Part shown: positions 1-64,000 of the stretch, one piece after another
Layout of the letters: every line of letters starts with the position of its first letter
How positions within the stretch are numbered: position 1 is the stretch's first letter
Assembly (NCBI GenBank): GCA_043228905.1
Contig: JBHGNT010000002.1
Coordinates: forward strand, 22,754,001 to 22,818,000
DNA: 64,000 bases
Direction: 5' to 3'
Source: Azolla caroliniana
Lineage: Eukaryota; Plantae; Polypodiophyta
The notes under the pieces: model-generated
Seen by the model: only the letters and a program-made list of their open reading frames with translations
What the model was told of the DNA's origin: nothing
Databases searched by the model: none
Program-made: the position numbers and the translations under genes

Positions 1-981
1 GCGACACGGCATGTAGAAGCCGTTAACTACTCAGTGTCGGCGGGAATTCGGGTTGGGGGTGATGAGACCCGGAAGGTGAAGGACTCCGGATTCTGGCCGC
101 TAGTGCTGGAAGGCCTCTCCGGAGTTCGGCTGAAGAAGGAAGAGGCGGACCGCGCGGAACAACGGGTCCAGGAGGTCACCGAATGGTACGATCCGGTCGA
201 AGAGAAAACGGGCTTCGTAGAAGCCACTTTCCAGAACTACGAGGCTCTGGTTGAAGACAAACGGGCAGGAAAGGCCAGGTGCGTCGGTCCCCCGCAGAGG
301 TACGAGACCTGGTTCGGACCGAAACCGATCGGTGCCGGCAACCCAGGCGCGCCGGACGGGAAGAAGCAGGTGGGGTTTCGGTTTAGCATCGAAATTGAGA
401 CAACAACGGACCTACGGAAGGTCCTTGAAGAGCGGATCCTCGACAATAAAGTGGAGCTGTCGTTGTGGGAGGTGCTGGGAATCGCCAAGAGGGAGTTCCA
501 CGACTCCATTGTAGACTTGGTGAAGCGGAAGAGGCTCTCGACGGAGACCCTTGTGAGGATCGACGACGTTCCGGAACCGGTGGTGGCCTTGGTAGACCAT
601 GGATCCGAAATCAACCTGATGTCCATAGATTTCTACAAGAGGGGTAAATGGCCGATCAACACCAAGCATGGGTGGAAGATATGCGCGGCAACGTGTGCTA
701 CGGAGGAGCTGCATGGTGCGTGCCTGAATATACACGTAAAGGTCGGTGACGTCGAGATAGATAAACATTTCTTCGTGCAGGAAAAATCGTCGCACCCGGT
801 GATTCTCGGCGAACCATACATTACGGCAGCACGCATGGAGACAAAGGTGTTGGATAACGGTTCGGCGTACGCGCGTGTCAAGAGCCAAGATGGTCAACAT
901 TCCGTCCAAATCATGACCGTATGTCCGAACCATGAGAGGGATCGCGAGACCCTTAGCGGCGACAACCGAGGGGATTTTTAG
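1..981 (+). pseudogene. Element A gag C-terminus + aspartic protease (LVDHGSEIN), with an internal deletion relative to element B
   Basis: ORF 34..981 aligns with the C-terminal half of ORF 8062..10251 and ends GGGGATTTTTAG, like element B. Confidence 0.9.
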
Positions 982-1299
982 AGGGGGCTATCAAGGCGTG
1001 GGGCCGCGGTAGTCCGGACGTACCGGAAGAACCCCACACATGTACAGTAGGTAGGAAGTTTTGGTTCTCCGAAAACGGAGGTTGTACTATAGCCGGCGTC
1101 AGCGGCCGGGAGAGGAAGCGTGCGGAGGAGCGGCTCAGGGGATGCAGAGTCCTCTCCCCCGACGAAGAAATCAGCGGCGCCGTGGAGGCAGTCTCTTTTG
1201 ACGACACTTTGGGCGAGTTGCGAAAGGTGATCGGTGAAGACCTTAGAGAAGACCGGACCGTTTCGTTTAGTTTGATGGGAATGTACGAAGTCATCACGG

Positions 1300-2569
1300 T
1301 GTCGTGTGAATCTTCACACTCTATGTAAAAAAATAATGAAATAATTATTATAGATTAGATTAGTAGCTTACTATAGAAAGATGGATATACTCAAGAGCTT
1401 CAAAATGTATTTTACTATATACAAAATGGAGAAATACATATCAAGTTATGTGAAAATAAAGTTTGAGAAGATAGAGAAATTAGAACTATCCCACATAGAT
1501 AGGAAACTTAAGGCCCTGGCTATATAAGCACCTTTAGCTCCATCATTTTTCATTTGTTCTAAGAGCACTTTGGTCACTTTGTCTTGATGGATGATGGTGG
1601 CCAAATTTCCTAAATCTGGAAACCGGCCGGTAAACAAATCCGGAAACCGGCTGGTAAGCAAATCCGGAAAATGGGTCCGGTAAGCAAATCCGGAAACTGG
1701 CCGATATGCAAAATCGGAACCGGAACCGGCAAGCAAATCGGAACCGGCCAGCAAGCAAAACCGGAACCAAAATTGGTATGCAAACCAGAACCGGAATCGG
1801 TATGCAAATCGGAACCGCCAAGCAAACTGGAACCGGCCGACAAGCAAAATCGGAACCGGCCGGCAAGCAAAACCGGAACCAGAACCGGAACTGGCCGGCA
1901 AGCAAAATGGAACCGGTCGGCGAGGGATTCGGCGATCGGGCGGAACCGGCGACCGTACGAGGTTGGACGCAAATCGAACGGATAAAAGGATCATGTGGCT
2001 ATTTAAAGAAAGGTAAAAGAGACTAAAGTAAAGGTCAAGTGGACGGTCGCATGCAACTAAAGAAAAAGCCATGCAACTAAAAATAGATTCAACAAAAAGA
2101 AAAGCTATGCAACTAAAAGTAGAGGCCATGCAACAAAAAGTGGAGGCATATGATCAACGAGGAACTCCATATATAATTCCATTTTTTTTCCTATACTGGG
2201 ATGCTCTCTCCATATTATATTGTTCTTCTTTTCCTTCGGAGCTCTCTTATCTTATCGAAGCCAAGAACCCTAAATTTCCTTATAGAAGTCATAAAATCCA
2301 AAATTCCTTGTCAAAGCCATATCACTCAAGACTCATAATCTCTTATTTCCTCTAATCTATTATTCTAATCATCTCCATAAGATAAAACTTTTGTAATCCC
2401 AATCTTGGGATTGATTGTAATCTTTCTTTCCCTTTTATTAATGAAATTTGTTAATCTTTCTCATTTCGGTTAATTCTTAGTACATAAATACACGAATTTG
2501 ATATCCTCTAGACAAAGGCCCCGGGGTCTTGCCTCAACGTTCACGTATCCTCGTCGTATTTTCGCGACA
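1300..2569 (+). mobile_element. Solo LTR (1270 bp) of the TGTCG...CGACA family inserted in element A pol
   Basis: Termini TGTCG/CGACA. 4-bp TSD ACGG (1296-1299) / ACAG (2570-2573). 3' end resembles the U5 end of the element B LTR. Confidence 0.88.
1610..1960 (+). repeat. Degenerate minisatellite of GCAAA(T/A)CCGGAA(A)CCGG units inside the solo LTR
   Basis: More than 12 imperfect ~18-25 bp units are visible directly. Confidence 0.85.
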
Positions 2570-3725
2570 ACAGACTTCGAGGAAAGGATCGGGTCGGATC
2601 GGACGGCCCGCGTGGATACAAAGTACAAGACTGTGGACCGGAAGGTGAGGCCAGTCGCGGCACCCTTGCCGAAGGGCAGCGAGGAGCAGATAAAAGGGGT
2701 CACGTCAGACCCAAGTTTATGGAATCCGGCTAACATAGGGCACCGGTTCACCGACATAACGCTACGGGAGCTCAAGGTTGGTGGGGCTGGCTTTCTACTG
2801 CCGGCGGAGGAGGACATGTTTCGGAGAATGATCGGAAGGCATGGGAAAGCCTTCGCATTCTCGCCGGAGTGATCGGGTGCATAGACCTGACGATCGTCGA
2901 ACCGATGGTGATCTTCAAGGGACCGCATGTATCGTGGAATCTCAAACCGATTCTGGTGCCGAGAACTCACATCCCGGAGTTGATGGAACTTCTGAAGCAG
3001 AAGGTGGAGATGGGCATCCTCGAACCGTCGAATGCCCCATATTCGAACCGGTGGTTTACGGTGCCGAAGAAGAACGACACGTTGCGTTTCATTCAGGACC
3101 TGCAACCGGTCAACAGGGTAACCATCCGTAATGCAGGAATCGGACCGACCATAGACGAGATCGCGGAGGCCTTTGCTAGGAGGTCGATTTATTCGGTCGA
3201 TGACTTATACTCGGGGTACGACCAGTTCCAGCTAGCCGTGGATGCGAACCCCTCTCGGCCTAGTACGGATGTGTACCCTACCACAAGGTGGGACGAACTC
3301 GGTGGCGCATATGGTGAACGCAATGAACAAGGTGCTGAGGGACTGCATCCCGAACATCACCATGCCATTCTTGGACGACATCCCGATAAAGGGGTGTCCA
3401 GTGGATGATGCGGATGAGACCGTCGGGCCAGATGGATGCCGGAGGTTCGTCGTGAACCACATCAACGATTGCGAGAAGGTGCTGCAGAGGCTCGAAAGCG
3501 CACGACTCACCTTCTCCGGAGAAAAATCGGCGTTCGGGCAGTCAGAGATCTTGGTGGTCGGACACTTGTCCGGGCCTTACGGTAGGAGACCATCTCCGGC
3601 AAAGGTAGAAGCCATCTCCGCGATGAAGGACGACTGCGGGTCGGTTACGGAGGTCTGCAGATTCTTGGGGGTGTGCGCGTTCTACCACATCTCGATTCCG
3701 CGCATGTTGTGGAGCCGCTCTACGG

Positions 3726-4529
3726 TGTCGAGATATTACGCAAGTGCGTGTGGAATCGAGGCGGGACCGCGGGGGTCTCGAACCAAAGAGCAAGCGAGGG
3801 AGGAGAAAGAGAGAGAACCGGCTACGCAGGACCGGGGATACACAGGGACACGGCCCTTCAGCACGGAGAAGCGAACAGACACCGACACAGACAGATGCGA
3901 ACGACTAAATATGTATATTAACAAAATTGCTAACACGATTACAACCCTCGGTGGGGCACAGGTTGGTTACAACCGAACAGGCCGGCGAACAGATGCCGAT
4001 GCCTGTTCGCTTCGACGCACAAACGGGGTAGCAGGTCGGAGGTGCTGCCGGAAGCACTCGGGCGTTCCTCGAAACAGCGCGAGCCTCCTCGGAACCCTGC
4101 ACAGAAGCTATGGAGCTCGAGAAGGAAGGAAGCACAGAGAGAGAGAGAGAGAGAGAAGCTCCCAGAAACGGTCCGGCAGCACTTCGTCCTCTCCGCGCGA
4201 GATGCCTGCAACAGCCCTTTCCTCCTCTTTTTATAGCCCGACGAGCAGGCCGTCCTGTCAGCTTTATTCCCTGTCCCTTTTAGACAGGGATCCGCTCCGT
4301 CCTTCACGCGTCCGCGTAGTTACGCCGCCGACTCGTACAGTTCCTTCGCTCGCGCGCGCGACCGAAAAGACTGTTCGCGCGGTCTTCGTCTCCACTTGTG
4401 CTAGGGCCCGTTCCTGCCGATTATCCTCCTAATTCGCTTCCGTGTACAACTTGGAGCTTGCGCGCGTGAAGAACCGGTTCCCATGCCTAGGTGCACCGAA
4501 TCCGCCTATGGACGGTTTTCTTCACGACA
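3726..4529 (-). repeat. 3' LTR of element B
   Basis: TGTCG...CGACA termini, 804 bp, near-identical to 10234-11037, adjacent to the PPT. Confidence 0.97.
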
Positions 4530-4544
4530 TCCGCCCCCACCTAA
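4530..4544 (-). other. Polypurine tract of element B
   Basis: TTAGGTGGGGGCGGA on the minus strand immediately before the 3' LTR; identical to element A PPT at 13939-13953. Confidence 0.9.
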
Positions 4545-4600
4545 CCGCGCATCCTCCGGTATGCGCCAAGAGAGTTGGGACGGAGAAAACCGGCCCGTCT

Positions 4601-7600
4601 TCATTCCTCGTTTTCGGATCGTTCGCCACTGCTGACTAGGAGAGCCGGGTCCGGCTCATCGTCATGTCGCTTCTTGAACGCTTTGATCCGCTTCCCTGCA
4701 ACCGGTATCGCCACTCTCGTGCCGTCAAGTTCCGCCAGGTGATATGTCCCGTTGTCATTGGCGCTCCGTACCACGTAAGGCCCAAACCACCTTCGTGCGA
4801 ACTTCCGTGTGGCTCGGTGCTGGTTGTCGAGGCTGCTGTCGTAGACGAGCACCCAGTCACCTTCTTCGATCTTCTTTGGTCGGAGCCGGTGCGTTCGGTC
4901 GAACCTGGCTTTGTTCTTTGCCCTCGCCACCCGGAGCCTCTCCGTAGCCAGTTCCACGTCCTCCGGTCTCCGCTCGAGCTGTCGTATGCGCGCGGCCAAC
5001 AACTCCTCCCGGCTCATCTCGTCCCGCCAGGCGACCGTTGCCCACGAGGAGATCGTCCGTTCCATCGGCATGACCGGCTTCTGGCCGAACATGAGCTCCG
5101 TCGGCATGTACCCGGTTACCGAACTGTGCGTGGTCCGGTCTGCCCACAAAGCATACGGTAGCAGCCGCGGCCAGTTACCGACTTGGCCTCCGCATGCCCG
5201 AACCAAAGCCTTGACGATCGGCCCGTGTCCGCGCTCCACCTTCCCATTTGCCTCCGGATTGTACGCAGTGGTGAGCGAGAGCTTGACTCCCAGCCGGTCG
5301 AACAGCTCCGCGGCTTCTTCGGCGTCCAACTCCCCTCGGTCAGCCACGATCTTCCCGACGCACCCGTACCGGCATATCACGTCTTCGATTAGGAACCGGC
5401 ATACGGCCGCGGTCGTTTTGTTCGGAAGGGCCCGGCCTTCCACTTGGTTCGTCAGATCCTCCCGCGCTAGGACCAGGTACCGCATCTGTCCTACTCCCAT
5501 TGGCATCGTTACCAGATCTACCATCCATTTGAAGTGGATGGTTGGAGGGTACGTGGGGTGAAGCTCGTCCCGATGTCGGACTATGGAGTGCATCTGACAG
5601 CTCTCGCAAGTTGTCACGAACCGATGCACGTCCTGGTACTGCCCCGGCCACCAATACTTCCCCTTCAGTTTCTCAAACGTAGCCCATGTTCCACGGTGTC
5701 CAGCCCAAGGGCTGTCGTGGTAGGCCGTCAGCAGCTCCTCCTGTTCTTCCTTCATCGCCACCACCCGGAGCGGAGCGCCGTCCCTCTTCTTCGGGTGCTT
5801 CCATAGGTAGCCATCCCGGAGAAAGAACCGGTACGCTTTCCTCCGGATCCGGTTGGCCTCGTCCTTCGTCCATGACGCATCGGGCGTCATTGTCTTCAAA
5901 AACCCACCGATCTGCAGCCACTCCCCGTCGTACTTGCTCGCGTCGAAGTCGTTAAGCGCCGGAGTGCTTGTCCCGCCGGTTGTTACATACGCAGTCTCGA
6001 AGAAGTCCACGCCGACCTCTTCGTCCTCCGAGACCATGCCGCCCTCGTCCTCGAATCTCGCCCTTGAAAGCATGTCGGCCATGGCGTTGTCTTTCCCGGA
6101 AATGTGTCGTATTACCGGGTCTAGGGACTTGATGTACGCTATCCACCTGAGCATTGCCAGGTCCGGCGTCGCGCATCCGGAAACCATGCCGAGAATCGGC
6201 ATGCAATCCGTCTCTATGATTACCTCCGTCCCGATCAGATAGTCCTTGTCGGACTTCACCGCCGAAACGATACCCCAGAGTTCGCGCTTAACCTGGGCGT
6301 ATCCTCGCTGCCGTTCGCTGAGGACCTTCGCGCCGAATCGGATCGGAAACCGATTGCCGTCCTCGTCTGCTTGGTTGACGACCCACCCGATTCCGGTCGG
6401 ACTCGTGTCAACCGTTATGTACACTGGGGTGTCCTTCCCGTAGACAGCCTTTCGGAGCGCCGGTGCTGCCGAAAGAGCCTCCTTCAGCTTCCGGACCGAC
6501 TCCGCGTGCTTGTCTAGCCATTCGAATCTTCGCCCTTTCTTCAATAATCCGTACAGCGGCTCCGCGACGTGCGCGTAATGCGGGATCCATATGTGGTAGA
6601 AGGCGCATGCTCCCAAGAATCTTCGTACTTCCGTGACCGAGCTGCAGTCAGGCTTCATCGCGGAGATGGCCTCTACCTTTGCCGGAGACGGTTTCCGGCC
6701 ATATGGCCCGCACAAATGTCCGACCACCATGATTTCCGACTGCCCGAAGGCAGACTTCTCCCCCGAGAAGGTGAGCCTCGTATCCTCTAGCCTTTGCAGC
6801 ACCTTCTCGCAGTCGTCGATGTGCATTACCACGAATCGCCGGCATCCGTCCGGCCCGACCGTCTCGTCCTTCTCTTCTACCGGGCATCCCTTGATCGGGA
6901 TGTCGTCTAGAAACGGCATGGTGATGTCCGGGATGCAGTCCCTCAGCACCTTGTTCATTGCATTCACCATGTGGGCCACCGAGTTGGTCCCTCCTTGCGG
7001 CAGCGTACACATCCGCACTAGGCCGAGGGGAGTTCGCATCGTCGTAATGTCTCTGCTCTCCACGGCTAGCTGGAACTGGTCATACCCTGAGTATAGATCA
7101 CCGACCGAGTAAATCGACCTTCCGGCGAAGGCCTCCGCGAACTCGTCTACGGTCGGTCCGATTCCTGCGTTCCGAATGGTCACCCTATTGACCGGTTGCA
7201 GGTCCTGAATGAAGCGTAATGACCCGTTTTTCTTTGGTACGGTAAACCATCGGTTTGAATACGGGGCGCTCGACGGCTCGAGAATGCCCATATCAACTTT
7301 CTGCTTCAACAGCTCCATCAACTTCGGGATGTGAGCTCTCGGAACCGGAATTGGCTTGAGATTCCACGGTACATGCGGTACCGTGAATATCACCATTGGC
7401 TCTACGATCGTCGGGTCTACGCACCCGATTTCCTCCGGTGAGAATGCGAAGGCTTTCCCGTGCCTTCCGAGCATTCTCCGAAACCGGTCTTCCTCCACCG
7501 GCAGTAGGAACCCGCCCCCACCGATCTTCAGCTCGCGGAGCGTCTCGTTGGTGAAGGTGTGCCCTATGCCGGCCGGATCTCGTAAGCTGGGGTCCGATGC

Positions 7601-8071
7601 AACCCTTTTGGTTCGGGATTCGCTGCCCTCCGGTAAGGGCGCCGCAACTGGCCTCACCTTCCGGTCCACCGACTTGTACTTGGTGCTCACTCGGGCCGTC
7701 CATTCCGACTCGAGCCCTCGACCGAAGTCCGCGATGACTTCGTACATTTCTTCGGAACATACCGGTATCGTCCGGTCTTCGTTAAGGTCTTCTTCGACTA
7801 CCTTCCCCAACATCCCCAAGGTGTCGTCGAAGGAGACTGCCTCCGCGGCTCCGTTGATTCCTTCGTCAGGGCCGAGAACTCCGCACGCCCGAAGTCTCCC
7901 CTCCGTCTTTGTTTTCTCTCGGCCGGTGATGCCGACCATCGTCCATGCTCCGCTGTCGGAGAAGCAAAATTTCCTACCTATTGTACACGGGTTTATCGTA
8001 CAGATGTGGGGTTTTTCCGGAGCATCCGGACTGTCGCGGCCCCACGCCTTGGCAGTCCTCTCTAAAAATCC
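4601..8071 (-). CDS. pol: Element B pol (RT, RNase H, integrase with GPY motif, no chromodomain), in the -1 frame relative to gag-PR
   Basis: ORF 4601..7939 (1112 aa); the frame stays open upstream to the slippery site at 8071. RT LPQG and FLDD motifs, RNase H DTS, integrase HHCC and D,D,E. Confidence 0.95.
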   Translation of the reverse strand, partial: GFLERTAKAWGRDSPDAPEKPHICTINPCTIGRKFCFSDSGAWTMVGITGREKTKTEGRLRACGVLGPDEGINGAAEAVSFDDTLGMLGKVVEEDLNEDRTIPVCSEEMYEVIADFGRGLESEWTARVSTKYKSVDRKVRPVAAPLPEGSESRTKRVASDPSLRDPAGIGHTFTNETLRELKIGGGGFLLPVEEDRFRRMLGRHGKAFAFSPEEIGCVDPTIVEPMVIFTVPHVPWNLKPIPVPRAHIPKLMELLKQKVDMGILEPSSAPYSNRWFTVPKKNGSLRFIQDLQPVNRVTIRNAGIGPTVDEFAEAFAGRSIYSVGDLYSGYDQFQLAVESRDITTMRTPLGLVRMCTLPQGGTNSVAHMVNAMNKVLRDCIPDITMPFLDDIPIKGCPVEEKDETVGPDGCRRFVVMHIDDCEKVLQRLEDTRLTFSGEKSAFGQSEIMVVGHLCGPYGRKPSPAKVEAISAMKPDCSSVTEVRRFLGACAFYHIWIPHYAHVAEPLYGLLKKGRRFEWLDKHAESVRKLKEALSAAPALRKAVYGKDTPVYITVDTSPTGIGWVVNQADEDGNRFPIRFGAKVLSERQRGYAQVKRELWGIVSAVKSDKDYLIGTEVIIETDCMPILGMVSGCATPDLAMLRWIAYIKSLDPVIRHISGKDNAMADMLSRARFEDEGGMVSEDEEVGVDFFETAYVTTGGTSTPALNDFDASKYDGEWLQIGGFLKTMTPDASWTKDEANRIRRKAYRFFLRDGYLWKHPKKRDGAPLRVVAMKEEQEELLTAYHDSPWAGHRGTWATFEKLKGKYWWPGQYQDVHRFVTTCESCQMHSIVRHRDELHPTYPPTIHFKWMVDLVTMPMGVGQMRYLVLAREDLTNQVEGRALPNKTTAAVCRFLIEDVICRYGCVGKIVADRGELDAEEAAELFDRLGVKLSLTTAYNPEANGKVERGHGPIVKALVRACGGQVGNWPRLLPYALWADRTTHSSVTGYMPTELMFGQKPVMPMERTISSWATVAWRDEMSREELLAARIRQLERRPEDVELATERLRVARAKNKARFDRTHRLRPKKIEEGDWVLVYDSSLDNQHRATRKFARRWFGPYVVRSANDNGTYHLAELDGTRVAIPVAGKRIKAFKKRHDDEPDPALLVSSGERSENEE
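8006..8071 (-). promoter_or_regulatory. Putative -1 programmed ribosomal frameshift signal (G GAU UUU + pseudoknot)
   Basis: Heptamer 8071-8065, 6-nt spacer, stem GGACUG/CAGUCC, loop GUGGGG complementary to downstream CCCCAC. Same architecture in element A at 972-1037. Confidence 0.75.
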
Positions 8072-10188
8072 TCTCGGTTTTCGGAACCGAGGGAATCGTA
8101 GTTACGTTCGTGGTTCGGCCGTACCGTCAGAAACTGGACCGAATGGCGCCCGTCTTGGCTTTTGACCCTTGCGTAGGCCGAACCATTGTCCAGCACCTTG
8201 GTCTCCATCCGCGCCGCCGTGATGTACGGCTCTCCCAGTATGACCGGATGCGAAGACGTTTCCTGCACGAAGAACTGCTGGTCGATCTCGACGTCGCCGA
8301 TCTTGACTCGCACATTCGGACAGGCCCCGTGCAGCTCCTCGGTGGCGCGCGTTGCCGCCCTTATTTTCCACCCGTGCTTGGTGTTGATCGGCCATTTGCC
8401 CTTCTTATAGAAGTCCATGGACATCAAGTTGATCTCCGATCCGTGGTCCACCAAAGCTATCACCGGTTCCTGGACATCGCCGATCTTCACCGGGGTTTCC
8501 GTGGTCGCTCGGGCCCAGTGTGGTCTCGAATAGTGGCTTTCCGCCCACTCGTCTCCCAGCGCCATGTCGTCTAGGTGCGTCGTCCGCACTCCCACCGGTC
8601 TTTCCGGTTCTGTCTCCGTCGACAGCCTCTTCCGTTTCACCAAGTCCACGATGGAGTCGTGGAACTCCTTCTTGGCGATTCCCAGCACCTCTCGTAACGA
8701 CAGCTCCACCTTGCTGTCGAGGATCCGTTCCTCCAGGACCTTTCGTAAGTCCGTGGTCCTTTCTATCTCCGTCCCCAGACGGTACCCGCCCTTCTGGGGT
8801 CTATCTTGCGTGCCGGCCCCGCCGGCTTCGTCCCGTCGTGGCCCGGACCAGGTCTCGTATCGTTGTGAGGGCCCGGTCGTCCCGGGTCTCCCCACCCGCT
8901 TCTCTTCTACCAGAGCCTCGTAGTTCTGGCAAGCGGCCTCCACGAAGCCCGTCCTTTCCTCGACCGGGTCGCTCCACCCGGTCATCTCCCGTACCCGTTT
9001 CTCCGCACGGTCCGATTCCTCCCCTTTAAGCCTTGCACCGGCAAGGCCTTCCAGCATCGTCGGCCAGAATCCGGCTCTGCTTTCCCTTCGGGCCTCGCCG
9101 CCCCCGACTCGAATGCCGGCCGACGCCGAGTAGTGGACGGTTTCCGCGTGTCGGGCCGCCGCCTCTTCCATCAACCTTTTCATACCACCTTTCCCGTCGT
9201 TTCGGCTCAGGGCCCTTCGGGTGTCGCTGGCATGCACCCGTCCTTCCCACAGGTACACCACCCTGTCCCTTAGCGCCTCCGCGAAGTCGCCGCAGTCCTT
9301 CCGAATGTGGCCGACTTCATCGCACCACATGCACCTGTTTCCTGCCGCCGGCCGTCGGTCACGAGCCGGTTCGCCTTCTTCCCTTCGGGCCTGCGCGATT
9401 TGGAGGTCCTTTATCGCCTTCGTCAATTCCTCCAGGGCCGCTCCTCCGGTTGAGCCTCTGACTACGCCGGTCGAAGCCGAACTGGTTTCCAACCACTCTC
9501 CGGTCTCTTCCTTTCGCACCCGTGGCGCTGGTTCGAACTTCCTTGCTGCGACCGAGCCCGACCCGGTTACCCCGTTATCCGCCCATTCTCGCCGTTTGTC
9601 GAAACGGCCACAGACTTTCTTGACAGCTGCCCAGTCGGTAGTGAGCCCGTCTTCGGTTTCCAGCAAGAGGCCCACTTGCTCCCGATCCCGCTCATCGACC
9701 GACTTGACAAACAGCAAGACCCGGCTCGTGTCCAGGATGGTTCGGTCGAGCGCCGAAAGGCGCGCAAAGTTTTCCTCGAACTCCCGGAGGAGTGCCGAAG
9801 CGTTTCTTCCCTTCCCCGGGGACTCCACCCATTCCATGAACCTTCGCTTCGAAAGCCGGAGCGCGTCGTCCAGCCCGTATTTCTCTAGGAGCCGACCTTC
9901 GAACTCCTCCCAGGTACGGCTCTCCGCCCGCACCTCGAGCACCTCCGCATGGATGCCCGGCATTGCGACTCGGGGAAATCCGGCAAGACGCCTTTCTTCC
10001 GGAATGTCCCGCATCAACATTTCCGCACCGTAGGACGCCAGATACTTCGTGGCATCCCTCCCATCGAACCGGCCGATCGTGCCGACAACCGCCTCAATAG
10101 CTCTGTCGAGGGCACCGGTGCCCTCGCGCGCGTTTACAATCCGATCCACGGCCGAAGCCATGGCCTCTGCAAGATCCGACCCCCTCAT
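8062..10188 (-). CDS. gag: Element B gag-protease polyprotein
   Basis: First ATG after the PBS is at 10188. CCHC knuckle CMWCDEVGHIRKDC; protease LVDHGSEIN...VILGEPY; TAG at 8062-8064. Confidence 0.93.
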   Translation of the reverse strand: MRGSDLAEAMASAVDRIVNAREGTGALDRAIEAVVGTIGRFDGRDATKYLASYGAEMLMRDIPEERRLAGFPRVAMPGIHAEVLEVRAESRTWEEFEGRLLEKYGLDDALRLSKRRFMEWVESPGKGRNASALLREFEENFARLSALDRTILDTSRVLLFVKSVDERDREQVGLLLETEDGLTTDWAAVKKVCGRFDKRREWADNGVTGSGSVAARKFEPAPRVRKEETGEWLETSSASTGVVRGSTGGAALEELTKAIKDLQIAQARREEGEPARDRRPAAGNRCMWCDEVGHIRKDCGDFAEALRDRVVYLWEGRVHASDTRRALSRNDGKGGMKRLMEEAAARHAETVHYSASAGIRVGGGEARRESRAGFWPTMLEGLAGARLKGEESDRAEKRVREMTGWSDPVEERTGFVEAACQNYEALVEEKRVGRPGTTGPSQRYETWSGPRRDEAGGAGTQDRPQKGGYRLGTEIERTTDLRKVLEERILDSKVELSLREVLGIAKKEFHDSIVDLVKRKRLSTETEPERPVGVRTTHLDDMALGDEWAESHYSRPHWARATTETPVKIGDVQEPVIALVDHGSEINLMSMDFYKKGKWPINTKHGWKIRAATRATEELHGACPNVRVKIGDVEIDQQFFVQETSSHPVILGEPYITAARMETKVLDNGSAYARVKSQDGRHSVQFLTVRPNHERNYDSLGSENREDF

Positions 10189-10210
10189 CTTCTGCTCTTC
10201 TGCCGCCTCT

Positions 10211-10228
10211 TTCACGTCGGGTTCACCA
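10211..10228 (-). other. Primer binding site complementary to tRNA-Trp
   Basis: Minus strand TGGTGAACCCGACGTGAA is complementary to the 3' 18 nt of plant cytosolic tRNA-Trp (...TTCACGTCGGGTTCA-CCA, recalled sequence); 5 nt from the LTR. Confidence 0.85.
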
Positions 10229-10233
10229 AAGGA

Positions 10234-11037
10234 TGTCGAGATATTACGCAAGTGCGTGTGGAATCGAGGCGGGACCGCGGGGGTCTCGAACCAAAGAGCA
10301 AGCGAGGGAGGAGAATGAGAGAGAACCGGCTACGCAGGACCGGGGATACACAAGGACACGGCCCTTCAGCACGGAGAAGCGAACAGACACCGACACAGAC
10401 AGATGCGAACGACTAAATATGTATATTAACAAAATTGCTAACACGATTACAACCCTCGGTGGGGCACAGGTTGGTTACAACCGAACAGGCCGGCGAACAG
10501 ATGCCGATGCCTGTTCGCTTCGACGCACAAACGGGGTAGCAGGTCGGAGGTGCTGCCGGAAGCACTCGGGCGTTCCTCGAAACAGCGCGAGCCTCCTCGG
10601 AACCCTGCACAGAAGCTATGGAGCTCGAGAAGGAAGGAAGCACAGAGAGAGAGAGAGAGAGAGAAGCTCCCAGAAACGGTCCGGCAGCACTTCGTCCTCT
10701 CCGCGCGAGATGCCTGCAACAGCCCTTTCCTCCTCTTTTTATAGCCCGACGAGCAGGCCGTCCTGTCAGCTTTATTCCCTGTCCCTTTTAGACAGGGATC
10801 CGCTCCGTCCTTCACGCGTCCGCGTAGTTACGCCGCCGACTCGTACAGTTCCTTCGCTCGCGCGCGCGACCGAAAAGACTGTTCGCGCGGTCTTCGTCTC
10901 CACTTGTGCTAGGGCCCGTTCCTGCCGATTATCCTCCTAATTCGCTTCCGTGTACAACTTGGAGCTTGCGCGCGTGAAGAACCGGTTCCCATGCCTAGGT
11001 GCACCGAATCCGCCTATGGACGGTTTTCTTCACGACA
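10234..11037 (-). repeat. 5' LTR of element B
   Basis: 804 bp, adjacent to the PBS, TATAAAA box on the minus strand near 10735-10743. Confidence 0.97.
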
Positions 11038-11996
11038 ACGGGCTATTGAAGAAAGGGCGTAGGTTCGAGTGGAGGACGGAGCACACGGAGTCGGTACGAA
11101 GACTAAAGGAGGCGCTTACGGTAGCGTCGGCTCTCCGTAAAGCGGTTTACGGCAGGAATGTCCCCATTTGCGTGACAGTGGACACGAGCCCGACCGGGAT
11201 CGGGTGGGTAATCAATCAGGAGGACAAGGACGGCATACGATTCCTCATCCGGTTCGGGGCGAAGGTATTGAGCAAGCGGCAGCAAGGATACGCCCAAGTT
11301 AAGCGCGAGCTTTGGGGTATCATTTCGACAGTCAAGGCCGACAAGGACTATTTGATCGGGATAGAGGTGATCATCGAGACGAACTGCCTGCCGATACTCG
11401 GCATGGTTTCCGGATGCGCAACGCCGGACCTAGCAATGCTCCGATGGATAGCGTACATTAAGTCCCTGAACCCGGAGATACGGCACATCTCCGGAAAGGA
11501 TAACACCATGGCTGACATACTTTTGAGAGCGAGGTTCAACGACGAAGACGAGATGGTTTCAGATGACAAAGAAGTCGGCGAGGACTTCTTCGGGTCGGCT
11601 AACGTAACGACGAGGAAAAGGGACACTCCGGCGCTTAACGAATTCGACAAAAGCAAGTACGACAGGGAGTGGCTCCAAATCGGGAGGTTCCTATGGGCGA
11701 TGACTCCGAACGCAGCGTGGACGAGAGAAGAGGCGAGCCAGGTACGGAAGAAGGCGTACCGATTCTTCCTACAGGATGGGTGCATATGGAGGCACCCAAA
11801 GAAAAGAAATGGCATCCCACTCCGAGTAGTGGCAAAGAAAGAGGAACAGGAGGAACTACTGGCGGCATTTCACGAGAGTCCCTGGGCCGGGCACCGCGGA
11901 ACGTGGGCCACGTTCGGGAAGCTGAAGGAGAAGTACTGGTGGCCGAGGCTGTACCAGGACGTGCAACGGTTCGTAACGACTTGCGAGAGCTGTCAG

Positions 11997-12323
11997 ATGC
12001 ACTCCGTAGTCCGACATCGGGATGAGCTACACCCGACTTACCCGCATGCGGTCCATTTCAAATGGATGGTGGACTTGGTAACGATACTGATGGGAGTAGG
12101 ATAGATGCGATACCTGGTGCATGCACGGGAAGACTTAACGAACCAGGTGGAAGGCCATGCACTCCGTAGTCCGACATCGGGATGAGCTACACCCGACTTA
12201 CCCGCATGCGGTCCATTTCAAGTGGATGGTGGACTTGGTAACGATACTGATGGGAGTAGGATAGATGCGATACCTGGTGCTTGCACGGGAAGACTTAACG
12301 AACCAGGTGGAAGGCCATGCACT
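11997..12323 (+). repeat. 160-bp tandem duplication in element A integrase
   Basis: 11997-12156 is repeated at 12157-12316; junctions carry ATGCACT at 11997, 12157 and 12317. Confidence 0.92.
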
Positions 12324-12430
12324 GCAGAACAAGACAACTGCGGCGGTATGTCGGTTCCTGATCGAAGAGGTAGTGTGTCGGTACGGGTGCGTCGGGAGGA
12401 TAGTGGCGGACCTGGGAGAGCTGGATGCGT

Positions 12431-13137
12431 TGTCGTAGTGTATATCGTACACTACGTGAAAAAGTAAAAATAATATAACCGATTTAATTACATATAAATA
12501 AATAAAATAAGAATATCAAGATATTTATCACGTGCATAGGGCAAGATTTGAACCTTGTACCTCCACGTAAATAAACCCCAACTTTACCATTGTAATAACT
12601 TATCTTTAGTGTTATAAATATAGATTTAATACGCATAAGACATTTATTTACACATACCTTTATTAAAAGCTAAAAATCATGTATTCTTTAGAGTGTAAAT
12701 ATTTTATTTACACGTGCCATTAAAAGTGACTCATGCACATCTAGCGTGCATGAGCCCTATATTTAGGAAATGACAAAGCATCACATGCACATTTAGTGTG
12801 CATGGACACTTTAAGCGAAAAAGCATGAAGCCATGTTTAGCCTCTTCCATCTTTATATAAGGAGGAGAGAAATATGTATAAGGTTGTTGATTAATATAGA
12901 AGAATTGATCAATCTAATATATTCGTGGGATTCACGAATTTTGCCATAAAAAATTACTCTTATAATCTAAATATTGTTTTAAAATACACTAAACTCGTGG
13001 GATTCACGAGATTGCTATCTTACTTCTCTTTCCACTATTCATAACTAGCCTTAAGTTGTATTCCTCTTCCTCCTAGTCCAAAACCTCGGCGGTTCCCACC
13101 CGACTCACGCAATGATCCGGAGCCGAAGGGCTCGACA
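12431..13137 (+). mobile_element. AT-rich solo LTR (707 bp) of the TGTCG...CGACA family inserted in element A integrase
   Basis: Termini TGTCG/CGACA. TSD GCGT (12427-12430) / GCGC (13138-13141). Host reads GELDA|QEAEELF across it. TATA at ~12854. Confidence 0.88.
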
Positions 13138-13953
13138 GCGCAGGAAGCTGAGGAGTTGTTCGACCGGCTAGGGGTCAAACTCTCCCTCACTATGACGTAC
13201 AATCCGGAGGCGAACGAGAAGGTAGAGCGTGGGCACGGGCCGATCGTAAAGGCGTTGGTGCGTGCATGCAGAGGGCATGTCGAGAATTGGTCGCGGCTCC
13301 TTCCTTATGCACTATGGGCGGACCGAACTACACACAGTTCGGTGATAGGGTTTATGCCGGCAGAGCTGATGTACAGACAAAAGCCGATCATGCCGGTGGA
13401 ACAAACAGTTTCTTCATGGGCGGCGGTAGATTGGAAGGACAAGATGAGCCGAGAGCAGTTGCTGTCGGCGTGGATTCGACAACTCGAGCGGAGGCCAGAG
13501 GACGTGAAACGGGCCGTGGAGAAGCTTCGGTTGGCAAGGTTGAAGAACAAAGGGCGGTTTGACCGGACTCACCGGCTACGAACGTAGAAAATCGAGGAAG
13601 GCGACTGGGTCCTAGTGTATGACAACAGCCTCAACAACCAGCATAGGGCAACGCGGAAGTTTGCACGGAGGTGGTTCGGGCCTTACGTGGTGACAGGCGC
13701 CAACAACAACGGGAGCTACCATCTTGCGGAGCTCGACGGTACAAGGATGGCAATACCGGTAGCGCGGAAGAGGGTCAAAGCATTTAAGAAACGACACGAG
13801 TGCGAGCCGGATCCGGAAAGCATGGACGGCGACGACGGACGGTCCGAGGCGGATGACGATCAGGAAGACGAGGAGTAAAGCATGGACCGGTTTTCTCCAG
13901 CAAGAGCCCAATTTTGGCGCATGCCGGTGGATGCGCAGTTAGGTGGGGGCGGA

Positions 13954-14332
13954 TGTCGTGAAGAAAACCGTCCCTAAGCGGAATCCAAGTTTAGCATGTG
14001 TAAACCGGCTCTTACACGCGAGCACACTTTTCGTTGTATAGTAAGTAGGTAGGTACAAGTCGGTAGAGGTGAAATCCTAGGTAGCGCGCATTCAATAGGG
14101 AGAGAATTGAGATGTATCTCTGTCCGAAAAGATAGAGAATTAATGTGATGTAACAGATGATAACGACCTCCCTCCTTGAGCTATAAAAGAGAGGGAGAGG
14201 AATGAAAAGGAGGATCGCGCGTTGGCAAGGAGGAAGTGTTGCTGTAGAACCGAGTGCCGAGATCTCTCTCCCCCAATCGTCGTTCTCTGCGGGTGTCAGG
14301 AGTTTGCTGCCTCTGCTTTGTGGACAACCCGT
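13954..14332 (+). repeat. Truncated 3' LTR of element A
   Basis: Follows the PPT, begins TGTCGTGAAGAAAACCGTCC like the sense start of the element B LTR, TATAAAA at 14182, broken at CCGT by LTR C. Confidence 0.88.
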
Positions 14333-14969
14333 TGTCGAGGTATTCCTCCCGGATGCGTGGAATGAGGCGGGACCTCAAGGGTCCTGTACCGAAGAGCAAG
14401 AGAGAAAGGAAAAGAGACCCACTAGGTGCGAGCGTAGATTCACAGGGACACGGCCCTTCGACACAAAGACACGAGTGGGACAGCGACACGGAGAGACACG
14501 AATGTATGTATGTATTAACAAAGACAACAACAAGAACACGAAAGCAACAAAACACGAAGTCGGTTACAACCGAACAGGCCGGCGAACAGATGTCGATGCC
14601 TGTTCGTAAACGTACAGAAAGAAAGGAGCAGGTTGGAGGTGCTGCCGGAAGCACTCGGGCATTCCTCAGAGCAGTGCGAGCCTCCCGAAACCTGCACAGA
14701 AAGAAGCTATGGAGTTTGCGAGCCAAAGAGAGAGAGAAGCCTTCGCCCACAAACCGACAGCACTTCGTCCTCGACTCTCCGCGATCCCTTCCTCCTCCTC
14801 GTCTCCCTCCTCTTATAGGCAAAAAGGGAGCCGTTTCCTATTAACTCCCTACCTACCGAATCTGCCTACCTAGGATCTTCTATGTACAACATAAGGCGCA
14901 CGTGCATGAAGAGCCGGTTCCTACGCTCCGGTGCACCGATTCCGCTTGTGGACGGTTTTCTTCACGACA
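14333..14969 (-). mobile_element. LTR C (637 bp), same family as B, with non-matching flanks (probable recombinant solo LTR)
   Basis: TGTCG...CGACA, colinear with the B LTR. Left flank CCGT lies in LTR A; right flank ACGG lies in the RT of element D. Confidence 0.88.
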
Positions 14970-17907
14970 ACGGATCAATGGTGTCAGGTTCTTCACGAAG
15001 ATCGACTTACGGGGCATATAACCTCGTACGGATCCGACCAGGAGACGAATGGAAGACCGCGTTTCGCACCAGATATGGGCACTTCGAGTATACGGTCATG
15101 CCGTTCGGCCTCACTAATGCACCGGCAGTCTTCCAGCACATGGCTAATGATATATTCCGAGATCTATTGGATGATTGTTTGATCATCTATTTGGATGATC
15201 TACTGGTTTATTCAAAGACCCAAGAAGAACATGATTCTCATGTACTATTAGTACTAAAACGACTTCGAGAACATGGTCTGTATGCAAAGCTGGAAAAATG
15301 TAGTTTCGGGTGCAACCAAGTGGAATTTCTCGGCTACATCATTTCGTCAGAAGGCATCTCCATGGACCCAGCTAAGGTCAAAACGGTGGTAGAATGGCAG
15401 ACTCCACGTTCGGTGCGGGATGTGCAATGCTTCCTAGGCTTTGCCAATTTTTACCGGAAGTTCATACAAGATTACTCAAAGATCGTTCTACCTCTCACAC
15501 AACTTACCAGGAAGGGACAACTGTTCATTTGGTCTAAAGAAACGGACGTGGCTTTCGAGAATCTTAAAAAGGCATTTACATCGGCTCCAATTCTAGCTCA
15601 TGTCGATCCGGAAAAACCATTTATTATCGAAGCTGACGCATCGGATTTTGCATTGGGGAGCATTCTGTCACAATAGGGGAATGATGAGAAGCTACATCCT
15701 GTGGCTTTTCACTCACGCAAGTTTGACGCCGCCGAAATCAACTACGAAATTCATGATAAGGAGCTATTGGAAATAGTGGATTCTTTTATGCAATGGAGGC
15801 ATTTTCTGGAGGGATCCTCTCATCCGGTCACCGTATTTAGTGACCACAAGAACCTTGCCTACTTTCAGGATGCTCGTGTGTTGAATCGACGTCAAGCTCG
15901 GTGGGCCCACTTCCTCACGCGTTTCGACTTCAAAATTACATATCGTCCGGGGAAGCACCAAGGGAAGGCCGATGCATTATCACGGCGTTTGTACCTAGCA
16001 CCCCGTCCCGGCGAGCCAGCTTTCGATAACCAAAAACAAGTCATCTTGGGACCGGCACGACTACAAGCAACAAAGATCTTTGACATGCCCATGGATTCCC
16101 GCGTTATTGATACCATACGCGAAGACTTGAAGATAGATGCATTTGCCCAAGCTATACTAGCACAAATTGATCCCTCTCGAGCGTTGTGTTCACAGTCGCA
16201 ACCACCAGGCACGGACTATCGGCAATTCAAATACCATGATGGATTACTCTTCTTTAAAGAACTTTTGTATGTTCCTAATGGTTCTTGCCGCCTTCAAGTA
16301 GTACAAAACTGTCATGACACATATGCAGCTGGGCATTTTGGTAGTACTAAAACACTACATTTAGTACAACGATCATTCTGGTGGCCCTGTATGCGACAAT
16401 TTGTCGAGGATTTTGTTCGGACTTGTGATACATGCTGCAGAGCGAAAATGCCAAGGCATCATCCATATGGTTTATTAGAACCATTACCAATTCCAAGCAA
16501 GCCGTGGCAATCCATTGCTCTAGACTTCATCACACATCTTCCAGTCTCTAAAGGGTTCAAAGCGATTCTAACGGTGGTCGATCGATATACGAAGATGGCT
16601 CATTTCTTGCCATGTACTAAGGAGATCTCCAGTGAAGACACTGCCAAAATTGTCATGCGTGAAGTATGTCGGCATCATGGACTTCCCGATAGTATCATCA
16701 GTGATCGTGGACCCCAGTTCGTGTCAAAATTCTAGAAGCACCTTTTTAACATGCTCAAGGTCACTTGTAACCTCTCCTCCGGCTACCACCCATAAACCGA
16801 CGGCCAAGCCGAACAAACCAATCAAACGCTGGAGCAGTATCTGCGGTGCTTTCTTAGCTATCATCAGGATGACTGGGTAGATATTCTCCACTTCGCCGAA
16901 TTTGCCTATAACAACTCTATCCATGCATCCACGAAAGTTACGCCATTTTATGCTTATACGGGATGTCACCCCCGGTGGTGTGTACTTGAAACCCCAGAGG
17001 TGTCCACAAATCCTTGCGCAGAGGATCGTTTGGAAAGGTTACGCAAGATACGAGCGGATTTATCTACTCATCTCCAACAAGCTCAACAAACACACAAGGT
17101 TTATGCGGATCGTCATCGACTCTCATCTAGTTTTAACATTGGAGATCGGGTATGGCTACTCCGACAACACATCAAGACTACTCGCCCATGCGAGAAGTTG
17201 GATTATCGACGATTAGGTCCTTTCCGTATTATCGGAAAGATTAATGATGTCGCTTTTCGTCTTGATCTACCTCCACAACTTCGGATACATCCGGTGTTTC
17301 ATAGTTCTCTCCTCGAACCCTATCAAGAAAGCATCATCCCATGACGTATTACACAGCCTCCACCCCCGATCGAGCTTGAAGATGGACCTGAGTACGAGGT
17401 TGCCGCCATCCTTGATTCCAAGCTTGTTCGCAACAAGCTCTACTATCTAGTCGACTGGCTAGGATATAGTCCCAGCGACCGTACTTGGGAACCGATAGAG
17501 AATGTCACCAATGCTCGTGCTCTTCTTGAAGACTTCCATCTTCAATATCCAGACAAACTGGGTCCTCAATCCAAAACGACTCGTTACACTCGTCGTTTTA
17601 AAGGGGGGATAGTGTCATGATATTGCAAGACTCAAACCCATGACCTTATACTACATGGGTCGAGCTCTCAACCATTAGACTATACATTGTAATACATAGA
17701 TATTATTTTCATTTATGTTTTATTATAGAAAATTGATGTATATTCCAGATTTCTCTGGAACATTCTAGAAACTTCAGGAGTATTCCTTAGAACACTATAA
17801 AAGGAGGCACAAGGCATTATTTCGAACCAAATTGGTTCAACGCCAGTCTTAAGCCTCCTAGCTACTGTACATTTTCTTCACATAATATATATCTTTTCCT
17901 ATCATCA

Positions 17908-17938
<31 letters not shown>

Positions 17939-18037
17939 TCACTCACTCTTTCCTTCTCTCGAGAGTTCTTCACCTCTCTTAGTACTAATACTTCTTTTAG
18001 TACTAATTCCTTCTCTGTCTTAGTACTGTTCCTAACA
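14970..18037 (+). mobile_element. Element D: 5'-truncated Tcn1-like chromovirus (RT-RH-IN-chromodomain pseudogene + 3' LTR 17613-18037)
   Basis: KIDLRGAYN, YLDD, EADASDFALG, GPF and chromodomain EYEVAAILD...YLVDWLGY...TWEP. In-frame stops near 15674, 16733, 16793 and 17342. PPT AAAGGGGGGATAG, LTR TGTCA...TAACA. Confidence 0.9.
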
Positions 18038-18458
18038 ATCACCCATGCGCGCAAGGGAGCAAGATGGAGATTCTACCGGAAGCACACGGGCGTTCCACGG
18101 AGCAGAATCAGCCTCTTGAGAACCTGCGCAAAAGAAAGCTATGGAGAACAACAGAGAAGAAGAACTCGGTCCCAGTCCGATAGCACTTCGTCCCCTCTCG
18201 CGCGCGATACCTTCTCTCCCCCGTCTCCCTCTCTTTTATAGCTCAAGGAGGGAGACCGTTTTCACCCGTTTACATCACATAAATTCTCTGTCCTTTCGGA
18301 CAGAGATACTCCTCGATTCTCCCTATAGAATATTGCTACCTAGGATTTGACTTTTGTGCCTACCTATCTACTATACAACAAGGGGCGTGCCCACGTGTAA
18401 GGGCCGGTTCACACGCGCTATACACAGTTTGCGTCTGGGGATGGTTTTCTTCACGACA
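18038..18458 (-). mobile_element. LTR E: partial LTR of the TGTCG...CGACA family, interrupted by element D
   Basis: Homologous to LTRs A/B/C (GGAAGCAC.CGGGCGTTCC, CACTTCGTCC); ends TTTTCTTCACGACA followed by ACGG. Confidence 0.85.
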
Positions 18459-19279
18459 ACGGTTTTGTGGACCTTTTACAATCCTCGAATGCATTGGTTC
18501 ATTAGTATATCATCTCGCTCTTCCTGATGGCTATGAAATCCATCCAGTTTTTCATGTAAGTCGTCTAAGAGAACTTCTTCGTTCTAGTGACAATACAATG
18601 ACAACTGAAACTCTGGTTACTTCTGAAGAATTAGCTTCTAAACTACATGTACCAGAAAGAATTCTTGATGTTAAAACAAAAAAATTGTGTTCTAAAATAA
18701 TCCGAGAATTTAAAATAAAATGGATGGATAACTTTTTCAAAGATGCCACATGGGAACGCGAAAATACTCTTAGAATTAACTTCCCTAACTTTCCATTGCA
18801 AGAGTGCAATGTTTTAAAGAGGGGGGAGTATGTTACGGGCATGACCATATCCCATGGTAAGTTTATCATAGTATTCTATACACGTGGATAAAGTGTGAGG
18901 GTTAAACGAGAGTGTAAAGAAGGAAAGGATTACTTTTAATCCTTGGGATAGGGACGACCCATTAGGCCAAGTGTGAACTTGCTTGGGGGCCTTAAGTCTG
19001 GCTATAAATATGAGGCCTAGCTACCCTCATTTGACATGTTATCGACTACATCAAGATTCCGTCATTGTGGTGGGTCAACTCTTGTAGCGAGCGCGCCGGC
19101 ACCAGGTACGACTCGACGCCACGACGGTGGTATGGGACGCCGATCGAGGCTTGAGTCCGTCTCGATCTCTTCGCTTAGGGGTGATCAAGTGGATCAGTAC
19201 CCTTCTTTCTCTCTCTCCTTTCTTATTTTATATCTATTATATCCTTATCTCAAGCTTACATTAGTCGCTAGTTGTAACA
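18459..19279 (+). mobile_element. Element F: 3' end of a Reina/Tekay-like chromovirus (integrase C-terminus, group II chromodomain, 3' LTR 18831-19279)
   Basis: RFCGPF...IHPVFHVSRL and PERILD...IKW...DATWE. PPT AAAGAGGGGGGAG; LTR TGTTAC...GTAACA. Confidence 0.85.
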
Positions 19280-19389
19280 CGTCACCTTCAAAAAACCGCT
19301 TCATACCCATCCATATCTTTTTGGTAGAGTATCTCAAATCGTCTCGCCAACTTGAGATACTCCATTGCTCCCTCCTTTTCATCCTACAA

Positions 19390-20250
19390 TATTTTTATTT
19401 TTATTTTTCCAAAAAAAAAACTCCTTCCATTAGTTATAAAATTTTATAGATGAGAGTATTATATACAAATCCTTGTAGGGACACTATAGTTCCATTGCAT
19501 GTGGATGCCACAAACTCAAGAAAGGGAGAGGATGACCATTGTTGGATAAAGGCCAGTCGTTGTCTTTCAACTCCATCGGAGCCGCCCTTGAGGCCATCAT
19601 ATTGGCTCTTTAGACTAGCTACAACTTCACTCCATCTTTCTTGCATTAACATTATTGGATGCGTGGTTTGGTTGGGTAAGACTCATCTACACCGTTGTTT
19701 CCATAGAATACAGATCTGAGTTATTGGGTTGACCAATTCCACCACAACTTGAGATTTGGCATTAATCGGAGTTGAGTGGATATTGCCAATGTTGGAAAAA
19801 AAAACCTCTTGTGCTTTTATCACAAAAGTCATCCCCTCCTCTTGATGCTCGTACCTGCAACTCAATTGGGGCCTGCCATGATAACCAACTTACATTTCCC
19901 CATTTGATTGTGCCCTGCACCTGGCATAATTGCAATAGGCGGCCAACCCCCCACCATATTCAATGGGTCTTTGGGCAGTCCCACAGAGCGTGTTGTATTG
20001 GTATGTTGCATTTGGGCAAAATACACAATTAGGCGAGCTAAGGTTCTCACGCTGCCACGCTCCAACTGGTAGTGCAATATTATTTCGATAACCTTCCTTA
20101 CCTATGGAAGAATTAAGTGCTTTGGGCCACCTTTTATTATTATAAACTCCTCCATGTTGTACGTCACCAAGACCGCATCCATCATCCGTGATGCCTTCAT
20201 CTACCACCCTACATTGTTCATGTCAGCTTCACTAAATTTGTTGTGAAGCG
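19390..20250 (-). mobile_element. Decayed 3' end of an L1-type LINE (zf-RVT region)
   Basis: Frameshifted ALPVGAW...CVFC...HALWDCP..IW and ILWKQRC motifs; A-rich tail near 19390-19410 on the minus strand. Boundaries approximate. Confidence 0.6.
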
Positions 20251-20891
20251 CGCATCACACATGCATAGACAAGCACTAGACCTCTATCCACAAGTGGCAA
20301 TGGAGGAAAGAAAAGATGGTTCAAAAGGATTATTTTTATAAACATAGGTCTTAAACCCACAAACTTTGAGATAGATCAAATCATCTCCACCAATGGACCA
20401 AACACAATCCTTACAAAAGCGCGCGCACTCAAAGAAACAGGACCAACAATCCTCGTTATTGTTGCATCAACAATCAACATCAGGCGTCAGATTCTCATTG
20501 GGAAGCAGGACCAACTTTTGAATAAGCAAAAAAGAAGAAGCAATCTAGCAGCTTTGGGTGGCTTTGTCAAGCACAGGCTTGGAGGACTATAGAGGCATCA
20601 CAGTTTTGTCGCTATTGGAACCGTAGAGCTCTCAAGCACTAGATCTTCAGAAATTCTCGATATTTGCATACATACTTTACAACCCATATACGACTACTAC
20701 TACTGATTATATTGCGATAAAACCTTAGGGGGGCCAAACATATATAGTTGGAATGAAACCAAGTGTTCCATATGTGTGGGATGAAGGACATTGAGTTGTT
20801 TCTTGCATGCTGAGATTTGGGCGTCCGGACATTTCTGAGTGCAAGTGTGAAACGGATTTAGGGTTTCTGTTGACAGCAGCGATGGAGGTAG

Positions 20892-20923
<32 letters not shown>

Positions 20924-21371
20924 TTTATTTTTTCATGGATTAAAACCAGGATGGACAGACAGAGAAGACCAAGCAGGATCAAAGCTTTCGCACCTCTTGC
21001 CTCTGGAAATTGTGGTATTTTTTCCGATTTTGTTTTGTTTTGTTTTGTTTTGTATGGATGGTCTTATGGATTCTAATGCTTCTGAGCTTCCACCATTTCA
21101 ATGAGTTAGTTTACTTTTGTACGTTTGGAATTTATTCATCTGCTTCTGCTTCAAAGATGTAAGCACCCCCCCCTGCGGCTCTCTCTCGGCTTGTTTGAGC
21201 CGTAGGGCATGATATAAGCTTCCTCTAGGGTTTTGTTTTGATTGGGGAATGCTTGCACATGTTGTCATCTCCATCCTCAACGGCGTAAATTTGATTTTTG
21301 TTCGACCTTGATACTTTAGCATGATCTTTAGTAATATGGTGATGCATATCTAGTCTGTCCAAGCGGTGTCT

Positions 21372-21402
<31 letters not shown>

Positions 21403-21712
21403 GAATGCGTAATTAAGTCCTCCAAAATCCTGTCTTGTAGATTACTCAGATAAGATTCGCTCACATTTTGCCTACATTATATCTCTAGGTTAAATATCCT
21501 CAATAAGATCTAACCTGGTTATATATGTAAAATGTTCGAGGTTCTATATATATTGTCTGAAAAGGCTCCTTTGATAAGATTTACTCACATCTTAACGTCA
21601 AATATATCTTCTTGGTGCTCAATTTCGATTATGAAAGAGCCCTGAAACCTAATCTCAGGTATTTTTTCGCAATCCATACCTCTCCGTTCATTCTTTGAAC
21701 AACGCTGTTTTA

Positions 21713-21848
21713 ATCTGATGATGATACTTTGTGAAAGGCTTGTTTCTCAAAAACATTCGCAGTGGCCGCCTAAGAGCTTTCGCTTTTCTTTGTGAAAGAG
21801 CTTGAGAGCTAATGCTGCTTTCACACCCTTCCTTGGATATCTGAAGAT
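21713..21848 (+). ncRNA. U14: U14 box C/D snoRNA, copy 1
   Basis: Box C ATGATGA, GGCTTGTTTCTC, 18S-antisense CATTCGCAGT, Y-domain hairpin, CCTTCCTTGGAT + box D CTGA, terminal stem ATCT/AGAT. Confidence 0.92.
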
Positions 21849-22112
21849 CCTCCATCAATTTGCCTGATATTTCGTTTCTTCATCTGCCTTAGTTTATACC
21901 TCTATAAGTAATAGTGGAAGTGGAGACGTAGTTTTTCTAGGTCCTATAAATTCTGTCTGAAAAGGCTCCTTTGATAATATTTACTCACATTTTAACACCA
22001 AATACATCTTCTTGGCGCTCAATTTCGATTATGAAAGAGCCCTGAAACCTAATCTCAGGTATTTTTTCGCAATCCATACCTCTCCGTTCATTCTTTGAAT
22101 AACGCTGCTTTA

Positions 22113-22248
22113 ATCTGATGATGATACTTTGTGAAAGGCTTGTTTCTCAAAAACATTCGCAGTGGCCGCCTAAGAGCTTTCGCTTTTCTTTGTGAAAGAG
22201 CTTGAGAGCTAATGCTGCTTTCACACCCTTCCTTGGATATCTGAAGAT
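22113..22248 (+). ncRNA. U14: U14 box C/D snoRNA, copy 2
   Basis: Same sequence as copy 1 at +400. Confidence 0.92.
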
Positions 22249-22512
22249 CGTCCTTTAATTTCCCTGATATTTCGTTTCTTCATCTGCCTTAGTTTATACC
22301 TCTATAAGTAATAGTGGTAATGGAGATGTAATTGTCGTATGTCCTATAAATCCTGTCTGAAAAGGCTCCTTTGATAAGATTTACTCACATCTTAACGTCA
22401 AATATATCTTCTTGGTGCTCAATTTCGATTATGAAAGAGCCCTGAAACCTAATCTCAGGTATTTTTTCGCAATTCATACCTCTCCGTTCATTCTTTGAAC
22501 AACGCTGTTTTA

Positions 22513-22648
22513 ATCTGATGATGATACTTTGTGAAAGGCTTGTTTCTCAAAAACATTCGCAGTGGCCGCCTAAGAGCTTTCGCTTTTCTTTGTGAAAGAG
22601 CTTGAGAGCTAATGCTGCTTTCACACCCTTCCTTGGATATCTGAAGAT
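22513..22648 (+). ncRNA. U14: U14 box C/D snoRNA, copy 3
   Basis: Same sequence as copy 1 at +800. Confidence 0.92.
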
Positions 22649-22967
22649 CCTCCATCAATTTGCCTGATATTTCGTTTCTTCGTCTGCATTAATTGAGTGG
22701 AGACACGTTGTCGTAGTATAATGTCTTCTATATAAAGCCTGATCGTTGCATGTTTTCGGAAAGACAAATTAAATGCTGAAGCGTAGATGGAAAATTAATA
22801 CCAAGCTAACACAATTCATCGGTGTTCAGCTTTTGCTTATCAATTCTTATTGATCTGACTCGGCGAAAAGAGGAAATTGCGAAAGTGCCAGAAAATTGTT
22901 CTAATGAAAAGGTGTTCGTAGGATATCATAGATATGTTCTATTGTTAATATTGAAATAATGACTTAT

Positions 22968-23103
22968 ATCCTAATGATGATGCCTTGTGAGGCTTGTTTC
23001 TCAAAAACATTTGGAGTGGCTGCCCAAGAGCTTTCGCTAATCTTTCTATGAATAAGCTTAGAGAACTAATGCTACTCACACACTTCCTTGGATACCTGAA
23101 GAT
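22968..23103 (+). ncRNA. U14: U14 snoRNA, diverged copy 4
   Basis: Box C 22974-22980 and box D 23096-23099 intact; domain A altered to CATTTGGAGT. Confidence 0.8.
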
Positions 23104-23210
23104 CTGGCCATGATTTTCTGCATTCGGTGATGCTTCTATAGCTTATTGTTGTAACAATTTTCTTGATGCAAGGTATTCTTGCGAAAATAATTTGTTGTAT
23201 GGTAGATATA

Positions 23211-23343
23211 ACGTGATGATGATATTTGTGAAAGGCTTGTTTCTCAAAAACAGTCGCAGTGGCCGCCTAAGAGATTTCGCTCTCTTCTTAAGATGGCTTG
23301 AGAGCTAATGCTGCTTATACACCTTCCTTGGAAATCTGAAGCT
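23211..23343 (+). ncRNA. U14: U14 snoRNA, diverged copy 5
   Basis: Box C near 23213-23222, CAGTCGCAGT, CCTTCCTTGGAAAT + CTGA at 23336-23339. Confidence 0.82.
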
Positions 23344-23800
23344 TCGCAATGGTGAACGTGGTTCACTTCTTGAAGATTGCATTTTAATGTCAAGTTGTGA
23401 TTCTAAATAGGAGTGTCGTATGGTTTCTTTTGTTGCTGTGGATTTAATGCAACAATGACAATGCACAAATCTGGTTAATCGAGAAGCGTTCAGTTTTTTT
23501 CACTGATTCTAAATAGAATTCTCAGATAGTTTCTTCTATAGCTGTTTATCTTATCCTGCAATGACAATCTGAAGCTTTGCAATGGTGAACGTGGTTCACT
23601 TCTTGAGGATTGCATTTTAATGTCTATTTGTGATTCTAAAGAGGAATGTCATATGGTTTCTTATGTTGCTGTGGATATAATGCAACAATGACAATGCACA
23701 AATCTGGTTAATCAAGAAACATTCAGTTTCTTTACTGATTCTAAATAGAATTCTCAGATAGTTTCTTCTATAGCTGTTTATTTAATCCTGCAATGACAAA
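23335..23800 (+). repeat. ~233-bp tandem duplication directly downstream of the U14 cluster
   Basis: AATGGTGAACGTGGTTCACTTCTTG at 23348 and 23581; the two units are colinear. Confidence 0.88.
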
Positions 23801-25208
23801 ATGTACAAATGTGGTTACTCCAAAAGCATTCAGTTGTTTTCACTGTCTGTATTACAATTGCCAACAGAGTTTTTTTTAAGATGCGACTGTCTGTATTACA
23901 ATTACCAACAGAGTCTGGTAACTCCGTTAAACTTTCAGTGGATTTTATTGCTTGTATTACAAGTGCAGTCCGAAGTTTTTCTGCATGTTAATGTGCAAGC
24001 ATAACAGTGTCCAATGTTTTATTGAGTTTGTATAGGAACAAAACACAATTTATGCAGATAAAACTCAAATTCACATCCCAGAAAAATTTCAAAACAAATG
24101 ATGAGTCCAAAAGAACCATACCACGTTTACAAAATAGACAGTTATGCAGGAACACTGAAACAATGCATTTTTATCTCTTTGTTGACTGGTGATTGTTGTA
24201 GAGGAGATGAGATGAATTAAGTAGGGAAATGATAGATGAATTAAGTGGTAATATTTTGCATCTGGTGGAGTAGCCTGGTTAATTTCGGGAAGGTAGACAA
24301 CATCTGTAACTTTTGATATAATTGGATTGCAATATTTATTGGATTTGCCAATAGTGAATTGATTTGGATGGTTATGGTTAATCTGGACTTTAGAGTTTTG
24401 CAATGTTGCTAGGAAATCTCTGTCAAGATGGGAGGCACGATGGCTAAAATGATAATTCAGTGTTCATGTCTCAAGTAGAATGAAGATTATCTTCAATCAA
24501 TCTGGGTTTTATGGAATGATAGCCATGGTTCCATCGAGATATGAAGAGCGTCTTCACTTTTGCTCCCCAAGGTGGGCTGAGGAAGTATGTTGTAAAGTTA
24601 AGAAGAGGGCTCAATGTTAGAGAAGGTTAAGATATCATATTGGCATTGATAGAGAAGAGGACTCAATGTTGTTAAGAAGGTTAAGATATCATATTCACAA
24701 GTATGATTTGAGATTGGTGTTTAGGTTAGAGAACAACATGCATTATTGATAGTAAACCGATAGAGAACCTAACACGTAATGTGGCATTGTAAACATTTGA
24801 AGTAGGAAATGTTTCTTTGTCAATGTTTAAGCGTCTTGCACTCTTCTTTTGATCATTTATTTAATCATAAGGTAATAGCCTACTTTTTGAAGTGATGGTG
24901 TGGTAATAATACCATGTATGACAAATGTAGTGATAACATTTCAATTCCCCTAGTGCTAACTAATGTACTTTCTTTGGTCATCTTTCAACAATGGGAGGAG
25001 TGTTTGGATATAGTAATTGGTCTTTTCCAGTTGGACTTCAATTAAGGGATTAGGGCGGAGTTGGAAACCTTGACAAATTACATGCTTCTAAGTTTTGCTC
25101 ATGTCTTTGTTTGAACCCCTCCTACGACTTGAGCTATCTAGAAGCAAATTTTGCTAATCTTTTTGTTACTTGCCTAGCCAACCAACCAATGTTTCATTTG
25201 CCCACTCC

Positions 25209-25807
25209 TAGCAATGTGCCTGGTTTGGTTTTGGTTCGGTTCGGTTTATTGGCCTTGAAACCAAACCAAACCATTATTTATAATAAAAACCAAATCAAAC
25301 CGGTTTATCATAAATCAAAACCAAACCAAATCATTTTTTTGTGTTATTGATTATCATACATATTATGAATCTATTTGAGAAAATCATCATAAATTTGGTC
25401 AATACTTATCGTGAATTTAGTTATGACAGTTATTATAAATTTGGTCATCATACCTATTATAAATTTAATCTAATCATTATACATATTATAATTTTGGTCA
25501 TCATACTTATCATAAATTTGATAATCATACATCAAAAGGACACTCTACTTATAATGTATATAAAATTTAATAAGTTAGAGCCTAGAGGATTAAAGTTTAA
25601 AGTTTAAAGTTGGCCTAAAGGTGAAAATTTAAGAATATTTTTTAACCTATAAACATTTAAACCAAAACTGTTAAACCATGAAATTCAAAACTAAACCAGA
25701 TCATAACATTTGAAACCAAACCAAACGGTTTATGTATTTTTGAACCAATAAACCATTAAGCCACGATTTAACGGTTCGGGTTTGAGCCGAAACCAGGGCC
25801 ATTGCTA
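25209..25807. mobile_element. hAT-like MITE with AAACC/GGTTT subterminal repeats
   Basis: TIRs TAGCAATGTGCCTGGTTT / AAACCAGGGCCATTGCTA; TSD not recognisable with confidence. Confidence 0.7.
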
Positions 25808-26620
25808 CCTATTAGTTTGATTTATACTGAATGGACGACAAACAAAAAAGATAAAGGGAATTTGAGATTGCAAGTTGCTACTCGTTGGCATGAAGTCGGA
25901 ATTACTAGTAATCGTTGGTCAGCCATGTGGCTGTGAATCGAAACCATGCATTGAATTGACCTTGTCAATCAATTATGTTAATTGGTCAGCCATGTGGCTT
26001 CATTGCACCTCTAAGTAGTCAAATTGGCACCAATCTTGGTGTAGTCAAGTGGATGATGGCTTGCATGACTTGACCTTAAGTGGAAGTCTCCATGTACAAT
26101 GAGAATGTACGTGGCTTCATCATAAACAATCCATGCCTTGTTACACAACTTGCCTAGATTGTACTCGAGAAACCCAAAACACAAAGTACCTTGAACAACC
26201 TACCTTGACAACCCGAAGACAACACAATACCATTAAACATTGACATGCAAAGAATGCAAAACTTGTATTTGAATGTCATTTGTTTTCCATATGCAACTCT
26301 TTTCTTGAAATTACATAAAGAAATTCTCACGTGATAATGAGAAATTTCGTACATGGATAGTCAATCCTATTATCAAGGCATCATATTTTTAAGGTGTTGT
26401 GATTTAAGCATCATGCATAAAAGGTTGGGTAAACACATGTTGACATAGATTAATGCTATATTCAAACACCAATTAACCACAATTACAATTTAGGGTGTGA
26501 TATAAGGTTAATTTGATATAATGTTGGTTCGTTTGATCCTAAGCAATTAGATACATGAACAATGTAGTGGTTCCCTTCTATACAATTTGTTATTAACCCA
26601 TACCTTCGAAACACATCAAG

Positions 26621-26787
26621 CATCGTCCATGACTGTGATTCCCTCACTAGGCCTCTTATGATTTGGTAGCAGATAGACACATTGGTAATGAGATGATGGA
26701 TAGAAAAATATACATATGTACGTGACGTGTCTATTTGCACCAAAATCATAAATGAGCCTAGTGAGGGAATCGTGGCCGCGGATGGTG
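26621..26787. repeat. Imperfect inverted repeat (~60-bp arms, ~45-nt loop)
   Basis: GATTCCCTCACTAGGC...GCAGATAGACAC versus GTGTCTATTTGC...GCCTAGTGAGGGAATC. Confidence 0.8.
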
Positions 26788-28519
26788 TAGGTTGCTCAAG
26801 TGAGGGCGTGTGCGATCTACACCATCCAATGTGGATAAAAAAAACACGCCAAATAAAAAAGCTCTTAGTAATCGCCCAACTTTGACACCCTTAGTCAACC
26901 AACTACTTGTGAATTACCCAACTATCATCAGCTCAATCGCCCAACCAAGTGTGGTCACTTGGCCAAATGTGGTCGTCTAAATGGTACTCAACGTTGTATA
27001 AAACCTTGGAATTTGTGGAGGGAAAACAAAACCAACCAACCAACCATCAACATGCTTTTGGAGCATCTTCATTGTCACTTGCTTACTTCACATGTTTGCA
27101 TGTGCTTGCAGAAAAAAACAATTTTGGTGCTAACTTTTGTAAGGTTTAGGTTTTATGGTTGCAATATCCATTTAGCTTTGATCGTCTAAAATATTTGAAT
27201 TAAGTATTGCACTACATAAAATGGAAATGAAGAAACTTGAAATCAAGGAACTGTCATTAGCCAACAATAATTAGCAAACAAATAACTTGAAAACCTTTCT
27301 CTTTAGTGGAGGCCCTCCTTTGGACAAAGATTATACGAACATAGATAGGATGGATGCCAAACAATAGATTAACACACACTCAATGTATAAGTTGTTACAA
27401 CCATCTTCGTAGTTTCAAGAATATGTATGTATGAGGTGTTCCACTAAAATTTATTTATTATTATTGTTTTTGCTTGATTTTATATATGGCTGCCAGGTCC
27501 AAGTACGAAGACTGGTTTGATTGTGATAAGGGTGACATATATCTTAGTGAGGGGAGGTATGTCACGAATAATTTTCGATCCCGATTGGTTAGGAATAATG
27601 ATATATGTACTTCATTGTATTCCACCTAAAGTTATGTAAATATGCCCAACAATTCTAATGTATAATCGCAACGATAGATCGTGAGCTCCCAAACTCATTG
27701 TATAGGTGTGGGCGAGATTCCTGAGGAAAGTATCAGTCATGTATCGTGCTTGAGTCTTGCCAACGAGAGCAAAGATGGTATTGAAATAAATCAAATATGG
27801 AGGCAGACTTGTGAAAGACACATGACATTGATATAGTGCTACCATGAGGGATGAGGATAGAGGAGGAGGGTACTCCGGGGGCATGCTTCAACAACTATGA
27901 GTGCCAAAGGTTGCTAAATCATTTCATAGACCTCAAGATAAAGTACCAAAGAAATCGACAATCAAACATTTGAAAGTTGAAGATAAAGGTCGTGTCGTAG
28001 TTCCACTTCACTTCAATTGACCTTCGACACGACACCGAGGCAATTTTCGTGGCTAGATTTATTGATCAAGAGATGGCCACCCACAACTCAAAAAATGAAG
28101 AATGGATGGAGATGTTGAAGAATAAGATTGAAGCTGAATTGGATTCTTATGTAAGTATAAACCTTTGATGCTTTTTTAGTACGTGACATAAATCTTTTTG
28201 TTTTGTAAATAAGATGTGTCTATTTGGATGTATTGTAGTGTAAAAATGTTGGTGTGTCAACCGATACATACACATCCCATCCTGCATCTAACAAAACACC
28301 ACCATCGGCACCTAGATGAAGACAACCCAAAATTCAAGCTAGACGGAAAGAGGTGGAGCCGGTGACAATTGTGGTTCAATTAACATCAAATTAAGAGGAT
28401 GTAGCACCGGGTGTGGCCACAATCAATATCGGGTACATGAAGATCATCAACTCATGGATCCTGACACTGGAAAAAATAGTTTGTCAAGTGGCTCAATTCA
28501 AATTGCATTTCTTCTTTGA

Positions 28520-29060
28520 AATAGGTACCAGCTTGCATGCGGAAGGCTCGATCTCGTCGTTGACATGGGGGAGTCAGATCTTCAGGTGATGTGCAAGGCG
28601 AGAGAAATGGCATTAGCATGGACCATGACATTTATTTATCATGTGGATGGAGTACTCGCTGCCCCAAGAGTTGTCAGAACAATTCACCATAGTCTACTCA
28701 CTGTGGGTGTATCTACACAAGCAAACTTCTAAGGTGTGGGACATCTTCGAATGTGTGTCTGAGTGCGATTTCGTCTTCATTCCGATTGTGGTATCATGCC
28801 ATTGGATGTTGTGGACAAAGTTGTGGCATAACCCACATGACATGGACGCTACTAAGGTGACCAACATAGTGGTCTTTTGTGATCCACTCAATAATGAGAC
28901 GACTGACATCGTAAAGAGTCTTGCAGTTATCACGATTTAGACAATATGTAGTGAATTGGATGACCGTTGCATTGTGTTGGAGGGTTGACATCACGTAGTG
29001 CACATCCCAACATAGCCAAATCGTTGGGATTGTGGCTTTTACAAGATAAAGACCATATAG
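28520..29060 (+). pseudogene. Decayed ULP1/peptidase C48 domain, probably from a MULE or CACTA transposon relic (~27.5-29.8 kb)
   Basis: FIPIVVSCHWML...VFCDPL, and (Q>stop)PNRWDCGFY near 29013-29042. Short TCGCCCAACT repeats at 29718-29815. Confidence 0.6.
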
Positions 29061-31684
29061 ATGTTGGTAGTGGAGTTTATTCTTGGGTGGAACATATCCA
29101 GATTTTGTAAGTATGATTGGATTTGGGATGTGGATTTTATTGATCTTGGGTATTATACATATTTGGTTCCAAGGCATAGAGAATTGGTTCGGACACGAAG
29201 ATGTGCAATGCCTTTGGCTCAATATCGCTTGGTGGGCACGAAGAGTTTTGGGATTTTCGTATTCGGGATCATCCAGGATGTTGTAAATTTTGTACCTTCG
29301 TTGCAATATTGCCTTACATTGTATATTGTAACATTTTGTATTTTGGACATCACCCATACCTTATACAAGGAATCATTTTGTATATGGTTGTCCGCCATAC
29401 ATCGTATATCAAATACCCTTATTAATGGAATATCGTTCATTTTTTATCTTGCCGGTCATATTCGATGTTTAATGGTGTATATGATAATTTGTCTGTATGA
29501 TTGTAACATATTTTTTGAAACTTGGAAATACCCTCTCAATCTTCAAAGATATGTTGGACAATTATATGTGATGTTTTAAAGGTATATGATAATTTGTGTG
29601 GATAATAATGCGGAAACTTGGAATACGCGATGTGTATGATCATATTTGTTTCACCTTGGAATATTGCATCATACTTGCCCGCAATCATATTCGGTGTATT
29701 TTCAGGTGTACAATGCGGTCGCCCAACTAAATAATGAGGTTGCCCAATTTAATAATGTTAGTCACCCAACTTAATAATGTTAATCGCCCAACTTAATTAT
29801 GAGGTCGCCCAACTGGCAAAGCCAACCACCTGTAATGATCGTTTCATTAACAACAAAATTAACGGTCCAAATAACGATCAACTTAACTTGGAATTAATCG
29901 TTCTAAACACATACTCGTTTTGATCTGCAATCACTCACAACCATTTTGATCACCTAGTAATCACATTGTGAACACAGGATATCGACATTTTATACACCAA
30001 ATTAATTAAATTAATCAAATATCTTTCAGAAAAATAAACACAGCCAACCAACTATCAAGCTTCGGTGTTCTACTCATTGGAATGAATCCCCACGAACCTA
30101 ATATTATCAGCTTACTGTCCGATGTCAATTTAGATTAATCAGAATTTAGATTAATCAGAATTGAAATTTCATCCTCCTCCTCATGGTGGTGTGGATATGG
30201 TTCTAAGATTTTGAATAATGACAAAAAGGCAAAAAAATAAATTACAAACGCAATTATCAATCAATAAACGCAGGAGCGAGGAACTTAAATCAAAATTGAA
30301 ATTTCAGTTCTTCACAGAAGACAGAAAACAGAGAGTGTGCCATCGACGTCGTAGAGATGCTCCTGTAAGTTGTAACCGAGCACTGAATTTCGCCAGGTTT
30401 GATCCTTTTTCCTTTTCCGAGCTTTCAACTGTGCTTCTTATGGAGGGTTAGGTTACTGGCATGCTCAATCAACTGCGTTTCCTTTCTTTAGGGTTTTTCA
30501 ATTGATGTTTTTTTCTCTAGGGTTATCTGCTTCGTGACAGAAAATAAAAACAAGGACACACTCTTTTCAATCGACCGTGTTTGTTAATATTTAGGGGTTT
30601 CAATCTGTATTTTTTTAGGGATCAGGGATTTCTGTATATAAGGCGCTCACAGATATTTTGGATAACCTTGTTTTTAAGGTTTAGGGGATCTTTGTCAACT
30701 GTGTGTTTTTTGGGTTTTTCTCTTCATTGAAGGAACAGAATTTTTTTTTTGCTTTAACATGTTTTTTAGGGCATTTGGGATTTTGAATCAACTGTATTTT
30801 CTAAAGGTTTTCCTAAATGCTTTTGGAGACCTACATTACTTTGTAAGAAACCTATAAATAATCATAGAAAATTGTTTCTAGTCAAAATTGCCTATAAATG
30901 TTTTTGTTTTTCTAGCGAATTGGACTTTTCAGCTAAAATAGTTGAACATTAGAAGACCCATACATGAAATAGATTTCACTGACATCAGGGCACAGGTGTT
31001 TGGTGAGCTGTGGTTTTAGGGTTTTTCGTCATAGAAGAAATAGTCAAGAAGTCAATCAGGTTCTTCCCATGAAAAACATGTCATTGGTCTGAAAGAACTT
31101 TAATGTTTGTGGTTTTGTTTTTTTATCTTCATATAAGATTTACATATAAACTCAGACATACTATTCCAACAAAGACATGGCAAGAAACTTTGTTTTCTAA
31201 GTTTTTGTCTATAGAAATATTCCGTTTAACTGTTTTTTTAGGATTTGACATTTATGTTGTGATTTCAGAGCTCATAGAAGAAAAAGACAGGTATTCATTT
31301 GTGTTTGTCACCAAAATACATGGATATCTGTTGAGTTTTGAAACAAGAGGATTTATGGTTCAACATTTTTGAAACAGCTGTATTTTTAGGTTTTTAACTC
31401 ATCAAAGGCACAAATGGGAATTCATTGAAACTCTTTTATAGAACATCACACGTATTGTGAATCAACCGTGTTTCATGGGTTTTTTAATAAACTTTGTATT
31501 AAGATTCAAGTTTAGCAATTTGGAATAAACTTTGTTTCTTAGGGTTTTCAGTTTTGAATTAGCTTTGATCTTCTGGTTTTTGTTTCTTAATAGAAGACGC
31601 AGAAAAGGATTTGTTTAATGATCGTTCATCAAAAGCAGGGCAAATTTTCTTGGCAACAAAAATTTATCATATCAGCTATATAAA

Positions 31685-34600
31685 ATGCCGTTTATTCAGA
31701 ATGCACATAAACCAGCAGCCAAGTTTGGGGTGCCTGATACTACAGATACCCAAATATCAAATGTAGATGTACCATTTGTTTCAATGAAAAATTCCGCCAC
31801 CTGGAAACAGAAAGCAACCTCATCCATTTGGGCTTCAAACAATCAAAGCAACAGCAATAACAAATCACCGTTCACGAAGCCTCAACAAATGAATGGAAAT
31901 ACTATGGCACGGAAGACCTCACCTATCCATGGATCAGTTCATCCTCAGCATTCACCTCCGTTAAATATGCCAGATGCTGATTTTGGTCGAATTTCAAAGA
32001 GAAAAGAAGGTAATGTTGACACTCCTCAATCGTCACAACATTATTCTGTAGCATCTACGTGGGGAATCCTCCAAAAGGGATCTCCTATTCCCGGTCAGAA
32101 TGACCAGCCAACTGGTGATTTAAACCAAAACACTACGATATCTTCGCAAAAGAGATCCTCTGCTGGTGATCATAACAGCCAGTCAAGAAAGTTTCCTATT
32201 CTTGGTGCCAACGACTTAAACAAAAGACCAATGTTGTCGGCAGACGGAACCCTCCAAAAAAGGTTTCCTGTTGTTGATAATAGTAGCCAACATCCTATTC
32301 GTAGTGGTGATGATGTGGCCCATAGAATAATATCATCGGCAAAGGCATCAGCTTCCCAAGTCTTTACTTCACAAGCTCGCAGCAAGTCAAAACCGACTCG
32401 GGATCAAGCTTTAAAGCTATTTGCCTCAGACAAACCTACTAACGATACTAATAATGAAAGGTAACCACCATTTTGCTGCTGGTAACTGGTGATAATACCA
32501 TAACGGGGCAAAAAAGATGACAAATATTCACATGTTATTCTTCATCTGAATTGGATAGGGATGAAGTGGCAAGGGAAAGGCGCTTCCGAAGATTCAATGA
32601 TGGCATGAACCAAAATGTGAAAACTTCTGGAATGGTTCATCAGCAAGAACAGGAAAATGTACATGATAAATCTGTCAAGGGAGGCAACAGATTCCCTAGC
32701 CCAGAGAAAAGAGAGGCAGACCTTGACCAAACAGTAGAAATGGAAGAGCCAGATGGACTTGCTGAAAGGGATTGGCAATCTACAGAACCTATTCTCGGAG
32801 CTTGCCCAGATATGTGCGCAGGTACCATTGATGTCAATTTGGACTTAATGATGTTTTTAGTTATTCTAGATTCCAGAAATTTTGGTGCTTGAACTTTCTA
32901 TGTGCTCTTTCTTTTAGAGTCTGAGCGTCATGAAAGAGAGCGGAAAGGTGACTTGGATCGGTTGGAGCGACTAGATGGAGATCGGAATAAGACAAGCATA
33001 GATCTTGCTGTGAAAAAGGTTTGTGAAGCGTCCTATGTTAAGTGCTGACACTTTTTTCCTTATGCATGTATCTACAGTCTATATTTTTGCATGTTTCGCT
33101 AATACATGTTCATTCTTTCATGTTTAACATACAATTCTTGCATAATGTTTGGTGACAGTATACAAGAACAGCTGAGAAGCATCCTTCATTGATCAGACCA
33201 ATTTCTGTTTTGTCGATGACGATGGGTCATTTATTGGGACTCCTAAACAGAGGGTATGATGATGAGCTGCTTGGGCTCCACAATTTTTTGTGGGATAGAA
33301 TGAGAGCTATCCGGATGGACCTTAGGATGCAACACATCTTCAACATGCAGGCTGTTTCTATGCATGAACAGATGGTCCGTATATGCCTACAGAAACAAAT
33401 ATAGCAAACACAATAGAGAAAAAGTTATGTAGATTATGTATATGTATATGTGGCTTCTTGATCTTGAAGGAAATGCTACTGATGTGTGCAAGATTCGGTT
33501 CCACATATTGGCGATGCACGAGCTTTGTGAATATGTCAAAGGAGAAGGATTTACAGAAGGATTTGATGCCCATTTAAACATAGAACAAATGAATAAGACA
33601 TCAGTTGATCTTTTCCACATGTATGATGACCTTCGGAAATCAGGGAGCTCATGTCCTAATGAAGCTGAGCTCAGAGGATACTACGCACTTTTAAAACTTG
33701 ACAAACATCCTGGCTATGTGGTAAAATATGAAGCACATGGTTCTATGTGGTGGTTATACAATATAGATTGCACCAACTATACCTGTAACTCTGATTCTTT
33801 GTTTGGGCAGGTAGAACCAGCTGAACTGTCTCTTGATTTGGCAAAAATGACTCCAGAGATGAGAAATACACCAGATGTTCAATTTGCTCGAAAGGTGGCG
33901 AGGTTAGAAGATTGAAACATTGAAATTCTTTTCCATATGTTTTGATCATCAGCAAGTGCCGCTTACGCTTAATATATGCATATTTGTCTCTTGATTTCAG
34001 AGCGTGCAGATCTGGAAACTATCTAGCCTTTTTCAGGCTTGCTAGAGATGCAACTTACCTCCAAGCATGTCTTATGCATGCACATTTCTCAAAGGTAAGT
34101 TTATCTTTTTAGTTAAATACGATCAATGACGCATTCCCATAGATTTTTTTTGATGGATGGGTTTGATTTTGTTGTAGCTAAGAAGCCAGGCAATAGCATC
34201 ACTCTACAGTGGATTACAAAAGAACCAAGGAATTCCTCTATTTCAAGTGGCAGATTGGCTAGCTATGGAGGTAAGAAATGCTATAGCTTTTGTGAAAAAC
34301 TTAGATTATGTGTGTTGTTTATATATTCGACATTGCAGGGCCTTTCTGACCAACAACTGTCAAGCTGTACCACTATACCATCATAATCATGCTTAGTTTT
34401 CCTCAGAAGGCATTGAAAGGTTACTCTGTTTGTTGCAAGTGTCTCATCTTATTAAAGATTTCCTACCATGAATTTGTGTGGTGCAGACTATTGCGTCCAG
34501 AAACGCAAATATTGCTGCAACATGAAATAATTTTGAGAACCCTTATACGTCTTCCTCTAGGGAGGTAAAAGGACCAAAATCGAGCATACTTTGTATCTGC

Positions 34601-37600
34601 ACAGCTATACACATTAACTTTTTCTCAAGTGAATTGGTATTTAGTATGCCTTCTTATATTCTTACCATAGACTTCCATAATGGTGTACACACGCTTGGTC
34701 TGCTGCCAAGTCAATAGGCTTACTCTAGATAGTGAATTGTCTTTTCTTAGGCAGAAGGGATTGTGCTTTCACCTCTCTTGGGGTTCCTACATGTCAGAAC
34801 ATCTGATCTTTGCCATTTTGACAAGCCATTATAAACAACTATAGCTGTTCCTCTCTAGTAGGGCTTGAACTGTCAATGTCACGACAAGCTTTACCACTAT
34901 TTTATTACAGAATTTGTCCACACAATGGCAGTTGTTTATAGGCCCCAAAAGATGTCTACGTAACCCAAGCAGTTGAAAGGTTATGAGGCAAATGTCAACA
35001 TGATGGTTGCTCTTGACTGTTGACACTCTACTCTATGGTTCAACATGACAAGGGACTAAATAATTATGCAGGGTTTTTATTTTTCATGTAGGTTGAAGAT
35101 GTGGAGGACCTGGTAGAATACCATGGATTCTCTCTGAAAATTTATGAAGAGCCATACATGGTGAAGGAAGGACCGTATCTCAAGAAAGGTCAAGATTTTA
35201 AAACTCGCCGCTCAAGAATGGTAGAAGAGAAAAGATCTGAAAAAGTGATAGATGATGTCTTGTTTTCTGGAGGACAAAAGGCTTTTGTTGAACCAACTTT
35301 CGAGAAAATCTCTTCGTTTGGAAGACAATCAGATTTGCAAAGCCCCTCAATGAGGAGACAGCCAGATTTTCAAAGCTCTCCACTAAAGAAACAATCGGAC
35401 TTGAATCGCGTGGCACTTGTTTTAGCCGATGAAGAAATGCCTGACTATGAAGAGGAAGAGCTTGTAGAAGAAACGGTCAAGAACCATCAGGAGAAGTCTG
35501 ATGTGCCTTTATCTTACAAGCCGACACAAATGCCTTTTGCTGCCACTACTGCTCCAATTACCATAAATGTGGTGACTGGAGAGCATTTGTTTGCAAATCC
35601 TATGGTTAGTGCATTACAAAGAGACGAAGAAAATGAGCTATTTTCTATAGGCAAGCGAAGGAAAAGTTTTTCTCCTCGTTCAGAACAGCAGGTTCACTTG
35701 GATCACAAGCCAGATAACAACATGATATTTTTGTCAAGGGAGAAAAGGATCAGAAAGTTTGAAGATGATATTTCGATGGTGTTAGTTCCAAAAGCTGGGG
35801 ATTTGATAAAAACCAAGTCGCCTGTTGCTAAAAGAGATTACCATCAAGAAGAAAAGGAAAGACAGGCAGCTTTGCGAGCTGAAGCAGAGCACCATAGAGC
35901 CCTTTCTATTATCAGGTGAGATTTTTACTTCTTTGATATGTTGTTAGCATGTGGACTGGTAAATCAATGATTTCAATTTCAGGAAATGGAAAGCAAAGGC
36001 AGCATGGAGGGCAGAAGAGAGGGTTTGGCGAGAGACAAAGCTTGAGGAGGCACTTCATACTTTCCATCTTGGCCTTCCAGTGAGGGATAAGCGGAAGGTT
36101 GCTAGAATTTAGTTCCACGTTTGATTTATGTTACACTTACGTTTAATACCAGTTTTGAATGTCATTTTGTGTGGTTCTTAATTTCAATGCAGGTTAATAT
36201 CCATACTAAGGATTCTCTCCTGGCAACTCTTGAAGTTGATTTTGATATAACAGAAATAGAAAAGCAAAGACTTACTAAGATCCAGAGAATGTGGGAAGGA
36301 TTAGATGTCATCGAATTGGTCAATTCTACTTTGAGAGACAAAAGTCCTGCTAGCAAATTTGTATGCTGGAAGCTTCTTGTGTGTTCTCGTGTACATGACA
36401 TAGAAATGGGAGTTGAGGGAGGACGTAACAAAGCTGGTGAATGGCTGCTTGCAAAGCTTCTACATCAAATGCCATCTAATAAGAAAAAGTATGATATATT
36501 GTCTTCAAGACCAGTTTTAAACCAGAGAAGTGTTGTTATGTCCAATGAAGACAAAGGGGATGGTGAAATTCCCTGTTTCTACATCGCAAGAGATCTTCAC
36601 TTTAAGAATGGTCAAGTAGAGGCCATGGAAACTAGTCAAGGGGCAAATGGCCTCTTGTTTCTTCTTTCAGAAAGTGCATCATTAACTGAGGAACGAGGGC
36701 GTCTTCATGGCTTAGTGAACATGCTTCGTAGTGGGATTGCTCTTCCCCTCCTTGTCATATACTCGGAATTGCAAGAATCTGTCAGAGCTGAGGTATGCAG
36801 TCTTTACCATAACCTTGATGAAGCAGACACAATTGCCATGTTTTTGGATATGAATAATTTGGACAAAACCAAGATAGCATGTTGGACTGTATCATGTGCC
36901 CTGGAAAAGAATCCTGGAAATGCTGCTTCAAGGGATTTTTATAGTGAGGAAATATTAAAGGAAGGAATATTGTGGCTTGCATCAAAGGCACCTTCTCAAC
37001 CATATTTGAGGTCTGTGTCTCTCCATGACCTTGTGATGGAGCATGTACAGCTTTCTGTCAAGAGGCTCTTGGCAATGGAACCATCACGAGTGACCCCTGA
37101 AATGTGTGTACGAAGCTTTAATGAGGATTTGCTTAAGACAGCCCGTGAAATCGTTAGTGCAGCTTCTTGCAGTTATCCATATTCACCACCAACTGAACTC
37201 ATAGATATATTTAGGGAGAAGATCTTAGGAAATGTAGAATCACTGCTACCAAGTTCAGGTTGGAATGAAGCCGCCAACCTTGACTCTATTCTAGAGGTCC
37301 TTTACATGTGTCAACTTCCTCAGTTTCCAACTATTGATTGCGGTCAGAGGTTTAATGGAAGCATGGCAAGCTTGACGAGGCAGAAAGTTGAGCTTGAACA
37401 GATGCTAAAAGATTATGTAGATACTGGCGATTACTTAAGATTGCACGCATTTAGTGCAACAATACAAAATGCATGCATATTCAAGCAGACAGCAAACAGA
37501 GGGCATGTGCTTATACCAAATTGGGCCCTGATTTTCCAGAAGCTTTATCAGACAAGGTTGACACTTCTCAACAGTGAAGTTGTGTGGGTTCAAAGACCAC

Positions 37601-38274
37601 CATTGGATGCTTCTGAAATCCAATATCTGTCGATCATTCCTGATCTTACCAAGTATACTAGTGGTCCTACACTGGATGAAATGATAGAGATGGAAATCCA
37701 AGAAGTAGAAGCCTTCAAAAAGAGTTCAAATTTATATGATATATTGACTCATCCTATAATTGAGACCAGTACTTCTGGATCATTATCGCTCCATGACGTT
37801 GAAATTAACAGTTTTACATCAGCTGATATCGAAGGGTTGCTGGAACCTTATAGAGTAGCTCGAGGCGATGGTGTAGACTTTACAAGGCTTATTGAAGCTC
37901 GTACTGAAGGGGAGATGAAGCTGGAACGCATGGTAGATGAATTCTGCAGAAATGTGGACAGAGAGAAAGATGAGGTTGCAAGACTAGAACTTGACCCAGC
38001 CGAAAACTGTCCATACAACATAGAACATAATTTTGTTACCGACTTACATCAAGATTCTAAGTTATATGCTCTGCAGCCAGAACTTGTTTTGGATATGCCA
38101 CAAGCAGTAGAAGGATCATCTTTGCATGTGCATGTTGAAAGCTTGTGTGAACCTAGTGTATCTCTATCACCCCATATCATACACAGCATGGATGATTTCA
38201 CAAAATTGCTCAAGCGTTGTGAACTTATCCAAAGTTCAATCGATCGGAAGTTGGACGAGTGTTTTAGGATGTGA
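31685..38274 (+). CDS. SAC3B: SAC3/GANP family protein (TREX-2 scaffold, SAC3B-like), ~1627 aa. Exons 31685-32460, 32559-32821, 32918-33018, 33159-33374, 33493-33720, 33811-33902, 34001-34094, 34178-34270, 35092-35915, 35983-36097, 36193-38274
   Basis: GACPDMCAESERHERERKGDLD, FLWDRMRAIRMDLRMQH, IRFHILAMHELC, YYALLKLDKHPGY. All introns are GT-AG with consistent phases (4884 nt total). Probable 5'-UTR intron 30365-31593. Confidence 0.93.
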
Positions 38275-40467
38275 GACGAAGAGCAATTTGGCATAGCTGT
38301 GCTGATAGAGCTCTTATATTATGTTTTGCGAAGGCATTGGATGCCGAAAAGTTATTATTTGGTCATGCGACAAAATTGGAAGTGTCTCCAATATATGATG
38401 CTTTCTTCAAGTATTAACAACTGGGACAACTGCAGTACAGAAATTTTGTTTGGGAGCTCTTTGCTTAAAATGTGGTGAGTGCTGTCTCTGATCTCTTTTC
38501 TATGGTGAAAGATAATCTCTAAAGAGGGAAATGAAGCAAATATGTGATTGAAGTACAGGTTGATATATGATGGAACATAGATATATATTCATGTACACAG
38601 ATATTGTCAATTGCAAGATAAATGGTGTATTTGTATAATAATCGCATTAACGGTGAGATTGGTTATATCATAGTAACAAAAAGTTGAAAAGCATATTTGA
38701 TTGAATGTGGAATATAGTGGTTGTGGAGAATGATAAAACAAGTATATGGCATTTTCATATGACTATTTTAACTTATGTTCTTTCGAAGAGGGATCCATCT
38801 TTCTGGTAAATGATGATGGTTTAGGTAACAAATTAGTTCTTGGAAAGTGACTTTTTGCCACAATTTTCAAATAGGTCAAATTGTTTATGGATATTATGTT
38901 GTATAAACTTTTGTTTCCACAATTGAAGCGATTGTTTACCTGTGATACTTCAAGAGATGTACAGGTGTGCAACTTACAAGCATGTGGCTATGCAATGTAA
39001 TGATAGGATTTACATGGAAAAACTTCCTGCATGGGTCTATGTGAGAAATGGTGGACCCTCACCTCTATAGTCAATGATAATAGTACAAAGCTATTGCTAA
39101 GATGGGCGTCTTAACTAATGATAAAGTTAGGCATAATTTATGACAATGGAATGAAAATATGGAGATATTGCTATCATAAATTGAGTACTTCATGCTTAGT
39201 AATTATAAGCAAAGTGTAGACACTTGTCTTCCAAAGAAATGTAATGGACGTGTGAAGTTTAATATGCTAGCCATACTACTTGGATATTTTTTTTCTCTTA
39301 CCTCGATCTTCTCATTATTTAGGTTCTAGTTTCATGTAATTAATAACAATGTTATATAAAGAAAACTTGCTCATTTTTTGATATATCCATGGCTTGAGGC
39401 CAGGACCATAACAAGTCCCAAGCAACTTTGGTCCTTATATTTATTACCCTGCATAGTGGGCACCTTGCTTAAGGAGGCATTAGTATTTCCCTCTTTTTGA
39501 TAAAAAACAGTACAATTATGAACATACTGTTCTTCAAATTCAAGTTTCTAATAGCACAATTAGCTGGACGATTAACGTCCAATCATTTGACTAGAATATA
39601 GTCACAGTGCATAAATTGGTGTACATCACTTTTACTCTCACCCAATTGACAGCTAGTTACGTATGCTGCGATTAGAATCTCCTTATAAAGTCGTAAGAAG
39701 GTTCATGGGCAGTGAATAGTTGTTGAAATTCAGATTAACAATATACACAAGTTTTGCTAATACCTACAAAACAAAAAGCTGGTGTACATATAAGGATCTT
39801 TCACGCGCTAACTGGTTTTCAGAGTAAAAAAGAGCATAAAAACGATACAACTAAGTGGGACACACAAACCTACTGGCTTTTAAGGTAAAAAGAGAAGTAA
39901 TTGTAAGAACTGGAAACTCACTAAGAGATTTACAAAACATAGCCAGATGTTAACGTGCAGGGAAGAAATGTGATGCAAAGCAAAATACACAATATTCTTT
40001 TGATTTTTACATTGACTCCTCAAAGATCCACAATGGATAATTTACAAACAATGTATAGTTGCCACACAGTACTCCCTGAAAAGTGACATGGTTTCACCTC
40101 CTGTTGTATGTCTTGCAATAACATGAATCTTAAGAAGTCACATTTTGTATCTTCCTGAGATCCATTAGGTAATATACATACACATTTTTTTGATATTGGC
40201 CGCTTGGTGAGGACCACACTCAACCTTTTTTATATACAGAAATTGTGCAGAGATCGAGTGTAATCATCAGCATCTCTTGAAAAAATGCACTTCATTTTCT
40301 ATCTATACACATTATCCAATGAGTCAAATCTGGTGAATTGAAGTCATTATTTGCCTGCAAAACACAAGCATCAAGTGCAAATGTAAGTGATAAAAAGCAT
40401 GGAACTTGACCTAGGCATGAAGAGGAATGTTGGCATTTTACCCATCTACAATAAAGAATAGAAGGAA

Positions 40468-43400
40468 TCACTTCTGCCCCAAGAGCCATTGTTTGCACAT
40501 GTCTACCACTGAAATCAAACCTGTGCGCTTTGCCTGGAAAGACAGATCATTCCATGTAAGGAGCAAAACATGATGGGCTTATCACAAAATTCAAGAAAAA
40601 AGGTTTTATGAAGTGAAGAGAACGCTCAAGATACAATAAGCAGTCATTCAAAATAATAAACACTGACACACAATACATAGAACAATGACAAATATAATAT
40701 AGAAGGAAAAACTCTGAAATACCCCTGATCAACCTAATTATAAATGTAGTTGAACAATTACAAGGTGCATTGTTTTTTTCTTTCATTTAGGGGTTGACCA
40801 AATTCATTTAAGATAACAATGAAAAGGCAGGGAATTTAGGTACATAAAGAAAAAGGTCAGGTAATTTCAAAGTTTCTGGAGTTAAATAAATCTATTAGAT
40901 CCTAGCCCAGCTTGTGCTTCTACCTCCATTTATTTGAAAGGCAATCAACCAGATTTCTCTTCTTCTCTTTTTCTGAAGAATAAATAGCGCTACCAAAACA
41001 ACAGATTTCAGTAAATTCTAAAGACTGGAACATGAAAAGGGCTTTCCTCCTATATTGTATTATGAAATCTAATAAACGCAAACCCAACAAATCAACTTTC
41101 ATGTGACTTTGAAATATGTAAAATGCCATCTCTGGATAAGTGCATTTACTCTTCTGGGATAAACCATAGTACGATTGTAGTTCCATACAGAACAGAATGA
41201 CATGTGATCTCCATCTTATATTATGTCAGGCATTCCACCAGATGGCACAACTGTTGCAAAACACTATTGCAGCATTCTGTTTATCTATTAACCTGTGTGA
41301 GGAGCTTATGGCTGCGTGAGATCTTCAAATAGATTATCCATAGTAATCTCTTCTCATACAAGCTTTATAATGCAAAGTTCAATTTAGGTCAAGTATTGAA
41401 TAACAGAACTTCTAGATCACAGCATCCATAGAGATTTTAATTAGTAAATGGTATTGCTAAAGATACTGGAATAGGTAAAGCATGCATTCTTCCTCAGAAA
41501 TATTGATCCTGACTTACAGATATGTTAGCACATGAAATGATTGAGATTGCAAACAGACTGCAGTATAGGAGGAGGGTTTAAACCAAACCATATCAGAAAC
41601 ATATTGCACATCGGGAATGCTTCCACTTCGAGATGCTATCTGAAAAGCTGTCTTCAAGCGGCCACATGCAACACAAGATAGAACTTTTCTGTGGCAACAT
41701 TAGACAGTTAGTTTAGAAATGAGCCAAAATACATCCAAAGATGATCCCCTTAATAAAATCTGAATATAATTAACATTCTTAATTATGCATTCCAAATGAA
41801 GAAAAGTGAAGGCTGAACAGTCATTGCGAGATCTAGCATTTACTTATATCAGGAACTGGAATGGAGATTCTGAGAAGTACATTCCCCATCGTCTCTCAAT
41901 CGCTTCCACTATATATAGTGCATTCAAGTAGCAGCACTTCATATCATCACAATTCATGTCATTTCAATGTTCTCATATCCTTCTTCCTCCCACAATCAAT
42001 ATGTTCCACCTTTTTTCATTCAAGTATAGAGTATAAATCCCTATGATTTCTAACACATCTGTTCTCTTGATTTTGTCAAAGAAATAAATGGAATCATCAT
42101 ATTTCTCCACATATATTATACATCTCTGGTCAGCTCCTAATTCCCAAAACTTCAAATTTTGATTCCTATAATTACCTGTGACTGTTTGAAAGCATCTCTA
42201 TAAGACGATCTGGTCGCTCTTTTTGCTTAGCAAACACCATAATTGCAGCCCCAATAACCTGTGAATGCATCAGTAAATGAATTTATTATCAGAAAACAAC
42301 AGATACATCAATATTGTTTAAAACCCATGTGGCAGATAAAATACTTATATCACAGCATCAAAATGTAGGGATGATATCATAGATACAGACCTCATCTAGG
42401 TCATCAGCTATAAAAGGTTTGATGTTCTTAAAAAGTTCTGTGAGTTGGTTGACTTTCTTTCTCTCTGCAAGATTAGCGGCTACAGCAGCATATATTGGGA
42501 CAGCTGAAAATATATAAAATATCAATCATATAGAGAAATAGCGACATCAATATGCAACATTAAAGCAAATTTGGAACATACGAGGAAGCTGAAAGTCAGT
42601 AATAATACGGAAAGCCAAGTCAAAGTTCCTTTCTGCAAGAGCCTCAACCACATCTGATCTTCGTCTGCATATATTAAAGTTTGACTTCTCAAAGTGCAAT
42701 TTTATTTCTACAAAAATGAGAGTGAGTGAAATAAGCTATTCACTATACTTGATTGTATCAGCATCATTAGGGTTTCCGAATAATGAATGCTTCCACGGAG
42801 GTCCCTCTGTATCATTGAAACAATTCACAACTTGCATCTGTGGCATAACAGAATTACATTGGCTTAGTTTAATGATAGGGAGCATCTACATAACATAATT
42901 TAAACGACTCTAATTTGGCTAGCTAAAAGACATGCAACAACTACGCTAGTGTTTTGTCCACCCTCAAGCCGCTGAAAGAAAAATTGTTCGGCCCAATTTT
43001 GTAGCAGCCTGTGATTGTTTGCTGTTTAGCTGTCTATTAAAGTGTCTGGGCTAGTCCCAGACATGTCAGCCACTTTGCTATATACAACCTTCTGTAGTCC
43101 ATCTCCTATCCACAGATTTCTCTTTACTGCAACATCTATATCTTTCCATCACGTTGCTTGTGGTGTAATTAATTCAAATGTCAAATAACCATGTTATGAT
43201 CATATTCATAATTGTATATTATGAATTTGCCAAATCTCCAGCCTTAACTAATTTATATTTGGACTCTGTCCAGTAAAGAATTCGTATGAATGCCCTTCAG
43301 TAATCATCCTAAAGATCACTCGTCTATTTGGCTTTTGCTGTTTTCACTGGATGCATACAGTGTGATTGATCCAATATAATGCTTAAGCACAGAGATACAT

Positions 43401-46400
43401 GGAATTTAAAATATAATCCATAAGCATGCTATAGAAGATTTTTTACTCTACAACCCATGAGACAGCCACTTGCAGATATTCCTAGATGTTAGAAATATCC
43501 GAAATTTTACTCAAAGTTGTAACTTCCTTGAAATAGCTGCCTCATAGCAACCCTTTGATTAGAGCTATAGTGTTTTGAATTGTACCTGTGTTGATACTCT
43601 TACAGAGAACTTTGTTAAATCTTCTTCAGTAAATCTGTCTGATGGACTCTTGCCACGTAGAGCTTTACTGCTGCTTTTTGAGACTTCACCTCCTTGTAGA
43701 CGAGCATTGTATCCTTCATCAAAATGAGTCTGATGAAATTTTCCCAAAAAATTAGATCCACAAACTTGACTGCAATTTAGATACACAGCATGTAAATAGA
43801 GCAACCTTAGCCCGTTCCAAATGACGCAATGCTTGATCTTGGTTGGAAGCATTGATAAATAATTGAATACAGCAAAGAGCAGCGGCAACATGATCCTTCT
43901 TCAAAACCTGTGAAGTTCCTAAGTTATTTACTTTTGAACATAACATAGATAGGTACAATACAAGCATACCCCAGGATATGTAAAAATTTACCTGGAAACG
44001 ATAGAGATGATTGAAATGCTTATGATTTTCACAATAGGTACAAATTCTAGTAAGGGATGCAGCAGTATGCTGAGATATCAGAGGGTCTAGAGAAGCAGAA
44101 CTAAGCTCCCGTGTAGCAATAACACGCTCAAGAACTGGCATTGCTCCATATGCTATACAGAACTCACACAAATCTTCAATGGATCCATAATCAGTTGCCA
44201 AAGGATCTGATCTTTGTGAGGCTGTTGATGATAATTGCACTGGTGTATTGGATGGTACTGATAGAGAAGGTCTAGATTTGGGAGGGAAAAATAGTAGACA
44301 TGCATCTGCATAATGACAATGCTTGAACATGAATGGTAGCAGATCTTGGCGTGCATACTGCAGATGTAAGGAAACAAGGCAAATTTTAGGTCACAGCAGA
44401 CATAATTTATCATCCTTGTGAAAATTTTAAAGTAATCTTGTAATCTTGAGAGAAATGAAAGCCCAATGTAACCAACATGAACATTATAAATTACTGCCAG
44501 TCATTACGGCCAACCAGCAACCCAGAAAAAATGGCAAAAGAAGACAAATCAGAAAAGCATATTTGAAAACAATCACAAAGCCAGCATGCATTCAACAACA
44601 AATTAATCTAGTAATCCTCAAAAGCCCATGTGACCAATGAGACCAAAAGTTGTTCCACAAGAATCTTATAGAATCTCTGGTCAATCAAATAAATAGAGAG
44701 AGAGAGAGAAAGAACACCTCCTGCAAATAAAAGATGCACTCTTCATAGCGGTAACGATCCAAATTACTCCTAACACCCTCTTCTCCACCTTGTGCAGAAA
44801 TGGTTGCAAAGTTATCTAAAGGGTCGTCTGAAGTTGACCTTGATCGCTCTGATTTTATGAACGATGGCATATACAGAACATTCAAGTATGCATCGGTAGA
44901 GAGAGAATCATCTTGCATCGTAGATGCGTTTTTTGCCATATGGTCATATCTATAAGAGAAAATACAAAAAGATAATGAATTAACCTCTCTCACTAGTACC
45001 CATGGTTCGTATATAATTTTGCTTTGGTACAGCCTACAAGATTCATAGTTAAGTTACAATCATAAGACTCCTGACATATTACGAGTGATAAGGATCTGTG
45101 AATGCACTACCAAAGCCATAACAAGAGTAAATTACATTCAAGACTGGCTTACAAAGGAGTCAGTCATATGTGTGAACATCTAATAGCTTGGATTCATCAT
45201 ACCTATTTAAAGGCAGTGAGTTAATAATAAAAAAACCCTTGACTTCAGCCATACTGTTATTGCCATTCATATTTTGATTAATATTAGCTATTTGATTAGT
45301 CTTAATCCATAATAATCTATTATCCCCAAAAGACTCACAGTTTCAACACATTCTCAAACATGGGTCATAATTCAAAGAAATAAAACCCACGAGTGGAAGT
45401 CTGCAGAGAATAGGAAGACAGACTAGAGAATGAAGCGGATTTTAATGCAATCAGGACATGACAGGAAAATTAAAATGAATTAAATTATTTAAAGTGTTTT
45501 AACTAAGGTTAAAATTCTACACAACCACACAATCTTTATATAATCAGGAGACTTTTTGAACAATAGAAGATGAATTATGAGAAATGCATATCCATGCATC
45601 AAAATAAAGAATGTAATAGAACAGTCAGCATGCATCTTAGATATGGTAGTTAAACTGTCAATTTTAATCCATGTTCCATTGAACAAGAGTCCAAACTGAA
45701 TTTGAATCTAGCTGAGTTCAAAGCACTGATGTATTATAACACATTGAAATACAGGTGAAACCTAGAGCTGCCTGCCCATATGCACTGTGGCATCTATGCA
45801 AAGAACATATATTCATAATGACAAATCCTGAAGTAAAAACTGAACATCTTAACATTTATGCACGTTTTACATTCTAGATCATGCACAGCTTATGGATACA
45901 GATCAGATCAGGCCTTCAAACCAAACTGAACACGAAATGTCTTTCACCCCATACTGTGGCTACATCAGGGAGGTAATTATAAAACAGCGGGCTGCTATGC
46001 ACATGCAATATCCACTGAAGTTGCTGGGTACTCACAAAGACCGTGCTGATGCAATATCCACTGGTGGGCATGCTTCCATGGCTGCGACAATCTCCCTTAC
46101 AAGCTGTGCAGGATCACTCTTTAACAGTTTCAAAGCCTGCCTGAAAGTACCAGAATAACCCAGACCCATTAACACTCAGTACAGAACATATATACACATC
46201 AATGGAAGAAACCCGATGACTCACTTTAATTTAACCCTAGCCTGAGCATAATGTTCCATCTGAACAAGTGCAAGGGCCCAAGATCTCCAAACTGGAAATG
46301 CATCTATCTGAGAAAATCCAATAGACCATTACCATACAGTTCTACGATGGGAATCATTAAAACTATGATACAACTTTAAAATTGTCGCCAGTTCAAACAG

Positions 46401-49400
46401 ACAGAAATAATCCCAACCTTGCATTTTGTACAACAATATACAGCCATATTGTATCTTTCATCATTGATCAATCTATCACGAAGTTTCTCTGCACTATCTT
46501 TGTCCAGAACATCGTCAAGAGAAGCCGTCACATTTGAGCTCAGTAAACTCTGCATCACTTCAGCTCGACTCAGCCATTCGACAACTTGAAAAAGAAGCTC
46601 AGAGATATTGTCTGAAATTCCTGAACCAATTCCCACACTGCTCCATTTCATTCCTTCAATTTCAGCTGATACCAGAGGGTTGCTCTCTTTACTTCCTTCT
46701 ATGTTAGTTGTCACTTCCTGATTACCCAAAAGTTTTCTGATCATCACCTTTGCATGTAGCAATGCCTGCAACGTTAAACACCTTGGCAATGATAAACTCC
46801 CTTCCATACATAATAAGCAGAAAACAAGTTTAAATATCATCTCTTATCAAACCTGTACAAATGCCTCTGTGGCATAGAATGCACGTTCAATAATTTCGGA
46901 TGGTGTATCTTTGTGAAGCTGGTGAGTGCTAAGAATCTTTTTCATTTGATCCACACATATTCTCACAGAAATATTGACGGATACCTCTTCTGAAGAGCAT
47001 AAATCAATAAGCGCCTATAAAAAAGAACCATATATTTAGCAACATTCGATACTAACAGAAGACATCAAACAAGTATTTTGCTGAGTGATCACCTTGAACA
47101 ATGGAAAACATGGAGCACCCTCATAACGGTGAGAATTGCGTAATAAATCATCTTTTGCACAATCACCAGTCAATATTACACCTTCTGTTATAGTGAAAGG
47201 GCCAAGCCGTTCTAAGGTATCTTTTACTGAAACATCTGATCTATCATCATTACCACTGGTAATTAATTCCCGTTCAGATGTTCGCTTCTTGCTATATTCC
47301 TTCTGTGTGTTTTTGTGAATCTGTCTGCTGTCCCTTTGTATATTTTGTAGACTATTACCATTCTTCATCCTTCCACCCATATTTTGCCGATTGGAGCTTT
47401 TAATACCCACATTAGAATTGGACACCTTATGCTCATATTTCTTGTACGAACCAATACTAATTGCCTTAGTAGCATAGGTAAGGATAAGATTGTCATCTCT
47501 AAGTGAAGGAAAGGACTGAAGTAGCTGCACATTTTCAAAAACAACGCATTGTACAAAGGTTCTTGCATGCAAATTATCATCATAGCCAGAATTAACCTAA
47601 ATGGTATTTCATATCACATTGAATTAAACTCTTCATTGCTTGCTTATACTATAGAATTTACCAAATCAAGGAATAACATCAGAACTCCAAGTTCCATTCA
47701 TGCCCTTTAATAAATTCCCACCCAATTATAATAAGACGATATCTTGACTTATGATCTATTTAATTATTTTGTGGCATCAATAACAATAATAACATTATCA
47801 TTAAAAAGTGAAATAACAGCAGAGAAACTTCTATATGCAACAAGTTGTCAAAGAAAAGTACCTGTGAAGCAACATGTAATTCTTTCCACATCAGTAAAGT
47901 TTCCAGAATAAGATGTGGATGTTCATGCAGTGCTGAACAACGTTGTTGCCAAGGTAAAGGTAAGGATCCTAAGATACCCAAGCCCATTGACAGCTTATGC
48001 AGCTTAGAAAGTTCAAGATTGGACAAAACACCAATCTGTTTCTTTAGAAAGAAGTGCACCTACAAAAATAATATAGTGTGAGTGGTTAATACTTATCACC
48101 AAAAATTATGTTTACAATTGCAACTGGCACATCATAAAACTCTATTATACCAAGAGTTGTTTTGATTGCAGAGAAGGCAACTGCTTCATGGCATCCATGG
48201 CAACAGGCAAGGCATCTTCCGGAGTATGTAGAGTCATAAGGAATCTCAGAGCCTCTGCGGGACCACCACCATTGATTGGATCTGAGATCAACAATTCCAC
48301 TAATTTCTGCCCTTGTAGTTCTCTGCAATATTCTTCTCTCAGGTGGTAGCTTTCTGCCACTTCTAATGCTGCGGATACTGATCCTTTAGCTGCAAGTCGA
48401 CGAGCTAAATCTTCGGGGTCTCGTTGGCAAAGTCTTTCCACCTTTCATTCAGTCATAACAACCTTAAGGAAAATAATAGAAAGAAAAATTTTGAAAGACA
48501 CTATGTAGAAGTGTCTACCTCTTGCCAGTTTGTGAACTTTACATCAGAACGAAGGATTCGACCATACAATTGCAATGATTTCTTCAACTCAAGAACCTGG
48601 ACAAACAACAGGAACAAAATTTTCCTTATTCAAGAGAAGGGCACTAAGGGCAACAAAATATATTTAGCTGACGTAGCACTTGCAAATAAAACATGCCACA
48701 CATGGTAGAAACAAGATCAATCATACAGAAAAGACATCTGCATGGCAGTGTATGACGTATGAGACTTTAATGATGACTATACATAATTGCAACGTTCCTG
48801 TAAGGAAAGATGTAGTGTATCTTGATAACTTTAGATATTGCTCTGCATACAGACCACAATGTACATGGATATAGATGGGAGTCAGTATGCCATCGTCTAC
48901 CCCCATACCAAGAACATTGTTTAATAGCTTGATTTATAATAATCATAATCCAATGACACGTATAAGGTCTAAACCCTAAACCCTAAACCCTCACTTGTAT
49001 AGAGAGAGATAAATTTTTGGCATTAGCCATCATTTTTGGTCCCCTCTTGACATGTAATACAAGATGTTTTAATGTTCTCAACCATAGCATACATAGCCTT
49101 TGTACATACTCTACCATCTCTTCATTTGTAAATTCACCTTTGATATCTTCCTTCTTACTGTTGAGTTGTCTCCATGCTAATTTTCACAAGAGCTTATACA
49201 AGATTTTCTTTTTCCTTTCTTGCATTTGAAAGTATTTTTTCCTTCTCCTCTATACCTTTCTATATTGGTGCCATGTCATGACCAGTTTGCTTTTTCCTTT
49301 TGAAAACTTGAATAGTTTGAAACTTATCTTGCATTCCTCATCAAACCAAGAATTACACAAGAAACTAGATTTTTTTTCTACCAAGACACATTTGAAAAGT

Positions 49401-52400
49401 ATTGATATCTTAACTTAAGGATGACATATTTCAAATGTTGCACATTTTATTTCATATCATTACCTAGTGAGAGCTTTTACAAATGGTTCTCAAATTCTTT
49501 TGCATATATCTTACTTTTTTCCACTCTTTTATCATTCCACTGCATTTGTTGATAGAATGTCAGAGTGTAAGGTCCAAGTACACGGGCTGATAATTTGAGT
49601 TAGGGGATAGATGACCAATTTAAGAAGCATTCACCATGGATAGACCAGATGCCTTCATTAATGCACAATCTACCACACTTCCGCCACGGAAGGACAGGAC
49701 AGTAAACATTTGAGTACATTTGTTAAAGGTAAAACATGTGAGACAATCAAGTTTGTGCAGTCAAGCATATGTATAAGAATCCCTCCAAATCCAACATAAT
49801 AGACAAAGATCCATTACATTTTCTTAAGATGTCTCCATATTTCAGAATTTTCCAATTCTAGGAGTAAAATCTCCCATAATCAACACTTAACTAAGCTTCT
49901 GAAAAAAAGTATATCTTGAAATAGGTCTATAAAAGGATCATCATATTAGCATAGTAGTTTTACTCTTTATAAAGAATGTCACATGTGGCTATATAGGGCT
50001 TCTCTTTCCCTGAATTATCCTCTATCCATAAGTATCATAATAATCATTTGTTTACATACTTTTATGTTATTCTTTGAGGTCTCATGGTAAATACATGCTA
50101 TCCTTGCACCTCCAATAATCCCTTTGGAGAGAGGCCATATCGATTTTATAAGGTAACCATCAATCTTGCGTATGTGTTTTGCTTCATATGTACAAAATAT
50201 ATAACATCGATACCTTAAGCTACATCACTTAGTACTAACCCCTTATCCAATGGATATCCTCTATAGTTCCAATAAATGATTTCCAATAAATGTGTAGTTC
50301 CATGGGTCATCACTTGCTATGCATTTTGAATTCCTTTAGGTGCATATGCTTTCTTGCTACATTCTTGCTCTTTTGGAGTTTATTCCTCTGTTACATAGAA
50401 ACTTGTACACTTTAGATACACTAAAACTATTTGAAATGATAGTATTTTAATGCTCAAATAGGATTGCACAAACAATAGCTAACCAAGATATTCCCACTAA
50501 TCTTTTTTTTTTACCAACCTTATGTGTTGCATATATAGTAAAATCTCTAATAACAATATTATTCACTTCTTTTTCAATGTCATATTGCTCTTTTGCATCT
50601 AGTACATCTATAGCCTTACAATTCATTGCAAGATTTGCATGCATCATGATTTTTATGTTTCTTTCACAATCATGACCACATCTTCCTTTGTCACGACCAG
50701 CGCCGATGATCATCAGGGCATCATTCTAATTAGTTGGCACTTATGTCATCAAAACAACTTGCTAAACATGGAGAGATTCATTATCGGTATGAGATAAGAA
50801 GGAGATCCCAACTTGATATAATCTAGGCAAAGATGGGACCATCACCAATTATCATCGAGGCATTATTCTAATTAGTTGACACTTATGTCATCAAAACAAC
50901 TTGCTAAACATGTCTATTTAAACAAGACATTACATAGTTCTTACACACCTTGGAGAAAGGATTCATCATCAGGCCATCTTATATAGACATAAATATATCC
51001 TATTCGTTGCACACTATGATAGAGCAGTTGTGAACTTCTTCACATCAGTTAGAGGTTGAGGTAGGTAGATATGCATAAATACCTCTAGAAGAAATAATTT
51101 TCCAATTATGTCATCAAGGAGTGGAATCTAAAGAATACCATGTTAGTCACCAGAAAGTTTTTTATGAAATAAGAGAGAGATACCATTACCTTTAAGTGAG
51201 TCTTTGGCTCACTACATGGTATTGGAATATGACAACCAAGGAAGCTTGGGACTTTTCTTGCTAGAAGTCACAAAGATAGAAGTAATTGTTGAAGAACAAC
51301 ACAAACACGCAAGCTCGTCAACAAAGAAGATTCATAACAATCTTATAGAGGAGAGAGAGAGAGAGAGACGTTGATATCCATGACCATCCATTGACATTCT
51401 TTTCATCCATCCCAATGACGTTGGCTTGACCTCTCGTAGTTCAGACATGACTCAAGCCCTTGACCTCGTGGTAGATATATGTCATCTAGTATTACCCCAC
51501 TTGAGAGGGTTTACCTTAGTTATATTGCTACTAATGAAGTAGTCGAGATAGAATGGGTTGTATTATCATCTAATGAAGCCAGATGAGGCTGTGGTGTGAC
51601 AATAAGTCAGCAGTCAACATTGCCAACAATCCGGTGCAGCATGATAGGACCAAGCTCATAACAATCGGCAACAGGCACATAACAATCGGCAACGGGTCGG
51701 TTCAGTTTGAGAGTGTCAAAACCGAACCATTTAAAAATTTTGAAACTTGAACCAAACCACGAAACCATTTGAACCGAAACCATTAAACTATTAAAAAACC
51801 GTGGTTTTGTGGTTTGGTTTTGGTTTAGATCTTAGATCAAAATTCAAAATTTTCCATTATTTTAAATTTTCATTTTTCATTTTCAAAAATAAAAAAATAT
51901 TAAAAAAACCATCAAACCATTTAAACTGAATCGTTCACCACCCAAACCGAATGGTTTAAAAAAACTTGAACCTGAACCAAACCGTTAAACCGTTAAGCTG
52001 CGGTTTCACGGTTCAGTTCGGTTCGGCTCAAACCAACCTGTTGCCTATTGTTACAAGCACATCGAAATCGATAGATTCTTTATCAAGGAGACGCTTGATA
52101 GTGGAATATTAAAATTGAGTCATGTTTCTACTGAAGATCATGTGGCCGATTGTCTTCTTACAATGGGACATGGGTTAGTAAGTCTTTCTAGACTGTGTGA
52201 CAAGATGGGCTTAGTGGATATCTTTCACCCATCTTGAGGGGGAGTGTTGAGAATAATTAAAGTTGTATCCCAACGGCTAGCCAGCCCCAACAGGTAGTTA
52301 GCCCTTCTTCTCCTTATGCTTGATAAGCGATCTCTGTATTTTCTCTTTCCACTCTCTCCGGTCTCTATATAGATGAGGTATCACATTACATAGAGAGATT

Positions 52401-55400
52401 CGGGGGTTCCGAAGCACGCCCAACAGCTATAGCTATACAAATATTACTATATGTTGATGCATAGATTGACATATTCGCATTCGTGGGATTTTCCATTTGA
52501 ATGCAAACGAATACGCATACATTTGTGTGGTCAAGTATTCGTTTAAAAAAAAAAGGAAAAAAAAGGAGATGAACTCCCTCCTTTTAGTTTCTTAGGAAAA
52601 AAAAAGGGACTTGACAATAAAAAGGGGATAATAAAATAGAGAGTTGAGAGAGACTTCACAGTAATAAATTTTCATTGGAGATCTTGATTCTTTACTAAAT
52701 AAATAAATAAAATAAAATAAATTTTCGTTTTATTTTTAATAAATAAATAAAATAAAATAAAAGTTCATTAATTCTTCACCTTTTCTTTTCCCAAAATTTA
52801 TGGATATTTTTACTTGACATTAAAATTGAGATTTCATATTAATCATGTTTTCATAGTAAATATAAAAATATTCGTTTTTTAAAAATAAAAAATCAATTAT
52901 TTAAATAAAATAAAGGTTCATAAACTCTCCTCTTTTTTTATTTGACACTAGAAAGGAGAGTTTATACTAATCATATTTTTATAATTTATTAATGAAAAAT
53001 TGTTCTTTTTTTTAGTGAATTAAATTTATTTATTTTTAAATTAATTAATTAATTAATTTTTTGCATATTTATTTTACAAAACGAATGGTTTTTAAATATT
53101 CTTATGCCCATTTTGTATTCTCGAATATTGAGAATATCACGCATGGAGAATATGACGAATATCACGCATGTGTCAATCTATGTGCTGATTTCTGACTCTC
53201 CGGAGGAACTATTTTGTAGGGACAAAGGTTTGTCAATCAACATGGATAAAACTAAAGTGATGGTGTTTAACACCACTCAAGCATGGGTAACAAGATCAGA
53301 ACCAGAATTCTTCTAGGGAGAGGAAAAGGTAGAATACACACACTCCTACACATACCTAGGAGTAACATTTACAGGACCTAGGTTCTCCTTACAGGAGCCT
53401 GCTTGTGCCCGACTTTCTTGTGGATATGCAGCCCTTGGTGCTCTCAAGAGACAATTTGCAGTTCCAAGCGCCACGGACTAAGCTATGGTTATTTGATACA
53501 CTTGTCACACCAACTCTTCTCTACGGAGTAGAAACATGGGGACCGAGTCTTAACAAGGCAAATCATTGGAAAGATTTAGAGAGACCTTTAGTGTCAATGA
53601 TTGCTCGCATGATAACGAGCAAAGCATCGGTGCCCCACAATATAATCCGGGCAGAGATGGGAGCAGCACCTATAATAACCGAGGCATTGTTCCGATCAGT
53701 AACATTTATCCAGCGTCTTTGGGAGCTCCCTAAACGAAGGTACCCAAGGTTGGCACTTATGTCATCGAGACAACTGGCTGAAAATGGAGACAGTCATTGT
53801 TGGTATGCTAAAATGCAGCAATGGTTTGAGTCACATGGCATGAGTATAAATAGCTTGGACTGTCCCCATCTAAATATGACCAAAGTGGAAAAGAACAGAG
53901 TGATCCGAACTGATATTATTAACTTGGAAAACAAGATAACATGGATCAACCACAAAATACCACTTGGTACAAAGATGGCACAGAAGGTTTATTATTGCTT
54001 CACAAATCTTTTTGTATTGGAGCAGCCCATGTCAGAATTGAGTTATATTGGGGCAGCCCTAAAAGATACAACACTGGATCAAGTGAAACTTGGTTATCAG
54101 AATCCATCTGGATTTCTGTTTTTCCTGAAATGAGTTATTTCTATTTTTGTTCATTGTATTCGGTCATTCTTACTGATTTCAGTCGTAGCATTATCCTTGA
54201 AAAAATTTAAACCTAAATGATGCAACACTGGATCGAGTGAAACTTGATTATCAGAATCCATCTGGATTTCTGGTATGCTAGCATAAACCAGATTGAAGCA
54301 CACTATGACATTGATGTCTAAATTATTGTCCACACCAAAGAATTATGAAGAATTGGTCATCATTTAGGAAAAGATAAAGTCACATCATATCATTCAAGAT
54401 TAGGAAGAAGGAACTAGAATTGGAGGGTAGCAAAATATCATCTGAGCAAAAGCAAGAAGGAACTAGAATTCATCTAACCTGTCCATGCAATTCATCATGC
54501 TCAGTTAAATGGCAGCTACACATTGTCAGGACATCAATAGCTGAATCCAGATCCCATTTTCTGGCATTCCTGTTTGTTGCACAAAGAGAAGTAAGTTTGA
54601 TGCACCTATTGACAAATCACTTTGAATTAGTTTTATTGCGGAAACCTACTCTATAGCAAGAGAAGCTGCAAGCTTCTTGTTCCTCAGACGTAAACAATAC
54701 TGCCAACTATTGTTCCAAAAGCTCTGCCACTGCCCACTAGCAGCTGAAACATCATCACCTTGCTCAATAAGGAGACGTAATAAATAATCAGGGGCACCAT
54801 CACGCAGATACCGGTCAGCTATTGCCAAAGCTTCAGAAAGTTTGCCTTCACCTATGCACCTGCAATATCTACAGTTATTATTCCTGTTTTAAACGTACTG
54901 CCTCAAAACACAATTAATCGGTGATGAAATCCATTACTAGTTCACATAGACTATAATCATGTCTACCATCAAAATGTATGCATGATGGAACACACCGTAT
55001 CCTATAATGTCTTGAAGGAAGTAACAAATCACAATAATACTTACGAAGAAGACACAAAAGGTCACAATATGCTCTTACTGGAAGAAATCTGACAAGAATG
55101 CATAGAGTTCTTGTGCCATAACTCCCAGTACTCCAGGCATCAAATACAAAAAATGTTCACAATTCCAAAGACTGAAGTGAATTCCACAGTTCAAACGAAC
55201 AAGTGATTTTCCTTGTTTCTATTATGAATATAGTAGCCCACTCATTAGAAAAATGAGGAGATCTAACAATTTGGAAATGGAAAGAGTAACAGCAATTCGG
55301 CATGAAAATGCTAAATACTTACATGTCTTCTTCTATCATGCTTTTCCAATAATTGAGCACGACAGAGTTAGATATGGTGAATAAATTGACAATGTTATTA

Positions 55401-58400
55401 TGGTGTACATGAAAAGTGGAAGAGACATGACAATATTTTTTGATGGATAAGACACTACATGCAGGCATACTTTTCATGCATTTACAGCGAGATATTATTG
55501 CAGTTGATGCATATAACTGTAAGATGTTGCATGCTGAAAAAAACATCAACAAATCCCAAATAAATACCAACCGTTGTACTGCTTCCTCGCAAATACTTTC
55601 ATTCTCCCACTCAAAGAAAAGTGATGCTGAATTCCGCAAATCTAAGTTATCTTTCTTAGAGCTGACTTTCCGCATCATAATGTCATCATAAGCCATAGGG
55701 GAGTCTATCAAAATTTCAAGGTTCTCACAATTAGAATTTCGAACATGGATAGTATGTGCCACATCCTCTTCCTCAGAGTCAATGTCAATTTCATCCTCTC
55801 GAGGACGTTTCAACAACCCAGCTTTTTTATGCCCATCAACAAACCCACTTCTACGAAGCATTGGGACACCAGACAAATATTGAATTTTTGCTTGTGTTTG
55901 AATCCATCGATTCAATGTTGGAAACCTGTTTCCAAAAGTCAGAATGTTAGCAAAAGTACTGATTTGAAACACACACAGGATGACAACAAATTCCTTATCA
56001 CATATATGTTGGCCACTATTTTTCATATACTCCTTCAATAGATCACTCAAGCATGGACATGTGATACAGTATGATGATTGTACCGAGGAAGACTCAGCTG
56101 TCAGTCAGCCATTACAATATCCCACGCTAACTTAAATTTGAACTGAAACTTTTAAATCCGACCATTCATACAATACTCCATGATAAAATACAATCTCTAT
56201 AGAGTAGTAAAAACTCTCAGCATTAAGGCAGCACAGCACCTTTAGGAAATAAGTGACATCAACATTTTTCCACGAATTTCTGAAGTAATATACTATAAAT
56301 CTAAGAGCATAAAAAGAGTTAAATACATCACATAAGAGAAAAAATATCTAAATAGTACTACTTCCTACAGATAATAAGCATAGTTTGACCAGTCTCTTAC
56401 TATTGCTGTTTCTATTAAGTGTCGTAGCCTGATGCTGGTGCTAGGTCGTCTACTATCTATGACCAACACTCTTGGTGTTATAAACCACAATCTAGCAACA
56501 AGCCTTAACCATGTTATATAATTGACTGTATGGAGAAAATACAGTACTTAAGCCCAAGTTCTAGGGATTCTACACTTAATAATGTTATTTTATATATTCT
56601 AAAATCCCAGTTTCTGCGAGAAACAATACCATTTTTAAATGTCCAAATTTTGTTTTCTATGAAGTAAATAGACAAAGTTATCATCAAGTTGTACATACAC
56701 AGAACAAAATTTAGCATGACAAAGCAGCTCAAATCAATGACACCACATTCAAAAGAGCTGTGCTATGGACAAGATAAATTTCGGCAGGAAAAATTGGGGG
56801 AGTCCTCTTACATTTTACCATAGGGATCCAGATCTGAGTCCATGTTTGGGGTTTCAACACCGTTATCAACCACATCTAGTGGAGGGGTACTCTTACGGAA
56901 CATAGTTGTCCCAAACACACAAGCCAATATAGCCCTGACAGGAGATAATGTGGCCAAATGTTTTATTACATCCAACTTCAGAGGATAAAGGCCTGTGCTT
57001 TGCTCACTATTGTGACCTGCAGTTCTGGAATGGGGGAGTCGAGAGGGAAGCAATGGAATGCGTGCCCATCCTCTCAAAGATTTTGGAGGATAGATGGGAG
57101 GAACACAGGCAGAAATAACCTCATGTACTAGATCTGCACCCATTATATCAGCAACCTTTCCAGCTCCATCGGCACTTCCCCTCTCAAAGACTAAACGGGT
57201 CAATAGCTGCATGTCAACAGGTAAATTTAGTACCTCATAAGAAGGAACTCATAGTCCCACAGAGTTGTTAAAACTTACATCATTTGATTGTTCATACACC
57301 AATTGAAAAAAATTGAAGTCATGGGTTGTATCGACTCCATCGACGATGTCCCCAATGGCAGCAATATACAGGATGAATGCTGAAAGATAAGCAAAGGGTT
57401 TTGAGCTTAATGGTCCCAAAAAACGTTTTCCAGTACCCTTGAGAGGAAAAAACATTGTTTCCCCAACATGATCTCCACTTCCCATGCTTACGCCACTTGA
57501 CGGTGGCTTTGATATACCACGGACACCACATCCAAGCAAAAATCCATTCTCTGCTGAAGAAGTATATTTCCGCTCAGAATAGGGAGCTGAAGTCCTCACG
57601 TTAGAGTCATCCAAATCTTCATCCATGAGGGCCTTTACAAGATTGTGAAGTTTACCTGAGCACAACACCAGAATCAGAAAAGCTCATTATTGTAGGTTTC
57701 CATGATCTATCAGAATAAGATTAACTTATTGTGACACCAGATGTGGCATTGTGAACCGTCATTCAAAAATATTGAAGAACTTCTTACCACTTAAAAACAT
57801 ACGTTTTCCACAATGAGCATCTTCTATTGTTTGTTGTAAAATACTCAAAGCCCGATATCTATGTCCTTGCTTGGCGTTCTCAGTACTGATGTTTGCCATG
57901 TCTGCTCCAGACAGCACTGACTGTAATGTCTGTTGTTTTTCAATACACACCTGAAATTCCCTGAGTCAATAAAACGAATTATGCAAAAAGAAGCAAGTCT
58001 GAAAGGGGAGCTCCTAGCATCACTATTAGATAAGTAGAATATGGAGAACTTTCCGATGCATTAAAAGGAAAAAGCATGTGTGTTGGGCAGATTTATGGGA
58101 ACTAAGTCTTAGTGAGACAAAAGGAAAGATTTAGAGACCTTTAGTCTCAATGATTGGCCACATGATATGGTTCCCCATGATATAATCGATGCAGAGATGG
58201 GAGCAGCCCCTATAATCATCAAGGCATTATGCCGACCACTAACCTGTATCCAACAGCTTTGGGTGCTCCTTGCACGAAGTTACTCAAGGTTGCTGAACAT
58301 GGAGATATGCATTGCTGGCATGCTGAAATGCAACGGTCATTTGAGTCACATGGCATAAGCATAAATGTGCAACCCCCATTCCAATACAGTGTGTATTGTT

Positions 58401-61400
58401 CCCATCTAAATATGACCAACATAGAAAAGAATAGAGTGCTCCGAACTGATATAATTAACTTGGACAACAAGATAACATGGATCAGGCCCAAAACATCACT
58501 TGGTAGGAAGTTTGCCCACAATAAGACATTTTTTACACACATGGTAGATGGGTCCATTATTGGGCTCTTTCTTTCTTTCTTTCTTTCTTCCAATAGATTG
58601 GGCAATAGCAATTTAGAGTGCATGTAGGCCCCGGCCCCACAGACCACGACCTCAGCACCCTTGTCATCGTCAGATAAAGATCATTATCTCCGGCCATCGC
58701 AGGTGCTTACCTCACTTCAGAGACCTCTTCATTCTGGATAGACCTATGCTAGAGATCTTTCGAAGAAAAAAGTTATAATATATCTAGCTTGAGAATCTCA
58801 CATGTGCCATAAAACAGATTCTCTAGTCTCTTTCTATCTTATTTACTTTTATATTTACTTAATAATATTTATCTTATTTTCAATTGTTGTTCTCAAAGAC
58901 AAGGCAACACTTAAGATGCGATCTCTTGATTGGTATTATTGGCCATTTTGGCTTCTTAAAAGACATTTTGGATAAAACTAAAGTGATGGTGTTCAACACC
59001 ACTCAAGCATGGGTAACTAGATTAGAACCAAAAAAATTCTTGGGCAAGGAAAAGGTGGAATACACACGCTCCTACACATACATCGAAGTAACATTTACAG
59101 GGCCTAGGTTCTCCATACGGGAGGCTGCTTGTGCCCGACTTTCTCGTGGATTTGCAGCCCTTGGTGCTGTCGAAAGACAATGTGCACATTTGCAGTTCCA
59201 AGAGCCACAAACTAAGTTGCAGTTATTTGATACACTCGTCACACCAACTCTTCTCTATGGAGTAGAAACTTGGAAAGGTGAATCATTGGAAAGATTTAGA
59301 GAGACCACTAGTGTCAATGATTGCTTGCATGATAAGGAGCAAAGCATTAGTGCCCCATGATATAATCCCGGCAGAGATGGGAGCAGCACCTATAATCACC
59401 AAGGCATTGTTCCGATCAGTGACATGTATCCAACGTATTTGGGAGCTCCCGAAACGAAGGTACCCAAGGTTGTGCACATAGGTCCCGGCCCCATGGACCA
59501 CGACCGCAGCACCCTTGTTATCGACAAATAAAGGCCATTATCTCCTGCCATCGCAGGTGCTTCCCTCACTTTGGAGACCTCTCCATTCTGGAACGACCTA
59601 TGCTAGAGATCTTTCGAAGATAAAAGTTACAATATGTCTACCTTGAGAATCTCACATGTGCCGAAAACCAGATTCCCTCGTCTGTTTTAATCTTATTTAC
59701 TTTTATATTTACTGAGTACTACTATAGGCCATTTTGGCCTCTTAAAAGACGTCAATATTTCTTTCTTCCTTCCTTCCTTCTTTCCATTATCACCCAGGAC
59801 TTAAGTTACTTTCTCACTTCAAAGGTCTCCCCATGTGGTAGATTTTTCAAAGGCAGAAGTTTCTATCTATGTTTAGTTATATTATTTTGGTTTGTTGTTC
59901 TCAAAGACAAGACAATATTTTAAGATGTAATCTATTATTAGGTCAACCTGAAAGATGGTGAACTATGCCTGAGCAAGGCGAAGCCAGAGGAAACTCTGGT
60001 AGAGGCTCATAGCGATCATATAGGCCATTCGCCTCTTAAAAGACATGAATATATCTTTTTTTCTGACTGAGTATAGATTTATACTACACCATGGATATCC
60101 ATTTGTCTGAAAGATTGAGATGCACTATTCACCTGATCACATCAGATTTAGATATATATATAGGTAGGTAGGTATAGGAGTGTACCCCCCAATAAACGGG
60201 GATACCTGTTGTGCTATACAGATCCCCTGATTGTACTATTGGCAGATCTATTCTTCCTTAGATTTGTGAGCATGTATGCCTCAATCTCCTATCGATGCAG
60301 GAACACATGAGACATATCTTTATGGTCTTCTGATAAATTCACCTTGAGACATGTCTATAAATAGTGCCTTATAGCGGCCATCTTCCTACCAAGAGACGTT
60401 ATGGGTCTGACCCTTGTTTTATCCAAATTAATGATGTCAGTTCAAATCACTCTATTTTTTTCCACTTTGGTCATGTCCAAGTGTGGATAATCCATGCTAT
60501 ATTGGAATGGTGGTAGTGTGTTTACACCTATCATGTGACTGGAGCAATTATTGCATTTCAGCATATGAATGTAATTACCTCCACATTCAGTAAGCTATTT
60601 TGATGACATGAGCACCTGTGCTTAGGAATTCTCAAATCTGTTGGATACCAATAAATGATTGGAATAATACCTATGTTACTATAGGGGTTGTTCCGATCCC
60701 CATTAAGATTATATCATGGGTCACTGATGCTCTTCTCGTTATCATCGAGACTAAAGGTTCCCTACCAAGATTATATCATGGGTCACTGATGCTCTTTTGC
60801 TTATCATCAAGACTAATGGTTCCCACCAAGATTATATCATAGGCAATCATTGAGATTAAAGGTCTCGCCAAATCTATCTAGTTATGGCCAAATTTCTACT
60901 CCATAGACAAGAATCATTGTCACAAATGTATCAAACCACCATGATTTAGTTCATGGTTCTTGGAATTGTATATATGCACATTTGTAAAGAATCTAACTCT
61001 AGTAGAGTTGAGTATTCAGAAGCATAGTGTGTGTGTGAGAGAGAGTGAGTGTATAAGCAAGAGAAGGATTTCCACGCTTCTGTTGGGGCTTTCGCATCAT
61101 GAATATAGCTTAACATGTGATCTTGCACACATGTTGCCAAGCAATACATCACCCTACTAGCGCCTTGCTGCCATGTGATTTGTAATATCGGGGGCTGTTT
61201 CTTGAGCTCCCTCGATATAACTCCAATACCCTTGCCCAACTAGGTATTGCTGCATCTTATATTCCCAAGATGCGTAGTTGTGCCTATCCAACTTCTCTGT
61301 TGGAAGTGCGCTACCCATCTGTGCATTCATTTTTCTGATTTAGCTTGATTCGTATGATCCTGTTAACGTGAGGCTCTCGCTGTACAACACTACAGTGACG

Positions 61401-63878
61401 ATAGCAGGTTTTAAACAGCGTCTCTAGCTGTTCACACAGTTTCAATGGTAGAGCTCAATGAAGGATCTCTAACCCTCACACTCTGATACCATGTAAAGAA
61501 TCTAACTCTAGTAGAGTTGCGTATTCAGAAGCATAGTGTGTGTGTGAGAGAGAGTGAGTGTATAAGCAAGAGAAGGATTAGAGAGAATAACCAGAAGATA
61601 AGAAGACACACAGTAGGGGGATGACAGCTTATGCACTTAAGCGAGCTATATTAATTAACTAAAGATCATCAACTAAACTAAATGGCCGAAGGGGGTTTTA
61701 TATACAAGTCCTCAAGGGACTGCCCTATTAAATGTGTTGGTGGAATCTAACTAAGATATCCACTTGAGTATGATTTTGTCATAAGAATAACTAATATTCT
61801 TTGACCACACTAACACTCGACAACTACACGGATTACAATAAAGTGTGCTCACACACTTTTTTACACATCGTCCTTTTCTTCATAAGCACATGTTCGCAGT
61901 TGCCCTATTACACTATGCAGCACATAGGATAGATGTCCATATAAGGTGGCCTGATGATGAGTCCATCCTCCGATGTGTGTAAAACGAAAGAACTTTAAAT
62001 TTTACGAAGCACTTGATGTATTTTACACATATTCTATGTATTTAACATATTTTATCTGTAGAATATGTACTCTAAGGCTAAAGAGAGAGGCTGATAGTAG
62101 GGATTCTCACCAATGTGGCTAGCCACAACCTACTCAGGTCCGCACTTTTCCTAATATTGATATATTAACATCTTTGAGAAAATAAAAAATGGCCTATGAG
62201 AGTGAACAAGATATTAGATCTTAAAATTTTGAGCCCCCTATTTTAGAAAGCAAAAATGAAAATTATTGAAGGTACCATCCAGTCAGCATTAGAGTAACTA
62301 TCGCTTCAGAATGTACAGGTTGAATCGAAAAGGGCTGATACAATCCCACAGGTGTCTCTCAGTATACTTTGCTTCAAGAGGGTTTGGAGTATTGCACCAT
62401 CATATGCCACTAGGTGATCAAAGACCTTCAAGATTCTACAATTTTAGAAGCACAGATCAGCCATATTGAAAGAAAGGGCACTCCAACCCATTGGAGCATC
62501 GTAGAGCTGTCGACATTAACTTCCCCCATAAACCACAGGCCCCAGACACCATGTTAATTCAAATAGAGTACATGGGAGGCAATGGAACTATCTAATGGGA
62601 TCACTCTGGTAGAAGATGCCCAAGACAACAAGGAGAAGAATGAGAAACCCACTCCTAAAACAGAATTGACATCATTGTGAAGCATTGGAGGCTTGAGTCA
62701 TCGAGATTCTTCATGCACAATAATACAATAAGATGAGGCATCTCATGGGGCATTGCAATCTTGCTTGTCTTGTATTAATTTTATTTAGGGCTTATTAAAT
62801 TTCATTTCTCAAATAAGTAAAAGCAAAGACATTAATATACTTATTCTTCTTCTGACCATTGAAGCATTATTTCTTACAAAAAACAGGCTTGCATATTATC
62901 TAGTGTTGGCTAATTCTGATGGAAATATAAAGCATAGTATATGCAACAGCCATGGCCAAGAACCTCAGCTGATCATTGAGCACCATGCAAATTAAACCAA
63001 TGACCCTTTCATCATCTCATGTGAGAAAATCTCATTTGGCATTATCTATCCTTAAATCAATAGTGTATGATGTACAACATTCATATGCACATGTACCTTC
63101 TCTAACAAGTCCTGTAAGCACTGCACAACACGTTTGCTTACAGAAACCAGGCAAGCATCCTGTATCTGCTCAATCTGATTCAATCCCTGACGATGAAGAC
63201 TCGAAGAAGAAACCTCAGTTAATAATACTTTTGCCTGAAATCAAATAAGAAAGACATCAGGCTTTATAGAAAATCTATGAGTACAGAAACAAAATAGCAA
63301 TATAAACCTTCTGGAGAAGTTGCTTTGACATGTTGCTCACTTTTGCTGAAGCAGCAGCAACATCAATACACAGTAATGCCTACAATGAAAACATTGATTT
63401 TTCACAATTGTATAGTTGATTCTAAACATTGACTTTTCACAATTGTACAGTTGATTCTAAACATTGACAACATTTAGTATCTAGCACATAAACCATAAAA
63501 AGATAAAATAACATACATTTGCAAGAGGGGTGAGTGGAGCTCGCAATCCTGCAAGCTTCAGGGCTTCCTCTGGACTTGAAGATCCTTCAGCCACCTGTGT
63601 AACAACGTCATTCACCTGTTGTGGAAAAATATAAATCTAATTTAATTTCCCATTTTCATTTTCATTACTAAGGAATGTGCAATGAGATCATCAACACCAA
63701 AGTGCAGCTGTGTATCACCAAAATGATCTTCACTCCATTAAAAGTTATTCTTACCGATGCTCTTGCTACTGCTCCATCTACCCATGCAGCAAGCTGCAAT
63801 GCAGCTTCATCTTCTGGAGGCAAGGAAAATCGATGAACGGCTTCCTCACCAAGGTCATATTCAGCCCTTTGGACGCAC
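40468..63878 (-). CDS. ZFYVE26: ZFYVE26/spastizin (SPG15, AP-5 partner) homologue, 3' part with more than 25 exons; 5' end beyond the window; last exon 40468-40533
   Basis: Exon peptides match the plant family as I recall it: QRAEYDLGEEAVHRF, YPLKLDVIKHL..SPVRAILACVFG, FPTLNRWIQ, WQYCLRL, RELQGQKL, WKHSLFGNPND, CGRLKTAFQIASRSGS, DMCKQWL. Large introns at ~48597-54478 and ~57951-63096. Confidence 0.88.
48969..48991 (+). repeat. Interstitial Arabidopsis-type telomeric repeat (CCCTAAA)x3
   Basis: CTAAACCCTAAACCCTAAACCCT. Confidence 0.7.
49000..50300 (-). mobile_element. Decayed LINE fragment (APE endonuclease region) in a ZFYVE26 intron
   Basis: Minus-strand remnants IMGDF..RIG, GGSVVD and SWFDEECK. 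Boundaries approximate. Confidence 0.6.
50690..51330 (+). mobile_element. LINE 3' fragment (RTE/RTEX/L2-like C-terminal zinc-finger region)
   Basis: Reads ...GFIIRPSY...SSHQLEVEVGRY..IPLEE..QLCH.GVES..; shares sequence with 53750-53800. Confidence 0.6.
51580..52425 (+). mobile_element. Ty1/copia 3' remnant (RNase H, PPT, short LTR 52245-52425)
   Basis: WCDNKSAVNIANNPVQHDRT|KHIEIDRFFIKE split by a MITE; PPT GAGGGGGAG; TGTTG...CAACA. Confidence 0.85.
51680..52053. mobile_element. hAT-type MITE inside the Copia RNase H
   Basis: TIRs TAACAATCGGCAAC / GTTGCCTATTGTTA; 8-bp TSD CAGGCACA / CAAGCACA; AAACC subterminal repeats. Confidence 0.85.
52426..53990 (+). mobile_element. LINE RT-to-C-terminal fragment (RTE/RTEX-like), interrupted by a MITE
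   Basis: ILLYVD|LISDSPE, KTKVMVFN, YTYLGV, LLYGVETWG. Confidence 0.8.
52460..53182. mobile_element. AT-rich non-autonomous TIR element (hAT-like)
   Basis: 12-bp TIR CATAGATTGACA / TGTCAATCTATG; flanks TGTTGATG / TGCTGATT. Confidence 0.75.
58120..59760 (+). mobile_element. Two tandem internally deleted copies of the same LINE family sharing a ~230-bp 3' segment
   Basis: AEMGAAPII and KTKVMVFNTTQAW match 53.2-53.9 kb; 58625-58860 resembles 59478-59712. Confidence 0.8.
59946..60016 (+). pseudogene. 71-bp fragment of 25S/26S rRNA
   Basis: ACCTGAAAGATGGTGAACTATGCCTGAGC..GGCGAAGCCAGAGGAAACTCTGGT.GAGGCTC.TAGCGAT matches a conserved eukaryotic LSU rRNA segment apart from transitions. Confidence 0.9.
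60330..62000 (-). mobile_element. Minus-strand fragments of the same LINE family, interrupted by a Copia derivative
   Basis: Reverse complement matches ...CAATGTGCA..CAGTTCCAAGAGCC...TTTGATACA of the 59.2 kb copy; ~66-bp tandem repeats at 60700-60840. Confidence 0.6.
60983..61865 (-). mobile_element. Internally deleted Ty1/copia element: 5' LTR 61492-61865, PBS, gag 5' part, last ~88 bp of 3' LTR
   Basis: TGGTATCAGAG tRNA-iMet PBS at 61491-61481. gag MGSALPTEKLDRHNYASWEYKM...EAWK. 60983-61070 repeats 61492-61579. LTR TGTAAA...TTTACA. Confidence 0.85.
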
Positions 63879-64000
63879 CTGCATAAATAGTAATACAACC
63901 GCAGCTATGCTACTTAACAAAAGTTAACAATTGGGTGCATCAACAAGAACATAATTTAAGACCCTCATGACACTTGAAACATGTTCCACATCTTTGAAAT

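Follow-up and report, generated by a model that had tools for sequence, protein, structure and literature searches.

The LTR retrotransposons with TGTCG...CGACA ends were found to integrate almost exclusively where the target has CG at its centre, an intrinsic requirement that held at 6/6 sites in the window (the whole 64,000-nucleotide stretch of DNA analysed), 43/47 in a related plant and 5/5 in Riccia sorocarpa. This bears out the site preference proposed in the initial annotation of the window, the interpretation of which was supported only in part. The observations are probably best explained by Phygy-type elements with an integrase that selects V-CG-B sites, their nesting within other transposons following from CpG density. 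CG-centred 4-bp integration had already been reported for Phygy in 2019, in a single sentence and a table entry, which makes the present finding a rediscovery in a different plant.

Elements and insertion sites in the window

The elements identified in the window, and the sequences at their junctions, were as follows.

1..13953, plus strand: element A, outer host, assigned to Phygy-type Ty3/gypsy, running off the left end of the window
1-1299, 2570-3725, 11038-12430 and 13138-13953, plus strand: element A's own sequence, collinear with element B across each insertion
13954..14332, plus strand: 3' LTR of A, exact U3 start at 13954, target CCGT at 14329-14332
1300..2569, plus strand: solo LTR 'C', 1270 bp, 40% GC, internal short tandem repeats, duplication confirmed against B
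3726..11037, minus strand: element B, full-length, 7312 bp, assigned to the Phygy type, duplication ACGG at 3722-3725 and 11038-11041
3726-4529 and 10234-11037, minus strand: LTRs of element B, 2 differences in 804 bp
10213-10228 and 4530-4541, minus strand: primer binding site (16 nt) and polypurine tract of element B
8062-10251 and 4601-7939, minus strand: gag-protease ORF and RT-RNaseH-integrase ORF of element B
12431..13137, plus strand: solo LTR, 707 bp, 33% GC, flanks GCGT and GCGC, duplication confirmed against B
14333..14969, minus strand: complete LTR, 637 bp, both termini intact, flanks CCGT and ACGG in different hosts
14974..18036, plus strand: chromovirus D, host, from mid reverse transcriptase through RNase H, integrase and chromodomain to the 3' LTR
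18037..18458, minus strand: truncated LTR 'G' (U3 half), U3 start with one mismatch, target ACGG at 18459-18462 inside chromovirus F
18463..18888, plus strand: chromovirus F, oldest host, end of the polyprotein with integrase SH3 domain and chromodomain (Pfam SH3_Tf2-1, Chromo)
Junction pair: ACGG 1296-1299, LTR 1300-2569, ACAG 2570-2573
Junction pair: ACGG 3722-3725, element B 3726-11037, ACGG 11038-11041
Junction pair: GCGT 12427-12430, LTR 12431-13137, GCGC 13138-13141
Junction pair: CCGT 14329-14332, minus-strand LTR 14333-14969, ACGG 14970-14973
Junction: truncated minus-strand LTR 18037-18458, ACGG 18459-18462

Element A contains a DUF4100 match in its gag-protease ORF at 34-978 (Pfam), and its 3' LTR, which has 88% identity to the LTRs of the relatives L083 and L099, is broken at 14332 by the next insertion. 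The ORF of element B at 4601-7939 contains RVT_1, RT_RNaseH, Integrase_H2C2 and rve in that order (Pfam), with the gag-protease ORF upstream, and together the two ORFs cover approximately 98% of the 5704-bp internal region, leaving no room for a third. Pfam matches in chromovirus D were RVT_1, RNase H, Integrase_H2C2, rve, SH3_Tf2-1 and Chromo; Chromo was matched in both D and F, which agrees with their earlier description as chromoviruses. LTR 'G' is broken at 18036 by the end of the 3' LTR of chromovirus D and has 88% identity to an LTR in L076. LTR 'C' was placed in the same lineage as the other LTRs because a related LTR in L056 lies directly 5' of a tRNA-Trp-type primer site, while an LTR end related to the solo LTR at 12431-13137 was found in L022, followed by GCGG.

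The six junctions of the family lie at the coordinates first assigned to them, with complete ends and a central CG in every case. The LTR ends were set without use of the flanks, as the polypurine tract adjoins TGTCG in both B (4530-4541) and A (13942-13953), and in element B the U5 end CGACA is followed by TCCTT and then by the primer binding site. Element B, to which A is related, supplied the paralogous empty site against which insertions into A were checked, and removal of one 4-bp copy restored gapless collinearity of A and B in 3/3 flanked insertions. The target site duplication of these three window insertions is thus exactly 4 bases, as had been proposed. One duplication copy has undergone a CpG-type transition, from ACGG to ACAG. 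The LTR at 14333-14969 is most readily explained by recombination between two insertions of like orientation. It joins two hosts, the 3' LTR of A and the reverse transcriptase of chromovirus D, and so represents two separate integrase joints; the CCGT/ACGG pair is not a direct repeat, and the initial annotation had counted it as two sites. In positions 1-19030 of the window 7.7% of dinucleotides are CG, so that six central CGs in six sites would arise by chance with P ~2e-7, and chance is excluded.

No copy of the family lies within 19031-64000, in agreement with the initial annotation. Among other features of the window, a 717-aa ORF was identified as a SAC3B-like exon, with homologues in the fern Adiantum nelumboides (41%, the best named match), gymnosperms (33-34%) and angiosperms (about 30-33%). 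The only Rfam matches in the window were U14 snoRNAs, and no tRNA gene was detected in it using ARAGORN.

Target motif in related elements

A 19-mer from the LTR start was used in a blind scan of metagenome contigs and the hits were grouped by source study. The related plant yielded 47 independent junctions, 43 of them NCGN and 3 more resembling decayed CpG; CG makes up 3.3% of the flanks, and against this background 43/47 has P ~1e-58. By comparison, where the 19-mer matched unrelated DNA by chance, only 7/51 sites were NCGN. Matching duplications on both sides of solo LTRs were found in L045, L100 and L114. Five full elements of the liverwort Riccia sorocarpa were all inserted at NCGN (ACGA, ACGC and three at ACGT), and the duplications of L006 were ACGC and ACGT. 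With all sources pooled, NCGN was present at 57/61 junctions. As the initial annotation had suggested, the preference for a central CG is common to LTR families of different length and composition, both in the window and among the related elements.

The related-plant sites show that NCGN narrows to a palindromic V-CG-B motif, in which ACGT ranks first, followed by ACGG/CCGT and ACGC/GCGT, and T and A are nearly excluded from the first and last places respectively. The 47 sites included 15 ACGT, 11 ACGG/CCGT and 11 ACGC/GCGT, and the logo was A27 C10 G8 T2 at the first place and T28 G9 C7 A3 at the last. Sites with T first or A last account for 56% of background CG sites compared to 2/43 insertions. 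Enrichment over the CG-site background was 6.0-fold for ACGT, 2.9-fold for ACGG and 2.7-fold for ACGC. No clear base preference was observed in the flanks 3 bp outside the cut.

Two simpler explanations of the motif were considered. The probability that the CG derives from misplaced LTR ends, or from chance in CpG-rich DNA, is vanishingly small: the LTR ends do contain CG themselves (TGTCG/CGACA) and the host DNA is rich in CpG, but the ends are fixed by the polypurine-tract and primer-site junctions, many of the flanks are AT-rich, and such an artefact is ruled out by the empty-site test, with its exactly 4 duplicated bases, together with the CG peak in the related-plant junctions, which stands at a single offset (43/49, compared to 0-5/49 at neighbouring offsets). 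It is also highly improbable that the family is specific for the non-palindromic 4-mer ACGG/CCGT, which had been put forward from its presence at 5/6 window sites and which is enriched 2.9-fold in the related plant. That specific target was rejected by the 47-junction sample, where ACGT was the commonest site and ACGG/CCGT was no more frequent than ACGC/GCGT; copies with the window-type U3 start had about 6/19 sites in the ACGG class by hand count, and Riccia sorocarpa had 0/5. The transposon DNA of the window holds 180 ACGG-class sites compared to 40 ACGT, making them 4.5 times commoner, and this abundance in GC-rich transposon DNA inflates the window share to an expected 35%, which partly explains the 5/6. 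The observed share is still somewhat high (P = 0.02 in a post hoc test).

Proposed assignment to the Phygy lineage

Phygy was described from Physcomitrium patens as a lineage of plant non-chromovirus Ty3/gypsy elements that prefer NCGN, with a duplication of 4 bp in all of 186 elements (100%), a tRNA-Trp primer site in 81% of elements and a length of 7656-9968 bp (Neumann et al., 2019, Mobile DNA 10:1, PMC6317226). The TGTCG...CGACA elements are assigned to the Phygy type by shared features rather than by RT/RNase H/integrase phylogeny. Element B has the domain order protease-RT-RNaseH-integrase, and its polyprotein fills the internal region with no chromodomain, extra ORF or archaeal-type RNase H. 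A 4-bp duplication was found in three window insertions and in solo LTRs and full elements of relatives, and it conforms to NCGN at the pooled frequency given above. The 16-nt primer site of B recurs, identical or one base off, in L001-L004, L127 and L128. It is probably of tRNA-Trp type, by comparison with the 3' end of plant tRNA-Trp. A second, non-Trp primer-site type occurs in L129 and L006, presumably tRNA-Thr, the published minor Phygy type. At 7312 bp, element B is 344 bp under the published minimum length, a range that is descriptive rather than defining.

The elements thus resemble Phygy in the missing chromodomain, the 4-bp NCGN duplication, the tRNA-Trp-type primer site, the short length nearly filled by polyprotein, the occurrence in non-seed plants and the frequent nesting in chromoviruses. 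They differ in their host, which is another land plant, and relatives occur in Riccia, with a single one in the fern Ceratopteris. The named relatives among the matches listed came mostly from liverwort (Riccia), the others being a Ceratopteris fragment and a single fungal protein. The best 120 matches listed per protein search, including a search with the integrase alone, contained none from Physcomitrium patens. The Ceratopteris relative is a fragment without LTRs and the contig of the fungal relative, from Smittium, ends inside the element, so neither has a readable duplication. The Phygy publication gives NCGN alone, while the V-CG-B pattern with ACGT first comes from the present analysis.

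Other lineages fitted less well. Element B has no chromodomain at the integrase C-terminus, where chromoviruses carry one; no Chromo match was obtained in B at E <= 0.01, while D and F both gave matches, and the integrase is therefore chromodomain-less as first described. An env third ORF and an insect host, typical of errantiviruses, are both absent, the relatives being in land plants apart from the one fungal match. Selgy, from Selaginella, is like B a short non-chromovirus with a 4-bp duplication but has a tRNA-Ala primer site, a length of ~5 kb and no reported NCGN motif (Neumann et al., 2019, PMC6317226), compared to the tRNA-Trp-type site, 7.3 kb and NCGN of B. The LTR element ZAM likewise has an integrase that is itself responsible for the choice of a target with CG in it, CGCGCg (Faye et al., 2008, PMC2527525). 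However, ZAM is an insect errantivirus that is not a close relative of the present elements, and it uses a 6-bp motif and a second binding site, whereas here the central CG alone is needed. The elements have no env, a gene that ZAM carries.

Nesting in transposons

The CpG density was 7.7 per 100 bp in the transposon DNA of the window and 1.56 in the non-transposon DNA, with CpG observed/expected ratios of 1.11 in young transposons and 0.45 in the depleted unique DNA. Because unique DNA is CpG-depleted and transposons are not, usable sites are 4-5 times denser per base in transposons. The probability of 6/6 insertions inside transposons is 0.096 from CpG counts alone, or 0.064 with weighting by site class. 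The nesting in the window can be accounted for by CpG density alone, without chromatin or methylation sensing. The idea that insertion is confined to transposons or CpG-rich DNA was not supported in the related plant, where about 14/47 flanks have <=1.7 CG per 100 bp and homology to LTR-retrotransposon proteins was found in only 7/47. Metagenome assembly favours junctions in unique DNA, which biases the share of non-transposon flanks upward.

It is quite unlikely that methylated CpG or heterochromatin serves as a safe-haven signal, read by the integrase or a partner, and that insertions are actively steered into transposons. Such steering would be consistent with the window, where all six sites fall in transposons and the 45 kb of CpG-poor DNA has none, with the ACGG to ACAG transition, and with the three decayed-looking junctions of the related plant. 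In Physcomitrium, Phygy in Tcn1 chromoviruses is the commonest repeated nested pair (Jedlicka et al., 2019), and arthropod Copia elements with a captured MBD that reads methyl-CpG offer a precedent, with methylated CpG-dense DNA as a possible landing zone (de Mendoza et al., 2019, PMC6673714). Those Copia elements carry an MBD, whereas neither an MBD nor a chromodomain, nor any other reader domain, was detected by Pfam in the polyprotein of B, and the signal here is a 4-bp motif at the cut site rather than a regional one. The tight palindromic logo points to direct contact at that site, the CpG-poor flanks of the related plant are AT-rich like the non-transposon part of the window, and CpG density alone already places all six sites in transposons at P = 0.06-0.10. 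CpG decay between the LTRs of B was also considered as a sign of methylation and rejected, there being just two differences, neither at CpG.

Target selection by the integrase

In the favoured reading, Phygy-type elements without a chromodomain would use tRNA-Trp as primer and duplicate 4 bp of target, a two-fold symmetric integrase complex cutting the target 4 bp apart and accepting almost only CG-centred sites. The first duplicated base would seldom be T and the last seldom A, with ACGT as the best site. The V-CG-B motif would then be a sharpened form of the V-YR-B rule of retroviral integrases with a 4-bp stagger, in which sharp bending unstacks the central pyrimidine-purine step; narrowing from YR to CG would probably call for additional contacts specific to the bases of the two C:G pairs. 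Among solved structures, the integrase of B was matched best by that of prototype foamy virus (PFV; E = 4e-20), whose target consensus is KWK\VYRBMWM, with a VYRB duplication and T and A disfavoured at its ends (Serrao et al., 2015, PMC4422553). The elements share with PFV and MLV the 4-bp duplication, the palindromic preference, the central pyrimidine-purine step and the avoidance of T first and A last. The retroviral preference is, however, weak and extends to any YR step, while the elements here have CG in ~91% of sites. At the position of PFV Ala188 the alignment shows an invariant Glu. A literature search for the mechanism of CG selection, or for NCGN elsewhere, found only Neumann et al. 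(2019).

A more speculative and unlikely proposal is that, through lineage-specific changes in its target-binding surfaces, the integrase of this lineage has acquired a genuinely base-specific recognition of the CpG step that might respond to cytosine methylation. Candidate surfaces would be, for example, the invariant Glu in DRGEL[D/N] (PFV Ala188 / HIV Ser119) or the divergent C-terminal domain. If this were true, it would be the most sequence-selective plant LTR integrase known, and would provide a natural system in which CpG erosion of the genome feeds back on transposon landing sites.

The present analysis extends the published trait to Riccia sorocarpa and to a plant, sampled in metagenomes, that is close to the host of the window. 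It also adds a motif that is finer than NCGN and lies at the extreme end of the V-YR-B rule of retroviral intasomes, and a 4-5-fold per-base bias toward young transposons from CpG density alone. The NCGN duplication is a handy annotation diagnostic for the Phygy-type lineage, and a plant integrase with ~90% dependence on one dinucleotide would be a clean model for target reading by intasomes.

Nested elements and target site duplications

The Ty3/gypsy elements of the window are stacked within 1–19 kb, where the GC content is 44–60%, compared to 34–41% in the other 45 kb. A and B are elements of the Phygy type, a plant lineage of non-chromovirus Ty3/gypsy elements, and C, G and the LTRs at 12431 and 14333 are other copies with TGTCG...CGACA ends.

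Nested elements in the first 19 kb of the window
Window left end onward, extending past that end, plus strand: element A, outermost, holding three TGTCG...CGACA insertions
1300–2569: solo LTR C, 1270 bp, AT-rich, inserted in A
3726–11037, minus strand: element B, full-length relative of A, inserted in A
12431–13137: solo LTR, 707 bp, AT-rich, inserted in A
13954–14332: 3′ LTR of A, starting directly after the polypurine tract and interrupted by the next LTR
14333–14969, minus strand: complete LTR, one end in the A 3′ LTR, the other adjoining the reverse transcriptase of chromovirus D
14974–18036: chromovirus D, interrupting LTR G
18037–18458, minus strand: LTR G, situated in chromovirus F at its integrase end

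The initial annotation had assigned six 4-bp target sites with a central CG to these insertions, and its coordinates and 4-mers were all correct on re-reading. The U3 of B starts directly after a polypurine tract (4530–4541) and its U5 ends in CGACA, followed by TCCTT and a 16-nt primer binding site (10213–10228), so that the LTR ends were set independently of the flanks. Because A and B are paralogues, B could stand in as the empty site for each insertion into A. Gapless collinearity between A and B returned for C, B and the 12431 LTR once one copy of the 4-mer was removed, while retaining both copies caused gaps totalling 4 bases, giving a duplication of exactly 4 bp. CG accounts for 7.7% of the dinucleotide positions in 1–19030, and the probability of six central CGs in six sites is approximately 2e-7, confirming the pattern far beyond chance.

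The LTR at 14333–14969 is flanked by CCGT to its left and ACGG to its right (14329–14973), which are reverse complements lying in two different hosts. This is best explained by unequal recombination between two insertions of the same orientation, which would have removed the rest of the A 3′ LTR and the 5′ half of chromovirus D; whatever its origin, the LTR represents two separate integrase joints.

The integrase region of A also contains a 160-bp tandem duplication in perfect register (11997–12316, 99% identical). Solo LTR C has an internal array of short GC-rich tandem units of the CCGGAA/AAGCAAA type at 1610–1920, and short GC-rich units of the CCGGCGTCCGGCG type occur near the 3′ end of the related contig L005, in an AT-rich LTR of the Phygy-type lineage.

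Element B and the Phygy lineage

Element B is 7312 bp long with two 804-bp LTRs that differ at two positions, and encodes a gag-protease and an RT-RNaseH-integrase in two frames. The gag-protease ORFs of both A and B matched DUF4100 in Pfam. Chromo and SH3_Tf2-1 domains were absent from B by Pfam; D and F, by contrast, gave clear Chromo matches and SH3_Tf2-1. The primer site of B is of the tRNA-Trp type, being the complement of the 3′ end of that plant tRNA. The two ORFs lie in different frames in the region 7940–8064, and in L002, a metagenome relative, they overlap by one base at position 4240; this arrangement of the frames suggests frameshifting or a similar recoding, rather than damage.

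The closest proteins to B, among the matches listed, were from metagenome contigs (80–90% identical), and the closest named proteins were dozens from Riccia sorocarpa and R. fluitans (50–71%); Ceratopteris contributed a single fragment (56%) and the fungus Smittium a single protein (42%). The mostly liverwort named relatives of the retrotransposon are at odds with the fern affinity of a SAC3/GANP (SAC3B-like) gene in the same window, a run of long ORFs at 31685–38274 on the plus strand. The best named homologue of this gene was from the fern Adiantum nelumboides (41%), with Ginkgo, Cryptomeria and Welwitschia at 31–34%, angiosperms following gymnosperms in similarity, and no bryophyte among the best 16 clusters checked. 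A land plant, probably outside the seed plants, is the host. The window further contains a tandem cluster of three SNORD14 (U14 box C/D snoRNA) copies at 21713–22648, with identical scores and a spacing of exactly 400 bp, of which the 400-bp direct repeat at 21535/21935 is part.

In the Phygy table of Neumann et al., which covers 186 elements, the 4-bp duplication (NCGN) is present in 100%, the primer is tRNA-Trp in 81% and tRNA-Thr in 6%, and the length is 7656–9968 bp. A predominance of 4-bp duplications in Phygy was also reported by Jedlicka et al. (2019, PMC6911290), and in their Physcomitrium data the repeated nested pair seen most often was Phygy within Tcn1 chromoviruses. By this published description, rather than by phylogeny, B shows every tabulated feature except length, being 344 bp shorter than the published minimum. 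CG-centred 4-bp integration is thus already published for Phygy, and the elements described here are new members of the Phygy kind.

Target sites in a related plant

Metagenome contigs were scanned using the 19 conserved bases at the start of U3, a query free of flank information, and 120 stretches were returned. Of these, 65 contigs came from one ENA study (ERZ1034375-ERZ1034427), with LTRs 74–89% identical to those of the window, indicating a related plant with another genome. The other 55 matches, chance occurrences in unrelated DNA, served as the control. The ENA set comprised 67 matches, of which 18 followed a polypurine tract and were 3′ LTRs and two more followed degenerate tracts; both groups were left out, leaving 47 independent junctions whose flanks, compared in pairs over 40 nt, were at most 50% alike.

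NCGN was present at 43 of the 47 junctions, compared to 7/51 in the control set. The CG frequency of the related-plant flanks is 3.3%, and CG occurred at neighbouring offsets in 0–5 of 49. The 43 sites were ACGT (15), ACGG (6), ACGC (6), GCGT (5), CCGT (5), GCGC (2) and CCGG, TCGT, GCGG and ACGA (one each). Three of the remaining four (CCAT, ACAT and CTGG) look like decayed CpG; the fourth was CTAT. Three to four solo LTRs in the ENA contigs carried an identical 4-mer on both sides, five full elements on R. sorocarpa chromosomes gave ACGA, ACGC and ACGT (three times), and one long ENA contig gave further ACGC and ACGT sites. With all sources pooled, 57 of 61 junctions were NCGN. A related-plant copy was also found at AACGA inside F-like chromovirus sequence (L125, position 1336); window 18886–18910 is uninterrupted at this point, giving a filled and empty pair in paralogous copies.

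The logo of the 47 junctions is palindromic, the first duplicated base being A in 27, C in 10, G in 8 and T in 2, and the last T in 28, G in 9, C in 7 and A in 3. Measured against the CG sites that these flanks offer, ACGT was enriched 6.0-fold, ACGG/CCGT 2.9-fold and ACGC/GCGT 2.7-fold. Sites that begin with T or end with A were 56% of the available ones but only 2/43 of the insertions (P ~7e-13). ACGG thus ranks as a good site among several rather than as the target, and the specificity for ACGG/CCGT proposed from the window is unsupported in the related-plant sample. The GC-rich transposon DNA of the window contains 180 ACGG-class and 40 ACGT sites; the measured weights give an expected ACGG share of 35% in the block, and at least five in six has P = 0.02. 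The surplus in the window is modest and, the test being post hoc, is read as a sampling effect.

Integrase and target recognition

These data show integration with a 4-bp stagger and a two-fold symmetric preference, in which a central CG is near-obligate and T and A are excluded at the respective ends of the duplication. LTR families that differ greatly in composition behave alike in this, as do the elements of distant hosts. Among solved structures PFV integrase matched the B integrase best, ahead of Ty3. In the integrase core of B (5300–5330, minus strand) the third residue past the second catalytic Asp is a Glu, which aligns with PFV Ala188 and HIV-1 Ser119, a position that contacts target DNA. 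This Glu is part of a motif, DRGEL[D/N], that is invariant in the 75 homologues (of 120) captured by a search pattern tied to the catalytic region, whereas chromovirus D has DRGPQF. Since base preference at 3 bp beyond the cut is not strong in the flanks of the 47 junctions, this Glu may not be the CG reader, and from the alignment it is taken only as a lead to the cause of CG reading.

An integrase from Smittium culicis (Kickxellomycotina; protein P0346, contig L131) aligns with 94% of the B integrase at 42% identity, and its version of the Glu motif is DRGEMN; the contig stops inside the element.

The retroviruses with 4-bp duplications (PFV, MLV, PERV and XMRV) have a YR centre with T disfavoured at position 0 and A at +3, and in the PFV target complex a sharp bend unstacks the central step while Arg329 and Ala188 touch bases (PMC4422553, PMC4005685). 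The Phygy-type elements resemble these viruses in their symmetric preference and in disfavouring T and A at the ends, but of the YR steps they use almost only CG at the centre. The Phygy-type intasome would keep the retroviral 4-bp geometry, with extra contacts that may narrow YR to CG.

CpG density and nesting

The transposon block contains 1465 CG sites in 19 kb (observed/expected 1.11) and the other 45 kb contains 700 (0.45). The ratio ranges over 0.32–0.66 across 19031–64000 and is 1.09 in the AT-rich LTRs; strong CpG depletion marks the unique and genic DNA of the window but spares the transposons, AT-rich LTRs included. Where an insertion needs only a suitable CG, the probability of all six falling in the block is 0.096 unweighted and 0.064 weighted, and selection against genic insertions would increase it further.

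The initial annotation had proposed that the elements insert inside other transposons, reading a CpG, perhaps methylated, as a safe-haven signal. Median values for the related-plant flanks are 41% GC and 3.1 CG per 100 bp, and about 14 flanks have 1.7 or fewer, resembling the unique DNA of the window. LTR-retrotransposon protein homology was found in only 7/47 flanks, although this sample is enriched in unique flanks because assemblers resolve these better. Targeting of transposons alone is unsupported by these flanks. A methyl-CpG sensor that steers insertion would account for the six insertions in the block, but CpG density alone gives this outcome at the probabilities calculated, the B polyprotein has no MBD or chromodomain detectable by Pfam, and CpG-poor flanks are used; such a sensor is unnecessary for the data. 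What stands of the earlier interpretation is a required central CG intrinsic to the lineage and, in a milder form, a bias toward transposons as a consequence of this need. A CG-requiring integrase in a CpG-eroded genome makes 4–5 times more landings per base in young transposons.
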